Shown here piece by piece: positions 1 through 37,986 of a DNA stretch of 37,986 nucleotides. This DNA is from Rhizaria sp. SCN 62-66. Its lineage: Eukaryota. The stretch is from assembly GCA_001724265.1 (NCBI GenBank), contig MEDY01000301.1, positions 1 through 37,986 on the forward strand, read 5' to 3'. Within the stretch, counting starts at the first letter, position 1. Every line of letters begins with the position of its first letter. A program made the translations under genes and the position numbers. The notes beneath the pieces were generated by a model, which searched no databases, was not told where the DNA came from, and was given only the letters and a program-made list of their open reading frames with translations.

Positions 1-676
1 CACCTTTATATACCCGCCCCGAAACGACCGTGGGTGGTGTTTGCCCCAGTCTGAGCCTGTGAGACTTGGTATTTTATGCTAAATGTCGGCGGTAACAATT
101 TCTAAGTTGCCATAAAGCATTACATAACATAAACATTATTGTATATTTGAAATATTACATTTTAAGTCAATTTAGTGTGATTGTTAACTTGAATACTTCG
201 ATGAGTTCAACAAGTAGTGAACGTGTCACATGACTTCATAGAATCAGTATTTATATTTTGATTTGTGTGTAGCGCACACACATTCCACAATTCACAATCT
301 CCAGCAAAGTTTTACCACCATTGCTTTTTTTGTAGATAGCGCGCGCGGCAATGTGACGCACGACATTTTACATAAAAAAGCATGTGAGACGTTAACTAAG
401 ACGGCCCACGGTGTATTCCCCTCGCTGTGTCCAAAGGTGGTGTTTCTGTGTTCAAAAGTAGTGTTTCTTGTGTAAATGATAAGCATTTTAATACATATAA
501 TATATATACTTTAAACACAGAAAACACACACTTTAAAGACAGAATCCTACCCTTGTATCCGGAGCTTGGTAGGTCGTTGGGTGCCGTTTCTCTGTGGTTT
601 TCCTGTGAGAGAGTCCCTTTATGTAAAATCTCGCGCGTAACAGGCAAGCGTCTATACGCCACATAAGCTCGCCATC

Positions 677-1717
677 TTAGTCGATATTCTCCGCGTGGTC
701 CGCAGGACTCGAGTTGGTCTCGCTTCCGTTCGAGTCATCAGAAGCAGCAGCACCCGTGCCGCCAGCATCATCAGTCGCAGTGATAGCGAGGGACTTGTTA
801 CTGCTGAGACCGTCGCCGCGCTTCGGCGTGGGCTTGGCGTTCTTATTTCCGGCAGCTGCATCCAGTCTGAGCCCGGCGGCCAGGTCGACCTTGTATCGGC
901 CGACTGAAGCTGCGCCTCTCGCGCGGTGCAGCTCCATCCAGTTTTCCGCTTCCTCCGCGCTGGTGGCGTTGCCAATGGTTGCCGTCACGCCGGGCTGTGC
1001 ATGGAAGTTGTCATCGACGCTGCCCTCTTTGATCAAACGCTCGATCAGGGAGAAAATCAGATGCTTGATGATGAACTCGGTGGCCGTGTTGAAAAACACT
1101 TCCGGACTGCGCTTAACCATGACAATCGCGTTGTTACGGGACGCTTTAGCGCCGCAATTAGTGCGAAAGACAACAAACAGCATACGATACGCACTGGAGC
1201 GCAGACCCGCGCGGCCAGCACTGGGCGAGTCATAAGCCAAGCTCCCCTTGATCTTCGGGTACGCGGCATCAGAATCAATGTTTGCGACACCGCCGCTCTT
1301 GCCGGAGCTGGCGCTGTTTGCTGCGTGCTTGCGGCCGTTGCGCTTTCCGGCCGCAGGGTTTGTGCCGTGCGTCAGCGGATTGCCCAGTGCGTCGAGGCCA
1401 ACGTCGGCGAGAGCCTCAGGGCTGTTGTTGTTGCCCCTGCCGTCGTCGACTTCGGCGACGATTGCAATCAGGCCAGTGTTGACGTCTGAAAAGAGCTGCA
1501 AAACAACAGCGTGCATTGACTTATCGGGGTTGAGGGGACGCGACTGGCCGAAATCGCCCGTGAGCTCGAACGCCGGGGTGCCGATGAGAATATCGCTGGT
1601 GGACTTGACGAGCGCGAGCGGAAAGTTGACGGTGTAGGGCGACCCCAAGGGCTCCGGCTTAAACTTCGTAGACATTTTGCTACCGTACGGCACTTTGTAG
1701 TGACTGCGTGGAGGCAT
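677..1717 (-). CDS. Hypothetical protein, 346 aa, no recognisable domain
   Basis: ATG-to-TAA ORF filling a GC-rich island bounded by AT-rich DNA. Codon style matches neighbouring genes and the composition looks mostly globular. Confidence 0.75.
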   Translation of the reverse strand: MPPRSHYKVPYGSKMSTKFKPEPLGSPYTVNFPLALVKSTSDILIGTPAFELTGDFGQSRPLNPDKSMHAVVLQLFSDVNTGLIAIVAEVDDGRGNNNSPEALADVGLDALGNPLTHGTNPAAGKRNGRKHAANSASSGKSGGVANIDSDAAYPKIKGSLAYDSPSAGRAGLRSSAYRMLFVVFRTNCGAKASRNNAIVMVKRSPEVFFNTATEFIIKHLIFSLIERLIKEGSVDDNFHAQPGVTATIGNATSAEEAENWMELHRARGAASVGRYKVDLAAGLRLDAAAGNKNAKPTPKRGDGLSSNKSLAITATDDAGGTGAAASDDSNGSETNSSPADHAENID

Positions 1718-2292
1718 GTGGCTTTGAGGTGGCGAGGGATAGCGGAGTGTGTTTGGTTCGTCGGGTCAGCTTTCTGGTCGGGGTTGAAGGATTGATGTTT
1801 CAACATGAGGAATTGTCAGAAATGTAACCTTCTTTTAATATCAACACAATTATACTCTGTTATTTTAAGTGATGCTCTAATTGGGAGACTTAAATTCGTT
1901 TAATTTCACGATATTGACTTGAAGTTTACCACAATGATTCCCGGCGGAGGCGACTGTAGTCTGCCAGCAATATGGAGGAAAAATTATACATTCTCGCAAA
2001 TTTAAAACAATTTTTGTTGCTTTAAGTTAATTAAAACAATATACTACAGTTTAAAACGCGTTCACGACTGTAGATGCACTAATACATGGAATTATGGAAT
2101 GTCGGTCGCACGCCACACTCGTGCATCGTGCAACGCCAAACGGAGTTAAGCTAGAAAATGAAGTTGTTTATCAAAAACGACGCTATGTATTCTAATATTA
2201 AAATGGCTAAGTAACTGAATAAAAGAAACAGAAAGTTTCAATCTTCCGGAGATGACTCGAGTTTCATGTACACTCCACCCCGTACATCCTGC

Positions 2293-3110
2293 TTACGCAA
2301 TGCGGCGCGCAAGAAAGTTGTTTACCTTCCTTCCGTCGCCGATGACTTCAATTTCATCCACAAGCACCTGGAAGCCGTGCTCAGGGCCGAACTCGGCGGC
2401 GAGCTGCCCCGGCAGCAGCAGGTTCGCGGGGTGCGCGCAGCCGAGCGCGAAGTGCGAGTAGAGCACGAAGCCGCCGCGGCGGACGCGGTCGCGCAGCAGC
2501 GGGAGCAGCGCGGGGACGAGGAAGCGCACCACGAGGAGCAGGTCAAACCGGCGCGTGTCCCACGGCATCAGAGACGCGGGCAGCGACGCTGCCATCGCCG
2601 CCGTCGAATCAGTGGAGTCAGTGCCGCAGCCAAGACCAACAGCAGCAGTGGCCGAGTCACCAGCATTGGCAGCAGGAAGAAGGAGGTTGGCAGCATCGGT
2701 GTTGCTGTTGAGGCTGCTGCTAGCGATGACCGGACTTCTCACAGCTTGGGGCGACTCGCTCTCAGTCACGGCCGCAGACTCTGTCACAGTCGCTGCCGAG
2801 TCGATTTGCTGCTGCTGTTGCTGCTGTTGTAGCAGCAGCTGCTGCTGCTGGCGCGCTCTGCGCTCCTGCTGCTGTTGCAGCTTCAGCGCCTGCTTCTGCT
2901 TCTGCAGCAGCTCCTTCTCCATCCTGGCCCTCTCCGCGGCGCGCTCCTCCTCCGCGCGGCGCCGCTCTGCCACGGCCGCGGCATCGATCGCCGAGTCCGG
3001 GTGCGGTTTATGCACCACGGCGCCGTCCGCGCGGATTTTACACCGCTCCACGCGGAGCCGGCACTGCGCGGACGCCGCTGCCGCTCCTTCTGCCAGGTCA
3101 CCGCTCGCAT

Positions 3111-3148
<38 letters not shown>

Positions 3149-4914
3149 TCTGTGGCGGTGTCGGCGAGCGTGAGGTCGCGGGCCGTTGCGGAGAGAGCGG
3201 TCAGCATCACGGCGACGTCGTCCACCGCGGTCACGGCCCACTCGAAGCGCTGCGGTGCGGTCGAGGCGCTTGCGTCAGCGACAGGTTTGCTTACACCAGC
3301 AACAGCTGGGGCGCTGACATGAGCACTTAGAGGAGCAGGGTCGCTGCTCGCAGTGAAGTTAGGCCGCATCAGCAGCCAAAGGGAGTCGCGGCCGTGTCCG
3401 CAACCCACATCTAAGCACTCAAAGCGACGCGGCAGCTTACTTTCGGCCCTCGGAAATTTAACTTCCGTTGTTGTGTCAGACTGGATACTCTTGTTGTTGT
3501 TGCTGATGGCAGCGGCCGAGTGCGCGAGCGCCTGTTCGATGCAGCCGATGAAGCGCGGCAGAAGCGGGCAGGGCTCGAATAACACGCGGCGTTCGACTGG
3601 CAACGCCGGGTCGGCGATCAGGGAGTAACAGCTGGGAAGCGCACCGCCGTCGGCTGCCGTGGCGTCAGTGGCCGCGGCGGCAGAGAAATGAGGAGACGAA
3701 AGGGCAGAAAACAAATCGTGCCCGTAATAGCAGTTTTGGCTGCTGGTGTTGATACTGTTGTTGCGGTGATGAGAAGCGTGCTGATTGAGTGTGAGTAGTA
3801 GTTGCTCAGTGTACGCGCTGCCGTCGCTAAGCGCGCGCATCATCACATCATTGACACTCAAACTCACGCCGCACACAGCGTTGCTGCCGTGGTCGATATT
3901 GACAGTATTGCTGTAGTGAAGCAGGGGTGCGAGACCGAGGGTGGCGCAGGCCAACGCTGCCGCGTCAGAGGGGGCCAACGACTGCAGATGCTCGAGACTG
4001 GGCGGGACAGCAGTCGCTGCAGTCGTAGCATCAGCAACGGAAACACCAGCAGTGGAAGTTTCACCACTGGCAATGGAGCTGGCGGAGGCAGGCTGAGTGT
4101 TCAAAGCATCAATACTAATCGAAGCAGTGCTAAGCGACGGAAGTGGTAGCGCTGTACTGCACAAATCAGTATCAGTAGCGCCAACATTAGCGCTCGATTG
4201 CGGCCCTGAAGTCGACTGCGGCGTCTGCTGTTGTGGCTGCGGTTGTTGCTGACGGCGGTACCGCTTCCCTTGCGCCGGTTGGAAAAACGTGGCGGCGGAA
4301 GACGTCGTGAAGCTACCTTCGGTGCAAGCGCCGTTCGAGTCAGCATCAGCGCCAGTGCTAGTGTCCGCACTGGAGCTGTTGTTGGCGCCAGCGTTGGTGT
4401 TAGCGTTGCGGTCGTCACTGTCCGGCGCAGGCCGGCGCTCGCGTGACTGGGAGCCCTGCCTCTGCTTCGGCTGCTGTTCTCGCTGTTGCTGTGCAGAGCA
4501 ATCAACAAGAGCCGACTCAGTTGTGCTAGAAGTCATGCTACTACTATTTGCGTTGTTACCGTTGTTACTGACGACGTTGACGCTGTCGCTGCTGCATAGC
4601 GCCGCGAGGAAAGCTGGCGAGTAGAGCGCGCGGGTGTCGTCCGAGCACAGGTGCGCCACGATGCACCACGGCGTTTCGCGCGAGGCAAAGAAGAGCAGCG
4701 CGGGGAGGTAGCTCGACGCGTCAGACACGACGATAAAGGGCTTGTGGCGCGGCGGGAGCTCGAATAGCCGCCGGTCAGTGAGCACGGGGAAAGGGATGTT
4801 GACCGAGTGGGCGGAGCGGCGAGCGCGGAATTTGGCCGCACTGCGCACATCGAGGATGGGGATCTGTGCGCGGGATAAAGCGGAAACAAACCTGCTCCAT
4901 GATGAAGAGGACAT
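2293..4914 (-). CDS. Rhodanese-like domain fused to class I SAM-dependent methyltransferase (TehB-like), 873 aa, with low-complexity inserts
   Basis: N-terminal ILDVRS..F....SVNIP..L..RLFELPP is rhodanese-like. MTase motif I CLDVGCGHGRD lies at 3385-3417, followed by WAVTAVDD and C-terminal FDLLLVVRFL...GGFVLYSHF...LLPGQL. First ATG is at 4914 (the track starts at the preceding GTG). Ends in TAA. Confidence 0.8.
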
Positions 4915-5582
4915 CACGCCCGTTTAATTCACGCTTGACGATGAAACTGTGTCGAGCTGGTGTTATTCACAAACTCGCCATCATGAACCCCAGCGTCCGA
5001 CCACAAACCAATGGCAAGCGACGCCGGACAAGCAGAGTAATCCTTTTAGTCAGCCTGTTTGAGTCCGACCACAGTCGCTTGCCAGCAACCAACAGCGACG
5101 AAGCTCGACGGGACCGAGAGCCTACGCACCGAGAGTCGCGGCGCTCTGTTATGACCGTCGGTGCTTTTGTAACGCAATGTGCCATGTTATGCGACGCGTG
5201 GGAAGTTATATGCTAAATATCACTTGCAGTGGCTCACTTGACGTGTTGCTATATTCTCCTTTCTTTCGCCCTTGCCTTGCCCCGCGCTTCGCAGAAGCCG
5301 CGCCCACCTTTTCCCCCAGTTTAGGTCACTCGGTTCTCTCCCATTCCGTCCTTTTCTTTCTTTTCGCGGTTTTTCGCATAACAAAAGACTCCTTTTTAAC
5401 ACTTTTTTCTTTCCCGCAGCACACCCCTCTCGCTTCCGCGCTTTCTCGGAGCCCACCGCCACAGTCGTTTTCCGTTCGCTTCTGCCCCCTCGTTTTTGAA
5501 CTTGCTCGCGTCCCGGTTTAGTCAGCATTCCAGCTGTTTTCACTCCACTCTTCACACAAACACCAACGGAAACACGCGCATA
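4915..5582. promoter_or_regulatory. Divergent (head-to-head) intergenic region with the 5' regions of the methyltransferase and PP1 genes
   Basis: Both flanking ATGs point away from it. Lower GC, with a pyrimidine-rich tract on the PP1 sense strand (about 5250-5500). No specific element identified. Confidence 0.5.
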
Positions 5583-6653
5583 ATGTCCGCAGCCATGTTT
5601 CGCGCCACCGCGACCGGCGCCCTCCCGTCCAACGCCGCGTCCCTGAACAAGCCCGCCGGCGGCGCAGCGTGGAGTGTCGACTCAGTCATCTCGCGTCTGC
5701 TCTCGCTGCGCGGCCAGCGCCCCGGCAAGGAGCTTGCGCTCACCGACGAGGACCTGCGCCAGCTCTGCACGCGCGCGCGCGCCGTCTTCCTCTCGCAGCC
5801 CATGCTGCTGGAGCTTTCCGCGCCCGTCAAGGTCTCGGGGGACCTCCACGGCCAGTACTACGACCTCCTGCGTCTGTTTGAGTACGGCGGCTTTCCGCCC
5901 GACGCCAACTATCTCTTCCTGGGCGACTACGTTGACCGTGGAAAGCAGTCGATCGAAACCGTCTGCCTTCTGCTCGCCTACAAGATCAAGTACCCCGACA
6001 ACTTTTTCCTGCTGCGCGGCAACCACGAGTGCGCGAGCATCAACCGCATCTACGGGTTCCACGACGAGTGCCGCCGCCGCTACAACGTCAAGGTGTGGAA
6101 GATGTTCACCGACTGCTTCAACTGCATGCCCCTTGCGGCCCTGATCGAGGACCGCATCTTCTGCATCCACGGCGGCCTGTCGCCCGAGCTGCACAACATG
6201 CAGCAGATCCGCGCCATCCCGCGGCCCTGCGACATCCCCGACTCGGGGCTCGCCTGCGACCTGCTCTGGGCCGACCCCTCCAAGGAGGTGGACGGCTGGG
6301 GTGAGAGCGAGCGCGGCGTCTCCTTTACCTTCTCCGCCGCCGTTGTGGCGCGCTTTCTCGCCGCGCACGATCTCGACCTCGTTTGCCGCGCGCACCAGGT
6401 CGTGCAGGACGGATACGAGTTCTTTGCCAACCGCCGCCTGGTGACGATTTTCTCGGCGCCCAACTACTGCGGCGAATACGACAACGCGGCCGCGCTGCTC
6501 TCGGTCGACGAGAGCCTTGTGTGCTCCTTCCAGGTCCTCGAGCCCAAGGAGAAGCGCCTGCCTCCGCGCATCGGCGCCGGCATCAGTGCTGGCATGGGCG
6601 GCGGCGCACACGGCGGCTCACACGGTGGCGCGGCGGGCCGGTCCCCGATGTGA
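5583..6653 (+). CDS. PP1: Serine/threonine protein phosphatase 1 catalytic subunit (PPP family), 356 aa, intronless
   Basis: All PPP motifs are present: [47 protein letters not shown]1-type context: [30 protein letters not shown]. First ATG 5583; ends in TGA. Confidence 0.97.
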
Positions 6654-7007
6654 CGCGCCGTATGATCCGCGATCATCTGCCGTGATGTGACAGGACAGTA
6701 GTCTCGGCGCGCCGCTGCGCGGTGAAGATGTGCTGACTTCAGTTGTGTGTCGAAACATGCTTTGTTGTTGAATGACAGATGTCAACATTCGACACTGTGC
6801 GCCGTCAGCTAAGTATGTATCACAGTTGATGACAATGCACGCACTTTGAATATGCAGCAATTGCTTTGTTGCATGTTACCTTGGATCGAAGCAGTTAAGT
6901 GCTTTGTGTAGGTACTTCAAGAAGTCGAGTCAAATATTTGCTTGACCGCAGAACATTTTAGCTGTGCTGCGTTGTGCGAAGCCATTGTTGTTGCAGGAGT
7001 GTCTTTT

Positions 7008-7080
7008 TTCTTTTTATTCGTTTTTTGTTTGTTTTTGTTTTTGTTTTTGTTTTTGTTTCTGTTGCTTGTTGTTGTCTTTT
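7008..7080 (+). repeat. (TTTTTG)n-type microsatellite / T-rich tract, probably in the PP1 3' region
   Basis: Directly visible tttttgtttttgtttttg run. The 6942 and 6974 ORFs (FLFLFL / FVFVFV) are artefacts of it. Confidence 0.8.
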
Positions 7081-8323
7081 GTTCCAATTTTCTTTTGTTG
7101 ATTGCTGCCTCGATTTCGCGTCATGTTTCTTGCTATCTTTTCATTGTTTGTTTGTTTCCTTGTCTCTTCTATTCTTGTTTTTCTCTCTCTATTCTCCTAC
7201 TAATACTCCTCATAATTATTATGACCACTGCACTGCTGAACTACTTTCGACAAGAGCAACAACAACAATAGCAACAACATTGGCAGCACATTAAGCACAA
7301 CAAACAATTTGTATCAGCATTTGTATCAGCAACAATACCAGCGTCGGCAATAACAACGCACGCTCATTGACACACACGCACAGTTTAGTAATCGTTCTCA
7401 CCGCTTACTCTTTTGTATTTGTTTACTTTTTATACTACTTAAGCTTATATCCTTCTCTCACATGACTAATAAGCTATCTATCAACTACATAAGCGAATGC
7501 ACTTTAGGCAAAGGCGTACTCATCTCAAGCACACAAATGACAACGACAGCAACGTCAGCCGACGATATCAACATAGTACAGCGAGCACACACCATGTTTG
7601 CAGCGACACTAGGTGCACAAGTGCACGTGTCCACGCAGGTGTGCCTGTGCGACTCTAGAGTCACTAATCGTCGCATCAGAACTGGTACTGTGTTGTTGAA
7701 GGTTGCGATGTGTTTAGTCTTTTGTTGTGTCGTGGCCAGGGGCACCGCTGTTGTATGTATCATCAACATTGCCTCTTCTGCATGATATTAGTCACATTCG
7801 CAGTCATTTCGTCTCTGTTGCTGCCAGTTGTAAGAGCAACAAAACGAATGCGAGCTAGGATTTTTCTTTTTCACTATTACCTCAATCAAACATCAAAATA
7901 TCACCCTTTTACTTTTCTTTAGGTTTTTTTCAGTTTGTTCTTATGCCTTAGTTTGGCTATTCGCTGTTTATTTCTCGAAATACATTTATCTTTACATCAT
8001 ATTCCCCATTTTTTAATGCTATCTCCAGTGTGTCCCTTGGTACGACGGCGACTCTGCGTCTGCTCGTAGTAAAAAAACGGCTCTCTCATGAGAACCATAT
8101 GCAGCAACCGCTATCGGCCGTCTTTTCATCAAATAGCACACGATCCAAATAATAACCGCATTATAGATATTACAATTTAAATAATAGCTCACAAATTTGC
8201 TGTACTCACCCCAGAATCCCCACAGCTTTCTTCTCCGTTAGACGCGTCTTGGTTTCCTCCTCGAGCGCTTCTTTCCCGTCCCACTTGCTTCCCGCCGCAC
8301 CTCCCGCGCGTCCTGCCGCGGCC

Positions 8324-11300
8324 ATGGTCCCGATGGATGCCTCCCGCCCATCTTTCCACACGAATTTACACTCGCAGCGCGTGCGCGCCCAACGCGCTGC
8401 CGCTCCCGCCGCGAGTGCTACTATTAACCCCACAGTCACTCTGACTGCGAATCAGGCCGCGCGCGCGCTGCCACTGCTGACGCTCGCGCCCGCGCCGACC
8501 GAGCCGGCCCCCGCGGCGTTTCGCGCACCATCCCTGCGCGATCAGCACCTTGCCCGCCGCGCGCGCGCGCAGCAGGCCGCCGCCGAGGCCACTTCTCCGC
8601 GCTCCGCCGCCGCCCGCGCCGCTGCTGCCGCCGCGGCCGCCGCGGCCGCCGCGAACGAGGCCGCGCTCGCCGCCCTGCGCACGCGCACGCTGGGCGCCGA
8701 GGAGCGCGCGCTGCTGGCCCGGGCTGACGCCGGCTTTGCCCGCGAGGAGGCCGAGCGCGCGCGCTTGCAGCGGGAGAAAGAGCAGGCTGAGGCCGAGGCA
8801 GCTCTCGCGCAGGCCATGTGCGCGCGCTCGCCGCCGCCCGCGATCCCCAGCGGCGGCTCCAACAGCAGCAACAGCAACGGCGCGGGCCCGTTGAGCGCGT
8901 CTTCGTTCCAGCCGCAGCAGGGACCCGCAGTGCCCGCGCTCGCCGCCGTCTCTGCCCTCAACACCGCGAGCGCGAGCTCTAGCTCTAGCTTTCGCTCGAG
9001 AGTGTCGAGCGGTATCGAGCGCGGCGCGCAGCAGCAGCAGGAGGACGCCGAGGCCGAGGCCGAGGCCGAGGCGGAGGCCCTGAAGCACCGCGCGCAGACA
9101 CAGGCGCGCGCGAAGGCAGCGCTCGCGGCGGCCACGGCGGCGGGCGGCGGTGGCCCGACATTCTTCACGATGCAGGAGGACGAAGACGAGGACGAGCGCG
9201 GGAATGAACATGAGCTGCAGCAGCAACAGCAACAGCAGCAGCAGCAAGGGCAGCGCGAGCAGGAGCAGAGTGATCTGGCGAGTGAGAGTGTCGCAGGCAC
9301 TCAGGGGCAAGGGGGCATGTCCGCGACTGGGTTCTCAGCTCACAGTCACTACTCTAACGCGACTGGGCAAGGGGCGGGAGCGAACGAACAGTCTAAGGGG
9401 GGTGACGCGGGTTTAAGCGGCGCTGACCTTGCGGCTAGGTCTCATCCAGCTGTCAGCATCGACTGTGGTGACCCTTGGCTGTGGCTACAACAACAACAGC
9501 AACAGCAACAGCAACAGCAGCAGCCAAGCTCGAGCACTTCTGCCGTCAACCTGGCGAACAGTGCCGGCAGTGCACCGTACGCCATCATCTTGCCCACGGC
9601 CTCCTCCGTCTCCGCTCTTAACAGCACTGCGACGGTGACCACCAACGGGCTCGCCGGCGCTGGCACTGCCGTCGTCGTCGGCGTCAGCACGGCGACGCTG
9701 CCAACCGCGCTCTCGGTTGCGTCACGCGTCGCCGTCAGCGGCACCGTTGTCCCCCTTTCTCAGTCACACTTACATTCGCAGTTTCAGTCGCACGCACAGT
9801 CGCCGTCGAACGCACGCTTTGCGCACGCACAGTCTAGCGGCAGCAGCGGCCGCTCTGACGCTGAGACCGAGGCCGAGGCCTTTGCGTTTGCGCAGACGGC
9901 CGCCGCGCCGCCAATGCCGGTCTCCGCCGCCGCCGTCGTCGCCTGCCGCTCTTTCCTCACGGGCGGCCTAACTTCGGGCCGCGCTGGTCTAAGTGCCGCC
10001 CAGATGCCCACTTACACGTTCAACGGCGTGCCGACGACCGCGGCGTTTGCGGCGACGCACGCAGCTTTGTCGTCGGCCGCCGCCGCTGCCGCCGCCGCGC
10101 TGCGCCGCCGCGGCGGCACAAGTGCGCTATCGGTGCTCACGGTCAGCGAACGCGCTGCGCTGTCGCCGCCGGTCATCTTGCCTCTGCTGCAGCCGCCCGC
10201 AACAGCCGCTGCCGCTGCCAATACGACCGCTGCTCAGCGGCCTGCGTCGGCCGCAGTCAAGGCGAGTTACAGTGCGAGTGGCCCGGGCTCGAGTGTGGTG
10301 TCGGCGCTGCTGCTGGCGCTGTCGCCGTGGCGTGTGTCCGTGGCCGCCGTGCCTGGGGTCCGCGCCGCCAACGAGGACACCGCGTCGGCGCGCGCGCGCG
10401 TGGGCGGCGCCGTGGCCCGCCACGGCGCAGCTCTCCTCGCCCTTTCCAGCAGCGGAGATGCGGGCAGCGCGCAGCTCGCTGGTGCGAGTGCGAGTAAGGC
10501 GGAGACGGCCGCGGCGGCGGCGGCCGTGGCCGGCGCGGGCGCGCGCTGGCTGCGGCAGGCCCGCGTCACCGTGGCCACCGTGGCCGCGGCAGAGGACGCT
10601 AAACTCACCGCTGCGGTTGCGTTGTTGCGTGAGAAGGCCGCCAAGGCCGCCGCCGCCGCTGTGACCGCCGCGGCTGCTGCGACCGCGACGGCGACCGCGG
10701 CCGCGGACATTGAGCAGGGTGACAGAGTCGCTGTGGCCATGATGCGGCGGCTGCTGCAGATGGAGGACAAGGCAGCGCCCTTCCGCGTCCCCATCAACAC
10801 CGGCGTCGCTGCATCTGTGGGCTCTTCTGGTGCTGGCACGAGCGCGGGCGTCAGCTCTGGCTCTGGCTCTGGCTCAGGCTCTGGTGTCTGTGTTGACGCC
10901 GGCTTAAGCGAAGGCGGCGGCGGCGGTGGCGGCGGCGGCGGCGACGGCGATGACGACGACGACAACGTCAGCGGTCACAGTGCACGCGCAAAGGCGTCTG
11001 GTAAAGACTTCTCAGGTCTCAGCAGCAACGCTGCCAGTGCTTGTGCCGAGGGGGAGACTGCTGCTGCCGTTGCCGCTGCTGCAGTAAGCGCGAGCCTGAC
11101 GTCCATCACTGCAGTGTCGGACATGACGACGGAGGCCTTCGACCTCTGGCTCTCGCAAAACACGAGCAACAACTGCAACGTAGCCGCCACTGCCGCCGCC
11201 GCTGCTGTTGTGTCAGCTTCCGTTGACGACGTTGACGACGACGTGAACGCCCACGCCAGCGGCAAGCACTCGAGCGCCACGCCTATCGCGCTGCTGACCC

Positions 11301-14300
11301 GCACGCTGTCCGCCGCGGTCACGTCGGAGGTCGACGCCCTTGCGGCCGCATGGATCAAGACCAACACCACGCGCCTCGCGCTCGCGGCCGCCCACGCGCG
11401 CGCCGCTGCCGTGGCCGCCGCGGGCGCCGCGGGCGCCGCCGCGCTGCTCTCGACGGCGGCCGCGTGCCCGGGCGTGTGGTCATGGTGCGCCAACGCGACC
11501 TTCGCGAGCGTCGACAGCGCCGACGAGTGGGACGTCAACGAGGCGCTGCTCGACGTCGGCGTCAAGCAGCGCCTGCCGCTGCGGTTGCCGCGCAGCCAGA
11601 GCATCGCGGTCCAGGACGGCGACACAGAGGTCGAGACGGCGCCGCAGCAGAGCAGCCAGGGCTTTGCACAGCAGTCGTCGAGCACCCTTGGCTCTAGCTC
11701 TAGCTCTAGCTCGAGCGTCGGTGCAAGTGCGCATTTCACGTCTGCTTTGCCGTCGTACGCGTTCATGCTGACGCCGCAGCGCGCTATCGGGACCGGCTTA
11801 AACTCAGCAGGCGGCTTGACTTCCGCGCCCGGCAGTCCGTCACTGGGGCCCGCGCTGTCCGGAGGGCCGGGCTTGCCCCTGCTGGTGCCATCGCTGTCGC
11901 AACCGTCTTTCAACGCCGGCAGCAACAACAGCAACAACCTCGCGGCTCTCAACGCCGCCATGAGCAGCAGCGTTGATGTGACGATGCTGCCGGACACGAT
12001 GCCCGCGCTATGGCGCATTGGCGGCTTGACTTTCAGCGCCATCTACAGTCTTGCGCTCGTGGCTGGCCTCGCCCCGCCGCCGCCGCAGCCGCGCCGGTTG
12101 CAGCAGGCGCAGTATCAGACGGGCACCGGCAGCCCCGGCCGCGCGTTCGGCCTCAACAACGCCGGCAGCGGAACGTCGGTGCTGTCGCGAAGCGCTAGTA
12201 ACTCCAGCATTGCGAGCAGCAACGCATGCTCTAGTTCTAGCTCTAGCAGCAGCATTAGTAGCAGTTCGCTCGTGTCGGCTTTCACCCGCGACGAGCTCGC
12301 CCTTGCGTCTCTGTCCGCGCCGCTCGTTGCCGCCTTTGTCTACAGCCGCCTCGGCGCCGTCTCTGCGGCCGCGCTCGCGCCCTCCGCGCCGTGGGTGGCC
12401 GCGCTGCGGACCGCGTGCGCGACGGCGGGGCTCGGCCGCAGGTTGCTGGCCGCCGCGGCAGAGGCGGGCGCGCGCGACGCGTGGCTCGGCGTGCGGCTGC
12501 AGTGGCGCAGGGCGCCCTTTATCCCCTTCAATCGCGAAGGCAGCAACAGCAATAGCGACGAGAGCGAGGACCCGGATGAGGGCTCCAGCTCAACTTTTGC
12601 GAAGAACGCGAGCGGTGCTAAGAGTGCAGTGCCGATGTCGATCGCCCCTGCGCCCTTGTCGACAGCGGCTGAGACGCGCTCTGGCGCCGGCGCCGGCGTC
12701 GGAGCCGTGCTGTCTGCAGCCGGGCTGATGGGGCCCAGCGGCTTGACTTTGGGCGACGAGGTGCTCCGTGCCGTCGAGGCCACACAGGGCATGCGCGAGA
12801 TTCGCTACAAGCAGCAGCAGTTGCAACAACAGCAAGAGCTGTTGCAGAAGCAGCAGAAGCAGCAGCCGGAGTCAGAGCGACAGCCTCCTGCAGAGGGGCG
12901 TTTGGAGGGATTTGATCTGACTGGTGCAGAAGAGACGTCGACGAATAATGCCATTAACAGCAGCAACAATAATAACAGCGCTCTAGGGATTGTGTGGCCG
13001 TCGTACACGCAGAGTCTAAGTACTCCCTTAGCCATGCTCGCCAGCGCCGGCCTGCGCCCCGACCCCGTGCTGTTGTCGTCAACCCGCAGCCTCAGCGGCC
13101 CGCTCGCGGCGACGGCAACCGCCGCCGTGGCCGCCGCCGCCGCGCTCGCGGCCTCGGTTGCCGCGGCGTCCGCCGTCGTGCTTGCCGACGCCACCGCCGA
13201 GCGCGTGTGCGCGCGCGCCGCGGCCGCGGTGAAGGCGGCGCAGGCGCAGGCGCGGGTGGCGTATGAGATGCAGCGCGCCGCGTTCGACGTGAACAACACC
13301 GCGTTTCACTCGCTCGGCAGCGGCGACGGGGACTACAACACCGCGATGGTGCTGGTGCCAGAGCACGAGCACGGCAGCCACAGCACGACCAGTGTCAGTA
13401 GCAGCGGCATTTCTCAGGGCTGGGACCCGCTTGGTGCGAACGCCCTCGTCGTCAAGCTCGACAACACACTTTCGCAGCAGCAGCAGCAGCAGCAGGAGCA
13501 GCTGTCCCGGCCGCAGTCCCAACAGTCGCAGTTTCAGCTCCAGCTTCACGCTAGCAGCAACAGCAGCAGCAGTAGCAGCGGCGGCGGCGCAGTCGTCGAC
13601 GCCAGCACCGACTCCGAGGCGCTGCAGTCGCTGCGCACCTCCGTTGCTGCGGCGGCGCGCGCGCTGAGCACCGCGCAGCGCGGTTTCGCGGCGCGCACTC
13701 TTGCGGCCGACGCTGGCGCCGCGCGTGCCGCGGCCGAGGCCCGCGCAGGGGAGCTGGTCGCGGCGCTGGGGGCGCAGGCCGAGCGCGTGCGCGCCGCCGT
13801 GCGCGCCGCGCAGGGGCAGCGCGCGCAGGCGCTTGCCGCGGTCGTCGACGGGAAATGGGGCGAAGTCGTTGCGCTCTGGGGCAAGCAGGTCATTGGTGCC
13901 GGCGCCAATGCCTCAAGTGCAGCGTCGTTATCCTCATCGTCGTCGTCGGCGTTGTCGTCGGTGGTGGTGCCGCTTACGGGCGTTGCCGCGTCGCTGAACC
14001 TTGTCTCGATGTCGACCGCGGCTGCGCCGCCGCCGCCGCCGCTGCTGCTGCGGCTGGTCTGGGCCGCCGCGGGCGCGCTGCTCGGCTGGCGCCAGACTGA
14101 CTGGGCATCCGCGCTCTCCAACATCGCCCTCTACGACCCCGCGCGCACTCGGATCAACGGCGCGAGCGATAACACGAGCTCTAGCGTGTTGTCTGGCTCG
14201 GCGTCGGTTGCGCTGATCGACACCAGCGGCAATGTCACGACTGACCGTGACGTCACCGCTGTCAGCGGCGGCGCGCGCGCTGCGTCGGGCGCGTTGCGCG

Positions 14301-15466
14301 GCTCGCTGCTCGATAAGCTCACATTCGAGCTTGAGACTGAGGCCGCCGCTGCTGCCGCTGCCGAGGCTGAGGCGGAGGCTGCGGCGGAGGCTGAGGCTGC
14401 TGTTACGGCCGAGGTTGAGGCTGAGGCTGAGGCTGAGGCGGCCACATCCGCTGCGGACGCAGCGCGCGCTGCTGGCGACGCTGCGGCCGCGGAGGCTCTC
14501 TTGCACGCCGCCGAGGCCGCCGCCGCGAAGGCTGAGGCAGCCCGCGCGCGCCGCCACAACTCTACAGAGAGACTCACACTCAGCCACAGCCAAAAACACA
14601 GCCGTGTCGGTGCGAGCGGCGCCAACGTTGGCGCAGGCGCCACGAATGGTCGCAGCAGCACTGCGTGCGCGTTTTCACGGTTCCGCACCCCTCTGGCGCG
14701 GCAACTCGCAGCGCTGGATCCTACCACGGTCACTGTCTCCGGCCTAGCCGCTGCGGAGACGCTGCTACGGGAGCCATCGCTGAGTCTGCCGGCCGTGGCT
14801 GCGCTGAGCGAGGCCTCCGCCGCGGTGCTGGCGTGGGCCGTGTCGACGGTCGGCGCAGCGCAGGAGTGGGCGCGCGCGCACGAGCGCTTGCTGCGGGCCG
14901 CGCGCGCGACTGTGGCCGCCGAGCTCGCGCCGTTTGTCGAGGACGCCAACGCCGCGGTCGAGGCGGCCCAGGAGGCCGCGGCGGAGGCGAAGGCCGCCGC
15001 TGCTGAAGCTGCCGCCGCCGCCGCCGCTACCGCCGCTGCGACTGGTGGGAGCGCCAACGCTGGAGCAGTGCCTGCGCTGCTGCCGCCGCTGCGGCCCGCG
15101 TCTGCGTCTGCGGCGGCGAACGCCGGCAGCGTCAGCGGTTTCAGCGGCGTCGGTGGCGGTGCGAAGCCCTTCCAGCGCTTTGTGTCGCTATCTAACAACG
15201 CTAACGTTCCCGCAAGCACGAACGCTAGCCCTGCTTCATTTAGCCAACCGACAGTAGGAAATGATGGCGATTTTGCAGCTACAAACCAGGCGTATGCGAA
15301 CGCTGGCGGTAAGCGGACGCTGGCGCCTATCACCACGACGACGGCAACTGTTGCACCGAATACCATGGGCACTGTGACTCTCGGCGGCGAGCAGGTGAGT
15401 CGTGTCGACTTCTTTGCGGCTGCGGAGGCGAAGTTTAAGGCCCGCTCTAAAAAGCTTCTTGGCTAA
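8324..15466 (+). CDS. Giant low-complexity protein (~2380 aa) with coiled coils and a C-terminal dynein stalk/microtubule-binding-domain-like region
   Basis: 7.1-kb stop-free frame. First ATG is in a GCCATGG context at 8324, and TAA is followed at once by AT-rich DNA. Segment 13820-14890 resembles dynein MTBD helices (see findings). The CDS is firm; the domain call is less so. Confidence 0.85.
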   Translation: MVPMDASRPSFHTNLHSQRVRAQRAAAPAASATINPTVTLTANQAARALPLLTLAPAPTEPAPAAFRAPSLRDQHLARRARAQQAAAEATSPRSAAARAAAAAAAAAAAANEAALAALRTRTLGAEERALLARADAGFAREEAERARLQREKEQAEAEAALAQAMCARSPPPAIPSGGSNSSNSNGAGPLSASSFQPQQGPAVPALAAVSALNTASASSSSSFRSRVSSGIERGAQQQQEDAEAEAEAEAEALKHRAQTQARAKAALAAATAAGGGGPTFFTMQEDEDEDERGNEHELQQQQQQQQQQGQREQEQSDLASESVAGTQGQGGMSATGFSAHSHYSNATGQGAGANEQSKGGDAGLSGADLAARSHPAVSIDCGDPWLWLQQQQQQQQQQQQPSSSTSAVNLANSAGSAPYAIILPTASSVSALNSTATVTTNGLAGAGTAVVVGVSTATLPTALSVASRVAVSGTVVPLSQSHLHSQFQSHAQSPSNARFAHAQSSGSSGRSDAETEAEAFAFAQTAAAPPMPVSAAAVVACRSFLTGGLTSGRAGLSAAQMPTYTFNGVPTTAAFAATHAALSSAAAAAAAALRRRGGTSALSVLTVSERAALSPPVILPLLQPPATAAAAANTTAAQRPASAAVKASYSASGPGSSVVSALLLALSPWRVSVAAVPGVRAANEDTASARARVGGAVARHGAALLALSSSGDAGSAQLAGASASKAETAAAAAAVAGAGARWLRQARVTVATVAAAEDAKLTAAVALLREKAAKAAAAAVTAAAAATATATAAADIEQGDRVAVAMMRRLLQMEDKAAPFRVPINTGVAASVGSSGAGTSAGVSSGSGSGSGSGVCVDAGLSEGGGGGGGGGGDGDDDDDNVSGHSARAKASGKDFSGLSSNAASACAEGETAAAVAAAAVSASLTSITAVSDMTTEAFDLWLSQNTSNNCNVAATAAAAAVVSASVDDVDDDVNAHASGKHSSATPIALLTRTLSAAVTSEVDALAAAWIKTNTTRLALAAAHARAAAVAAAGAAGAAALLSTAAACPGVWSWCANATFASVDSADEWDVNEALLDVGVKQRLPLRLPRSQSIAVQDGDTEVETAPQQSSQGFAQQSSSTLGSSSSSSSSVGASAHFTSALPSYAFMLTPQRAIGTGLNSAGGLTSAPGSPSLGPALSGGPGLPLLVPSLSQPSFNAGSNNSNNLAALNAAMSSSVDVTMLPDTMPALWRIGGLTFSAIYSLALVAGLAPPPPQPRRLQQAQYQTGTGSPGRAFGLNNAGSGTSVLSRSASNSSIASSNACSSSSSSSSISSSSLVSAFTRDELALASLSAPLVAAFVYSRLGAVSAAALAPSAPWVAALRTACATAGLGRRLLAAAAEAGARDAWLGVRLQWRRAPFIPFNREGSNSNSDESEDPDEGSSSTFAKNASGAKSAVPMSIAPAPLSTAAETRSGAGAGVGAVLSAAGLMGPSGLTLGDEVLRAVEATQGMREIRYKQQQLQQQQELLQKQQKQQPESERQPPAEGRLEGFDLTGAEETSTNNAINSSNNNNSALGIVWPSYTQSLSTPLAMLASAGLRPDPVLLSSTRSLSGPLAATATAAVAAAAALAASVAAASAVVLADATAERVCARAAAAVKAAQAQARVAYEMQRAAFDVNNTAFHSLGSGDGDYNTAMVLVPEHEHGSHSTTSVSSSGISQGWDPLGANALVVKLDNTLSQQQQQQQEQLSRPQSQQSQFQLQLHASSNSSSSSSGGGAVVDASTDSEALQSLRTSVAAAARALSTAQRGFAARTLAADAGAARAAAEARAGELVAALGAQAERVRAAVRAAQGQRAQALAAVVDGKWGEVVALWGKQVIGAGANASSAASLSSSSSSALSSVVVPLTGVAASLNLVSMSTAAAPPPPPLLLRLVWAAAGALLGWRQTDWASALSNIALYDPARTRINGASDNTSSSVLSGSASVALIDTSGNVTTDRDVTAVSGGARAASGALRGSLLDKLTFELETEAAAAAAAEAEAEAAAEAEAAVTAEVEAEAEAEAATSAADAARAAGDAAAAEALLHAAEAAAAKAEAARARRHNSTERLTLSHSQKHSRVGASGANVGAGATNGRSSTACAFSRFRTPLARQLAALDPTTVTVSGLAAAETLLREPSLSLPAVAALSEASAAVLAWAVSTVGAAQEWARAHERLLRAARATVAAELAPFVEDANAAVEAAQEAAAEAKAAAAEAAAAAAATAAATGGSANAGAVPALLPPLRPASASAAANAGSVSGFSGVGGGAKPFQRFVSLSNNANVPASTNASPASFSQPTVGNDGDFAATNQAYANAGGKRTLAPITTTTATVAPNTMGTVTLGGEQVSRVDFFAAAEAKFKARSKKLLG

Positions 15467-15610
15467 ACAACTAGTTCTTGGCGTTGCTGATGTGCAATTA
15501 AGAATGTATTCTTGTTCTATATAACTTATAAATACTATTTAGCAATTTTAATTAAATAACAATACATCCGTTATTATTCACAACAAAGAGTATTCGACGT
15601 TACTCGTCGT
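15467..15610. terminator. 144-nt AT-rich spacer between convergent stop codons (shared 3'-end formation region)
   Basis: Abrupt drop in GC between the TAA ending at 15466 (+) and the TAA at 15611-15613 (-). Exact poly(A) sites are not identifiable. Confidence 0.5.
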
Positions 15611-17422
15611 TTACTGTGCACGGCGCTGCTTATCCTTCGCATCAGCAATCCACCTGGTTTGCAGTGCAATTTCCCGATCAAATGCCCGAGCCTTTTCCAT
15701 GCCACCTCCAGTGCGTGCCGCATCTGCTGCCAACGTAAACGACTCAACACTGACTTCCCGCCACTTCAACTCGCACTGCAGCAGCTCAGTCTCCGTTTGC
15801 GATCTCGCCTTAACAGCACCGAAGTCAAGTCGCCAGCTCGCCACATCATCCCAGAGCCCATCCCACTGACCGCCGCACTCCAGTAACTGTGGTTGTGAGA
15901 GTTTTCTCCACGTGAGAGCGCACACGGCGGCCGCGTGCGCCGCGAAGGCCCCCCGGAGTCCGTGCACGTCCACCGTGAGCCACTCGCCCTTGGGCGGCGC
16001 GGGGAGCGCGGTCAGCAGCGCCAGCCCCCGCAGCAGCAGCGCCGCGGCGGGGGCGCCGAGGCGGGCCACGGCGAGCGCCAGGGACGGGTAGAACACGCGG
16101 CCAGGGGCAACCGTAGGGACCGCATCAGTTCCTTGCGCTGTGAACGTGAAGGGCCAAACGGCGTAGCATGAGTCTTGCGAAGACTCAGTCGGGCTAGGAG
16201 AGTCTTCTTCGACCGAGACGCTGTTGTCGCTCTCACCAGCTGTCCCAGCAAGCGTGTCTGCCTCTGCGAGCGTCAGCCGCGCCCGCACTAGTGAGCTATC
16301 GTGGGCGATTCCAAGAGCGTCGCCCGTGCCTAAGCTGTCCACGACGAGATTATACAGAAATGCAGTTTTATCACCGACTTTGCAGGACTTAGGCGAAGTG
16401 AAGAGCGATGAAGAGGTGAAAAGCGAGTCGACAGCATCCAGAATGAGATAGTGCCCGGCGTGCAGGGCACTATCTAACTCATCCACAGGAGCATTTCCGT
16501 CGTTGCAAGAGTTGACGCCGCCTGACAGTGCCGCGTCGGCCATGGCTGCCGCGATGAGCTCGCTGAGGCCAGCGTCGGCATTTGCAGCGGCTGCTAACTT
16601 ATCAGCGGTAGCATCTCCTGACTTTGTAAGCGGATAAGGAATAGGCATGGCTGCGTAAGGGTGGTACTCAAGCCCTCCGATGCTTACACTATGCTTGGTC
16701 ACAGCATTTGCTTGCTTTCTCTTGAGAGAGAACCAGTCAGGGCTCAGACTCGACGCTGCGCTTCCTGACTGAGTGCCGTCGTCTAAGTGCTTCCTGGCGA
16801 GGTACTTAGTCAGCGCGGCGACCCTTACCCGAGGCGCCAACAGCTCCCAGAGCGCCTCGGTGTGGGCCTTGGCCGCAATCTCAGGGGGGGACAACAGCTG
16901 ACTGCGAGCAATCTGCTGCTTCTGTGGCTCCTGCTTGTGATGTTGCGAAGGCACAAGGACAACTCCGAGGCCAGGCAAAGAGACTGAGCCTCGGGGCAGT
17001 GATGACAGCAACAGCGACTGCGACTGTGCACTGGATGGGAAAAACGGCTGTTTGAACACCTTGTAGCAGCGCCAGTCGTGGGTGAGCGCGAGCCTCGTCG
17101 GCCCCAGCGCCGCTGCCAGCGCGGAGTAGGGCGGCGTCGCCACCAGCGCCGCGGCGGCGGCCGGGGACAGCGGCGCCGAGTCAACGCCACTGTCGCTGTT
17201 GCCGTTGCAGTTGCTGTTCTAGGAGGGCGCCATCGGGGCAATAAGGCCGCAGTCCGATAGGTTCGCGTTTTCAGCGACACAGACTGGGCAGATATGCATA
17301 CGCACTAAGTCAGGCGCGCAGCAGCGGGCGCAGCGGCAGCGAAAGCCGTAGGTTTCGCAGAGACGGATCTGGCGCTCGGACCAGGGCGAGAACGTCACGC
17401 CCTTGTAGCGAATACTCACGTC
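15611..17422 (-). CDS. SMYD-like SET protein, exon 2: SET C-terminus and post-SET, in-frame TAG at 17219-17221, then a further 535 codons to TAA
   Basis: DVSIRY...ERQIRL..TYGFRCRCARC is the SET C-terminus plus post-SET. The track ORFs 17219..17419 and 15611..17143 share one frame, separated only by a TAG. The downstream part has WRC and LHAGHYLIL, reminiscent of SMYD C-terminal regions. Confidence 0.7.
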
Positions 17423-17537
17423 CTAAGAGGAGAAACAAAATTGAAAACAAAACATCGAAGGAATAATGAGAAAAAACAACATTTTAGGGAGACGCGGCTT
17501 TCATAATTGCTGATTCAAGTCAAATCGTAGAGCGTAC
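17423..17537 (-). other. Spliceosomal intron, 115 nt, phase 0
   Basis: Minus-strand donor CAG|GTACGC at 17537 and acceptor ttttgtttctcctcttAG|GAC at 17423. The interior is AT-rich. Splicing restores the SET motif AIKEGQ-DVSIRY. Confidence 0.9.
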
Positions 17538-19760
17538 CTGTCCTTCTTTGATCGCGCTGGCCGCCATGACGGCCACTGTAGCCAGTGGGCAGAGGCGCTC
17601 GACAACGCGGCCCAGCGCCACATCCGACCACAATCGCACATTCTGTGCACTGTGCGCGCTGGGAGTGACCGTGGGCACCGTGCGAGTGACCGTGGGCAGG
17701 GTGACTGTGCGCGCGTCGCAGACGGGGGCGCACGAGTGCTCCAGCATCGCGATGCGCGGCATGACGGCGTCGCCGGGCAACGGCAGCAGCCGCCACTGCG
17801 CCTCTTCATTGCCGTCGGTGCCACTGCCACTGCCACTGCCATTGCCACCGCTGTCAGCGTGCTGTTGCAGCTGTTGCTGTGAGGGCGGTGCGATGCGGAG
17901 GCGCAGAGTGTATCCCTGACTGCGCATGTACCGAATTGCTCGCTCACAGTCGCTTGCAAGCTCGGTGCCACGATGGCCCTCCGCATCACTGTCAGATCCA
18001 GAGTCGTTATCTTCGTCCTCATCATCGTCTTCACAGCCGTCATCGCTGTCACGCACACGCGAGCTGTTGCTTGGATCGTTCTTGAGAGCGTTCTTGAGAG
18101 CGTCAGAGATAAAAGGGAATTCCGACGCCACCGTGGACAGGCCCAGCGGCACCGTGTGCCATTGCAACCCTTGCTCACGGTCACTCAACCGCTGCTCACG
18201 GTCACTCAGCCGCTGCTCGCGCTCGCTGAAAGGCGCCCACGCGGCCTGGTAGGGCGCCAGCAGCGCGGTGGCGAGGGGCGCGCTGAGCGTGTTGGTATCG
18301 GCCACGGTGCAGAGCACGGCCAGCGCAGCCGCCAGCGTGACCGGCGCCGACGCCAGCGCAGGTGCTGGGAGGGCGCCGCCAGGCCCACACGTCGGCTGGG
18401 CGGTCGCCGCCAGCGCGGCTGCGAGCGCTTCCGCGGCCCCCGCGGCCGCAGCCGCGGCCGCGGTCGCGGGCAGCGCGCCGACGGCGGTGCGCGCCACCGA
18501 GACGTAGGCGCGGCGCGCGCGCGCGGACTGGGGCGATGGGTCCGCGGCCAGTCGCAGCGCGCTCCACGGGCTCGGCAGCCGCACGGGCTTCACAGCAATC
18601 GCGGTCGCAGTCGTTGTTGTTGTTGTTGTTGTTGTCGCAGACCCAGTCGCTGCCGCAGTTGCCGATGTGTTTGTGACCGCGTCTGTGCATGGACTAGTGG
18701 CATTGGGGGCGCTCGCACAGACTCTATCCGAGTAAGTGGGTTGCGGGTACGGGGGCAGCGTGTAAGGGTGCGGCTTAACAAACATATCCTCGGGACTCGT
18801 GCTCGTGGGGTCGTATTCCGCGCAACTCCAGTCACGCCGCAGCTGCTCTAACGCGCTCGCGCTCACAGTATTGCAACTGGCACCAGTCTCAGGCTCGCCA
18901 GCCGTGCTTTGCGACTTGCTACCCGGCTTGTTGTGGTCCGTCTTGTTGCTCTCCGGCTTGTTGTCAGGCTTGTTGTTGTCAGGCTTGTTGTGCGTCACGA
19001 ACGCGTGCACGTTGGCCGCAAGCAGCGCGCCGCCCATCATGTGCGCGTAACCCGGGTCCACGAGCAGCAGCGCCGCCTGCCGCAGCGCCGCCGCGGCCGC
19101 AGGCAGCACCGGTAGCAGCAGCGGCAGCACGGGCAGACAGGGAGCCAGCGCCCAGAGGGGCGAGACGGCGGCCGAGGGGCGGTACTGAGCGCGCTGCGAC
19201 GCCGACAGCGGCTGCACCGCCGCGCCGCCGCCCACGGTCACCCGGCCGCACTGCTGAGGCTGATACTGCTGCTGGGACTGAGTGTCGTCACAGGGCGCCA
19301 TGAGAGTTGCGGTGAGATAGCGGTGCATGGGGATGTCGACGACGTGGACGCGGCGGCACTGCGGGTGAGGACATAGGAAGCTCAGCAACAGGAAGTTCTG
19401 CGCAAAGGGCGGCTCGCTGCCCAGCGGCGCGTCAGCGCGACGACTGTTACGGCTCTGAGGCGGCCCTTGCTGCTGCTGCTGGCCTTGTTTTGAGGACGTG
19501 GAGGAAGCGGTAGCAGTGGTGCTGGCGTTGTCCAGAGCGGGCGATTTGAGCATGTAGTCGTATTCAGCAAGCTCTGCCGCGGGGATCTCAGCGGCGCAAA
19601 AAAGCGTGTAGAGCTGCGCGAGGTCGGGGGGCATGTCGAGTGGCAGCACCGAGGCGGCGAGCGGCCAGTCGGCGATGACAAGCTCGCCGGGCGCGAGCGC
19701 CGCGGTCGCCACGCCGAAGCGCCCCTTGAGCGCGCTCGAGTGTAGCGCAACGGGCGGCAT
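17538..19760 (-). CDS. SMYD-like SET-domain lysine methyltransferase, exon 1 (741 aa)
   Basis: N-terminal SET half KGRFGVATAALAPGELVIADWP. C-terminal half MPRIAMLEHSCAP...VMAASAIKEGQ. A long insert lies between them, as in split-SET (SMYD-type) proteins. First ATG 19760. Confidence 0.85.
18172..18228 (-). repeat. 21-bp coding tandem repeat, about 2.7 copies (SEREQRL/SDREQRL/SDREQ)
   Basis: tgctcacggtcactcaaccgc / tgctcacggtcactcagccgc / tgctcgcgctcgctg on the + strand. Confidence 0.85.
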
Positions 19761-20763
19761 CACCGGTGTGGGGCAAGCGCGGGCGCGCGGAAGCGGGGCG
19801 GCGGCGAGAGAGCTGAGGACGAGCGCGCAGGGCGATGCAAAGGGGGCGCTGAGGATAAGGCCAGTGATAAGGCGCTGAGAAGGCAGAAACGTAGTGCGTG
19901 TGAGCTAAAACTTCCGTTAAATAACACAGGGTTCGAATATAATATACAAAAATCTTTTAATTACTATTAGTCTTAACCACAGGTGCATGATAGCTACAGA
20001 CTCTGAGATACCCATAAACAATATGACCGCTCCAGTCTGACGCTGGCCTAGGCCCACCGTCCACGGAGTCGCACACCGCGCGTCGTGGAGCTCACTTGTA
20101 GCGGCTATAGAGCGCGTTTGCGTCCGACGAGTCGTTATTGTCCTAGCGGTTAATATTCACCACGTACTTTTCCACATGCTCACAAAACAAATTTTGAGTT
20201 TATGAACACCGGCTGCGTTGTCGCCAGCTTCTTATTGGTCGCTGTGCATTGTTGCTCGCTCGGATATGATAACCCTTGTCTATTCCTCATTTTCCTCTGC
20301 TGCCTCTCGTCTTGTTACGGTAGCGCACGCATAGAACATAATTTTCAAGCATATCTAGCGTATTCTTGCATAATATTCTTGCTCAGTGCTCACTTGCCTT
20401 TCCCCGACGCTCGCCCCACCGCCTCCTCCGCCCCCCTTTCTGCCCGGCCCTCGTTGCAGTCTTTCGCAGAGACTCGACCACCCGACTCTCTTGCCCAGCA
20501 CTTTTTCAGCGCGCTGCGCCTAACACACGCGTCTTTGGAAAACCTTTCCGTCCTTCAAAAGGCGTTATCGCGCTTTTCCTTCGCGCACCCGGCGCTTTCT
20601 CCCTCCCTCTACTCGACCTGGGCGTCGCTAGTTCTTTCCTGTCCTTTTCGCGCCGCAGCTTTGCCGCGCCGTCCCGGTCCCCCGCGTTCCCCCGCCGCCC
20701 GCCCGCCCGCCCGCGCCCCGCGCCCGCCCGCGCGCGCCGAGCCCCGCCGCCCCGCCGCGCGCC
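19761..20763. promoter_or_regulatory. Divergent intergenic region between the SET and PDE genes
   Basis: Head-to-head starts, an AT-rich core near 19910-19990, and pyrimidine-rich leaders on each gene's sense strand. Confidence 0.5.
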
Positions 20764-22155
20764 ATGCCCATCGCCGTGGCCGTGCTAGGATACGCGCTCA
20801 GCTTCGTGCTGGGATATGCCGTGCTCGCGCGTGTGAGCGCCAAGCTCCAGCAGCACCAGGCTCGCCAGCAGCAGCTCGCTCTGCAGCTCGCACAAGAGCA
20901 GCAGCTAGAGCAGCAGCAAGCGCAAGAACAGCAGCAGCAGCAGCAACAGCAGACAACGCGGCGCCGCGGCAAAGGCTCCGCTCGCTCTCCAGCCAGTGCA
21001 CCTGCTGCTGCAACTCAGGCACAGGCTCAGGTACAGCGACAGCTACAGCTGCAGCTGCAGCCGCAGTCGCTGTTTGCCCGCTTGGTGACGCTGCTCGCCG
21101 ACGCGCTCTCTCTGCTGGCGCCGCCGCCGCCGCCGCCGCCCGTGGTCCCAGTCCCTGTCCCAGTCCCTGCCCTTCCGGTCACTGCGCCGGTCACTGCGCC
21201 TGCGGCGGCGGCGACTGCTGGGAGCTCCCAGTTGCAGTCGCCGTCGCAGCCTGAGGCTAACCCCGAGGCTAAGCTCGAGGCTAAGCCCGAGGCTCCGGCT
21301 CCGGCTAACGAGCCTGATGCTAAGTTTGAGCCAGAGCCCGAGTCAAGGCCGGAGCCTGAGTCAAAGGCTGAGCATAATGCGCCCAAGTCTTCAGCAGAGC
21401 CCAAGACTGATGCTGATGCTGAGGCTAAGGCTGACGCTAGGCCTAAGCCCCAACCCCAACCCGAGGCCCATGAGGCTGCTGAGCCCAAGTCATCTGAGAC
21501 TCAGTCGAGCACTGCCCCCTCTGTTGCTGCGATATCTGTTGCCAGCAACAACAGCAACGGCGGCAGCGACACCGGCCTCCCTGTCGCCGCTGACCCTGCC
21601 GCCGCGCCCGCTCCTGCGGCTGCCGATGCGTCCTCCAGCCCGGCTCCGTTTCTCGGCCCGGCCCCGTTTGTCGGCCCGGCCGCGCCCCCCTCAGGTCCCG
21701 GCTCGCTGCCGCTGTCACTGCAGTCCGCCGCCGCCGCCGCGGGGCTCGGCGCGCTCTTGCTGGCCTCCGAGCTGGACCTCTCCTCGGCCTCGGGCTCTGG
21801 CTCCGCGTGCGACTTCGCGGCCGACTCGCCCGTGATCCCCGCTCACGCCGACGCCGACGCCGACACTGCCGCCGACGCCGTTGCCGTTGCGGGTGCCTCC
21901 GTCGCGCTCGCCAACAGCGCTGCGGCCACTGAGACGGTCGCCGTGGCCGCGATCGGCGCCGCAAGCGCCGCCGTAACCACCAGTACGCGTGACGGTGCAC
22001 GTGACGGTACACATGAGGACAAGCCGCTGCAGCTGCACCTCTCGCCGTCACAGTACCAGCAGCATTTGCAGCAACAGCAGCTCGAGCAGCAGAGCAGACC
22101 CGCCGCTCCCAGTCACCAAAGCATTCGCACAGCAAGCGCAAGCACGGTCTCTAGC

Positions 22156-22196
<41 letters not shown>

Positions 22197-23776
22197 TAGT
22201 TCTAGCGCTAGCACCGGCACGGGCAGCGCCCGTGGCAGCTTCAGCGGCAGCGGCGGCAGCGGGCCGCCCAGGACCCCCACCTTCAAGCCCAATGGCAACG
22301 GCAGCGCCGGCTTTGGCAGCAGCACAAACATCAACATCAACTGCACCAGCAGCAGTGCTAGCGCGGTGGCCGCTGGCCCGATGGCTGCGCTGCGCCCGCG
22401 TATGACCCCGGCCTCCACGCCGACAGCGGCCTCGCTCGCCGCTGCGGCGGCCGCGGTGGCGGCGGCGGCGGGCTTCGGCGGCAGCGGCCCCGCCAACACT
22501 TACTGCGGCAGCGGCAACAGCTACAACAACAACGCCGGTCTCAGCAGCAGCGCGCACAGCCGCAGCGGGAGCGCGAGCGCCGCCGTCGGCGGCGCCGGCG
22601 GCGGCGCCGGCGGCATGGCCGTCGGGACTCTGAGCCGCAGCGGCAGCGTCGCCGTTGGAGGCCGCTCCCGCAACGTGGCGCAGATTCTGGACCCGGAGTC
22701 GTACGACAACATCGTCAACAACGTGGGCGCCGCCTGGGCGGACGAGTTGGCGCCGTTCAGGCTCGCCTACGACCCGTCGCCGCCCGCCGCCGCCGCCATC
22801 GCCGTCGCTGGCGCCGCCGCTAATAGCGCGGCCCACCAGCACTTGCAGCACGGCCACGGCCACGGCCACGGCCACGGCGGCGGCGTCAATAGCGACTCGC
22901 CGGGCCAGTCCCACCACAGGGCCAACAGCGGCAGCGGCAGCGCCAGCGGCAGCTTCGGCCCCCACAACAGCTCACACGTCCGCGGCGGCAGCGACGCCAG
23001 TCCTGCCTACGGCTTCGGCTACGGCTACACCTCCGGCAGCGCGGTGCGCGGGCGCGGACGCAGCCACAAGCCGTCTCAGGGCAGCAGCGGCGGCAGCGAC
23101 GCGGGCAGCGTCACCCGCGGTAGCGGCAGCGTGCACGGCAGCGGCAGCGGCAGCGGCGGCGGCGGTGGCGGTCACAGGGCCGGCAGACACGCCGCCGACA
23201 GCGGAAGCCGCGGCCGCAGCAGCACCGCGGCCGCCGAGAGCGTGCGCGCAGCAGCCAGCATGAGCTTCCGCGCGGCAATCACGGCGGCGGCCGCGGCGGC
23301 GACGGCGGCGGCGGCGGGCGCGGTCGCCTTCAGCCATAACCACGCGGGGCTCGGCGCCGGCGGCGGCAGCAGCAGCGCCAACAGGATCGGCCGCGCCTTT
23401 GCGTCCGCGCGCGCCGCCGCCGCCGCCGCGCCGGCCGACGCCGCGGGCATGGGCGCCCCGAACGGGAGCTCGAATGCGCGCGGCAGCAGAAGCACCAGCA
23501 GCAGCGGCAGCGGCAGCGGCAGCGGCGGCAGCGGCAGGACGAGCGCCGGCGTCCGCAACGCATTCGCCGCCAATCGCGCGAACATCAACAACAACAGTAA
23601 CAACGAGTCGTGCATGTTGGACGGCGGCTACTCCAGCCGTTCTTCGAGCCCCATCGACGCGCTGTCGCCGTTCCAGCTGGCGCACACGCCCATCACGGCG
23701 GGGGCTGGGCTAAGTACCGGGCTAAGTACCCCCTTAGCCGGCCCCAGCGCCCGCGCCGCCGCCCGCAGCACCTCTG

Positions 23777-23807
<31 letters not shown>

Positions 23808-26800
23808 CTTTGGCTCTGGCGCGAGCGCGGTCGGCCCCCGCGGCAGCGTCAGCGCCAGCGCCAGCGCCCGCGCCCGCGCCCGCGGCAGCGTCTCCGCGGC
23901 CAACAGCGCTGCCGCACCTCGCAGCGACAGCGAGGCCGCCGCGGCCACACCCGCGGGGCCGGGGCTGGCGCTGGCGCTGGCGCACGTGGAGCGGCAAGTG
24001 CACGGCCCCCCCGGGCTGCGGCTGGGGCTTGGCGCGGCGCCGCTGCGGCCCCGGCTGAGCGGCGGGCTCAAGCGCGGCAAGAGCATTGCCAACAACATGA
24101 ACGGGTACGCAACAGGCACTGCGAACGCCAACGCAAAGACTCACTCGAGTTCTGGCTCCGGCTCTGTGTCGGGCTCTGTGTCGGGCTCCGGCAGCGGGCT
24201 GGAGGCCAGCGACGGTAACGCCAGCGGCGGCGCCGGACTGAACCCGCGGCGCGCGCGCATTCGCCCCGGGGACGCGGCCATCGCCGCCGCGGCCACGGCG
24301 GGCGCGTCCGCCATCGTCGCTGCCGCCGCTGCCTGTGGCGCTGCGACCGCCGCCTGTGACGCCGCCGTCGCCGACGCCGTCGCTCGTGCGAGCGCAGACG
24401 CGACGAGTGGTGGCGCGGACGCCTTAGAGAGTGAAAGCCTCAAGACTAGCGGCACCGCTGCTGTTGACTCCAGGGATCTTGACTCCGCTCAGGATACCGA
24501 GCCTGCCCACGGCCACGCTGCCCACGGCCACCCTGCCCACGGCCACCCGCACCCGCCGATGGTGACCCTCCACGGCGGCGACAGACCGGGCCCTGCCCAC
24601 GGCCACCTGGCCCCGGGCCTCAGCCACAGCGGCGGCCACGCGGCCTACCGGGGGCGCGCGCACGCCCGCGGCGGCTACACTAACGCGCACGCGCACGCGC
24701 ACGCACTCGCACAGGGTCATGGCCGCGGGGCGGGGACTGCGCACTCGTTGTCGTCCTCGCAGTCGCAGTCCCGCTCGCGGTCGCGCTCACGGTCCCGCTC
24801 GCGGTCGCGCTCGCGCGGCCGGGCCACAGACGCGCCGCTCACGACCGACGGGCTTGCTGCGGGCTCGGGCGCCTGGGACAGTCTCGCCAGCCTGGCCCGC
24901 GGCGGCCCCGCGGACGACACGGACGCCGACACCGTTGCCACGAACGCAACCAACCACACGAGTAGCAGCAGCAAAGACGCTGCGGGCGCGTTGCTGTACA
25001 GCCCGCGCAGCGACTCCCTCGCCGGCGCCTTCGGTCCGGGCCCCGTCTCGGTCTCCGGCACTGACAACAGCAACAGCATCAGCAACAGCAACAACAGTAA
25101 CGGCGTCAACAGCATCAACAGCGTTAGTAACAGTAGTGCGAGCACTGCCGGCAGCACCGGGCTCGGCCCGAGCGCTCTCGGCCCGAGCGCTCTCGGCCCC
25201 AGCGCTCTGGGCCGCACCGCAAGCGGCCGCATGGCCGGCACGCTCACCGGCGTCGGCGCTGGCGCTGGCGCGGTGAGTGGAAGGACGCCACGGCACAGCA
25301 TCGCTGGCTCCAGCGACGTTTACGTCGGGCTGGGGGGCCCTCTCCCCGCAGCCCCCGGGCTCCCGGGGCAGCACACCGTCGACGTCAGCCACCTGTTCCG
25401 CGCCAACTCGAGCGACGCGGCCGCCGCGGGCGCCGAGGGCGCCGAGGACGCCGCTGCGACTGGGACGCCCGCGCTGACGCCGACGCCGACGCTGGGGCCA
25501 TATGCGACCCCGCGCCTGTTGCCGCTGGCGCAGGCGCAGGCGCAGGCGCAGGCGCAGGCGCAGGCGCAGGCGCAGGCGCAGGCACAGCAGCTGCTGCAGC
25601 ACCAGCAGCAGATGCACCAGTTCGTGTCGGCCGCCATCCACGGGCCCGCGGGTTCGTATCGCACGGACGGCGCGCTGCTGCAGCGCCAGCAGAAGGGTGC
25701 GCACCTCTTCTACTCTCAGCAGCAGCAACAACAGCAGCAGCAGTCAGCTCCGCAGGCTCCGCTTGCAGCCACGGCCATCACTGGTGTGGTAACCGGCACA
25801 GTCCGCGGCCCGCCGACCGCGACGCCCGCGAGCAGCGTCCGCACCTTCGGCAGCAGCAGCAGCAGCGGCGGCAGCAGCGGCGGCGTCAGCGGCGGCGGCC
25901 TCGCTCACGGGAGCATTCGCACCCCTCCGGCGCAGTCGCCGGACCTCACCGCAGTTTCCGCCGCCAGCAGCGCCGCGACCAATATCAATAACAGCGGCGG
26001 CCACACGAACCCCAAGACGCACGCCGGAGCGAACACAGTCGTCAACTTGGCCAGCAGTAGAGTCTTCAGCGGCTCCAACGGCGACTTGGCGGGCACGTTC
26101 GGCGACGGATACACCGGCGACGGCGACGACGGCGACGACTTCGTGCAGCACCACCCGCTCCTGGCGCACCCGGCTTCGCTGTCCCCCGCCACGGCCTTCC
26201 GCCCGCCGCTGCCCGCGCGCTCGCGGCCGCCCTCGCTGCCCGCCTCCGCCTCAGGCTCTCCGCGGCCCAGCGCGCGCGCTTCCCCGCGCCTCTCCCCGCG
26301 CCTCTCCCCGCGCCTGTCGCCGCGACCGTCGCCGCGGCCGTCGCCGCGGCCCAGCGCGCGCGCGTCGTCTCCGGGCCCGTCGCTGCACTCGCACCACCAG
26401 TCGCCGCATCAGTCGCCCCAGGCCTCGCCCCGCGCCTACGGCGCCCACGGCGCCCACAGCGGAGGCTTCGGGGGCCCCGGGAGCCACGCGGACCACGCGT
26501 CGCCGCGTCTGCGGCTGCGACCGTCGTCGGCGTCGCGCCTGGGGCTGCCGGGCGCGGTCCGCGTCTCGCCCATGCCCGCAAACGCCATCGCCACAGGGAG
26601 TCATGCGCCGCTTTTGCCGAGCACCGCCGTCGAGGCCGCTGCTGGGAACGGCGACGACTCGACTGCTGCTGCTGCTGCTGCTGGGACTGGTGACGCCACC
26701 GCTGCGCCGCCACCGCCACCGCTGCAGTCGCAGTCGCTGGTGCCGCTGACTGAGACCGAGACCGAGGTCGAGGACTCCGCGTTCGCACAGCAGCAGCAGC

Positions 26801-27242
26801 AGCAGCAGCAGCTGGTGCAGCCGCCCAGCTCAGAGTCTCTGCTGGACCAAACCTTCGACGCTGCTGCCGACGGCGGCGGCGATGACGGCCAGGCTCAGCA
26901 GCGGCCGCCGTCGCCGCGGACGGTGCAGCGACGGCAGCTCAAGGGCACCCCGTTCCCCTTTGCCGCCGAGGCCGGCGGGGGCAGCGATCTGACGCAGGCG
27001 CAGGCGCAGGCGCAGACTCGCGCACAGACGCAGGCCTACGCACTGCTGCTGCACAGCCTGCGCATCCGCGGCGCGCTCGCCGCCGCTGCCGCCGCCGCCG
27101 CTGCCGCCGCCGCCGTGGCCGCCGCCGCCGCCGCGCGCAGTGACGCCGGCTACAGCCACGGCCACGGCCAAGGCAGCGGCAGCAGCAGCAGCGGCCGCCG
27201 CCACCGCCACCGCTACGGCACCGACTCCGTCGCCGTCCCAGT

Positions 27243-27298
<56 letters not shown>

Positions 27299-30200
27299 AA
27301 GTCGACAGCACGGGCTCGCAGACCGGCTCGCAGACCGGCGGGTCGCGCCGCACGCGAACCGGTACGAGCACGGGGACGGGCGCGGGCAGCGGCAGCGGCA
27401 GCGGCAGCGGCAGCGAGCGCGGCGGCTCGCGGTCCTCGTCGCGCGCAGGCACTCTGGACTCCCGCACTGGCACGCCCGCGAGCACCTTCAGGCGCGGCCC
27501 GCAGCGAGAGCTTGAGCAGCAACAGCAGCTGGACACGCCGGCGTCGCAGGCGGACTCGCAGCAGACCCCCGAGCAGCTGCAGCGCGCGCTGCAGCAGTCG
27601 GTGTTCCAGCCCTCGCAGCCCCCGCAGCAGACCTCCGACGCCGCGGTCGACTCGCCCCGCGTCGCGTTCGCGCGCTACGATGCTATCAGCGGTAGCACCA
27701 GCAGCAGCAGCGGCGGCGGCGCCGGCGCCCTGGGTCTGGCCCGGATCGCTAGCACCAGCAGCACCAGCAGCTCGAGCAGCAGCGGCGCTGGCGCCGCCGG
27801 CTCCGTCGGCAGCAGTGCGCTCCGCACCAGCGCCAGCGCCAGCGCCGCCACCAGGGGCGCGCGCGCGGCCTGGGCCGACCAGCTCTCGCAGCTGCAGCTG
27901 CTGCAGCTGCAACAGCAGTACCAGCAGCACGCGCAGTCGCAGGCGCCGTCGCAGCTGCTGCAGTTTCAGTCGCAGTTGCAGCCGCCGCTAGACTCCGACA
28001 GCGGCCTCACGTCTTCCGCCGGCAGCTCCGGCGCCGGCAATGCTGGGGCGACGCTGTTCTACACTCCCCCGCCCTCGGCCGCTGCGTACGCCGCCGCCGC
28101 CGCCGCTGCCGCTGCCGCTGCCGCCGCGAACCCGAACCAGAGCCAGGGTCAAAGCCAGAGTCAGAGTCAGCAGCACACCGCCGCGGCCGGCGCGAGCGCC
28201 CACCGCTTGCAGTCGTACCCGTCGACTGGCTCCACTTCCTCCCAGACGTCGCCGGCGCAGCCGCCGCCGGCGCAGTCGCCGCTGGCGCCCCATAGCAGCC
28301 TCACCGGTCTGGCCGCAGCCGGCCCCACCGGCTCTGGCGCCGCTGGCGGCGGCTACGGGCTCGGTCTGCAGCGCGGCCTTGCCTCCGGCGCTGTCGCCGT
28401 CGTCGGCGGCCCCGGCCTCGGCGCTGCCCCGTGCGGCCTCACTGGCGTTGCCACGGGCGGCGGCCTCGCTAGCGCCGGGCTGAGCGCCGGCGTGGGCGTG
28501 CCTGCGGGTGCGGGGACGTCGCCGCCGCTGCGCCTGCGGTCTGTGTCCCCGCCCTCGACCGCCGCGCTCATCTCGGCCATGGGCGCGGCGGCCGCGGCGG
28601 GTGCGTTTAGATCCCCCAACGTGCAAGCGCCCGGCGGCAGCCTCGCGGTTGGCGCGGTGGCTATGTCTGTGCCCGGCGCGCCGCGGTCGCAGCCGGGCAG
28701 CTCGCGCACCAGCAACAGCTCGGCAGTCAACAGCATCAACATCAACAGCATCAGCAACAACAACGCACCTGCTGCGACTGAGCACGAGCGTCAGAGCGCC
28801 GCAGCCGCAGCCGCCGCCGCAGCCGCCGCCGCCGCCGCCGCGGAGACCGCGTCGCCGCTGCCGCTACCGTGGCTGCCGCCGTCGCCGTACCCGACGTTCG
28901 CGCCGCTGCTCTTCCCGCACCTGCGGCGAGTGCCCCTAGCGGCGCGCCTCAACGCCGCGCGCCAGTCGTCGCTGGGCTCGTCCTCGTCGCTGCTGGCGGC
29001 CTTTGTGCTGTCGGCACAGCGCGACGTCGTCACGCGCGCCTTTGTCCCGCTGCCGTTTCACACGCTCGCCGCGGCGGACCCCAACGCGCCGCTGCCGCCC
29101 ATGCCCGCGGCGGTGCCCGCTGCCGTCGCCACTACCGCGGGCTTCGCGTCCACGCTCTACGGCAACCACGGCTACGGCGGCTACACCAACTGCGGCGGCG
29201 GCGTGAACATGCCCAGCGGAGGATATGGCAACGGCCACAGCGGCTCTGCGCCGAACGTCCCCGGCGTCGGCAACGCGCAGTGCGACGGCACGTACATGCT
29301 TGACGCCTCGCTGTTGCCGCATGTTTCGTCCCCCGCGGCCTCCGTGGCGGCCGCTGCCGCGGCGCACGCCGCCGCCGCGCTGGCCGCCCCCGCTCCGCCC
29401 CACCACGGCGGCCACAGCGGCCACGGCGGCCACGCGCTCGGCGACGCGTTCGTGAGCGTGCCGATCTTGTCAGCGCCGGCGGGGTCCGCGCTGCACGCGC
29501 TGCCGCGGCCGCTATGGGGAACTATGGGCCGTTCGAGCAACCCGGCGCACGCGCCCGCGCCCGCGCTCATCGCGCCCCCACTGCCGCTGCAGTACGCGCT
29601 GCTCGCCACGCAGGCGGCCGCGCTGCTGCGTTCGCTGCCGCTCACGCCCGAGACGCCGCCGCTGACATCGGCCAACGACGTCTTCGGCGTCGTCACGACC
29701 GCGACCGAGGCCGGCGCCGTCGTGACTGTGGGCGCGCCAGGCGCCAACACTGCCTGCGGCGGGGCCGCGGGCGGCGGGGCCGCGGGCGGCGTGGCCGGCG
29801 GGAGCAGGACTGTGAGCGCGCTCTCGATCGTGCCGCTGCTGCATCCGTGCGTGGGCGGCGTCGACGCCGTGGCCGCGGCGGTCGACGCAGTGCTCGCGGC
29901 CACCGACGCCGCAGACGCTGCCGCAGCCGCCGCCGCCGCCGCCGCGGCCGCCAACGCCCACTCCGGCCTCGCGCTGGCCCCGGGCCACGGCACCGCGGGC
30001 GCGGAGCTGGCCGCGGCGACGGCGGCTGCGCACGGCCACGTGGCGCAGGCGGCGCAGGCGCGGGCCGCGGCTGTGGCCGGCGCGGCTGCGGCCGCTGCGC
30101 TCGTGTCGCCCACCAGCAACATGCACGTGTCCCAGCAGCTGCAACAGCAGCAGCTGCAGCAACAGCAGCAGCTGCGGCAGCGGATGCCGACGACGGCGAC

Positions 30201-33200
30201 CGGGACCGCGCCTTCGAGCGCGGCCGGCGCCGCCACCGTGGACAGGCTGGCACGAGTGGTGGGCGCCGGCAATCTGCACCCGCAGCAGCGTCTGCAGCAG
30301 CAGCAGCAGCAGCAGCTCCGCATGGCCTCGCCCGCGCCCGGCGGCGCTGTGGCTGCGACCCCGGTCGGCGAGGGCGCCGCCACCACGCGGTCCGGCATCC
30401 TGCGCACCTACACTGCATCCGCGCGCCTTACATCACCACCGCAGACACAGACACAGACACAGACACTGTTGCAGCCGCAGTTGCAGTCGCCGTTGCAGTC
30501 GCAGCAAGCGAGTGGCAGTGCCACAGCGCAGCCAGTCGCTAATCCCGCTGGCGCTGGCGATGATGCGAGCGAACAAGAGCAGCCGCAGGAGCAGCCCCGC
30601 GAGGCGCCGACGCAGTCGCTGCCGCCGACGGCGCGGCCGCTGCGCTCCCGGCATTCGCGCTCGCTGTCACTGCTCGCGCTGGATCTTGCGCCCGCCGCGG
30701 CCGTCTCGGCCTCGGGCTTCCTCGGCAGCGCCAGCGTTGGCGCCAGCGTCGGCGCGGTCGTCGACGCGCTGATGCCAGGCGCGCCCACTGCGCAGAGCCG
30801 CCGCGCCGCGCTCGACGCGCTTGCGACGGACTCGGCGACGCAGCCACTGCCACTGCCACTGCAGCAGCAGCAGCAGGTGCAGTCGCCGACTCAGGCGTCT
30901 TCCGCCGCTGCCGCCGCTGCCGCCGCTGCTGCTGCTGCTACTGCTGCTGTTGCTGCTGTTACTCCAGCGACGGTCGCAGAGGATGTCAGCGCCGCGAGCC
31001 CTGCGGCCAAGACGAACCGCAACTTTATCTGCGACGGCCTCACCGTATTGGTGGGCCCGACGCCCCCTGCGGCCTCCGCATCGCCCACTCGGCAACATCA
31101 GCACGACGACGACGAGAGCGTCATCAGCCTGCAAACGCCTGCTGCTGTCGCCGCGGCTGCAGAGGCTGCTGCTGCTGCTACTGCTGCTGCTGCGGAGAGC
31201 TCGGGCAGCATCATCACGCCCGCGAGCGCGACCGACACCGACGACGGCCGTGACACCCTCTCCCCCAAGTGGCCCACTGCGGCGCCGCACGGGGCCCACG
31301 CCTTGCAGCACGCCTCGCAGCGCGGCCCGCTGGACTACAGCGACGGGGAAAGCGACTCCAAGTCCGTCTCCGAGGCCGACTCCCGCCGCACCAGCGGCAG
31401 CGCGGCCGACGCCAGCCGCGTCGCGGCCGGCCTGCTCTCAGCAACGGCCACTGGCACGGGCACGGGCACGGCCTCGGGTGCGCCGAGTGCCGGTGTACAG
31501 AGCGCTTCGGCGCTGCTGGGCGCGGGCGTGGCGCCCGTTGTAGTTCAGCCGTATATCACCGCCTCCGCCGTCGTCGCCGCCGCCGCTGTTGCTGCCGCCT
31601 CATGCTCCGGCTCTGGCTCCGGCTCCGGCCTAGGCTCGGGCACGTCCAGCGCGTCCCACTCACGGCGCGCGACCGGGCTGCTGCACGTGGCCGGGCCGCT
31701 CCACGCAACGGCGCTGGCGCTGACCCACAGCGGCCACCGCACGGGCGTGGCCGCCGCGTCGGCGGGGTCGCTGTCGACGCCGTCGCTGACGCGGCGCCTG
31801 TCGAGCGGACTCTCGCCCACGCCCACGCCGTCGCACCCGCCGTCGTTGGCGCTGGCGCGGGCCCCCGTGGCCAGCGCCGTGCCGCCCTCGGCGCTCGACT
31901 CGCAGGCCAACTCGCCGTTGACGTCGCCGGCGCCCTCGCCCGTCCGCAGCTCTGGCACCAAGACGTACTTCCAGCCGTCTCCGTCTCAGCTGCAGGCGCA
32001 GGCGCAGGTGGACCTGCCCGTGCCGTCACTGCCTCCCGGCGCGCCGCTGCCCGGCGCCGCGCTCCCGGCCTCTGGTCAGAGCACCGGCCGGGATCCGCTG
32101 TGCGACACGCTGTCGAGCCCTGGCGAGTCCACCGCGGTCCTCGTCGTCGGCGAGGACGGCGCGTGCGCCGCTGCCGCTGCCGCTCCTGCCACGGCCGAGG
32201 CTGAGGCTAAGGCTGACACCGAGGCGGACGTTGAGACGAAGGTTGTGTCGCCCGGCTCGACTGGGACGCCGAAGGATACGACTGTGAAGTCAGCCAAGTC
32301 CAAGTCTAGTGCCAAGAATGGCGCCGCTGCGAACCTGCCCTCTCTGCCAGTGCCGTCTGTTGCCGTCGCCGCCGCCTCCGCCGCGGAGCCCGCGGTCGCC
32401 CTTGCTGCACTGACGGTCTCCACCTCGGCGGCCGCCCACGCCCACGGCAACGGCGGCGGCGCAACTTTCATCACCGCTGCGCACGACGACAAGACGGCCG
32501 CGACGGACGACTCCAAGGACAAAGACAAAGAGAATAGGAAGGACAAAGATCCCCTCTCGTCGCTGGGCAGCGTGCTGCAGTCGCCCGAGGTGGCCGCTGT
32601 GACCGCGGTCGACGCCGTCGCTGCTGCAGCCACCGTGGCCGCCGCCGCCGCCGCCGTGACGGCCGCCGTGGCCCCCGCAGCCGCCGCTGCCGCGTCCGCG
32701 TCGTCGACGGCCCTGGTGGCGCTGCCACCGGCGGTGCCGTTGGACGTCGACGCGCTGCTCTTCGCCGCCGCCACGAGCATCGACTTCGACGCCTTCCAGT
32801 TTCACGTCGCGTGCTTCGGAGCCCCGCTGACGGTGCTGTCGTTGCACCTGCTGCGCGTCCACGGCTTCCTCGCGCCCGCAGACGCCTACGCGCGCGCGCA
32901 GGCCGACGCCGCGGCGCGCGCCCAGGGCGGCGCGGCGCGCGTGCGCGGACCTGCCGACCAGGCCGTCGCCGCGGCCATGGCGGCCGGCTTCGGCGGCGGT
33001 TATGGACAGGGCGCGGCCGCGCAGTGGCTTGGGCTCACCGTCGCCGACAGCCGCGGCCACCACCATGGCCACCACGGCTACGGCCACGGCTACGGCCACG
33101 GCTACGGCCACGGCTACGGCCTCGGGTACGGCCGGCTGACCGACCGGTCTGGCGGCACGGGCGTGGGCGCTGGGGGTGTGGCCGACTTCGGCACTGCGCA

Positions 33201-35381
33201 TTGCCGTAGCACTGCGGCGTCGCTGGCGCACCCTTCGTACCCCTACTCCCAGCAGATCCTGCCGCGCGTTTCACTGACGGTCATCGAACCCGAGCCGGAG
33301 TACGAGCCCTCGTACTCGCCCGTCGGCGCCGTCGGTAGCAACGGCAGCAATAGCGTTAGCATCGACACGGCCAGCGTTGGCGACACCCCTCTGCAGCAGC
33401 AGCAGCAACAGCAAGGGGGCGCTTTGAGTGGCCCTGGCGCCGCCGACGTCCCCCCGCCGCCGCCGCCGCCGTTGCGCCCGCACCGGCCTCGGCCGGCGTG
33501 CGGGATGCCGTCTAAGTACATCGGCGGCGGCCCCTTAGACCCGGTCAAGGTGTCGCGCTTCTTCTCCGAGCTGGAGCCACTGTACCTGCCTCTGGCGTAC
33601 CACAACCAGCGGCACGCTGTCGACGTGCTCCAGCTCGCACACCTGCTCTTCACGTCGCCCGCGCTCGCGCTTTACGGCCGGCCCGTCCAGCTCTCGCAGC
33701 AGCGCGTGCCGCTGCTCATCACGCAGGAGAACAACAACTACAGCAACAACAATAACAACAACACTAGCAACAACAACAGCGGCAACGGCACTGGGAACAA
33801 CGACAACAACACCGCGCACGGTAGCGCTCACCCCGGCGGCCACGGCGCCGGCGCTCTCGGCAGCCCATCCGCCGCGCCGGCGACCGTCTCCGGCCTCTAC
33901 GTCTCGGTCTCGCAGGACTCGCAGTGCGCCTTCACGCCGCGCGGCCTCCCGCCGCACTGCACATGTCCGCGCGACCCGGGCTCGGAGTACCGCTACGGCG
34001 ACTACAACGCCGCGCGCGACGCCGCCGCGCTGGCAGCGCGCGAGGAGCCCGTCACGCGCGCCGCCGCCGCCGCGGCCGCCGCCAGGGCCAGCGCGGACGG
34101 ACTGGCGCTCGTGACCGGCGAGGACGAGGCCGAGGCCTGCGCTGCTGTCGGCGGCGCCGGCCTCGGCGGCGCTGCGGGCGCGGAGCAGGGCTACTACTTC
34201 GGCTACAGCGACAGCTACGGCTACGCGTCCGGCGTGCGCGGCAGCGACGCGGCGGCGGCGCAGGCGGCCGGGCTGTCTGCGCACCTGCCCCGCCCCACCG
34301 CGGGCTGCGGGCACGGCGCCCTGTTCGGCGCCATGAGTGGTGGCAGCAATTGCGTTGACGGGAGCGATCTCTCGCCGCGCGCTCCGTGCCCGATCCACGA
34401 CCTCGTCCCGCACGGCGGCCACGCGCACCCCCACGGCCATGGGCACGGCTACGGCCACGGCCACGGGCACGGCTCCGGCGGCCACAGCACCGGTAACGTT
34501 GCGACTGGCGGCGGCGCAAGTGTTGCGAGCGCCTCAAGCGTTGGCAGCGACTGCGGCGTCCCCGGGTACAACCTGTGGACGCCGCCGCCGCGGCACGTGT
34601 CGCCGTTCACCAAGGTGGAGCTGCTGGCGCTGATCATTGCGGCTGCGGGCCACGACGTGGGGCACCCGGGCACTAACAACTCGTTCCAGGTGCGCACGCA
34701 CTCGCCACTGGCGCTGATGTACTCGGACCAGAACGTGTTAGAGAGCGCGCACCTGGCGCTGCTCTTCGCGACCTTACGCCGCCCCGAGTGCGACTTCGTG
34801 CTCGCGCTCTCGGAGGGCGAGCGCCGCGCCATCCGTGAGCTCGTCATCGGGCTGGTGTTGGCGACCGACCTGGCCGACCACCGGCTGCACCTGCAGGCGC
34901 TCGACGCGCTGCTGACGGCGCCTGACGGCATTGACTTCACCTCGCCGCACCACCGGTTCCTGCTGCTCAAGCTCATCCTTAAGGCCGCCGACGTGGGCCA
35001 CCCGGTCCGGCCGCGGCCCGTGCACGTACAGTGGTCGCGCGTTATCGTCGACGAGTTCTTCGCCCAGGGCGACAAGGAGCGCGAACTGGGGCTGCCCATC
35101 GCGCCCAACATGGACCGCACGGCCTCCTCGGCCACCGCGCCCGACGGCCAGCTGGGCTTCATCTCGTTCCTGGTCAAGCCGCTGTTCGACATGCTGGCCG
35201 TGCCGCAGCTCAAGTCGAGCGCGCCCGGGTACGCCTCGGTCAAGCCGCCACTGCCGCCCGTGGGGCTGGTGTGCCTCACCGACGGCCGCGTGCTCGCGCC
35301 CATCAAGAAGCTCAAGGCCAGCAAGAGCGGCGGCGTAAGCGGCATCAGCGGCGTCAGCGACGTCAGCGGCGTCAGCGGCGT

Positions 35382-35420
<39 letters not shown>

Positions 35421-36300
35421 TAGCTCTGCGGCTGCTTCGAACACTGCCAACGTGGCCAACACTCCCAGCGGGAGCAACGACGCAGCTCCCGCCAGCGACG
35501 GCGGCGGCAGCGCCGCGGTCGCTGCCGCCGCGAAGCCCGCCGCGGCCCCGAGCAGCGGCGGGCTGTGGCGGCAGCTGGTGCAGCCCGCGTGGGACATCAA
35601 CCTTGAGTGCAATCTGCGCTACTGGCAGCGCGAGAAGCGGCTGCTGGAGGAGCGCAAGGCCGCCATCGAGGCGGCGGCGCGCGCGGCCGCGGCCGAGGCC
35701 GAGGCGATTGCGCGCGCGCACGCGTACGCGGACCACGCGGACGATGAGGAGACGGATCTCGACGGCGAAGACGAGGACGAGGACGGCTACGGCAGCAGCC
35801 GCGGGTACGACCACGAGTTCGGCAGCGAGTTTGACGGCGAATTCGACGGAGAGGGCGAGTTTGGCGAGGGCGACGGTGAGGACGAGTTTGACTACAGTGA
35901 CAGCCAAGACGAGGAGGATCGAGGTGAGCTCGATGTCGAGAATGACGAAGAAATCGACAAAGATGACGATAACGATGACGACGAGGCTGCTGCACTGAAC
36001 AAGGATAACGACGACGACGCAGTCCTCACCAAGAACAACGTGCAGCGCAGCGACGGAGCCCTCGACGTCGATGGCGGCGGCGACGGTAGTGAGGCCAGCG
36101 ACGCCAACAGCAGTGCTCATAACGACTACTCAGTGAGCGAAGGCGACGACTTGAAGCACTTCATCAACGCGAACGCGAGCCACAGCAGCCGTCGCCCGAG
36201 TGTGACTGCCGCTGCGACTGCCGCTGCAGCTGCAGCTGCGGCAGCGACCGCCGCCGCGGCTGCGGCCGCTGCCGGCAACAGAGGCCCGGGGGCGAGCTAG
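20764..36300 (+). CDS. Giant class I 3',5'-cyclic nucleotide phosphodiesterase, 5178 aa (5218 aa to the TAA at 36420 if TAG is decoded)
   Basis: YHNQRHAVDV (33598-33627), HDVGHPGTNN (34651-34680, PDEase I signature), ATDL, AADVGHP, EFFAQGDKERELGLP, QLGFI, NLRYW. Hydrophobic N-terminus and acidic tail. 15.5-kb stop-free frame from GCCATG. Confidence 0.93.
25528..25587 (+). repeat. (GCGCAG)10 coding hexanucleotide repeat, poly-(Ala-Gln)
   Basis: Directly visible; the last unit is GCACAG. Confidence 0.9.
27247..27294 (+). repeat. (GGC)16 coding microsatellite, poly-Gly
   Basis: Directly visible perfect run. Confidence 0.9.
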
Positions 36301-36420
36301 TCGGTGGTGATGGTGTACACGCGCAGTCGCAGAAACAGCAGGGCCAACGACAGCCGGAGCAACAGCCGCAACCGGAGTTGCAGTGACAGTGAGAAGGAAA
36401 GAGACGCCATGTCTCAGTAA

Positions 36421-37800
36421 AGACATCTGTTCCAAGTCAAATTCGCGGTCACACTCTGCGTCATGTTAATTTCTTTTTGTTTCGGAGTGCGTTTTATAAT
36501 TTGTGTTGTTTTGCCATTGGTTTTGTTTTCTTTGAGATTTTTATCAATGTGTGTTTAGTCGCATGGTTTTTGTTTCTGTCAGTTGCAGAGGACAATCCTT
36601 GATAACACGACTTTATTATCCATCCACGAACAAGAATAATCGAAGCAAATCAATTACGTACGAACAAACGAGCGCTTACAGCTGCATGCAGACATATGCA
36701 ATTGCAGTTTATGGTGCCATCTTACCTCGGCATTTTTTGGACCACACGTGAAAACCCAACGATATTACAGCGGTGACAACAAGAACACAACGACTACGTG
36801 TCTGTTTTTGATTTAGTTGTTTGCTTACTGCTGGATGCAGTTTGTTGTTTGTTTCTTTCTGTGTGGTGTAACAGTTGTTTCTTTCATATTTTTTTTCTTT
36901 CTTTTTCTGTGTCGTGTCAGGATAGCTTGTGTTAGTTTGGTCACACGCATTAATAATAACACAGTTGCTTCAGCTACTTGAACCATGAAATGTAACGGGG
37001 TCTTTTGAGACCGGTCACATGGGGCTTTCGTTTTATTTCATTCGTGATCCTGCACGCTCTCAAAAGTTTGCTATTACTGTGTATAGTTTGCTTGACTGAC
37101 TTCAGTTTTGTTCGAAGTCGAAGTCATGTTGCTCAGTTCTCTCAGTTTGTGATGTTTCGCATCGTTGCGACAATGGATCCACACTGGGTTGTGTGCCCGT
37201 CCTGCGACCTGAGCAACTTCGCCGCAAGTCTAGGTTTTCTTCTCTTTGTTGAGATTTTTTTTCTTATAATTCTATTCTTTTATTTTTCTGATCCTGTTCA
37301 CCCTTTATCCCTTTTTGTTTTCATTGCCATTGCATATTCTACTTTTCGCCAGTAGCGACTATTTCTGCTACTTTCGAAACGATCCTACATAAGACATGAA
37401 TGAACGTTTCTTCAACACACCGTCAGCTACCGTATGCTTACAACCACAGTCACGCTGCTTGTTAAGCTGAGTTGATTAGATGCGATTTTTTTTCTTTCTT
37501 TTGTTGGATCATTCCATTCCCTCCTTTAGGACTGCCCTCCTTTTAATTTGCGACGGAGCGGAGTCTCCTGCCTCCAACGTCACCCTTCACTTGTTTCCTT
37601 TTGAAGCAATCTTTTTCATACTTTTACGATTTTGAATTCAAATTATACCCGTGCTTTATTTCTTAATTTTATCCGTTCTTGACAATGGGCTGCCTTAATT
37701 GTTTGCTTTGTCATGTCTTACTTGCGGCTGTTGTTCTGCTGTTATAATTGCTGTTGTTGCTGGTGACGTTGTTGCTGTTCAGTTTAAGCTTTCATTTGTT
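36421..37800 (+). other. T-rich non-coding region, probable long 3' UTR / intergenic DNA downstream of the PDE
   Basis: Strong T skew like the region downstream of PP1. Only short Phe/Leu-rich spurious ORFs. Confidence 0.55.
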
Positions 37801-37986
37801 ACCCGTTTATTTAGCACCGGGCAGAGAGCGCTGTCGTGAGTGAAGTAAGCTATTGACAATAATGAGAGCACAACACATGTACGTACAGTAACCCCTATGT
37901 AGCGTCAACTAAAAAACGCCAAAAACGCAGTTTTCGGCAGGTAACTTCCACAATAGAAATCTCTGTGAAATAATCGTCAAAGCTTA

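Follow-up and report, generated by a model that had tools for sequence, protein, structure and literature searches.

Can the microtubule grip of dynein exist apart from the dynein motor? The dynein microtubule-binding domain (MTBD) is a six-helix bundle that caps an antiparallel coiled coil and sits on the tubulin intradimer groove. It is usually treated as the tip of the stalk, its affinity being set when ATP drives the stalk helices to slide. An initial annotation of the stretch of DNA analysed here (37,986 nt, hereafter the window) proposed that one of its proteins carries an MTBD-like domain and no AAA+ motor. The source contig is eukaryotic, metagenomic, GC-rich and intron-poor, and its host is uncultured, from wastewater/bioreactor metagenomes.

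The domain lies near the C-terminus of a single ORF of 2405 aa (8249..15466, + strand); the 2380 aa given initially corresponds to a start at 8324, the first ATG in this frame. The ORF is very rich in Ala, Ser and Gln, with numerous low-complexity runs. No Pfam domain was detected in it outside the MTBD-like region, the genes flanking it are unrelated or on the opposite strand, and the window holds no tRNA and no Rfam family. The ORF is represented in a polyA metatranscriptome (X5), whose contigs map onto it colinearly in at least eight places with 0-2 differing letters, including 13645-13934 and 15334-15534; stretches of the ORF without RNA contigs are uninformative on expression. Introns were considered and rejected, as the contig joints and loose ends sit in low-complexity repeats and are present in DNA runs too. 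The product would be a single-exon, mostly disordered protein of 2405 aa, rich in low-complexity sequence, with the MTBD-like domain toward its C-terminus.

A protein from a second organism, P0005, is the sole homologue found among 1.84 billion representatives (E 4.6e-40); it is the single member of its cluster and comes from a 3431-bp contig. Its alignment with the window protein defines the layout of the region. All features are on the + strand, and the three peptides quoted initially were located in frame within it: QALAAVVDGKWGEVVAL (13826-13876), APPPPPLLL...WASALSNI (14024-14125) and LARQLAALDP...GAAQEW (14693-14869). The domain is preceded by a long conserved CC1-like helix (residues 1790-1877; 13616..13879), which shows the strongest conservation between the two proteins, and by a low-complexity insert between this helix and H1 (residues 1878-1925; 13880..14023) that is mostly missing from P0005 (about 17 aa there). 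The H1-H2-like block (residues 1926-1959; 14024..14125) has the pattern PP..L..V..A...LLG....DW.SA. and the H3-H6-like block (residues 2148-2201; 14690..14851) the pattern L..LD...V....L.....LL..P.L....V...S.A...VL.W. Between them, in the H2-H3 loop (the 'flap' or pre-H3 site), lies an insert of 188 aa (residues 1960-2147; 14126..14689), where P0005 has about 96 aa. Two small elements of this insert are conserved in the alignment, LYDP (14129-14140) and GSLLDKLTFELE (14300-14335); it also contains an (EA)n microsatellite, found with TRF as (GAGGCT)n at 14363-14439. The domain is followed by a short conserved CC2-like helix (residues 2202-2226; 14852..14926), in which conservation stops at '...AEL'; beyond, P0005 is Pro-rich and the window protein Ala/Glu-rich. 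The C-terminal tail (15077..15463), without Pfam match, has three islands conserved with P0005: LLPPLRPASASA (15077-15112), KPFQRF (15164-15181) and the final 21 residues (15401-15463).

The blocks are kept at 47-56% identity, insert lengths differ by whole codons, and all indels lie between predicted helices. P0005 was used as a natural insert-poor version of the segment for remote searches. A word-indexed homologue search with residues 1780-2405 found no relative among 8000 candidates of 1322-4209 aa, and one with alignment A1 found none beyond P0005. Scans of metagenome and genome contigs with alignment A2 gave 122 and 277 pattern-matching stretches, none confirmed by tblastn.

The absence of a motor, as first annotated, held up. 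The expression [AG]xxxxGK[ST] for Walker A finds nothing in the 2405 aa, there is no AAA Pfam match, and a 2123-position dynein motor HMM, which starts about 1900 aa before the MTBD and takes in the stalk, scored -14.7 bits at best. With neither Walker A motif nor AAA+ similarity, the protein therefore has no motor. The stalk-like helices claimed on both sides of the domain survived only in part. Helices were seen solely in a low-confidence AlphaFold2 model of P0005, one at 11-105 before the domain (pLDDT 70-84 for about residues 11-60) and one at 269-315 after it, of which the CC2-like stretch is part; they may form a flanking hairpin. A long dynein-like stalk is unsupported, because the conserved CC2 covers only about 25 aa; dynein stalk CC2 is roughly 100 aa. 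The CC1-like and CC2-like helices have no significant similarity to dynein stalk CC1 or CC2, and the Pro at the V.PK position of CC2 is absent from both homologues. In P0005 a Pro stands 26 residues before PP, which is the dynein spacing; the window protein has Gly there.

Compared with the dynein MTBD (PF12777), the window protein shares the H1-H2 residue order and spacing PP..V..V..A...LLG....W and the H3-H6 spacing L..[YL]D...[IV]....L.....[YL][IL]...P.[FL]....V...S.A...[LV]..W, and likewise has putative helices immediately before and after the domain. The PP at the start of H1, the H2 Trp, the Asp after H3 and the invariant H6 Trp occur unchanged in both homologues; the Ser-x-Ala motif is present in the window, its Ala being Val in P0005. 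Of the 14 H3-H6 positions that carry most information in dynein, 9 are matched, with the same residue in both homologues.

This resemblance was scored with MTBD-only HMMs. The degenerate DNA motif PPxxVxxVxEAVC yielded a reference set of 118 metagenome loci, most encoding dynein MTBDs; PF12777 was found in four of four tested long ORFs of these loci (E 1.5e-15 to 6.9e-57). One model (mtbd.hmm) was made from 42 reference-locus sequences and another (div.hmm) from divergent and motor-less MTBD units (14 rows, two duplicates). Nulls were 560 six-frame decoy 100-mers from the window and 20,000 shuffles. The tests are targeted, not blind; the sequence being scored had itself prompted the hypothesis.

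With mtbd.hmm the H3-H6 block scored 10.5 bits in the window (E 2e-5) and 12.0 bits in P0005 (E 7e-6), in a gapless alignment to HMM positions 77-126/129; these scores were reached by none of the decoys (maximum 4.2) and none of the shuffles. With div.hmm it scored 14.7 bits (E 1e-6) and 17.0 bits, respectively, again reached by no decoy (maximum 2.1) and no shuffle, the reversed sequence giving -1.8 bits. Six-frame ORFs from the reference loci are contaminated as H1 decoys because the loci were selected by the H1 motif; they were applied to the H3-H6 region only, where none of 4868 non-MTBD ORFs reached 14.7 bits. The H1-H2 block of the window scored more weakly with mtbd.hmm (-0.5 bits, equalled by 16 of 560 decoys and 436 of 20,000 shuffles). 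With div.hmm it scored 3.9 bits on HMM 30-57, equalled by 8 of 20,000 shuffles (22 of 20,000 for the P0005 block). Searched against the whole 2405-aa protein, div.hmm gave exactly two matches, colinear, with a full-sequence E of 4e-5: residues 1929-1957 on HMM 30-57 and residues 2148-2200 on HMM 63-115. The 188-aa insert is thus bracketed by the two, the first ending at residue 1957 and the second beginning at 2148. P0005 showed the same two-match pattern (E 1.3e-6), and a neighbouring 5178-aa protein (P0002) gave no match. The positions matched by the HMMs are also those kept in both the window protein and P0005. Scored with MTBD-only HMMs, two of the motif blocks first proposed (H1-H2 and H3-H6) resemble the dynein MTBD beyond chance; the first of the three, QALAAVV...VVAL (read as 'AL..L...I.EL'), was aligned confidently by no profile. 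Scores from an HMM of the full stalk (dynMT) were marginal, with poly-Ala aligned to CC1 as the best decoy, and MTBD-only models were therefore adopted; with dynMT the H1-H2 block was indistinct, equalled by 108 and 183 of 560 decoys.

A blind approach pointed the same way. In a language-model search of 7.7 million clusters with residues 95-320 of P0005, PF12777 clusters ranked 2 and 3 (0.89 and 0.88), and the ten best family-bearing matches all belonged to the PF12777 family or clan; scores of 0.88-0.90, with 122-146 shared features, fall in the tool's 'lead only' range. For the 506-aa segment of the window itself, ESM Atlas returned nothing usable. Structural neighbours of the Atlas model of P0005 were from unrelated families at TM 0.19-0.34, none above 0.34.

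From the targeted profile tests together with the blind language-model neighbours, homology is the most likely explanation, and we consider it highly probable that the segment truly descends, with strong divergence, from the MTBD of dynein heavy chains. Our preferred reading, to which we give a probability of roughly 0.5, is that it is a diverged, motor-less dynein MTBD serving as a passive docking module for microtubules or tubulin. With no AAA+ ring, the protein lacks the engine for the stalk sliding by which ATP turns the dynein MTBD on and off. The domain would instead act as a passive dock, tethering a large protein, disordered over most of its length, to tubulin or microtubules with a docking geometry like that of the dynein MTBD in the intradimer groove. 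The enlarged insert at the flap site, with its two conserved islands, may supply extra contacts. Microtubule binding itself, judged from sequence, stands at even odds.

The window protein differs from known systems. It lacks the AAA+ ring, linker and tail of a dynein heavy chain and falls below the Pfam MT threshold. Solved dynein MTBD structures include 3ERR, 3J1T, 6RZA, 6RZB and 2RR7. Axonemal dyneins are described as carrying a flap at the H2-H3 loop, where the window's insertion sits; the DNAH7 flap described in PMC6629372 has 13 residues, compared with 188 aa here. DNAHX and DNHD1 are dynein-derived and thought to be non-motile, with disordered, length-variable stalk/MTBD insertions including before H3; according to PMC11785096 they are full-length heavy chains with a six-AAA ring, whereas the window protein has no AAA similarity.

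The fold may be truly derived from a dynein MTBD while microtubule binding has been lost, leaving a protein-protein or structural module in a disordered scaffold; we regard this as unlikely. Dynein-conserved residues are replaced in EAVC (E and C), after the H6 Trp (Arg), after H6 (Tyr) and in CC2 (Pro), and the insert before H3 is huge and variable in length. Variable disordered pre-H3 insertions in DNAHX were read by the authors of PMC11785096 as disrupting microtubule binding. In DNAH7, however, this loop bears a structured flap that makes additional contacts with the microtubule (PMC6629372), and in our case two islands within the insert are conserved. A basic residue between two H1 hydrophobic positions (the R in 'LLLRLV' / 'LALRLV') is also kept in both homologues, and no alternative partner is known.

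Chance is an improbable explanation, under which an Ala-rich, helical, low-complexity protein would have arrived at dynein-like hydrophobic, Pro and Trp spacing with no common ancestry. It draws on the standard blind searches (Pfam, PDB and hhalign), which gave no significant match. The Pfam match initially put forward as a check did not appear: PF12777 was not found at E<=10 in the whole protein, a 390-aa segment, three sub-blocks or P0005, nor at E<=10 in the 688-aa C-terminal part, the Pfam MT gathering score being 24 bits. HMMER filters drop most weak matches, so this negative excludes only a clear match. PDB sequence searches with the segment, P0005, the A2 and A4 profiles and the H3-H6 block found no dynein; matches to Med15, Csm3, a galectin fusion and a depolymerase were set aside as low-complexity or spurious. 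When the window/P0005 profile was aligned with a dynein stalk/MTBD profile by hhalign, the sole match was the H1-H2 block (P 0.029), at the position of dynein PPxxVxxVMEAVCILxG..W; against dynein profiles P was 0.015-0.045 and the probability 1.7-3.1%. A permissive alignment threshold made the alignment colinear through the MTBD, which, like the position of the H1 match, speaks for homology. With cheap gaps the real sequences scored 43.9 and 44.6 and the best natural decoy 39.4, on a heavy-tailed null. The reverse test was weak: for H3-H6, HMMs from the two query sequences placed dynein MTBDs at three of the top 25 (best E 0.18), such two-sequence models having little discriminating power. AlphaFold2 did not confirm the fold (mean pLDDT 43.6 on P0005 plus window, <50 over the domain). 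The hypothesis was moreover made by eye from the same sequence, so that the families and positions implicitly compared add a multiple-testing burden of unquantified size. Against chance stand the H3-H6 scores, unmatched in shuffles and decoys with two different HMMs; the colinear second block, rarely equalled by shuffles; the higher score of the independent homologue; the agreement of matched positions with those conserved between homologues; and the PF12777 clusters among the blind language-model neighbours.

It is very improbable that the ORF is the decaying, pseudogene-like remnant of what was once a gene for a dynein heavy chain, with no present function: its extreme low complexity and microsatellite expansions, the several conserved residues lost and the N-terminal 1800 aa without anything recognisable would suit such a relic, but the frame is open across 2405 aa, a second organism conserves the blocks, with inserts that diverge by whole codons, the ORF is present in polyA RNA, and no trace is left of AAA modules, the expected sign of recent descent from a dynein.

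Other proteins combine an MTBD with the lack of a motor. P0006, P0007 and P0008 form a family of predicted motor-less MTBD proteins of 548-606 aa with PF15479 (DUF4639) plus PF12777; they have two tandem MTBD units beside DUF4639, and are short and not of low complexity. A 320-aa ORF of L006 encodes a dynein-type MTBD without AAA+ modules. Both pass the Pfam MT threshold easily (E 2e-20 for the P0006 family and 6.2e-12 for L006) and are clearer motor-less MTBD proteins than the window protein, which has one MTBD-like unit and no PF15479 match. The window profile aligned to the P0006 family with P 0.11 in hhalign, and the window protein scores higher with the HMM that includes this family and L006 than with the canonical-dynein HMM. 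No description of a non-motor MTBD protein, or of a class of them, was found in searches of the open full-text literature, nor in a term search of a 2026 review of microtubule-associated proteins (PMC13406575). Tentatively, the MTBD may be a transferable module that has become separated from the motor on more than one occasion; the window protein would carry a functional, enlarged-flap copy on a short hairpin, anchoring a giant disordered protein without ATP control, and would form with the P0006 family and L006 a class of non-motor microtubule-associated proteins.

Eroded MTBDs that an insert has split escape Pfam's long model of stalk plus MTBD, yet a short model of the MTBD alone picks them up; the number of motor-less MTBD proteins may accordingly be underestimated. 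An eroded, motor-less copy of the MTBD suggests that the microtubule grip is reusable as a stand-alone building block. If it is under selection without an AAA+ ring, the MTBD can act as an autonomous microtubule-docking unit. The protein would then be a natural experiment on which residues serve the fold and which serve regulated binding, and on the effect of very large insertions at the flap site.

The domain near the C-terminus of the 2405-aa ORF at 8249..15466 (+) is very probably homologous to the microtubule-binding domain (MTBD) of dynein (probability roughly 0.85). The case is testable; it rests on targeted statistics, and both fold and binding are predicted only. The ORF is as the initial annotation described it: its three quoted peptides are in frame at their positions, and the 2380 aa reported there match the length counted from the first ATG, 8324. 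The protein was said to lack Walker A and an AAA+ motor; the ORF indeed has no Walker A motif and no Pfam AAA match, and against a dynein HMM of 2123 positions, derived from 12 complete motor regions, it scores -14.7 bits at best. Since the upstream gene is unrelated and the downstream ORFs are on the opposite strand, no motor can be added from flanking exons within the window. Identity as a dynein heavy chain was considered and rejected, the AAA+ features having been tested for and not found.

The 37,986-bp window alternates between ORF-rich stretches of 65-77% GC and stretches of ~50% GC, has very long unbroken ORFs on both strands, and contains three readable genes. One is an intron-less gene for a PP1-type Ser/Thr phosphatase catalytic subunit (5496..6653, +; Metallophos 2.6e-45, STPPase_N 7.2e-18) with an N-terminal extension of ~60 aa, which serves as a marker of a eukaryotic contig; the others are the 2405-aa ORF and a 5178-aa ORF (20764..36300, +) in which a class-I cyclic-nucleotide phosphodiesterase domain (PDEase_I 3e-66 in 32764-36297) lies close to the C-terminus. 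That domain is the sole recognisable part of an uninterrupted ORF with 65-77% GC and extreme low-complexity runs. An 874-aa ORF (2293-4917, -), for which Pfam gives a low-complexity match only, contains 'LDVGCGHGRD', which we take to resemble motif I of SAM-dependent methyltransferases. Window DNA was found in metagenome runs of bioreactor, wastewater and activated sludge, and contigs of polyA metatranscriptome X5 are colinear with the 2405-aa ORF and differ from it by 0-2 letters; eight such places are listed, 13645-13934 and 15334-15534 among them. We read the host as an uncultured, GC-rich, intron-poor eukaryote.

An exhaustive phmmer search with residues 1789-2294 against 1.84 billion representatives returned no dynein and a single protein at E<=0.001. 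This protein, P0005, is a fragment of 478 aa from a metagenome (E 4.6e-40), 56% identical across the stretches that match. Further relatives came neither from word-based searches nor from two contig scans; phmmer and hmmsearch against PDB sequences gave low-complexity or spurious matches only, and P0005 is likewise without a Pfam or PDB match. It is useful because, with inserts far shorter than the window's, it provides a naturally 'insert-stripped' form of the domain. Conserved between the two proteins are a long helix (window residues 1790-1877), a block PPL.LRLVWAAAG.LLGWR.T.W and a block PLARQLAA.DPT.V....LAAA..L.EPSL.L.AV.ALS..SA.V.AWA..TV.AA.EW..AH.RL.RAAR..V.AEL, and every length difference lies between conserved blocks. 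Three islands in the C-terminal tail are also conserved (15077-15112, 15164-15181 and 15401-15463, all +), with unconserved sequence between them and no family found for them; the last, of 21 residues (R.DFFAAAEA..KAR...LLG-stop), is kept in P0005 up to the C-terminus. The AlphaFold2 prediction from P0005 plus the window row (mean pLDDT 43.6) has some confidence only for the long pre-domain helix. The helices on both sides had been likened to the dynein stalk helices CC1 and CC2; because the post-domain helix is conserved for only ~25 residues and the CC2 proline is absent, a full dynein-like stalk is unsupported.

Metagenome contigs were scanned with a degenerate DNA pattern for PPxxVxxVxEAVC, which we take to be a dynein MTBD motif, yielding 118 loci. 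On translation most encode textbook dynein MTBDs, many within 3000-4300-aa ORFs, and PF12777 (Pfam MT) was found in all four long ORFs tested (E 1.5e-15 to 6.9e-57). The profiles used were a stalk-plus-MTBD alignment of 31 sequences (A3); mtbd.hmm, an MTBD-only HMM from 42 of 44 sequences with a complete MTBD; and div.hmm, built on MTBD units that are divergent or motor-less (14 rows, of which two are duplicates). Loci L102 and L043 are short GC-rich contigs with highly divergent, Ala-rich MTBD-like sequences (e.g. '...GRLCAWVVAV'), possible intermediates linking the window's domain to canonical dyneins; L102 was included in div.hmm. As decoys, 560 100-mers were taken from all six-frame ORFs of the window.

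With hhalign, the window/P0005 alignment gave one match to A3, of window 'AAPPPPPLLLRLVWAAAGALLGWRQTDW' on dynein 'PPxxVxxVMEAVCILxG....W', which lies in the expected position but is weak (P 0.029, probability 1.7%). When P0005 served as master and the alignment threshold was permissive, the match was colinear all the way from CC1 to H6 (score 25.4, P 0.018), and a further alignment of this kind was similar. As single sequences P0005 scored 24.3 and the window 23.1 (decoy mean 13.25, sd 1.87, max 18.8), and none of 34 natural decoys of 478 aa from the window's proteins reached 22.8. Cheap gap extension gave 44.6 and 43.9, reached by 0/34 natural decoys (max 39.4) and 0/60 shuffles (max 29.6), a thin margin over the decoys.

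Among these profile comparisons the HMMER evidence is the stronger. Over helices H3-H6, mtbd.hmm scored the window at 10.5 bits (E 2e-5) and P0005 at 12.0 bits (E 7e-6), gapless across 50-53 residues and equalled by none of the 560 decoys (max 4.2) or of 20,000 shuffles of each sequence. By manual count, both homologues match, with identical residues, at 9 of the 14 dynein positions that carry most information in this block, among them the Asp, the Ser and the Trp that is invariant. Over H1-H2 the window scored -0.5 bits (matched by 16/560 decoys and 436/20,000 shuffles) and P0005 1.3 bits (3/560 and 41/20,000), and the long stalk HMM did not distinguish this block, which 108 and 183 of the 560 decoys equalled. 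With div.hmm the H3-H6 scores were 14.7 bits for the window and 17.0 bits for P0005 (decoy max 2.1, 0/20,000 shuffles, reversed -1.8 bits), and the H1-H2 scores 3.9 bits (8/20,000 shuffles) and 1.9 bits (22/20,000); 14.7 bits was reached by none of 4868 ORFs without an MTBD from the fished loci. On the whole 2405-aa protein div.hmm gave exactly two matches in the right order, residues 1929-1957 on HMM 30-57 and residues 2148-2200 on HMM 63-115 (full-sequence E 4e-5), with the same pattern in P0005 (E 1.3e-6) and no match in the 5178-aa neighbour. HMMs from the two query sequences failed to retrieve dynein MTBDs with the H3-H6 block (3 of the top 25, best E 0.18); the H1 block retrieved ~10 of 25, as expected from a database fished with the H1 motif. 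The proposal of a dynein MTBD-like segment is supported by colinear matches to MTBD-only HMMs and not by Pfam or PDB sequence searches. The protein falls short of the Pfam MT threshold: PF12777, suggested as a check, gave no match at E<=10 with the whole protein, a 390-aa segment, a C-terminal part of 688 aa or three blocks taken singly, and the first quoted motif (QALAAVV...VVAL) never aligned confidently.

The two div.hmm matches bracket the large insert, which places it in the H2-H3 loop. PMC6629372 describes a 'flap' in this loop in many axonemal dyneins, that of DNAH7 touching the neighbouring protofilament, and PMC11785096 describes disordered, length-variable pre-H3 insertions there in non-motile DNAHX. 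The DNAH7 flap has 13 residues, whereas the insert has 188 aa in the window and ~96 aa in P0005. A second insert, of 48 aa, lies between the preceding helix and H1, and at least one insert is a microsatellite expansion, (GAGGCT)n at 14363-14439, encoding an (EA)n run. Within the flap-site insert the islands LYDP (14129-14140, +) and GS.LD.L.FE.E (14300-14335, +) are conserved in P0005. The latter, GSLLDKLTFELE, resembles the dynein H3 'FL..L..YD' motif with a one-residue shift, and judged by this likeness may be a duplicated or alternative H3.

Dynein affinity is toggled by a registry shift. As the protein has no AAA+ ring to generate this shift, any microtubule binding would be constitutive or otherwise regulated. 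Passive docking of the helix bundle on microtubules or tubulin, which the enlarged flap-site insert might aid, is the most likely function, at about even odds overall. The main rival, an MTBD fold repurposed for a non-binding role, is rather unlikely; the loss of the Arg after the H6 Trp and of the Glu and Cys of EAVC points to it, as does the precedent of DNAHX (PMC11785096).

Chance resemblance to the dynein MTBD is improbable, and less likely than repurposing. The MTBD hypothesis was derived from the very sequence on which it was then tested, and the blind all-family tests comprise Pfam and PDB, both negative, and an ESM Atlas feature search with P0005 residues 95-320 against 7.7 million clusters. 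The search ranked an unnamed cluster first (0.90), a cluster with PF12777 in 25% of members second (0.89) and 'Dynein heavy chain coiled coil stalk domain-containing protein (Fragment)' (34% PF12777) third (0.88), where by the Atlas's own grading scores <0.9 with 122-146 shared features are leads only. Its ten best family-bearing matches are all in the PF12777 family or clan, exactly the family proposed beforehand. That the domain is a functionless relic is highly improbable.

Clearer motor-less carriers of the dynein MTBD came from the fished loci. P0006, a complete 605-aa ORF (L107:260-2077, +), joins PF15479 (DUF4639, E 6.8e-15) to a tandem pair of dynein-type MTBD units (118.5 and 73.3 bits with the MTBD HMM; Pfam MT E 2e-20) and has no AAA+ module; P0007 and P0008, homologous proteins of 606 and 548 aa, share this make-up. 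It is a much cleaner motor-less MTBD candidate than the window's gene. Among 60 PDB matches listed for P0006, nearly all bear the name of a dynein heavy chain or MTBD construct or can be recognised as one; a chain of 4069 aa bears the label 'putative malate dehydrogenase 1B'. A 320-aa ATG-to-stop ORF (L006:300-1262, +), which Pfam MT matches over profile positions 90-211 (E 6.2e-12) and which has an unrelated anoctamin/RSN1-like gene after it, is apparently another motor-less MTBD ORF. Full-text searches of the main text of openly available articles found no paper on 'DUF4639' and none on non-motor MTBD proteins; a term search of the review PMC13406575 found none either. We regard the window's domain as a strongly diverged form of a known domain, unusual in belonging to a protein without a motor.

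Follow-up and report, generated by a model that had tools for sequence, protein, structure and literature searches.

Nuclear genetic codes that split UAG from UAA are rare: in the literature considered here they comprise those of exLh, Iotanema, one oligohymenophorean and a few phyllopharyngean ciliates, all of which use UAG widely. In the rhizarian exLh (Sainouroidea), UAG encodes Leu, and UAA and UGA are the stops (PMC5304391). Among the phyllopharyngeans, three TARA MAGs also translate UAG as Leu, while Hartmannula sinica and Trochilia petrani translate it as Gln (PMC11687900). For the two published UAG=Leu nuclear codes, a tRNA-Leu(CUA) acting with an eRF1 that recognises UAG poorly has been proposed.

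Here, we propose that the organism from which our window (the whole stretch of DNA analysed, 37,986 nucleotides) derives likely reads UAG as an amino acid, probably Leu, terminates at UAA and UGA, and uses UAG very rarely. As in exLh, UAG would be uncoupled from UAA, the amino acid inferred is Leu, no UAG terminator was observed, and UAA is the main and UGA the minor stop (56 and 15 in exLh, 5 and 1 in the window) (PMC5304391). In contrast, exLh has 192 in-frame UAGs in conserved blocks, whereas the window has 2 in ~10,517 codons; UAG is the commonest Leu codon in the exLh proteasome genes, unlike in the window; and Leu was assigned there from 82 of 86 hyperconserved positions, here from a single one (PMC5304391). 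The phyllopharyngean codes share with ours a UAG-only reassignment recognised in metagenome assemblies and a preference for UAA as stop, as well as a tRNA-Sup(CUA), a likeness that is only predicted for the window organism (PMC11687900). However, internal UAGs occur in 78-91% of those ciliates' genes and in 2 of the 6 window genes, their genomic GC is 27-54% against 60-77% in the window's coding DNA, and the window differs further in its 115-nt intron and its giant low-complexity genes (PMC11687900). In the fornicate Iotanema spirale, UAG is sense (Gln), UAA and UGA are stops, and UAG is also a minor codon, at ~8% of Gln codons (PMC5304391); in a published UAG-sense lineage with that proportion, 204 in-frame UAGs were counted in 126 genes. 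Unlike in Iotanema, our one informative site suggests Leu rather than Gln, and since the window contains 436 CAG codons, UAG=Gln at equilibrium would predict far more UAG. With 2 TAG against 803 Leu codons, UAG is far rarer in the window than in any of the published UAG-reassigned lineages considered here.

In-frame TAGs in genes E and F

The preliminary description had placed two in-frame TAGs within genes, one at 17219-17221 (minus strand) and one at 36298-36300 (plus strand), with the frames running on to a TAA. Both coordinates and codons are as claimed (Table 1), and the frames reach TAA at 15613..15611 (535 codons on) and 36418-36420 (39 codons on). Its caveat about rarity, two in roughly 10,000 codons, stands with a denominator of ~10,517 codons in six genes (~10,500 in round figures). 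It had also stated that the clear gene ends are TAA or TGA, and our census agrees, with five TAA, one TGA and no TAG. Adding the PP1 genes of two related contigs described below, which end in TAA (L002) and TGA (L001), none of eight gene ends in this clade is TAG; this is a small number, and by our own estimate zero would arise with a chance of ~10% if TAG use were 25%.

Table 1. Positions of genes, stops and candidate elements in the window
Feature	Position	Strand	Detail
TAA stop	677-679	-	no coding signal past stop
TAA stop	2293-2295	-	no coding signal past stop
PP1-type phosphatase gene, ends TGA	5583..6653	+	query leading to contigs L001, L002
TGA stop	6651-6653	+	no coding signal past stop
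TAA stop	15464-15466	+	no coding signal past stop
Gene E, Cys-rich protein, ends TAA	15611..19760	-	exon 1 19760-17538, exon 2 17422-15611
Open frame past TAG1, 535 codons	15614..17218	-	homologous to C-terminal two thirds of P0002
TAG1, in-frame TAG within gene E	17219..17221	-	low-complexity linker, ..CGLIAPMAPS-TAG-NSNCNGNSD..
Candidate in-frame GT-AG intron, 66 nt, would excise TAG1	17219..17284	-	CCA|GTCTGT...CCCTCCTAG|AAC
Spliceosomal intron, 115 nt, GC 0.36	17423..17537	-	GTACGC...CTCTTAG; window's one sure intron
Gene F, giant low-complexity protein	20764..36420	+	5218 codons incl. TAG2 and extension
PF00233 cyclic-nucleotide phosphodiesterase domain, gene F C-terminal	~34606-35199	+	domain match
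TAG2, in-frame, 40 codons before gene F TAA	36298..36300	+	..GPGAS-TAG-SVVMVYTR..
Extension past TAG2, 39 coding-like codons then TAA	36301..36420	+	GC1/2/3 = 0.41/0.56/0.79

No further internal TAG occurs in the frames of real genes, the window's ORFs having been delimited by TAA and TGA only. Gene D (2380 codons) and the 5178 codons of gene F preceding TAG2 have none, so UAG is not in widespread use across the window's genes. Three other TAGs were dismissed: those at 20629 and 19907 fall in two 5' leaders, and the one at 17425 is the last three bases of the 115-nt intron.

Gene E looks SET/SMYD-like by eye, a presumed resemblance based on its FRCRCARC motif; a Pfam search gave no match. Its only ortholog among 1.84 billion representatives is P0002, a continuous protein of 849 aa whose alignment reaches from the end of exon 1 through exon 2 and the TAG site to the C-terminus, with SIRYKG..FRCRC..APDLVRMH aligning before TAG1 and TRLALTHDWRCYKVFK and the C-terminus after it (E 1e-33 and 5e-19). 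Excising the 115-nt intron rejoins AIKEGQ|DVSIRYKG, in agreement with P0002. The conserved block TRLALTHDWRCYKVFK begins at codon 41 after TAG1 and the first ATG is codon 191; since the block lies between TAG1 and that ATG, separate initiation cannot account for the downstream part. Judged from this homology, gene E is one gene spanning TAG1. In the protein collection, the ORF calls for the region, P0003 (5 contigs), P0001 and P0004, begin at the first start codon past TAG1, and none of the calls of 330-1052 aa reads through it. TAG1 is thus common to all 7 contigs on record and, every call starting after it, reproducible across assemblies.

For TAG2 the basis is codon statistics only. When scored by log-likelihood with codon usage learned from the genes of the window itself, the 39 codons past TAG2 give 19.4 bits, a score attained by 1 of 766 non-coding windows (coding median 24.4), and AT-rich sequence begins directly after the gene F TAA. 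Similarly, the 46 codons past TAG1 score 23.3 bits and the 21 codons before it also score as in-frame coding, while the 39 codons past each of six TAA/TGA ends yield at most 1.4 bits in frame. Under a stricter version with three antisense models added, the TAG2 extension scores 6.0 bits, which 3.8% of the 766 non-coding windows reach and at or below which 26% of 251 coding windows fall. In-frame coding signal on either side of both TAGs, with none past TAA or TGA, is more than chance, at two sites in the window.

A TAG at a Leu position in PP1

The window's PP1 gene led us to a metagenome contig, L002, whose own PP1 gene ends in TAA and carries one in-frame TAG (2657-2659), within a 27-residue block of the conserved core. 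The L002 organism appears to be related to that of the window, judging from one protein and a shared genome style: seven derived PP1 residues are common to the window, L001, L002/P0017 and P0134 and occur in none of 13 other PP1s, and the genome style of these four is alike. P0017 (326 aa, 5 contigs) has Leu at the position of the TAG and is identical at the other 325 positions. Leu also occupies this column in P0134, P0135, L001 and five canonical PP1s, while the window PP1 has Thr and the column is variable in the wider PPP family. Homology thus documents continuity across an in-frame UAG twice, for gene E against P0002 and for the L002 PP1 against P0017 and four relatives.

In total, three in-frame TAGs lie in otherwise intact, coding-like genes of two related organisms, one of them at a conserved Leu. 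Only this one informs on the amino acid, both window TAGs being in unconserved linkers. The earlier caveat that the window does not allow the amino acid to be assigned is answered by the PP1 site of L002, which points to Leu; on this one sequence position we regard Leu as the leading candidate. Seventy codons of the L002 PP1 are one step from TAG, of which two are Leu (TTG), so that Leu would be struck by chance in only ~3% of cases, whether through a nonsense mutation or through an error in sequencing.

As a control, we checked 117 loci with PP-family matches for in-frame stops. Other residue-aligned stops mostly occurred several per locus, on AT-rich contigs and at Q or E/D positions, as in the UAR=Gln and UAR=Glu codes published for ciliates; one TGA lay at a conserved Cys, and the remaining stops fell in intron gaps.

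In the L002 species the Leu allele of PP1 is the commoner one (5 contigs), against TAG in L002 and one other record, and the two TAG records may come from one sample. P0131 (258 aa) is the ORF from the first ATG past the TAG; its contig, of 7160 nt, is distinct from L002.

Alternatives under the standard code

Splicing could remove TAG1 if it formed the 3' end of a 66-nt intron, with gene F truly ending at TAG2 and the TAG of L002 having nothing to do with either. The donor CCA|GTCTGT and the acceptor CCCTCCTAG|AAC do resemble the CTCTTAG|GAC of the sure intron, a possible branch point (CTTAT) lies 23 nt upstream, and by eye the spliced product CPNSNCNG keeps the C-x4-C-x-G spacing of CPEPSCPG in P0002. 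Nevertheless, the candidate's 21 codons look like coding sequence when read in frame (12.5 bits, which only 1.1% of 1538 non-coding windows attain; coding median 11.8), its GC is 0.62 against 0.36 in the sure intron, and splicing gives no better alignment to P0002 (313 spliced, 323 unspliced), where the unspliced CGLIAP corresponds to CPGFVAP. As it also leaves the coding-like extension past TAG2 and the L002 site unaccounted for, we consider this explanation very unlikely. Around TAG2, the only in-phase GT found by eye lies 99 nt upstream and the acceptor is purine-rich, and this candidate was rejected. There is no credible intron removing TAG1 or TAG2; one candidate has canonical borders but lacks a non-coding body. 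Near-cognate tRNAs could instead read through UAG specifically in genes E and F, in a programmed or leaky manner that gives short and long isoforms. Readthrough shares with our data a coding extension that is kept up behind an in-frame stop; the sites lie at domain boundaries, where having two isoforms would be plausible, and UAG is expected to be rare where only special sites tolerate it. Known readthrough is promoted by the viral UAG-CARYYA motif, by UGA-CUAG or by RNA structure. The three contexts, TCC-TAG-AAC (TAG1), AGC-TAG-TCG (TAG2) and TGC-TAG-CGC (L002), differ from one another, and the earlier observation that TAG-AAC and TAG-TCG fit no classic motif proved correct and extends to TAG-CGC. 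No downstream RNA structure is common to the three TAGs (fold z = -1.95, -0.66 and +0.94), readthrough inside the PP1 catalytic core would leave, for the most part, a useless 57-residue product, and near-cognate decoding of UAG is not known to insert Leu, all of which makes readthrough quite improbable. Editing of the mRNA before translation, of the A-to-I kind that turns UAG into UGG in sexual-stage filamentous fungi, would account for a TAG-only effect with intact downstream frames. However, nothing in the analysis points that way, the product would be Trp, which disagrees with the Leu at the L002 position, and the genome style is unlike that of a filamentous ascomycete; we give editing hardly any weight.

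The TAGs could, on the other hand, be real nonsense alleles: gene E recently truncated, gene F recently shortened in a dispensable tail, and PP1 carrying a null allele, heterozygous or segregating, in the L002 species. Both window TAGs lie where they do least harm, in a linker and among the final 40 codons of a 5218-codon gene, as expected of tolerated nonsense mutations; UAG is extremely rare; and the Leu version of the L002 PP1 exists as the commoner record. Moreover, in GC3-rich genes most one-step nonsense changes give TAG (the precursors CAG, GAG and TCG number 436, 277 and 282 in the window genes), so that the exclusive presence of TAG does not discriminate between nonsense alleles and a sense UAG. 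Against this, three independent events in two organisms would have had to occur in ~11,000 codons without a single TAA, TGA or frameshift lesion, the 535-codon ORF past TAG1 has stayed intact and is conserved relative to P0002, TAG1 is in every contig on record, PP1 is a core gene, and a random TAG would rarely strike Leu. We therefore hold nonsense alleles to be unlikely, although the likeliest of the standard-code explanations. It counts against a sense UAG that there are three sites only, with the amino acid assignable at one. On balance, continuity with P0002, the intron tests, the coding signal past the TAGs and the Leu-position TAG of L002 support the initial proposal of a UAG that is sense, or systematically read through, alongside UAA and UGA stops.

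A possible early stage of UAG capture

The window comes from an uncultured, GC-rich, intron-poor microbial eukaryote of wastewater-type samples. If UAG is sense, this organism would insert an amino acid at it, most likely Leu, with UAA as the main stop and UGA also terminating. The decoder may be a tRNA-Leu that carries a CUA anticodon, a single change away from that of tRNA-Leu-CAA, partnered by an eRF1 that recognises UAG poorly; a search of the window, L001 and L002 gave no tRNA genes and no Rfam match. Since UAG occurs twice in ~10,517 codons against 76 TTG, decoding would be recent or inefficient, and selection may permit UAG only where partial termination harms little, as in an inter-domain linker or a C-terminal tail. 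It is tempting to speculate, though we hold this only tentatively and as less probable than not, that the window captures an early or ambiguous UAG-to-Leu transition in a deep, unsampled GC-rich lineage recurring in wastewater and bioreactor samples, with UAG decoded, not a terminator, and ~40-fold rarer than TTG.

Our literature search found no report of a GC-rich lineage with UAG decoded yet almost unused. If true, such a code would show the first steps by which a stop codon is reassigned, as a natural intermediate, and would bear directly on the debate between codon capture and an ambiguous intermediate. Among nuclear codes with UAG=Leu it would be the third to have arisen independently, and outside AT-rich genomes. 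In such organisms gene callers split or truncate genes, P0003 and P0131 among others being artefacts of this kind, and eukaryotic MAG pipelines for wastewater would consequently need a check of the genetic code.

In-frame TAG codons in the window

The window is a eukaryotic metagenome contig whose coding DNA is 60-77% GC and whose spacers are AT-rich, with six genes that use both strands. The approximately 10,517 codons of these genes contain two in-frame TAGs, TAG1 in gene E and TAG2 in gene F, and no in-frame TAA or TGA. Upon re-reading the sequence, the positions, codons and gene ends reported for both TAGs in the preliminary description proved correct in every detail. The codon is rare (2 TAG, against 76 TTG and 803 Leu codons in total), and both sites are places where a stop would do least harm. 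The final stops are TAA in five of the six genes and TGA in one, a preference for TAA that looks unusual given the GC richness of the genes (GC3 0.67-0.86) and that may be connected with the status of UAG.

Features of the window and of L002, a metagenome contig with a related PP1 gene
Sequence	Feature	Coordinates	Strand	Remarks
Window	Gene A	1717-677	minus	stop TAA
Window	Gene B	4914-2293	minus	stop TAA
Window	Gene C, PP1-type phosphatase	5583-6653	plus	stop TGA
Window	Gene D	8324-15466	plus	2380 codons, stop TAA, without Pfam match
Window	Gene E	19760-15611	minus	contains TAG1
Window	Sure intron of gene E, sole one in window	17537-17423	minus	115 nt, GC 0.36
Window	TAG1, in gene E	17221-17219	minus
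Window	Gene F, giant protein with C-terminal PDEase_I domain	20764-36420	plus	contains TAG2
Window	TAG2, in gene F	36298-36300	plus
L002	PP1 gene, complete	2486-3466		stop TAA
L002	Single in-frame TAG	2657-2659		within conserved PP1 block

Genes D and F are giant, low-complexity, single-exon genes; in gene F (5218 codons), a hydrophobic segment lies at the N-terminus, and the phosphodiesterase domain is confined to the region near the C-terminus. Long pyrimidine-rich leaders abut the start codons of both on the upstream side (8220-8320 and 20400-20760, respectively), and a similar leader lies upstream of the PP1 gene of L002. The spacer between genes C and D contains a T/G-rich, (TTTTG)n-like microsatellite (7010-7070). 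By eye, gene B has a rhodanese-like N-terminus and a methyltransferase-like C-terminus separated by long low-complexity inserts, with only a sub-threshold match in Pfam.

Part of the window was traced to 16 sequencing runs from bioreactor, wastewater and activated-sludge samples, and at least half of its sampled words were present in four of them; runs X6 and X16 are polyA metatranscriptomes, and X8 is guessed to be an RNA run. In an Atlas search, the clusters closest to the PDE domain of gene F were commonest in Bacillariophyta, a weak lead, while the PP1 gave no informative taxonomic signal.

Coding sequence past TAG1 and TAG2

In the two large protein collections searched, the sole relative of gene E is P0002 (849 aa). 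P0002 is a continuous protein, and a single alignment (E 1e-33) covers both sides of TAG1, running from SIRYKG..YGFRCRC..APDLVRMH before it through TRLALTHDWRCYKVFK and further after it; a second alignment covers the C-terminus (E 5e-19). Excision of the sure intron restores AIKEGQ/DVSIRYKG in gene E. Since the conserved block begins 41 codons past TAG1 and the first ATG is only codon 191, the 535 downstream codons are not a separately initiated protein. All the ORF calls recorded for this region (P0003, on five contigs, P0001 and P0004) start after TAG1, either at the first possible start codon past it, a GTG at codon 26, or further downstream; none of the recorded calls of 330-1052 aa crosses TAG1. 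Thus, TAG1 is not the error of a single assembly. P0001 departs from the window product at three positions, all within its first seven residues (APPPEA vs ATPPYS), and is identical in the other 503, indicating that the low-complexity linker beside TAG1 (17130-17150) is variable between assemblies.

No further relatives of gene E came from a metagenome scan based on its alignment, in a collection that lacks P0002's own contig, or from a 'longer' protein search. Profile searching of 1.84 billion representatives yielded just three additional weak matches, all to the N-terminal Cys-rich part, and gene E had no match in PDB or Pfam.

Between TAG2 and the TAA of gene F lie 39 codons with GC1/2/3 of 0.41/0.56/0.79, which score 19.4 bits under a codon model (coding median 24.4), a value reached by one of 766 non-coding windows; after all six TAA/TGA gene ends, the in-frame score is at most 1.4 bits. 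Under a stricter model with antisense frames added, the extension scores 6.0 bits, which 3.8% of non-coding windows reach, with 26% of coding windows at or below it. The sequence turns AT-rich directly past the TAA of gene F. By eye, no intron over TAG2 looks credible: the sole in-phase GT is found 99 nt upstream, where the sequence codes for poly-Ala, and the acceptor is rich in purines. We also scanned the window for stops of any kind with coding signal on both sides, applying a strict two-sided cut-off. Both TAGs fall under this cut-off because one antisense frame has the same GC3 phase; the one marginal match, at 7949, lies in AT-rich intergenic DNA and was judged to be noise on reading the sequence.

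A TAG at a conserved leucine in a related PP1

Using the PP1 of the window (gene C) as a probe, the closest metagenome contigs were L001 (79% identity) and L002 (72%). L002 (3629 nt) resembles the window in style: its GC3 is 0.88, its spacers are richer in AT and its leaders are rich in T. Its PP1 is identical to P0017 (326 aa, five contigs, the largest of 128 kb) at all the other 325 positions, and P0017 has Leu where L002 has TAG; the HSF-like gene adjoining the PP1 of L002 has no TAG. Leu also occupies this position in P0134 and P0135, sister sequences of the P0017 cluster that are approximately 90% identical, in L001 (CTG) and in five canonical PP1s, and the window has Thr. Another member of the cluster, P0131 (258 aa), matches exactly the ORF that opens at the first ATG past this TAG. 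Its contig (7160 nt) is distinct from L002, which brings the records of the TAG form to two; both could come from one sample. TTG accounts for two of the 70 codons of the L002 PP1 that are one step from TAG, so that a nonsense mutation or error arising at random would meet Leu in approximately 3% of cases; 27 of the 31 Leu codons are CTC/CTG, two steps from TAG.

Seven residues are common to the window, L001, L002/P0017 and P0134 and absent in all 13 other PP1s, which argues that these are related lineages. A scan of genome contigs gave nine loci, none GC-rich like the window among the six examined; three scans of viral contigs found no members of the clade, and Rfam gave no match. As a control, in-frame stops were tallied over all 117 loci with PP-family matches. 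Part of these stops lie in intron gaps, and the other cases mostly show several TAA/TAG per locus, on AT-rich contigs, aligned to Q or E/D, like published ciliate codes. Among the loci above 0.55 GC, only L002 has a stop that aligns to a residue.

UAG as a probable sense codon and its alternatives

Across two related organisms, three TAGs lie within intact coding sequence, one of them where Leu is conserved, and none of eight genes ends in TAG. The preliminary reading of UAG as sense or systematically read through, with UAA and UGA as stops, is supported. That description had considered the amino acid not assignable from the window; through the conserved site of L002, Leu is now the likely meaning of UAG. 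A tRNA-Leu(CUA) would decode UAG, probably as Leu, and recognition of the codon by eRF1 would be weakened. PMC5304391 and PMC11687900 describe the same mechanism for exLh, a rhizarian, and for three ciliate MAGs from TARA. The rarity and least-harm placement of the TAGs would fit inefficient or recent decoding.

Tolerated nonsense mutations would fit that rarity and placement equally well, and for this reason we keep them as an unlikely, but not negligible, explanation. However, this would require three events without any other lesion in approximately 11,000 codons, in a setting where the 535-codon frame past TAG1 has been kept open, TAG1 is fixed in all contigs on record and the TAG of L002 coincides with Leu. 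The three TAGs differ in context, and no downstream fold common to the three sites was found, which argues against site-specific readthrough of UAG. Splicing could also remove TAG1; of the 576 GT/GC-AG introns enumerated as candidates for its in-phase excision, none improved the alignment to P0002. The sole plausible one, of 66 nt (17284-17219), has an acceptor resembling that of the sure intron, and its spliced product would contain C-x4-C-x-G, as in P0002. Yet, read in frame, its 21 codons resemble coding sequence (12.5 bits vs a coding median of 11.8, reached by 1.1% of 1538 non-coding windows), its GC is 0.62 vs 0.36 in the sure intron, and splicing it lowers the P0002 alignment score from 323 to 313, so we regard this intron as highly improbable.

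With UAG read as sense, the window likely represents a new lineage whose code is of a known kind, a UAG-only reassignment, and in which the GC-rich genome and the very low use of UAG are unusual; our literature searches gave no report of such a lineage.

The control tally also contained loci of separate interest. L081 (61-954), an AT-rich (GC 0.40) eukaryotic PP1 whose contig (1092 nt) is assigned to a Sulfurimonas MAG, is the sole one with an in-frame TGA at a conserved Cys, and looks like a UGA=Cys (Euplotes-type) code in a eukaryotic contaminant of a bacterial bin. Similarly, ciliate-like AT-rich PP1 genes occur within records filed as bacterial (a 'Tagaea sp.' chromosome, a 'Desulfosporosinus sp.' MAG), with TAA/TAG at Q positions in L086 (10001-10992) and at E/D positions in L083 and L087; our interpretation is contamination or a chimeric assembly, the genes using ciliate codes. 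Finally, three calcineurin-like phosphatase genes on mid-GC contigs, L072 (176-1000), L075 and L076, contain single in-frame TAGs and may belong to further variant-code organisms: the TAG of L072 (RGHQV-TAG-VDGF) aligns to a Q of L075, and that of L075 and L076 (NRF-TAG-EIPLDG) to an E of L072.

Follow-up and report, generated by a model that had tools for sequence, protein, structure and literature searches.

An in-frame TAG in a rare eukaryotic SET-like gene: young nonsense codon or translated UAG?

Introduction

Programmed readthrough of a stop codon is exemplified by Drosophila kelch, where a second ORF, long and conserved, lies beyond the stop. As to the genetic code as a whole, the ambiguous-intermediate idea of code change predicts a stage at which a stop codon is recoded at low frequency, a stage of which, in the case of UAG, only few documented examples exist to our knowledge. 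Nuclear codes in which UAG is sense and UAA is retained as a stop are described for the rhizarian exLh (UAG = Leu), for Iotanema spirale (UAG = Gln) and for phyllopharyngean ciliates (PMC5304391; PMC11687900), the second of these sources giving, for the established UAG reassignments, an internal UAG in 78-91% of the genes (PMC11687900).

Among SET proteins, the AKMT of Toxoplasma gondii (PDB 6fnd) is SMYD-related but devoid of the MYND finger; the end of its SET domain and the post-SET CxCxxC motif are followed, some 11-12 residues on, by a CPxC pair (C522/C525, in the sequence RCPLC) belonging to the zinc site called ASI, and then by a long C-terminal region that is a TPR-like domain. This enzyme is reported to need dimerisation via the C-terminal domain and the ASI motif in order to be fully active (bioRxiv 10.1101/264291).

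The gene considered here is a SET-like one, located on the minus strand of a stretch of DNA of 37,986 nucleotides (hereinafter "the window") and interrupted by an in-frame TAG (17219..17221, minus strand). As in kelch, a single in-frame stop lies between two long conserved ORFs, and a relative of the gene has a sense codon at that position; unlike kelch, the present case lacks both a readthrough motif and a well-placed RNA structure, has an A after the UAG and is known from sequence alone. The gene is rare, being represented by only two sequence clusters among 1.84 billion representatives, and the 510-aa ORF reported by gene callers corresponds to its C-terminal 40% and not to a gene of its own. 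Should the TAG be obeyed, the locus would present a freshly truncated enzyme and, with it, a natural test of the dispensability of the C-terminal region in the AKMT/SMYD-like group; should it be translated, it would, together with a second TAG found in the window, point to a eukaryote at the low-frequency stage of UAG recoding.

Structure of the SET-like gene

The gene starts with the ATG at 19760-19758 (minus strand), and its first exon (17538..19760, minus strand, 741 codons) encodes, besides a SET-like segment at the N-terminus and the core motif EHSCAPVC, an insert of low complexity that exceeds 500 aa; it ends in ...AIKEGQ, which is followed by the donor GTACGC. The reading frame then differs between exon 1 and exon 2, whence an AT-rich, phase 0 intron of 115 nt (intron 1, 17423..17537, minus strand, GC ~36%, GTACGC...CTCCTCTTAG). 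This intron is probably spliced out, as suggested by the frame change itself, by a coding score that lies near -1.0 per codon whichever of the three frames is read and by the continuity of the related protein P0003, which is uninterrupted over the junction (AVPAGASLSIRYKG aligned with AIKEGQ|DVSIRYKG). It is the one intron inferred in the window, in more than 10,000 codons. With exon 2 (17222..17422, minus strand, 67 codons up to the TAG, DVSIRYKG...ETYGFRCRCARCCAPDLVRMHICPVCVAENANLSDCGLIAPMAPS) the SET-like region comes to its end, and the same exon holds the CxCxxC motif of post-SET type and a CPxC pair.

Upon re-reading, the minus strand was found to run ATG GCG CCC TCC TAG AAC AGC AAC TGC AAC GGC, with the TAG at 17221-17219, exactly as originally predicted; past this one TAG, the frame of exon 2 stays free of stops for 535 codons (15614..17218, minus strand) and is closed by a TAA (15611..15613, minus strand), the 120 nt 3' of which have a GC content of 0.26. 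The predicted length of 808+1+535=1344 codons is thus that of the gene model, and the motifs WRC (17066-17074) and LHAGHYLIL (16439-16465) are located where they had been reported.

Presence of the TAG in other contigs

Four sequencing runs (X1 to X4) were examined as Logan contigs, a form that drops rare variants; X1 is a polyA RNA library and belongs, with X3, to one study, both being of low depth (2.7 and 4.9). Record 2 of X1 covers 16963-17270 without gaps, differs from the window in one letter (17184) and keeps the TAG, while record 19 of X3 covers 17158-17860, also gap-free, with five differing letters, none of which falls in the TAG; the pieces from X2 and X4 were short or unlike, and none covers the TAG. 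Furthermore, the ORF calls on six additional contig records of the same organism (five for the protein P0004 and one for P0002, which differ from each other in 3 residues) begin at the first GTG past the TAG, the result to be expected from an upstream stop.

The TAG at 17219..17221 is therefore genuine, and not an assembly error, and it is common to every haplotype sampled, at least three in number. That it could have arisen in assembly or sequencing, or be a minor allele, a prospect raised by the original prediction itself, is extremely improbable: the loss of rare variants from Logan contigs, the common study of X1 and X3 and their depth lend some weight to this suspicion, but three assemblies that are SNP-distinct from each other all keep the TAG, and the six further records agree with it.

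Ancestral continuity of the reading frame

An exhaustive HMMER search of 1.84 billion representatives matched two clusters only, so that P0003 (849 aa, 41% identity) is the sole relative of the gene in that set. Word-index searches with the read-through piece P0001, with P0003 and with residues 1-165 of exon 1 gave the query's own cluster only among the candidates listed, two of the three having covered the best 8000 candidates, which are of low complexity. L001, the only locus obtained from a metagenome scan, displayed a 45-residue match (38% identity) and was rejected as a homologue, tblastn with exon 1, P0001 and P0003 having found nothing further in it.

P0003 proceeds unbroken from MLEHSCAPVC, through SIRYKG...FRCRCERC...APDLVRMHPCP and across the position of the TAG, to a C-terminus that is aligned with the last residues of the window's frame. 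Its C-terminal 650 residues are homologous to the 535 downstream codons, the motifs in common being LALTHDWRCYKVFK, LWELxxPRxRVxAL, LHxGHYLxLDA and WRxxSVExFxLAA...GGG. The residue that P0003, the only relative available for alignment, has at the TAG position is Ala (APS-TAG-N in the window, APS-A-K in P0003), in a weakly conserved linker four codons past the conserved GL[IL][AV]P motif.

The downstream frame is open beyond chance: the other two minus-strand frames over the same 1.6 kb contain 13 and 27 stops, 535 open codons have a chance of about e^-13 even at the lower off-frame stop rate, and the codon-usage score is +0.23 per codon in frame versus -0.22 and -0.31 off frame. The alignment with P0003 shows the SET-like gene to have been, ancestrally, one continuous ORF with the downstream 1.6 kb as its C-terminal part, in keeping with the earlier claim that these 1.6 kb are not an independent gene. 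A gene fission, whereby the TAG would close the SET gene and the frame beyond it would now form a gene or cistron of its own, has in its favor the separate 510-aa ORF that prokaryote-style gene callers draw from a GTG, but it hardly deserves credence in view of the lack of a gap or of an AT-rich spacer, of the distance of 190 codons to the first in-frame ATG (the same as had been counted before), of the position of the conserved LALTHDWRCYKVFK and LWELLAPRVRV, which precede that ATG, and of the GC-rich, coding-like surroundings of the TAG, unlike the intergenic DNA of the window.

Removal of the TAG by splicing

The original prediction had put forward, as a way in which the TAG could be bypassed, a candidate 87-nt phase-0 intron (17219..17305, minus strand, TTA|GTGCGT ... 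CCCTCCTAG|AAC), with the caveat that its excision would delete the CPVC motif. The caveat is well founded, as the segment encodes VRMHICPVC...CGLIAP, of which P0003 conserves VRMHxCP...GL[IL][AV]P, and its CPVC region is aligned with the RCPLC of AKMT. Furthermore, its coding score, although that of weak coding, is -0.03 in frame versus -0.40 and -0.35 off frame, compared with about -1.0 for intron 1. The segment is judged to be coding, and the 87-nt intron is disfavored by the loss of conserved P0003 residues and by the coding score, the colinearity of X1 representing a weaker support.

In more general terms, alternative splicing with CCCTCCTAG|AAC as the 3' splice site could take out the TAG and join the C-terminal region to the upstream part, the donor being one of those within exon 2, namely GTGCGT at 17305 (87 nt), GTCTGT at 17284 (66 nt) or GTCGCT at 17278 (60 nt), or else that of intron 1 at 17537, in which case all of exon 2 would be skipped in frame. 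The run of seven pyrimidines that precedes the TAG, like that of the intron 1 acceptor CTCCTCTTAG|G, the existence of frame-preserving GT...AG pairs and the phase 0 shared by exon 1 and the frame beyond the TAG lend themselves to such an event. Nevertheless, every candidate intron would sacrifice residues conserved in P0003, be they VRMHxCP, the Cys pair, GL[IL][AV]P or the entire C-terminal end of SET together with the post-SET motif; from the conserved codons of CGLIAP up to the TAG there is no GT; the 87 nt are coding-like in composition, unlike intron 1; and record 2 of X1 is colinear from 17270 to 16963 with no joint at 17219, even though spliced RNA of this gene is unproven in X1. Also the scarcity of introns in the window argues against this pathway, which we consider improbable. 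The six joints listed from the run contigs include none at 17219, at 17305 or at intron 1, over which X1 has no contig.

Relationship to SMYD and AKMT proteins

The core motifs of a SET domain follow each other in the order N-terminal GxG-type segment, (N/E)HSCxPx, acidic-x-x-x-Y strand and post-SET Cys cluster. Candidate counterparts of these motifs can be read here as GRFGVATAALAPGELV, MLEHSCAPVC, KEGQDVSIRY and FRCRCARC, and in the ESM Atlas exon 1 adjoins clusters of SET-domain proteins (scores 0.85-0.87), a finding to be taken as a lead only. Pfam scans of exon 1, exon 2, P0001, P0003 and shorter pieces returned no family at E <=10; the split of the SET domain by the insert of more than 500 aa may have hidden a match to the SET profile (PF00856). 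As to zf-MYND, the zinc finger that interrupts the SET domain in the SMYD family, there was no Pfam match, and no such Cys/His cluster could be seen by eye in the translation of exon 1.

All 16 PDB matches of exon 2 are to AKMT or SMYD2, albeit at non-significant levels (AKMT 6fnd, E 0.15 over 32 residues; SMYD2, E 0.18-0.7), and with the profile 29 of the 32 matches at E <=10 are to SMYD2, SMYD3 or AKMT. The alignments fall in the expected region of these three proteins with E 0.08-0.9, the best values (0.08-0.15) being non-significant. In the case of human SMYD2 and SMYD3 (e.g., 3s7b and 5xxd), AIKEGQ-DVSIRYKG...ETYGFRCRCARC is aligned with residues 223-272 of SMYD2 (IKPGEEVFTSY...DSYFFTCECQEC), which correspond to the last SET strand and the post-SET motif; the CxCxxC is present both in the window (FRCRCARC) and in P0003 (FRCRCERC), aligned with FTCECQEC of SMYD2. 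On the other side stand a best E of 0.08, which is not significant, the failure to find a MYND finger and the lack of a Pfam match.

The resemblance to AKMT extends to the order of the parts, i.e., SET end with post-SET CxCxxC, CPxC pair ~11-12 residues further on (ICPVC in the window, aligned with RCPLC) and long C-terminal region, in addition to the lack of a MYND finger. The differences are several: the similarity falls short of significance (E 0.15 with exon 2, 0.33 with the profile), of the two CxxC pairs that make up the ASI site the second is missing from both the window and P0003, where the first reads CPVC and CPEPSC, respectively, the SET-like region is split here by the low-complexity insert, the C-terminal region, of 535-650 aa, is known from its sequence, and the TAG lies between the SET-like and C-terminal parts. 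The C-terminal domain of the SMYD family is helical and TPR-like; an AlphaFold2 model of P0003 (alignment of 5 rows; mean pLDDT 33, pTM 0.24) consists mostly of helices and is unusable for fold comparison.

The SMYD-type affiliation originally proposed finds weak support, in the region of the PDB matches and in the CxCxxC motif; the E values and Pfam do not back it, no MYND finger was found, and the protein cannot be filed as a SMYD. It may represent a SET protein of the SMYD/AKMT-like kind, much diverged, devoid of MYND and endowed with a long C-terminal region.

Stop codon usage in the window

The six gene models of the window contain 2 in-frame TAGs in 10,501 codons, distributed over 2 of the 6 genes, whereas off-frame the frequency is 4.2 per 1000; an ORF of 2,436 codons has no internal TAG, and another of 5,222 codons has none before its end. 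The second in-frame TAG, known from the window alone, belongs to a phosphodiesterase gene of the plus strand, where 39 in-frame codons of coding-like character separate the apparent stop, the TAG at 36298-36300, from a TAA at 36418-36420. This tail has a GC content by codon position of 0.41/0.56/0.79, its other two frames contain 1 and 2 stops, and its coding score (+7.1) is reached by 0.3% of 962 intergenic and by none of 420 3'UTR windows.

As annotated, the six genes, few as they are, end in TAA (4), TGA (1) and TAG (1), the last being that of the phosphodiesterase; if its tail is counted as coding, the stops become TAA in 5/6, TGA in 1/6 and TAG in 0/6, despite a GC3 of 0.67-0.90. On the other hand, under this codon usage 67-71% of the ways in which one base change can produce a stop lead to TAG (CAG, with 451 codons, being the commonest of the one-step neighbors counted), so that the fact that both stops are TAG is uninformative. 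If indeed coding, the phosphodiesterase tail keeps a weak or ambiguous termination at UAG in this organism a serious possibility. Neither tRNA genes nor Rfam families were found in the window.

Two observations concern other genes of the window: diatoms are the most frequent source of the ESM Atlas neighbors of its phosphodiesterase domain, and its PP1 gene is an ordinary eukaryotic one; neither observation places the organism taxonomically.

Termination or translation at the UAG

The reading to which we give first place, by a narrow margin and with somewhat less than even confidence, takes the TAG for a young nonsense codon, obeyed as a stop and yielding an 808-aa product; we infer that termination would be the main outcome at this codon. 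In the window's lineage a codon that had been sense, situated in a linker of poor conservation, has mutated to TAG; on this reading the 1.6 kb beyond it would be a remnant whose decay is yet to come, translated only at the basal readthrough level of the cell. Consistent with this course of events are the retention of the TAG in the window and in the X1 and X3 records, with the P0004 and P0002 calls starting after it, the continuity of P0003 across the site, the behavior of TAG in the six genes, which is that of an avoided stop, and the fact that TAG is the kind of nonsense codon to be expected mutationally. The integrity of the downstream frame is no obstacle: haplotype divergence amounts here to only ~0.1-0.4%, and an intact frame is expected even without selection. 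Between X3 and the window, 2 of 1608 nt differ downstream (1 synonymous and 1 nonsynonymous), compared with 7 of ~1644 covered nt in exon 1, and the ~970 nt of intron and intergenic DNA contain 3 SNPs and 1 indel, counts that are too small to test constraint or relaxation.

Small as they are, these counts reveal no excess of change downstream of a TAG carried by at least three haplotypes, which speaks against the nonsense reading. So does the phosphodiesterase, inasmuch as two independent young nonsense changes in six genes would be an uncomfortable coincidence and, with its tail taken as coding, no gene of the window ends cleanly in TAG. Furthermore, if what is reported for AKMT, the nearest relative of solved structure, namely that full activity needs dimerisation via the C-terminal domain and the ASI motif (bioRxiv 10.1101/264291), applies by analogy, the 808-aa product may be crippled.

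Some of these points favor a reading that we hold to be only slightly less probable, i.e., that the UAG is translated at a useful rate and the 1344-aa protein is made, either through programmed readthrough of the SET-like gene or because UAG termination is weak or ambiguous throughout the organism, with TAA as the reliable stop. The TAG is found in all haplotypes seen, the 535 downstream codons are intact, coding in their usage and no more polymorphic than exon 1, record 2 of X1, of polyA RNA origin, passes colinearly over the TAG, and the phosphodiesterase offers a second in-frame TAG with a GC3 of 0.79 in the tail that leads to its TAA, in a window where, with that tail, TAA ends five genes out of six. 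Precedents are documented for codes in which UAG alone was reassigned and UAA is the stop of preference (PMC5304391; PMC11687900). However, internal TAGs in 2 of 6 genes fall far from the 78-91% of genes given for the established cases (PMC11687900), so that at most a nascent or leaky state of UAG could be contemplated; the window contains no tRNA gene, the only site open to alignment, where the TAG stands opposite an Ala in a linker lacking conservation, is silent on decoding, the second TAG comes from the window sequence only, and both TAGs are of the mutationally expected kind.

The more far-reaching version of this reading, which we regard as unlikely without dismissing it, would make of the organism (uncultured, GC-rich, intron-poor and encountered in runs labelled activated sludge) one that terminates poorly or ambiguously at UAG, tolerates in-frame TAGs in the SET-like gene and in the phosphodiesterase tail, relies on TAA as the dependable stop and produces the 1344-aa SET-like protein; this would amount to a code change confined to UAG, outside the ciliates, at a stage that is early or of low frequency. 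The likeness to exLh, Iotanema spirale and the phyllopharyngean ciliates would consist in the in-frame TAGs of two genes, in the dominance of TAA as terminator and, if the phosphodiesterase tail is coding, in the want of a clean TAG end; the frequency of internal UAG, as stated above, sets them apart.

Sequence context of the TAG

The immediate context is UAG-A, and no motif of the CARYYA type is present in the sequence. A hairpin of 13 bp with a 3-nt loop (17166..17194, minus strand) starts 25 nt after the TAG, and the 45-nt windows around it fold with -22.9 to -27.2 kcal/mol; values of -24 to -26 kcal/mol are reached in ~4-8% of the windows of two other large genes, and the whole 130 nt have a folding z-score of -1.57. 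Being too far from the stop and ordinary for GC-rich DNA, the hairpin was rejected as a readthrough structure and is not judged to be functional. The lack of a known readthrough context, in terms of both motif and structure, counts in favor of termination and against translation of the UAG. The variant shared by X1 and X3 at 17184, a single observation, replaces, within the hairpin, a G·U pair by G-C.

The TAG-interrupted gene and its ancestral frame

The SET-like gene lies on the minus strand, where a start ATG (19760–19758) opens an exon 1 of 741 codons (19760–17538) that is followed by a 115-nt AT-rich intron (17537–17423; GC ~36%; GTACGC...CTCCTCTTAG) and by an exon 2 of 67 codons (17422–17222) whose last residues, ...CGLIAPMAPS, are met by the in-frame TAG at 17221–17219. 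As stated in the original prediction, 535 codons in the same frame as exon 2 extend beyond this TAG, up to the TAA at 15613–15611 that closes the long frame; the predicted sum (808+1+535=1344), the motif coordinates and the lack of an ATG for about 190 codons past the TAG all proved correct. Over the 1.6 kb past the TAG, the two remaining frames contain 13 and 27 stops and the codon-usage score, for which the window's other genes served as training set, is +0.23 per codon in frame vs −0.22 and −0.31 off frame, indicating that the downstream frame is coding sequence and not a chance ORF.

When 1.84 billion cluster representatives were searched exhaustively with HMMER, using exon 2, an X and the 535 residues as query, only two clusters emerged: the ORF of the organism itself and P0003, an 849-aa relative from a JGI metagenome with 41% identity. 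The N-terminus of P0003 (MLEHSCAPVC) corresponds to ...PRIAMLEHSCAPVC in exon 1, and its sequence is uninterrupted across the position of intron 1, continuing with SIRYKG...LCETYGFRCRCERCVAPDLVRMHPCP. The TAG site is likewise crossed without a break (APS-TAG-N in the window vs APS-A-K in P0003) and is followed by a variable linker and then by LALGHHWACYQVFKH, LWELHTPRQRV, LHPGHYLFLDA and WRQLSVENFRLAAEA..GGG, aligned to the last residues. The continuity of P0003 indicates that the ancestral gene was a single ORF, the downstream frame being its C-terminal part. Thus, the premise of one gene holds for the ancestral gene, whereas a 1344-aa product of the present allele is unproven; fission of the gene at the TAG, in favor of which nothing speaks, is highly improbable. 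With two clusters among 1.84 billion representatives, the family of the gene (15611–19760, minus strand) is extremely rare in public data.

Authenticity of the TAG

The contigs of four runs obtained from one run search were aligned to positions 15000–20500. A 703-nt contig of run X3 spans 17158–17860 with five letter differences, none of them in the TAG, and no gaps, while a 308-nt contig of X1, a polyA RNA library from the study that also produced X3, spans 16963–17270 with a single letter difference (17184) and no gaps. The TAG at 17219–17221 is kept in both; since both carry letter differences, these contigs do not belong to the same assembly as the window, and X3, which covers intron 1 and spacers, is probably DNA. 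Indirect support comes from a protein collection in which the downstream ORF is called on five contigs from the first GTG past the TAG (P0004), a start implying that a stop must lie upstream. A variant of this ORF with three residue changes (P0002) is found on another contig; the changes (T>P, Y>E and S>A) fall within five codons (17123–17137, minus strand) just past the callers' GTG, P0002 being identical to the window at the other 503 of 510 aligned residues. An assembly error is very unlikely. Logan contigs lose rare variants, so that a minor sense allele at the TAG could escape detection, but that the TAG is an artefact or a minor allele is, overall, scarcely credible.

In exon 1, the short REQRLSD repeat (18172–18218, minus strand) reaches a depth of hundreds to thousands in both X1 and X3, which is very high, and also shows 3-nt indels and many loose ends; what piles up there presumably represents other organisms' contigs or copies of the repeat.

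Splicing, termination or translation

Alternative splicing could remove the TAG by using it as an acceptor. The pyrimidine run ahead of the TAG resembles an acceptor, GT...AG pairs that keep the frame occur at 87, 66 and 60 nt, and the donor of intron 1 joined to the TAG is likewise in frame. However, each candidate intron would delete residues conserved in P0003, namely VRMHxCP, the paired Cys residues and the GL[IL][AV]P motif, which precedes the TAG by five codons; in addition, the stretch from the CGLIAP codons to the TAG contains no GT. The lost pair, CPVC, aligns with RCPLC of the Toxoplasma gondii apical complex lysine methyltransferase (AKMT), where it forms half of a zinc site. Furthermore, the 87-nt stretch (17305–17219) scores −0.03 per codon in its own frame vs −0.40 and −0.35 in the other two, compared with ~−1.0 in every frame of intron 1, and the X1 contig is colinear over the acceptor, no joint being listed there. 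The 87-nt intron, envisaged beforehand as an alternative, is thus disfavored by conservation and coding score; splicing in general is considered unlikely and is retained at that level because X1 is not proven to hold spliced RNA of this gene.

That the TAG is a young nonsense codon, obeyed as a plain terminator, is a strong contender, if somewhat short of an even chance. In-frame TAG occurs twice in 10,501 codons vs 4.2 per 1000 off frame, i.e., it is avoided in coding frames as a stop would be, and the giant ORFs are free of it. No known readthrough motif is present at the TAG (context UAG-A), and the sole hairpin begins 25 nt past it and is ordinary for the DNA of this window. Codon usage also favors termination, in that 67–71% of the one-step routes to a stop yield TAG, and between haplotypes this similar the downstream frame would stay intact even without selection. 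Within the 13-bp hairpin (17166–17194, minus strand), the X1/X3 variant at 17184 (coding-strand T>C, GTT>GCT, Val>Ala) turns a G·U pair into G-C, probably by chance, this being a single observation.

Translation of UAG, gene-specific or organism-wide, is a tenable reading of only slightly lower probability. The TAG is common to all haplotypes seen, polymorphism downstream does not exceed that of exon 1 (2/1608 vs 7/~1644 nt, an underpowered comparison) and the C-terminal region matters in AKMT, the nearest solved relative (bioRxiv 10.1101/264291). A second in-frame TAG is found in the same window at 36298–36300 (plus strand), where a phosphodiesterase ORF "ends" while its frame runs on for 39 codons to the TAA at 36418–36420. 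This tail has a GC of 0.41/0.56/0.79 by codon position, stops in its other two frames and a coding score matched by 0.3% of 962 intergenic and by 0/420 UTR windows; with the tail counted as coding, the terminators of six genes are TAA (5), TGA (1) and TAG (0). GC falls to ~0.4 only past this TAA. Codes in which UAG alone is reassigned, and in which UAA is the favored stop, have been described (PMC5304391; PMC11687900), and the latter reports internal UAG in 78–91% of the genes of such lineages, a frequency from which it follows that UAG decoding here would be a nascent or leaky state and not an established code. The data do not separate termination from translation.

Nature of the product

Pfam has no match in any piece of the gene. 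In a phmmer search of the PDB, exon 2 gave 16 matches at E ≤10, all to AKMT (best E 0.15) or SMYD2, while with a three-row profile 29 of 32 matches (best E 0.08) were SMYD2, SMYD3 or AKMT, covering the final strand of the SET domain together with the post-SET CxCxxC. Exon 1 adjoins SET clusters in the Atlas (scores 0.85–0.87), a lead and no more, and the AlphaFold model of P0003, with a mean pLDDT of 33, is too poor to use. The protein has no MYND finger, the zinc finger typical of SMYD, and AKMT too is described as a SMYD relative without MYND (bioRxiv 10.1101/264291); unlike AKMT, the SET-like gene has only the first Cys pair of the second zinc site. Judging from sequence comparison, the product is probably a very divergent, MYND-less SMYD/AKMT-like SET protein, here assigned to neither family; the SMYD-type label originally proposed amounts to a resemblance.

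Neighboring genes

The window is eukaryotic; its GC-rich genes are of a single exon, occupy either strand and are set apart by AT-rich spacers. The phosphodiesterase ORF has 5,222 codons (~5,180 from the first ATG, 20764–36297, plus strand) and carries a PDEase_I domain at its end (Pfam, E 2e-65). A second giant single-exon ORF (8321–15463, plus strand; ~2,380 codons from the first ATG) matches no Pfam family; both are of low complexity, with GC up to 0.77. An intronless gene at 5583–6653 (plus strand) encodes an ordinary catalytic subunit of a PP1-type serine/threonine phosphatase (E 5.5e-169 vs human PP1-alpha constructs), extended by ~30 residues at the N-terminus and ending in a Gly-rich tail; it is the only gene of the window terminated by TGA.
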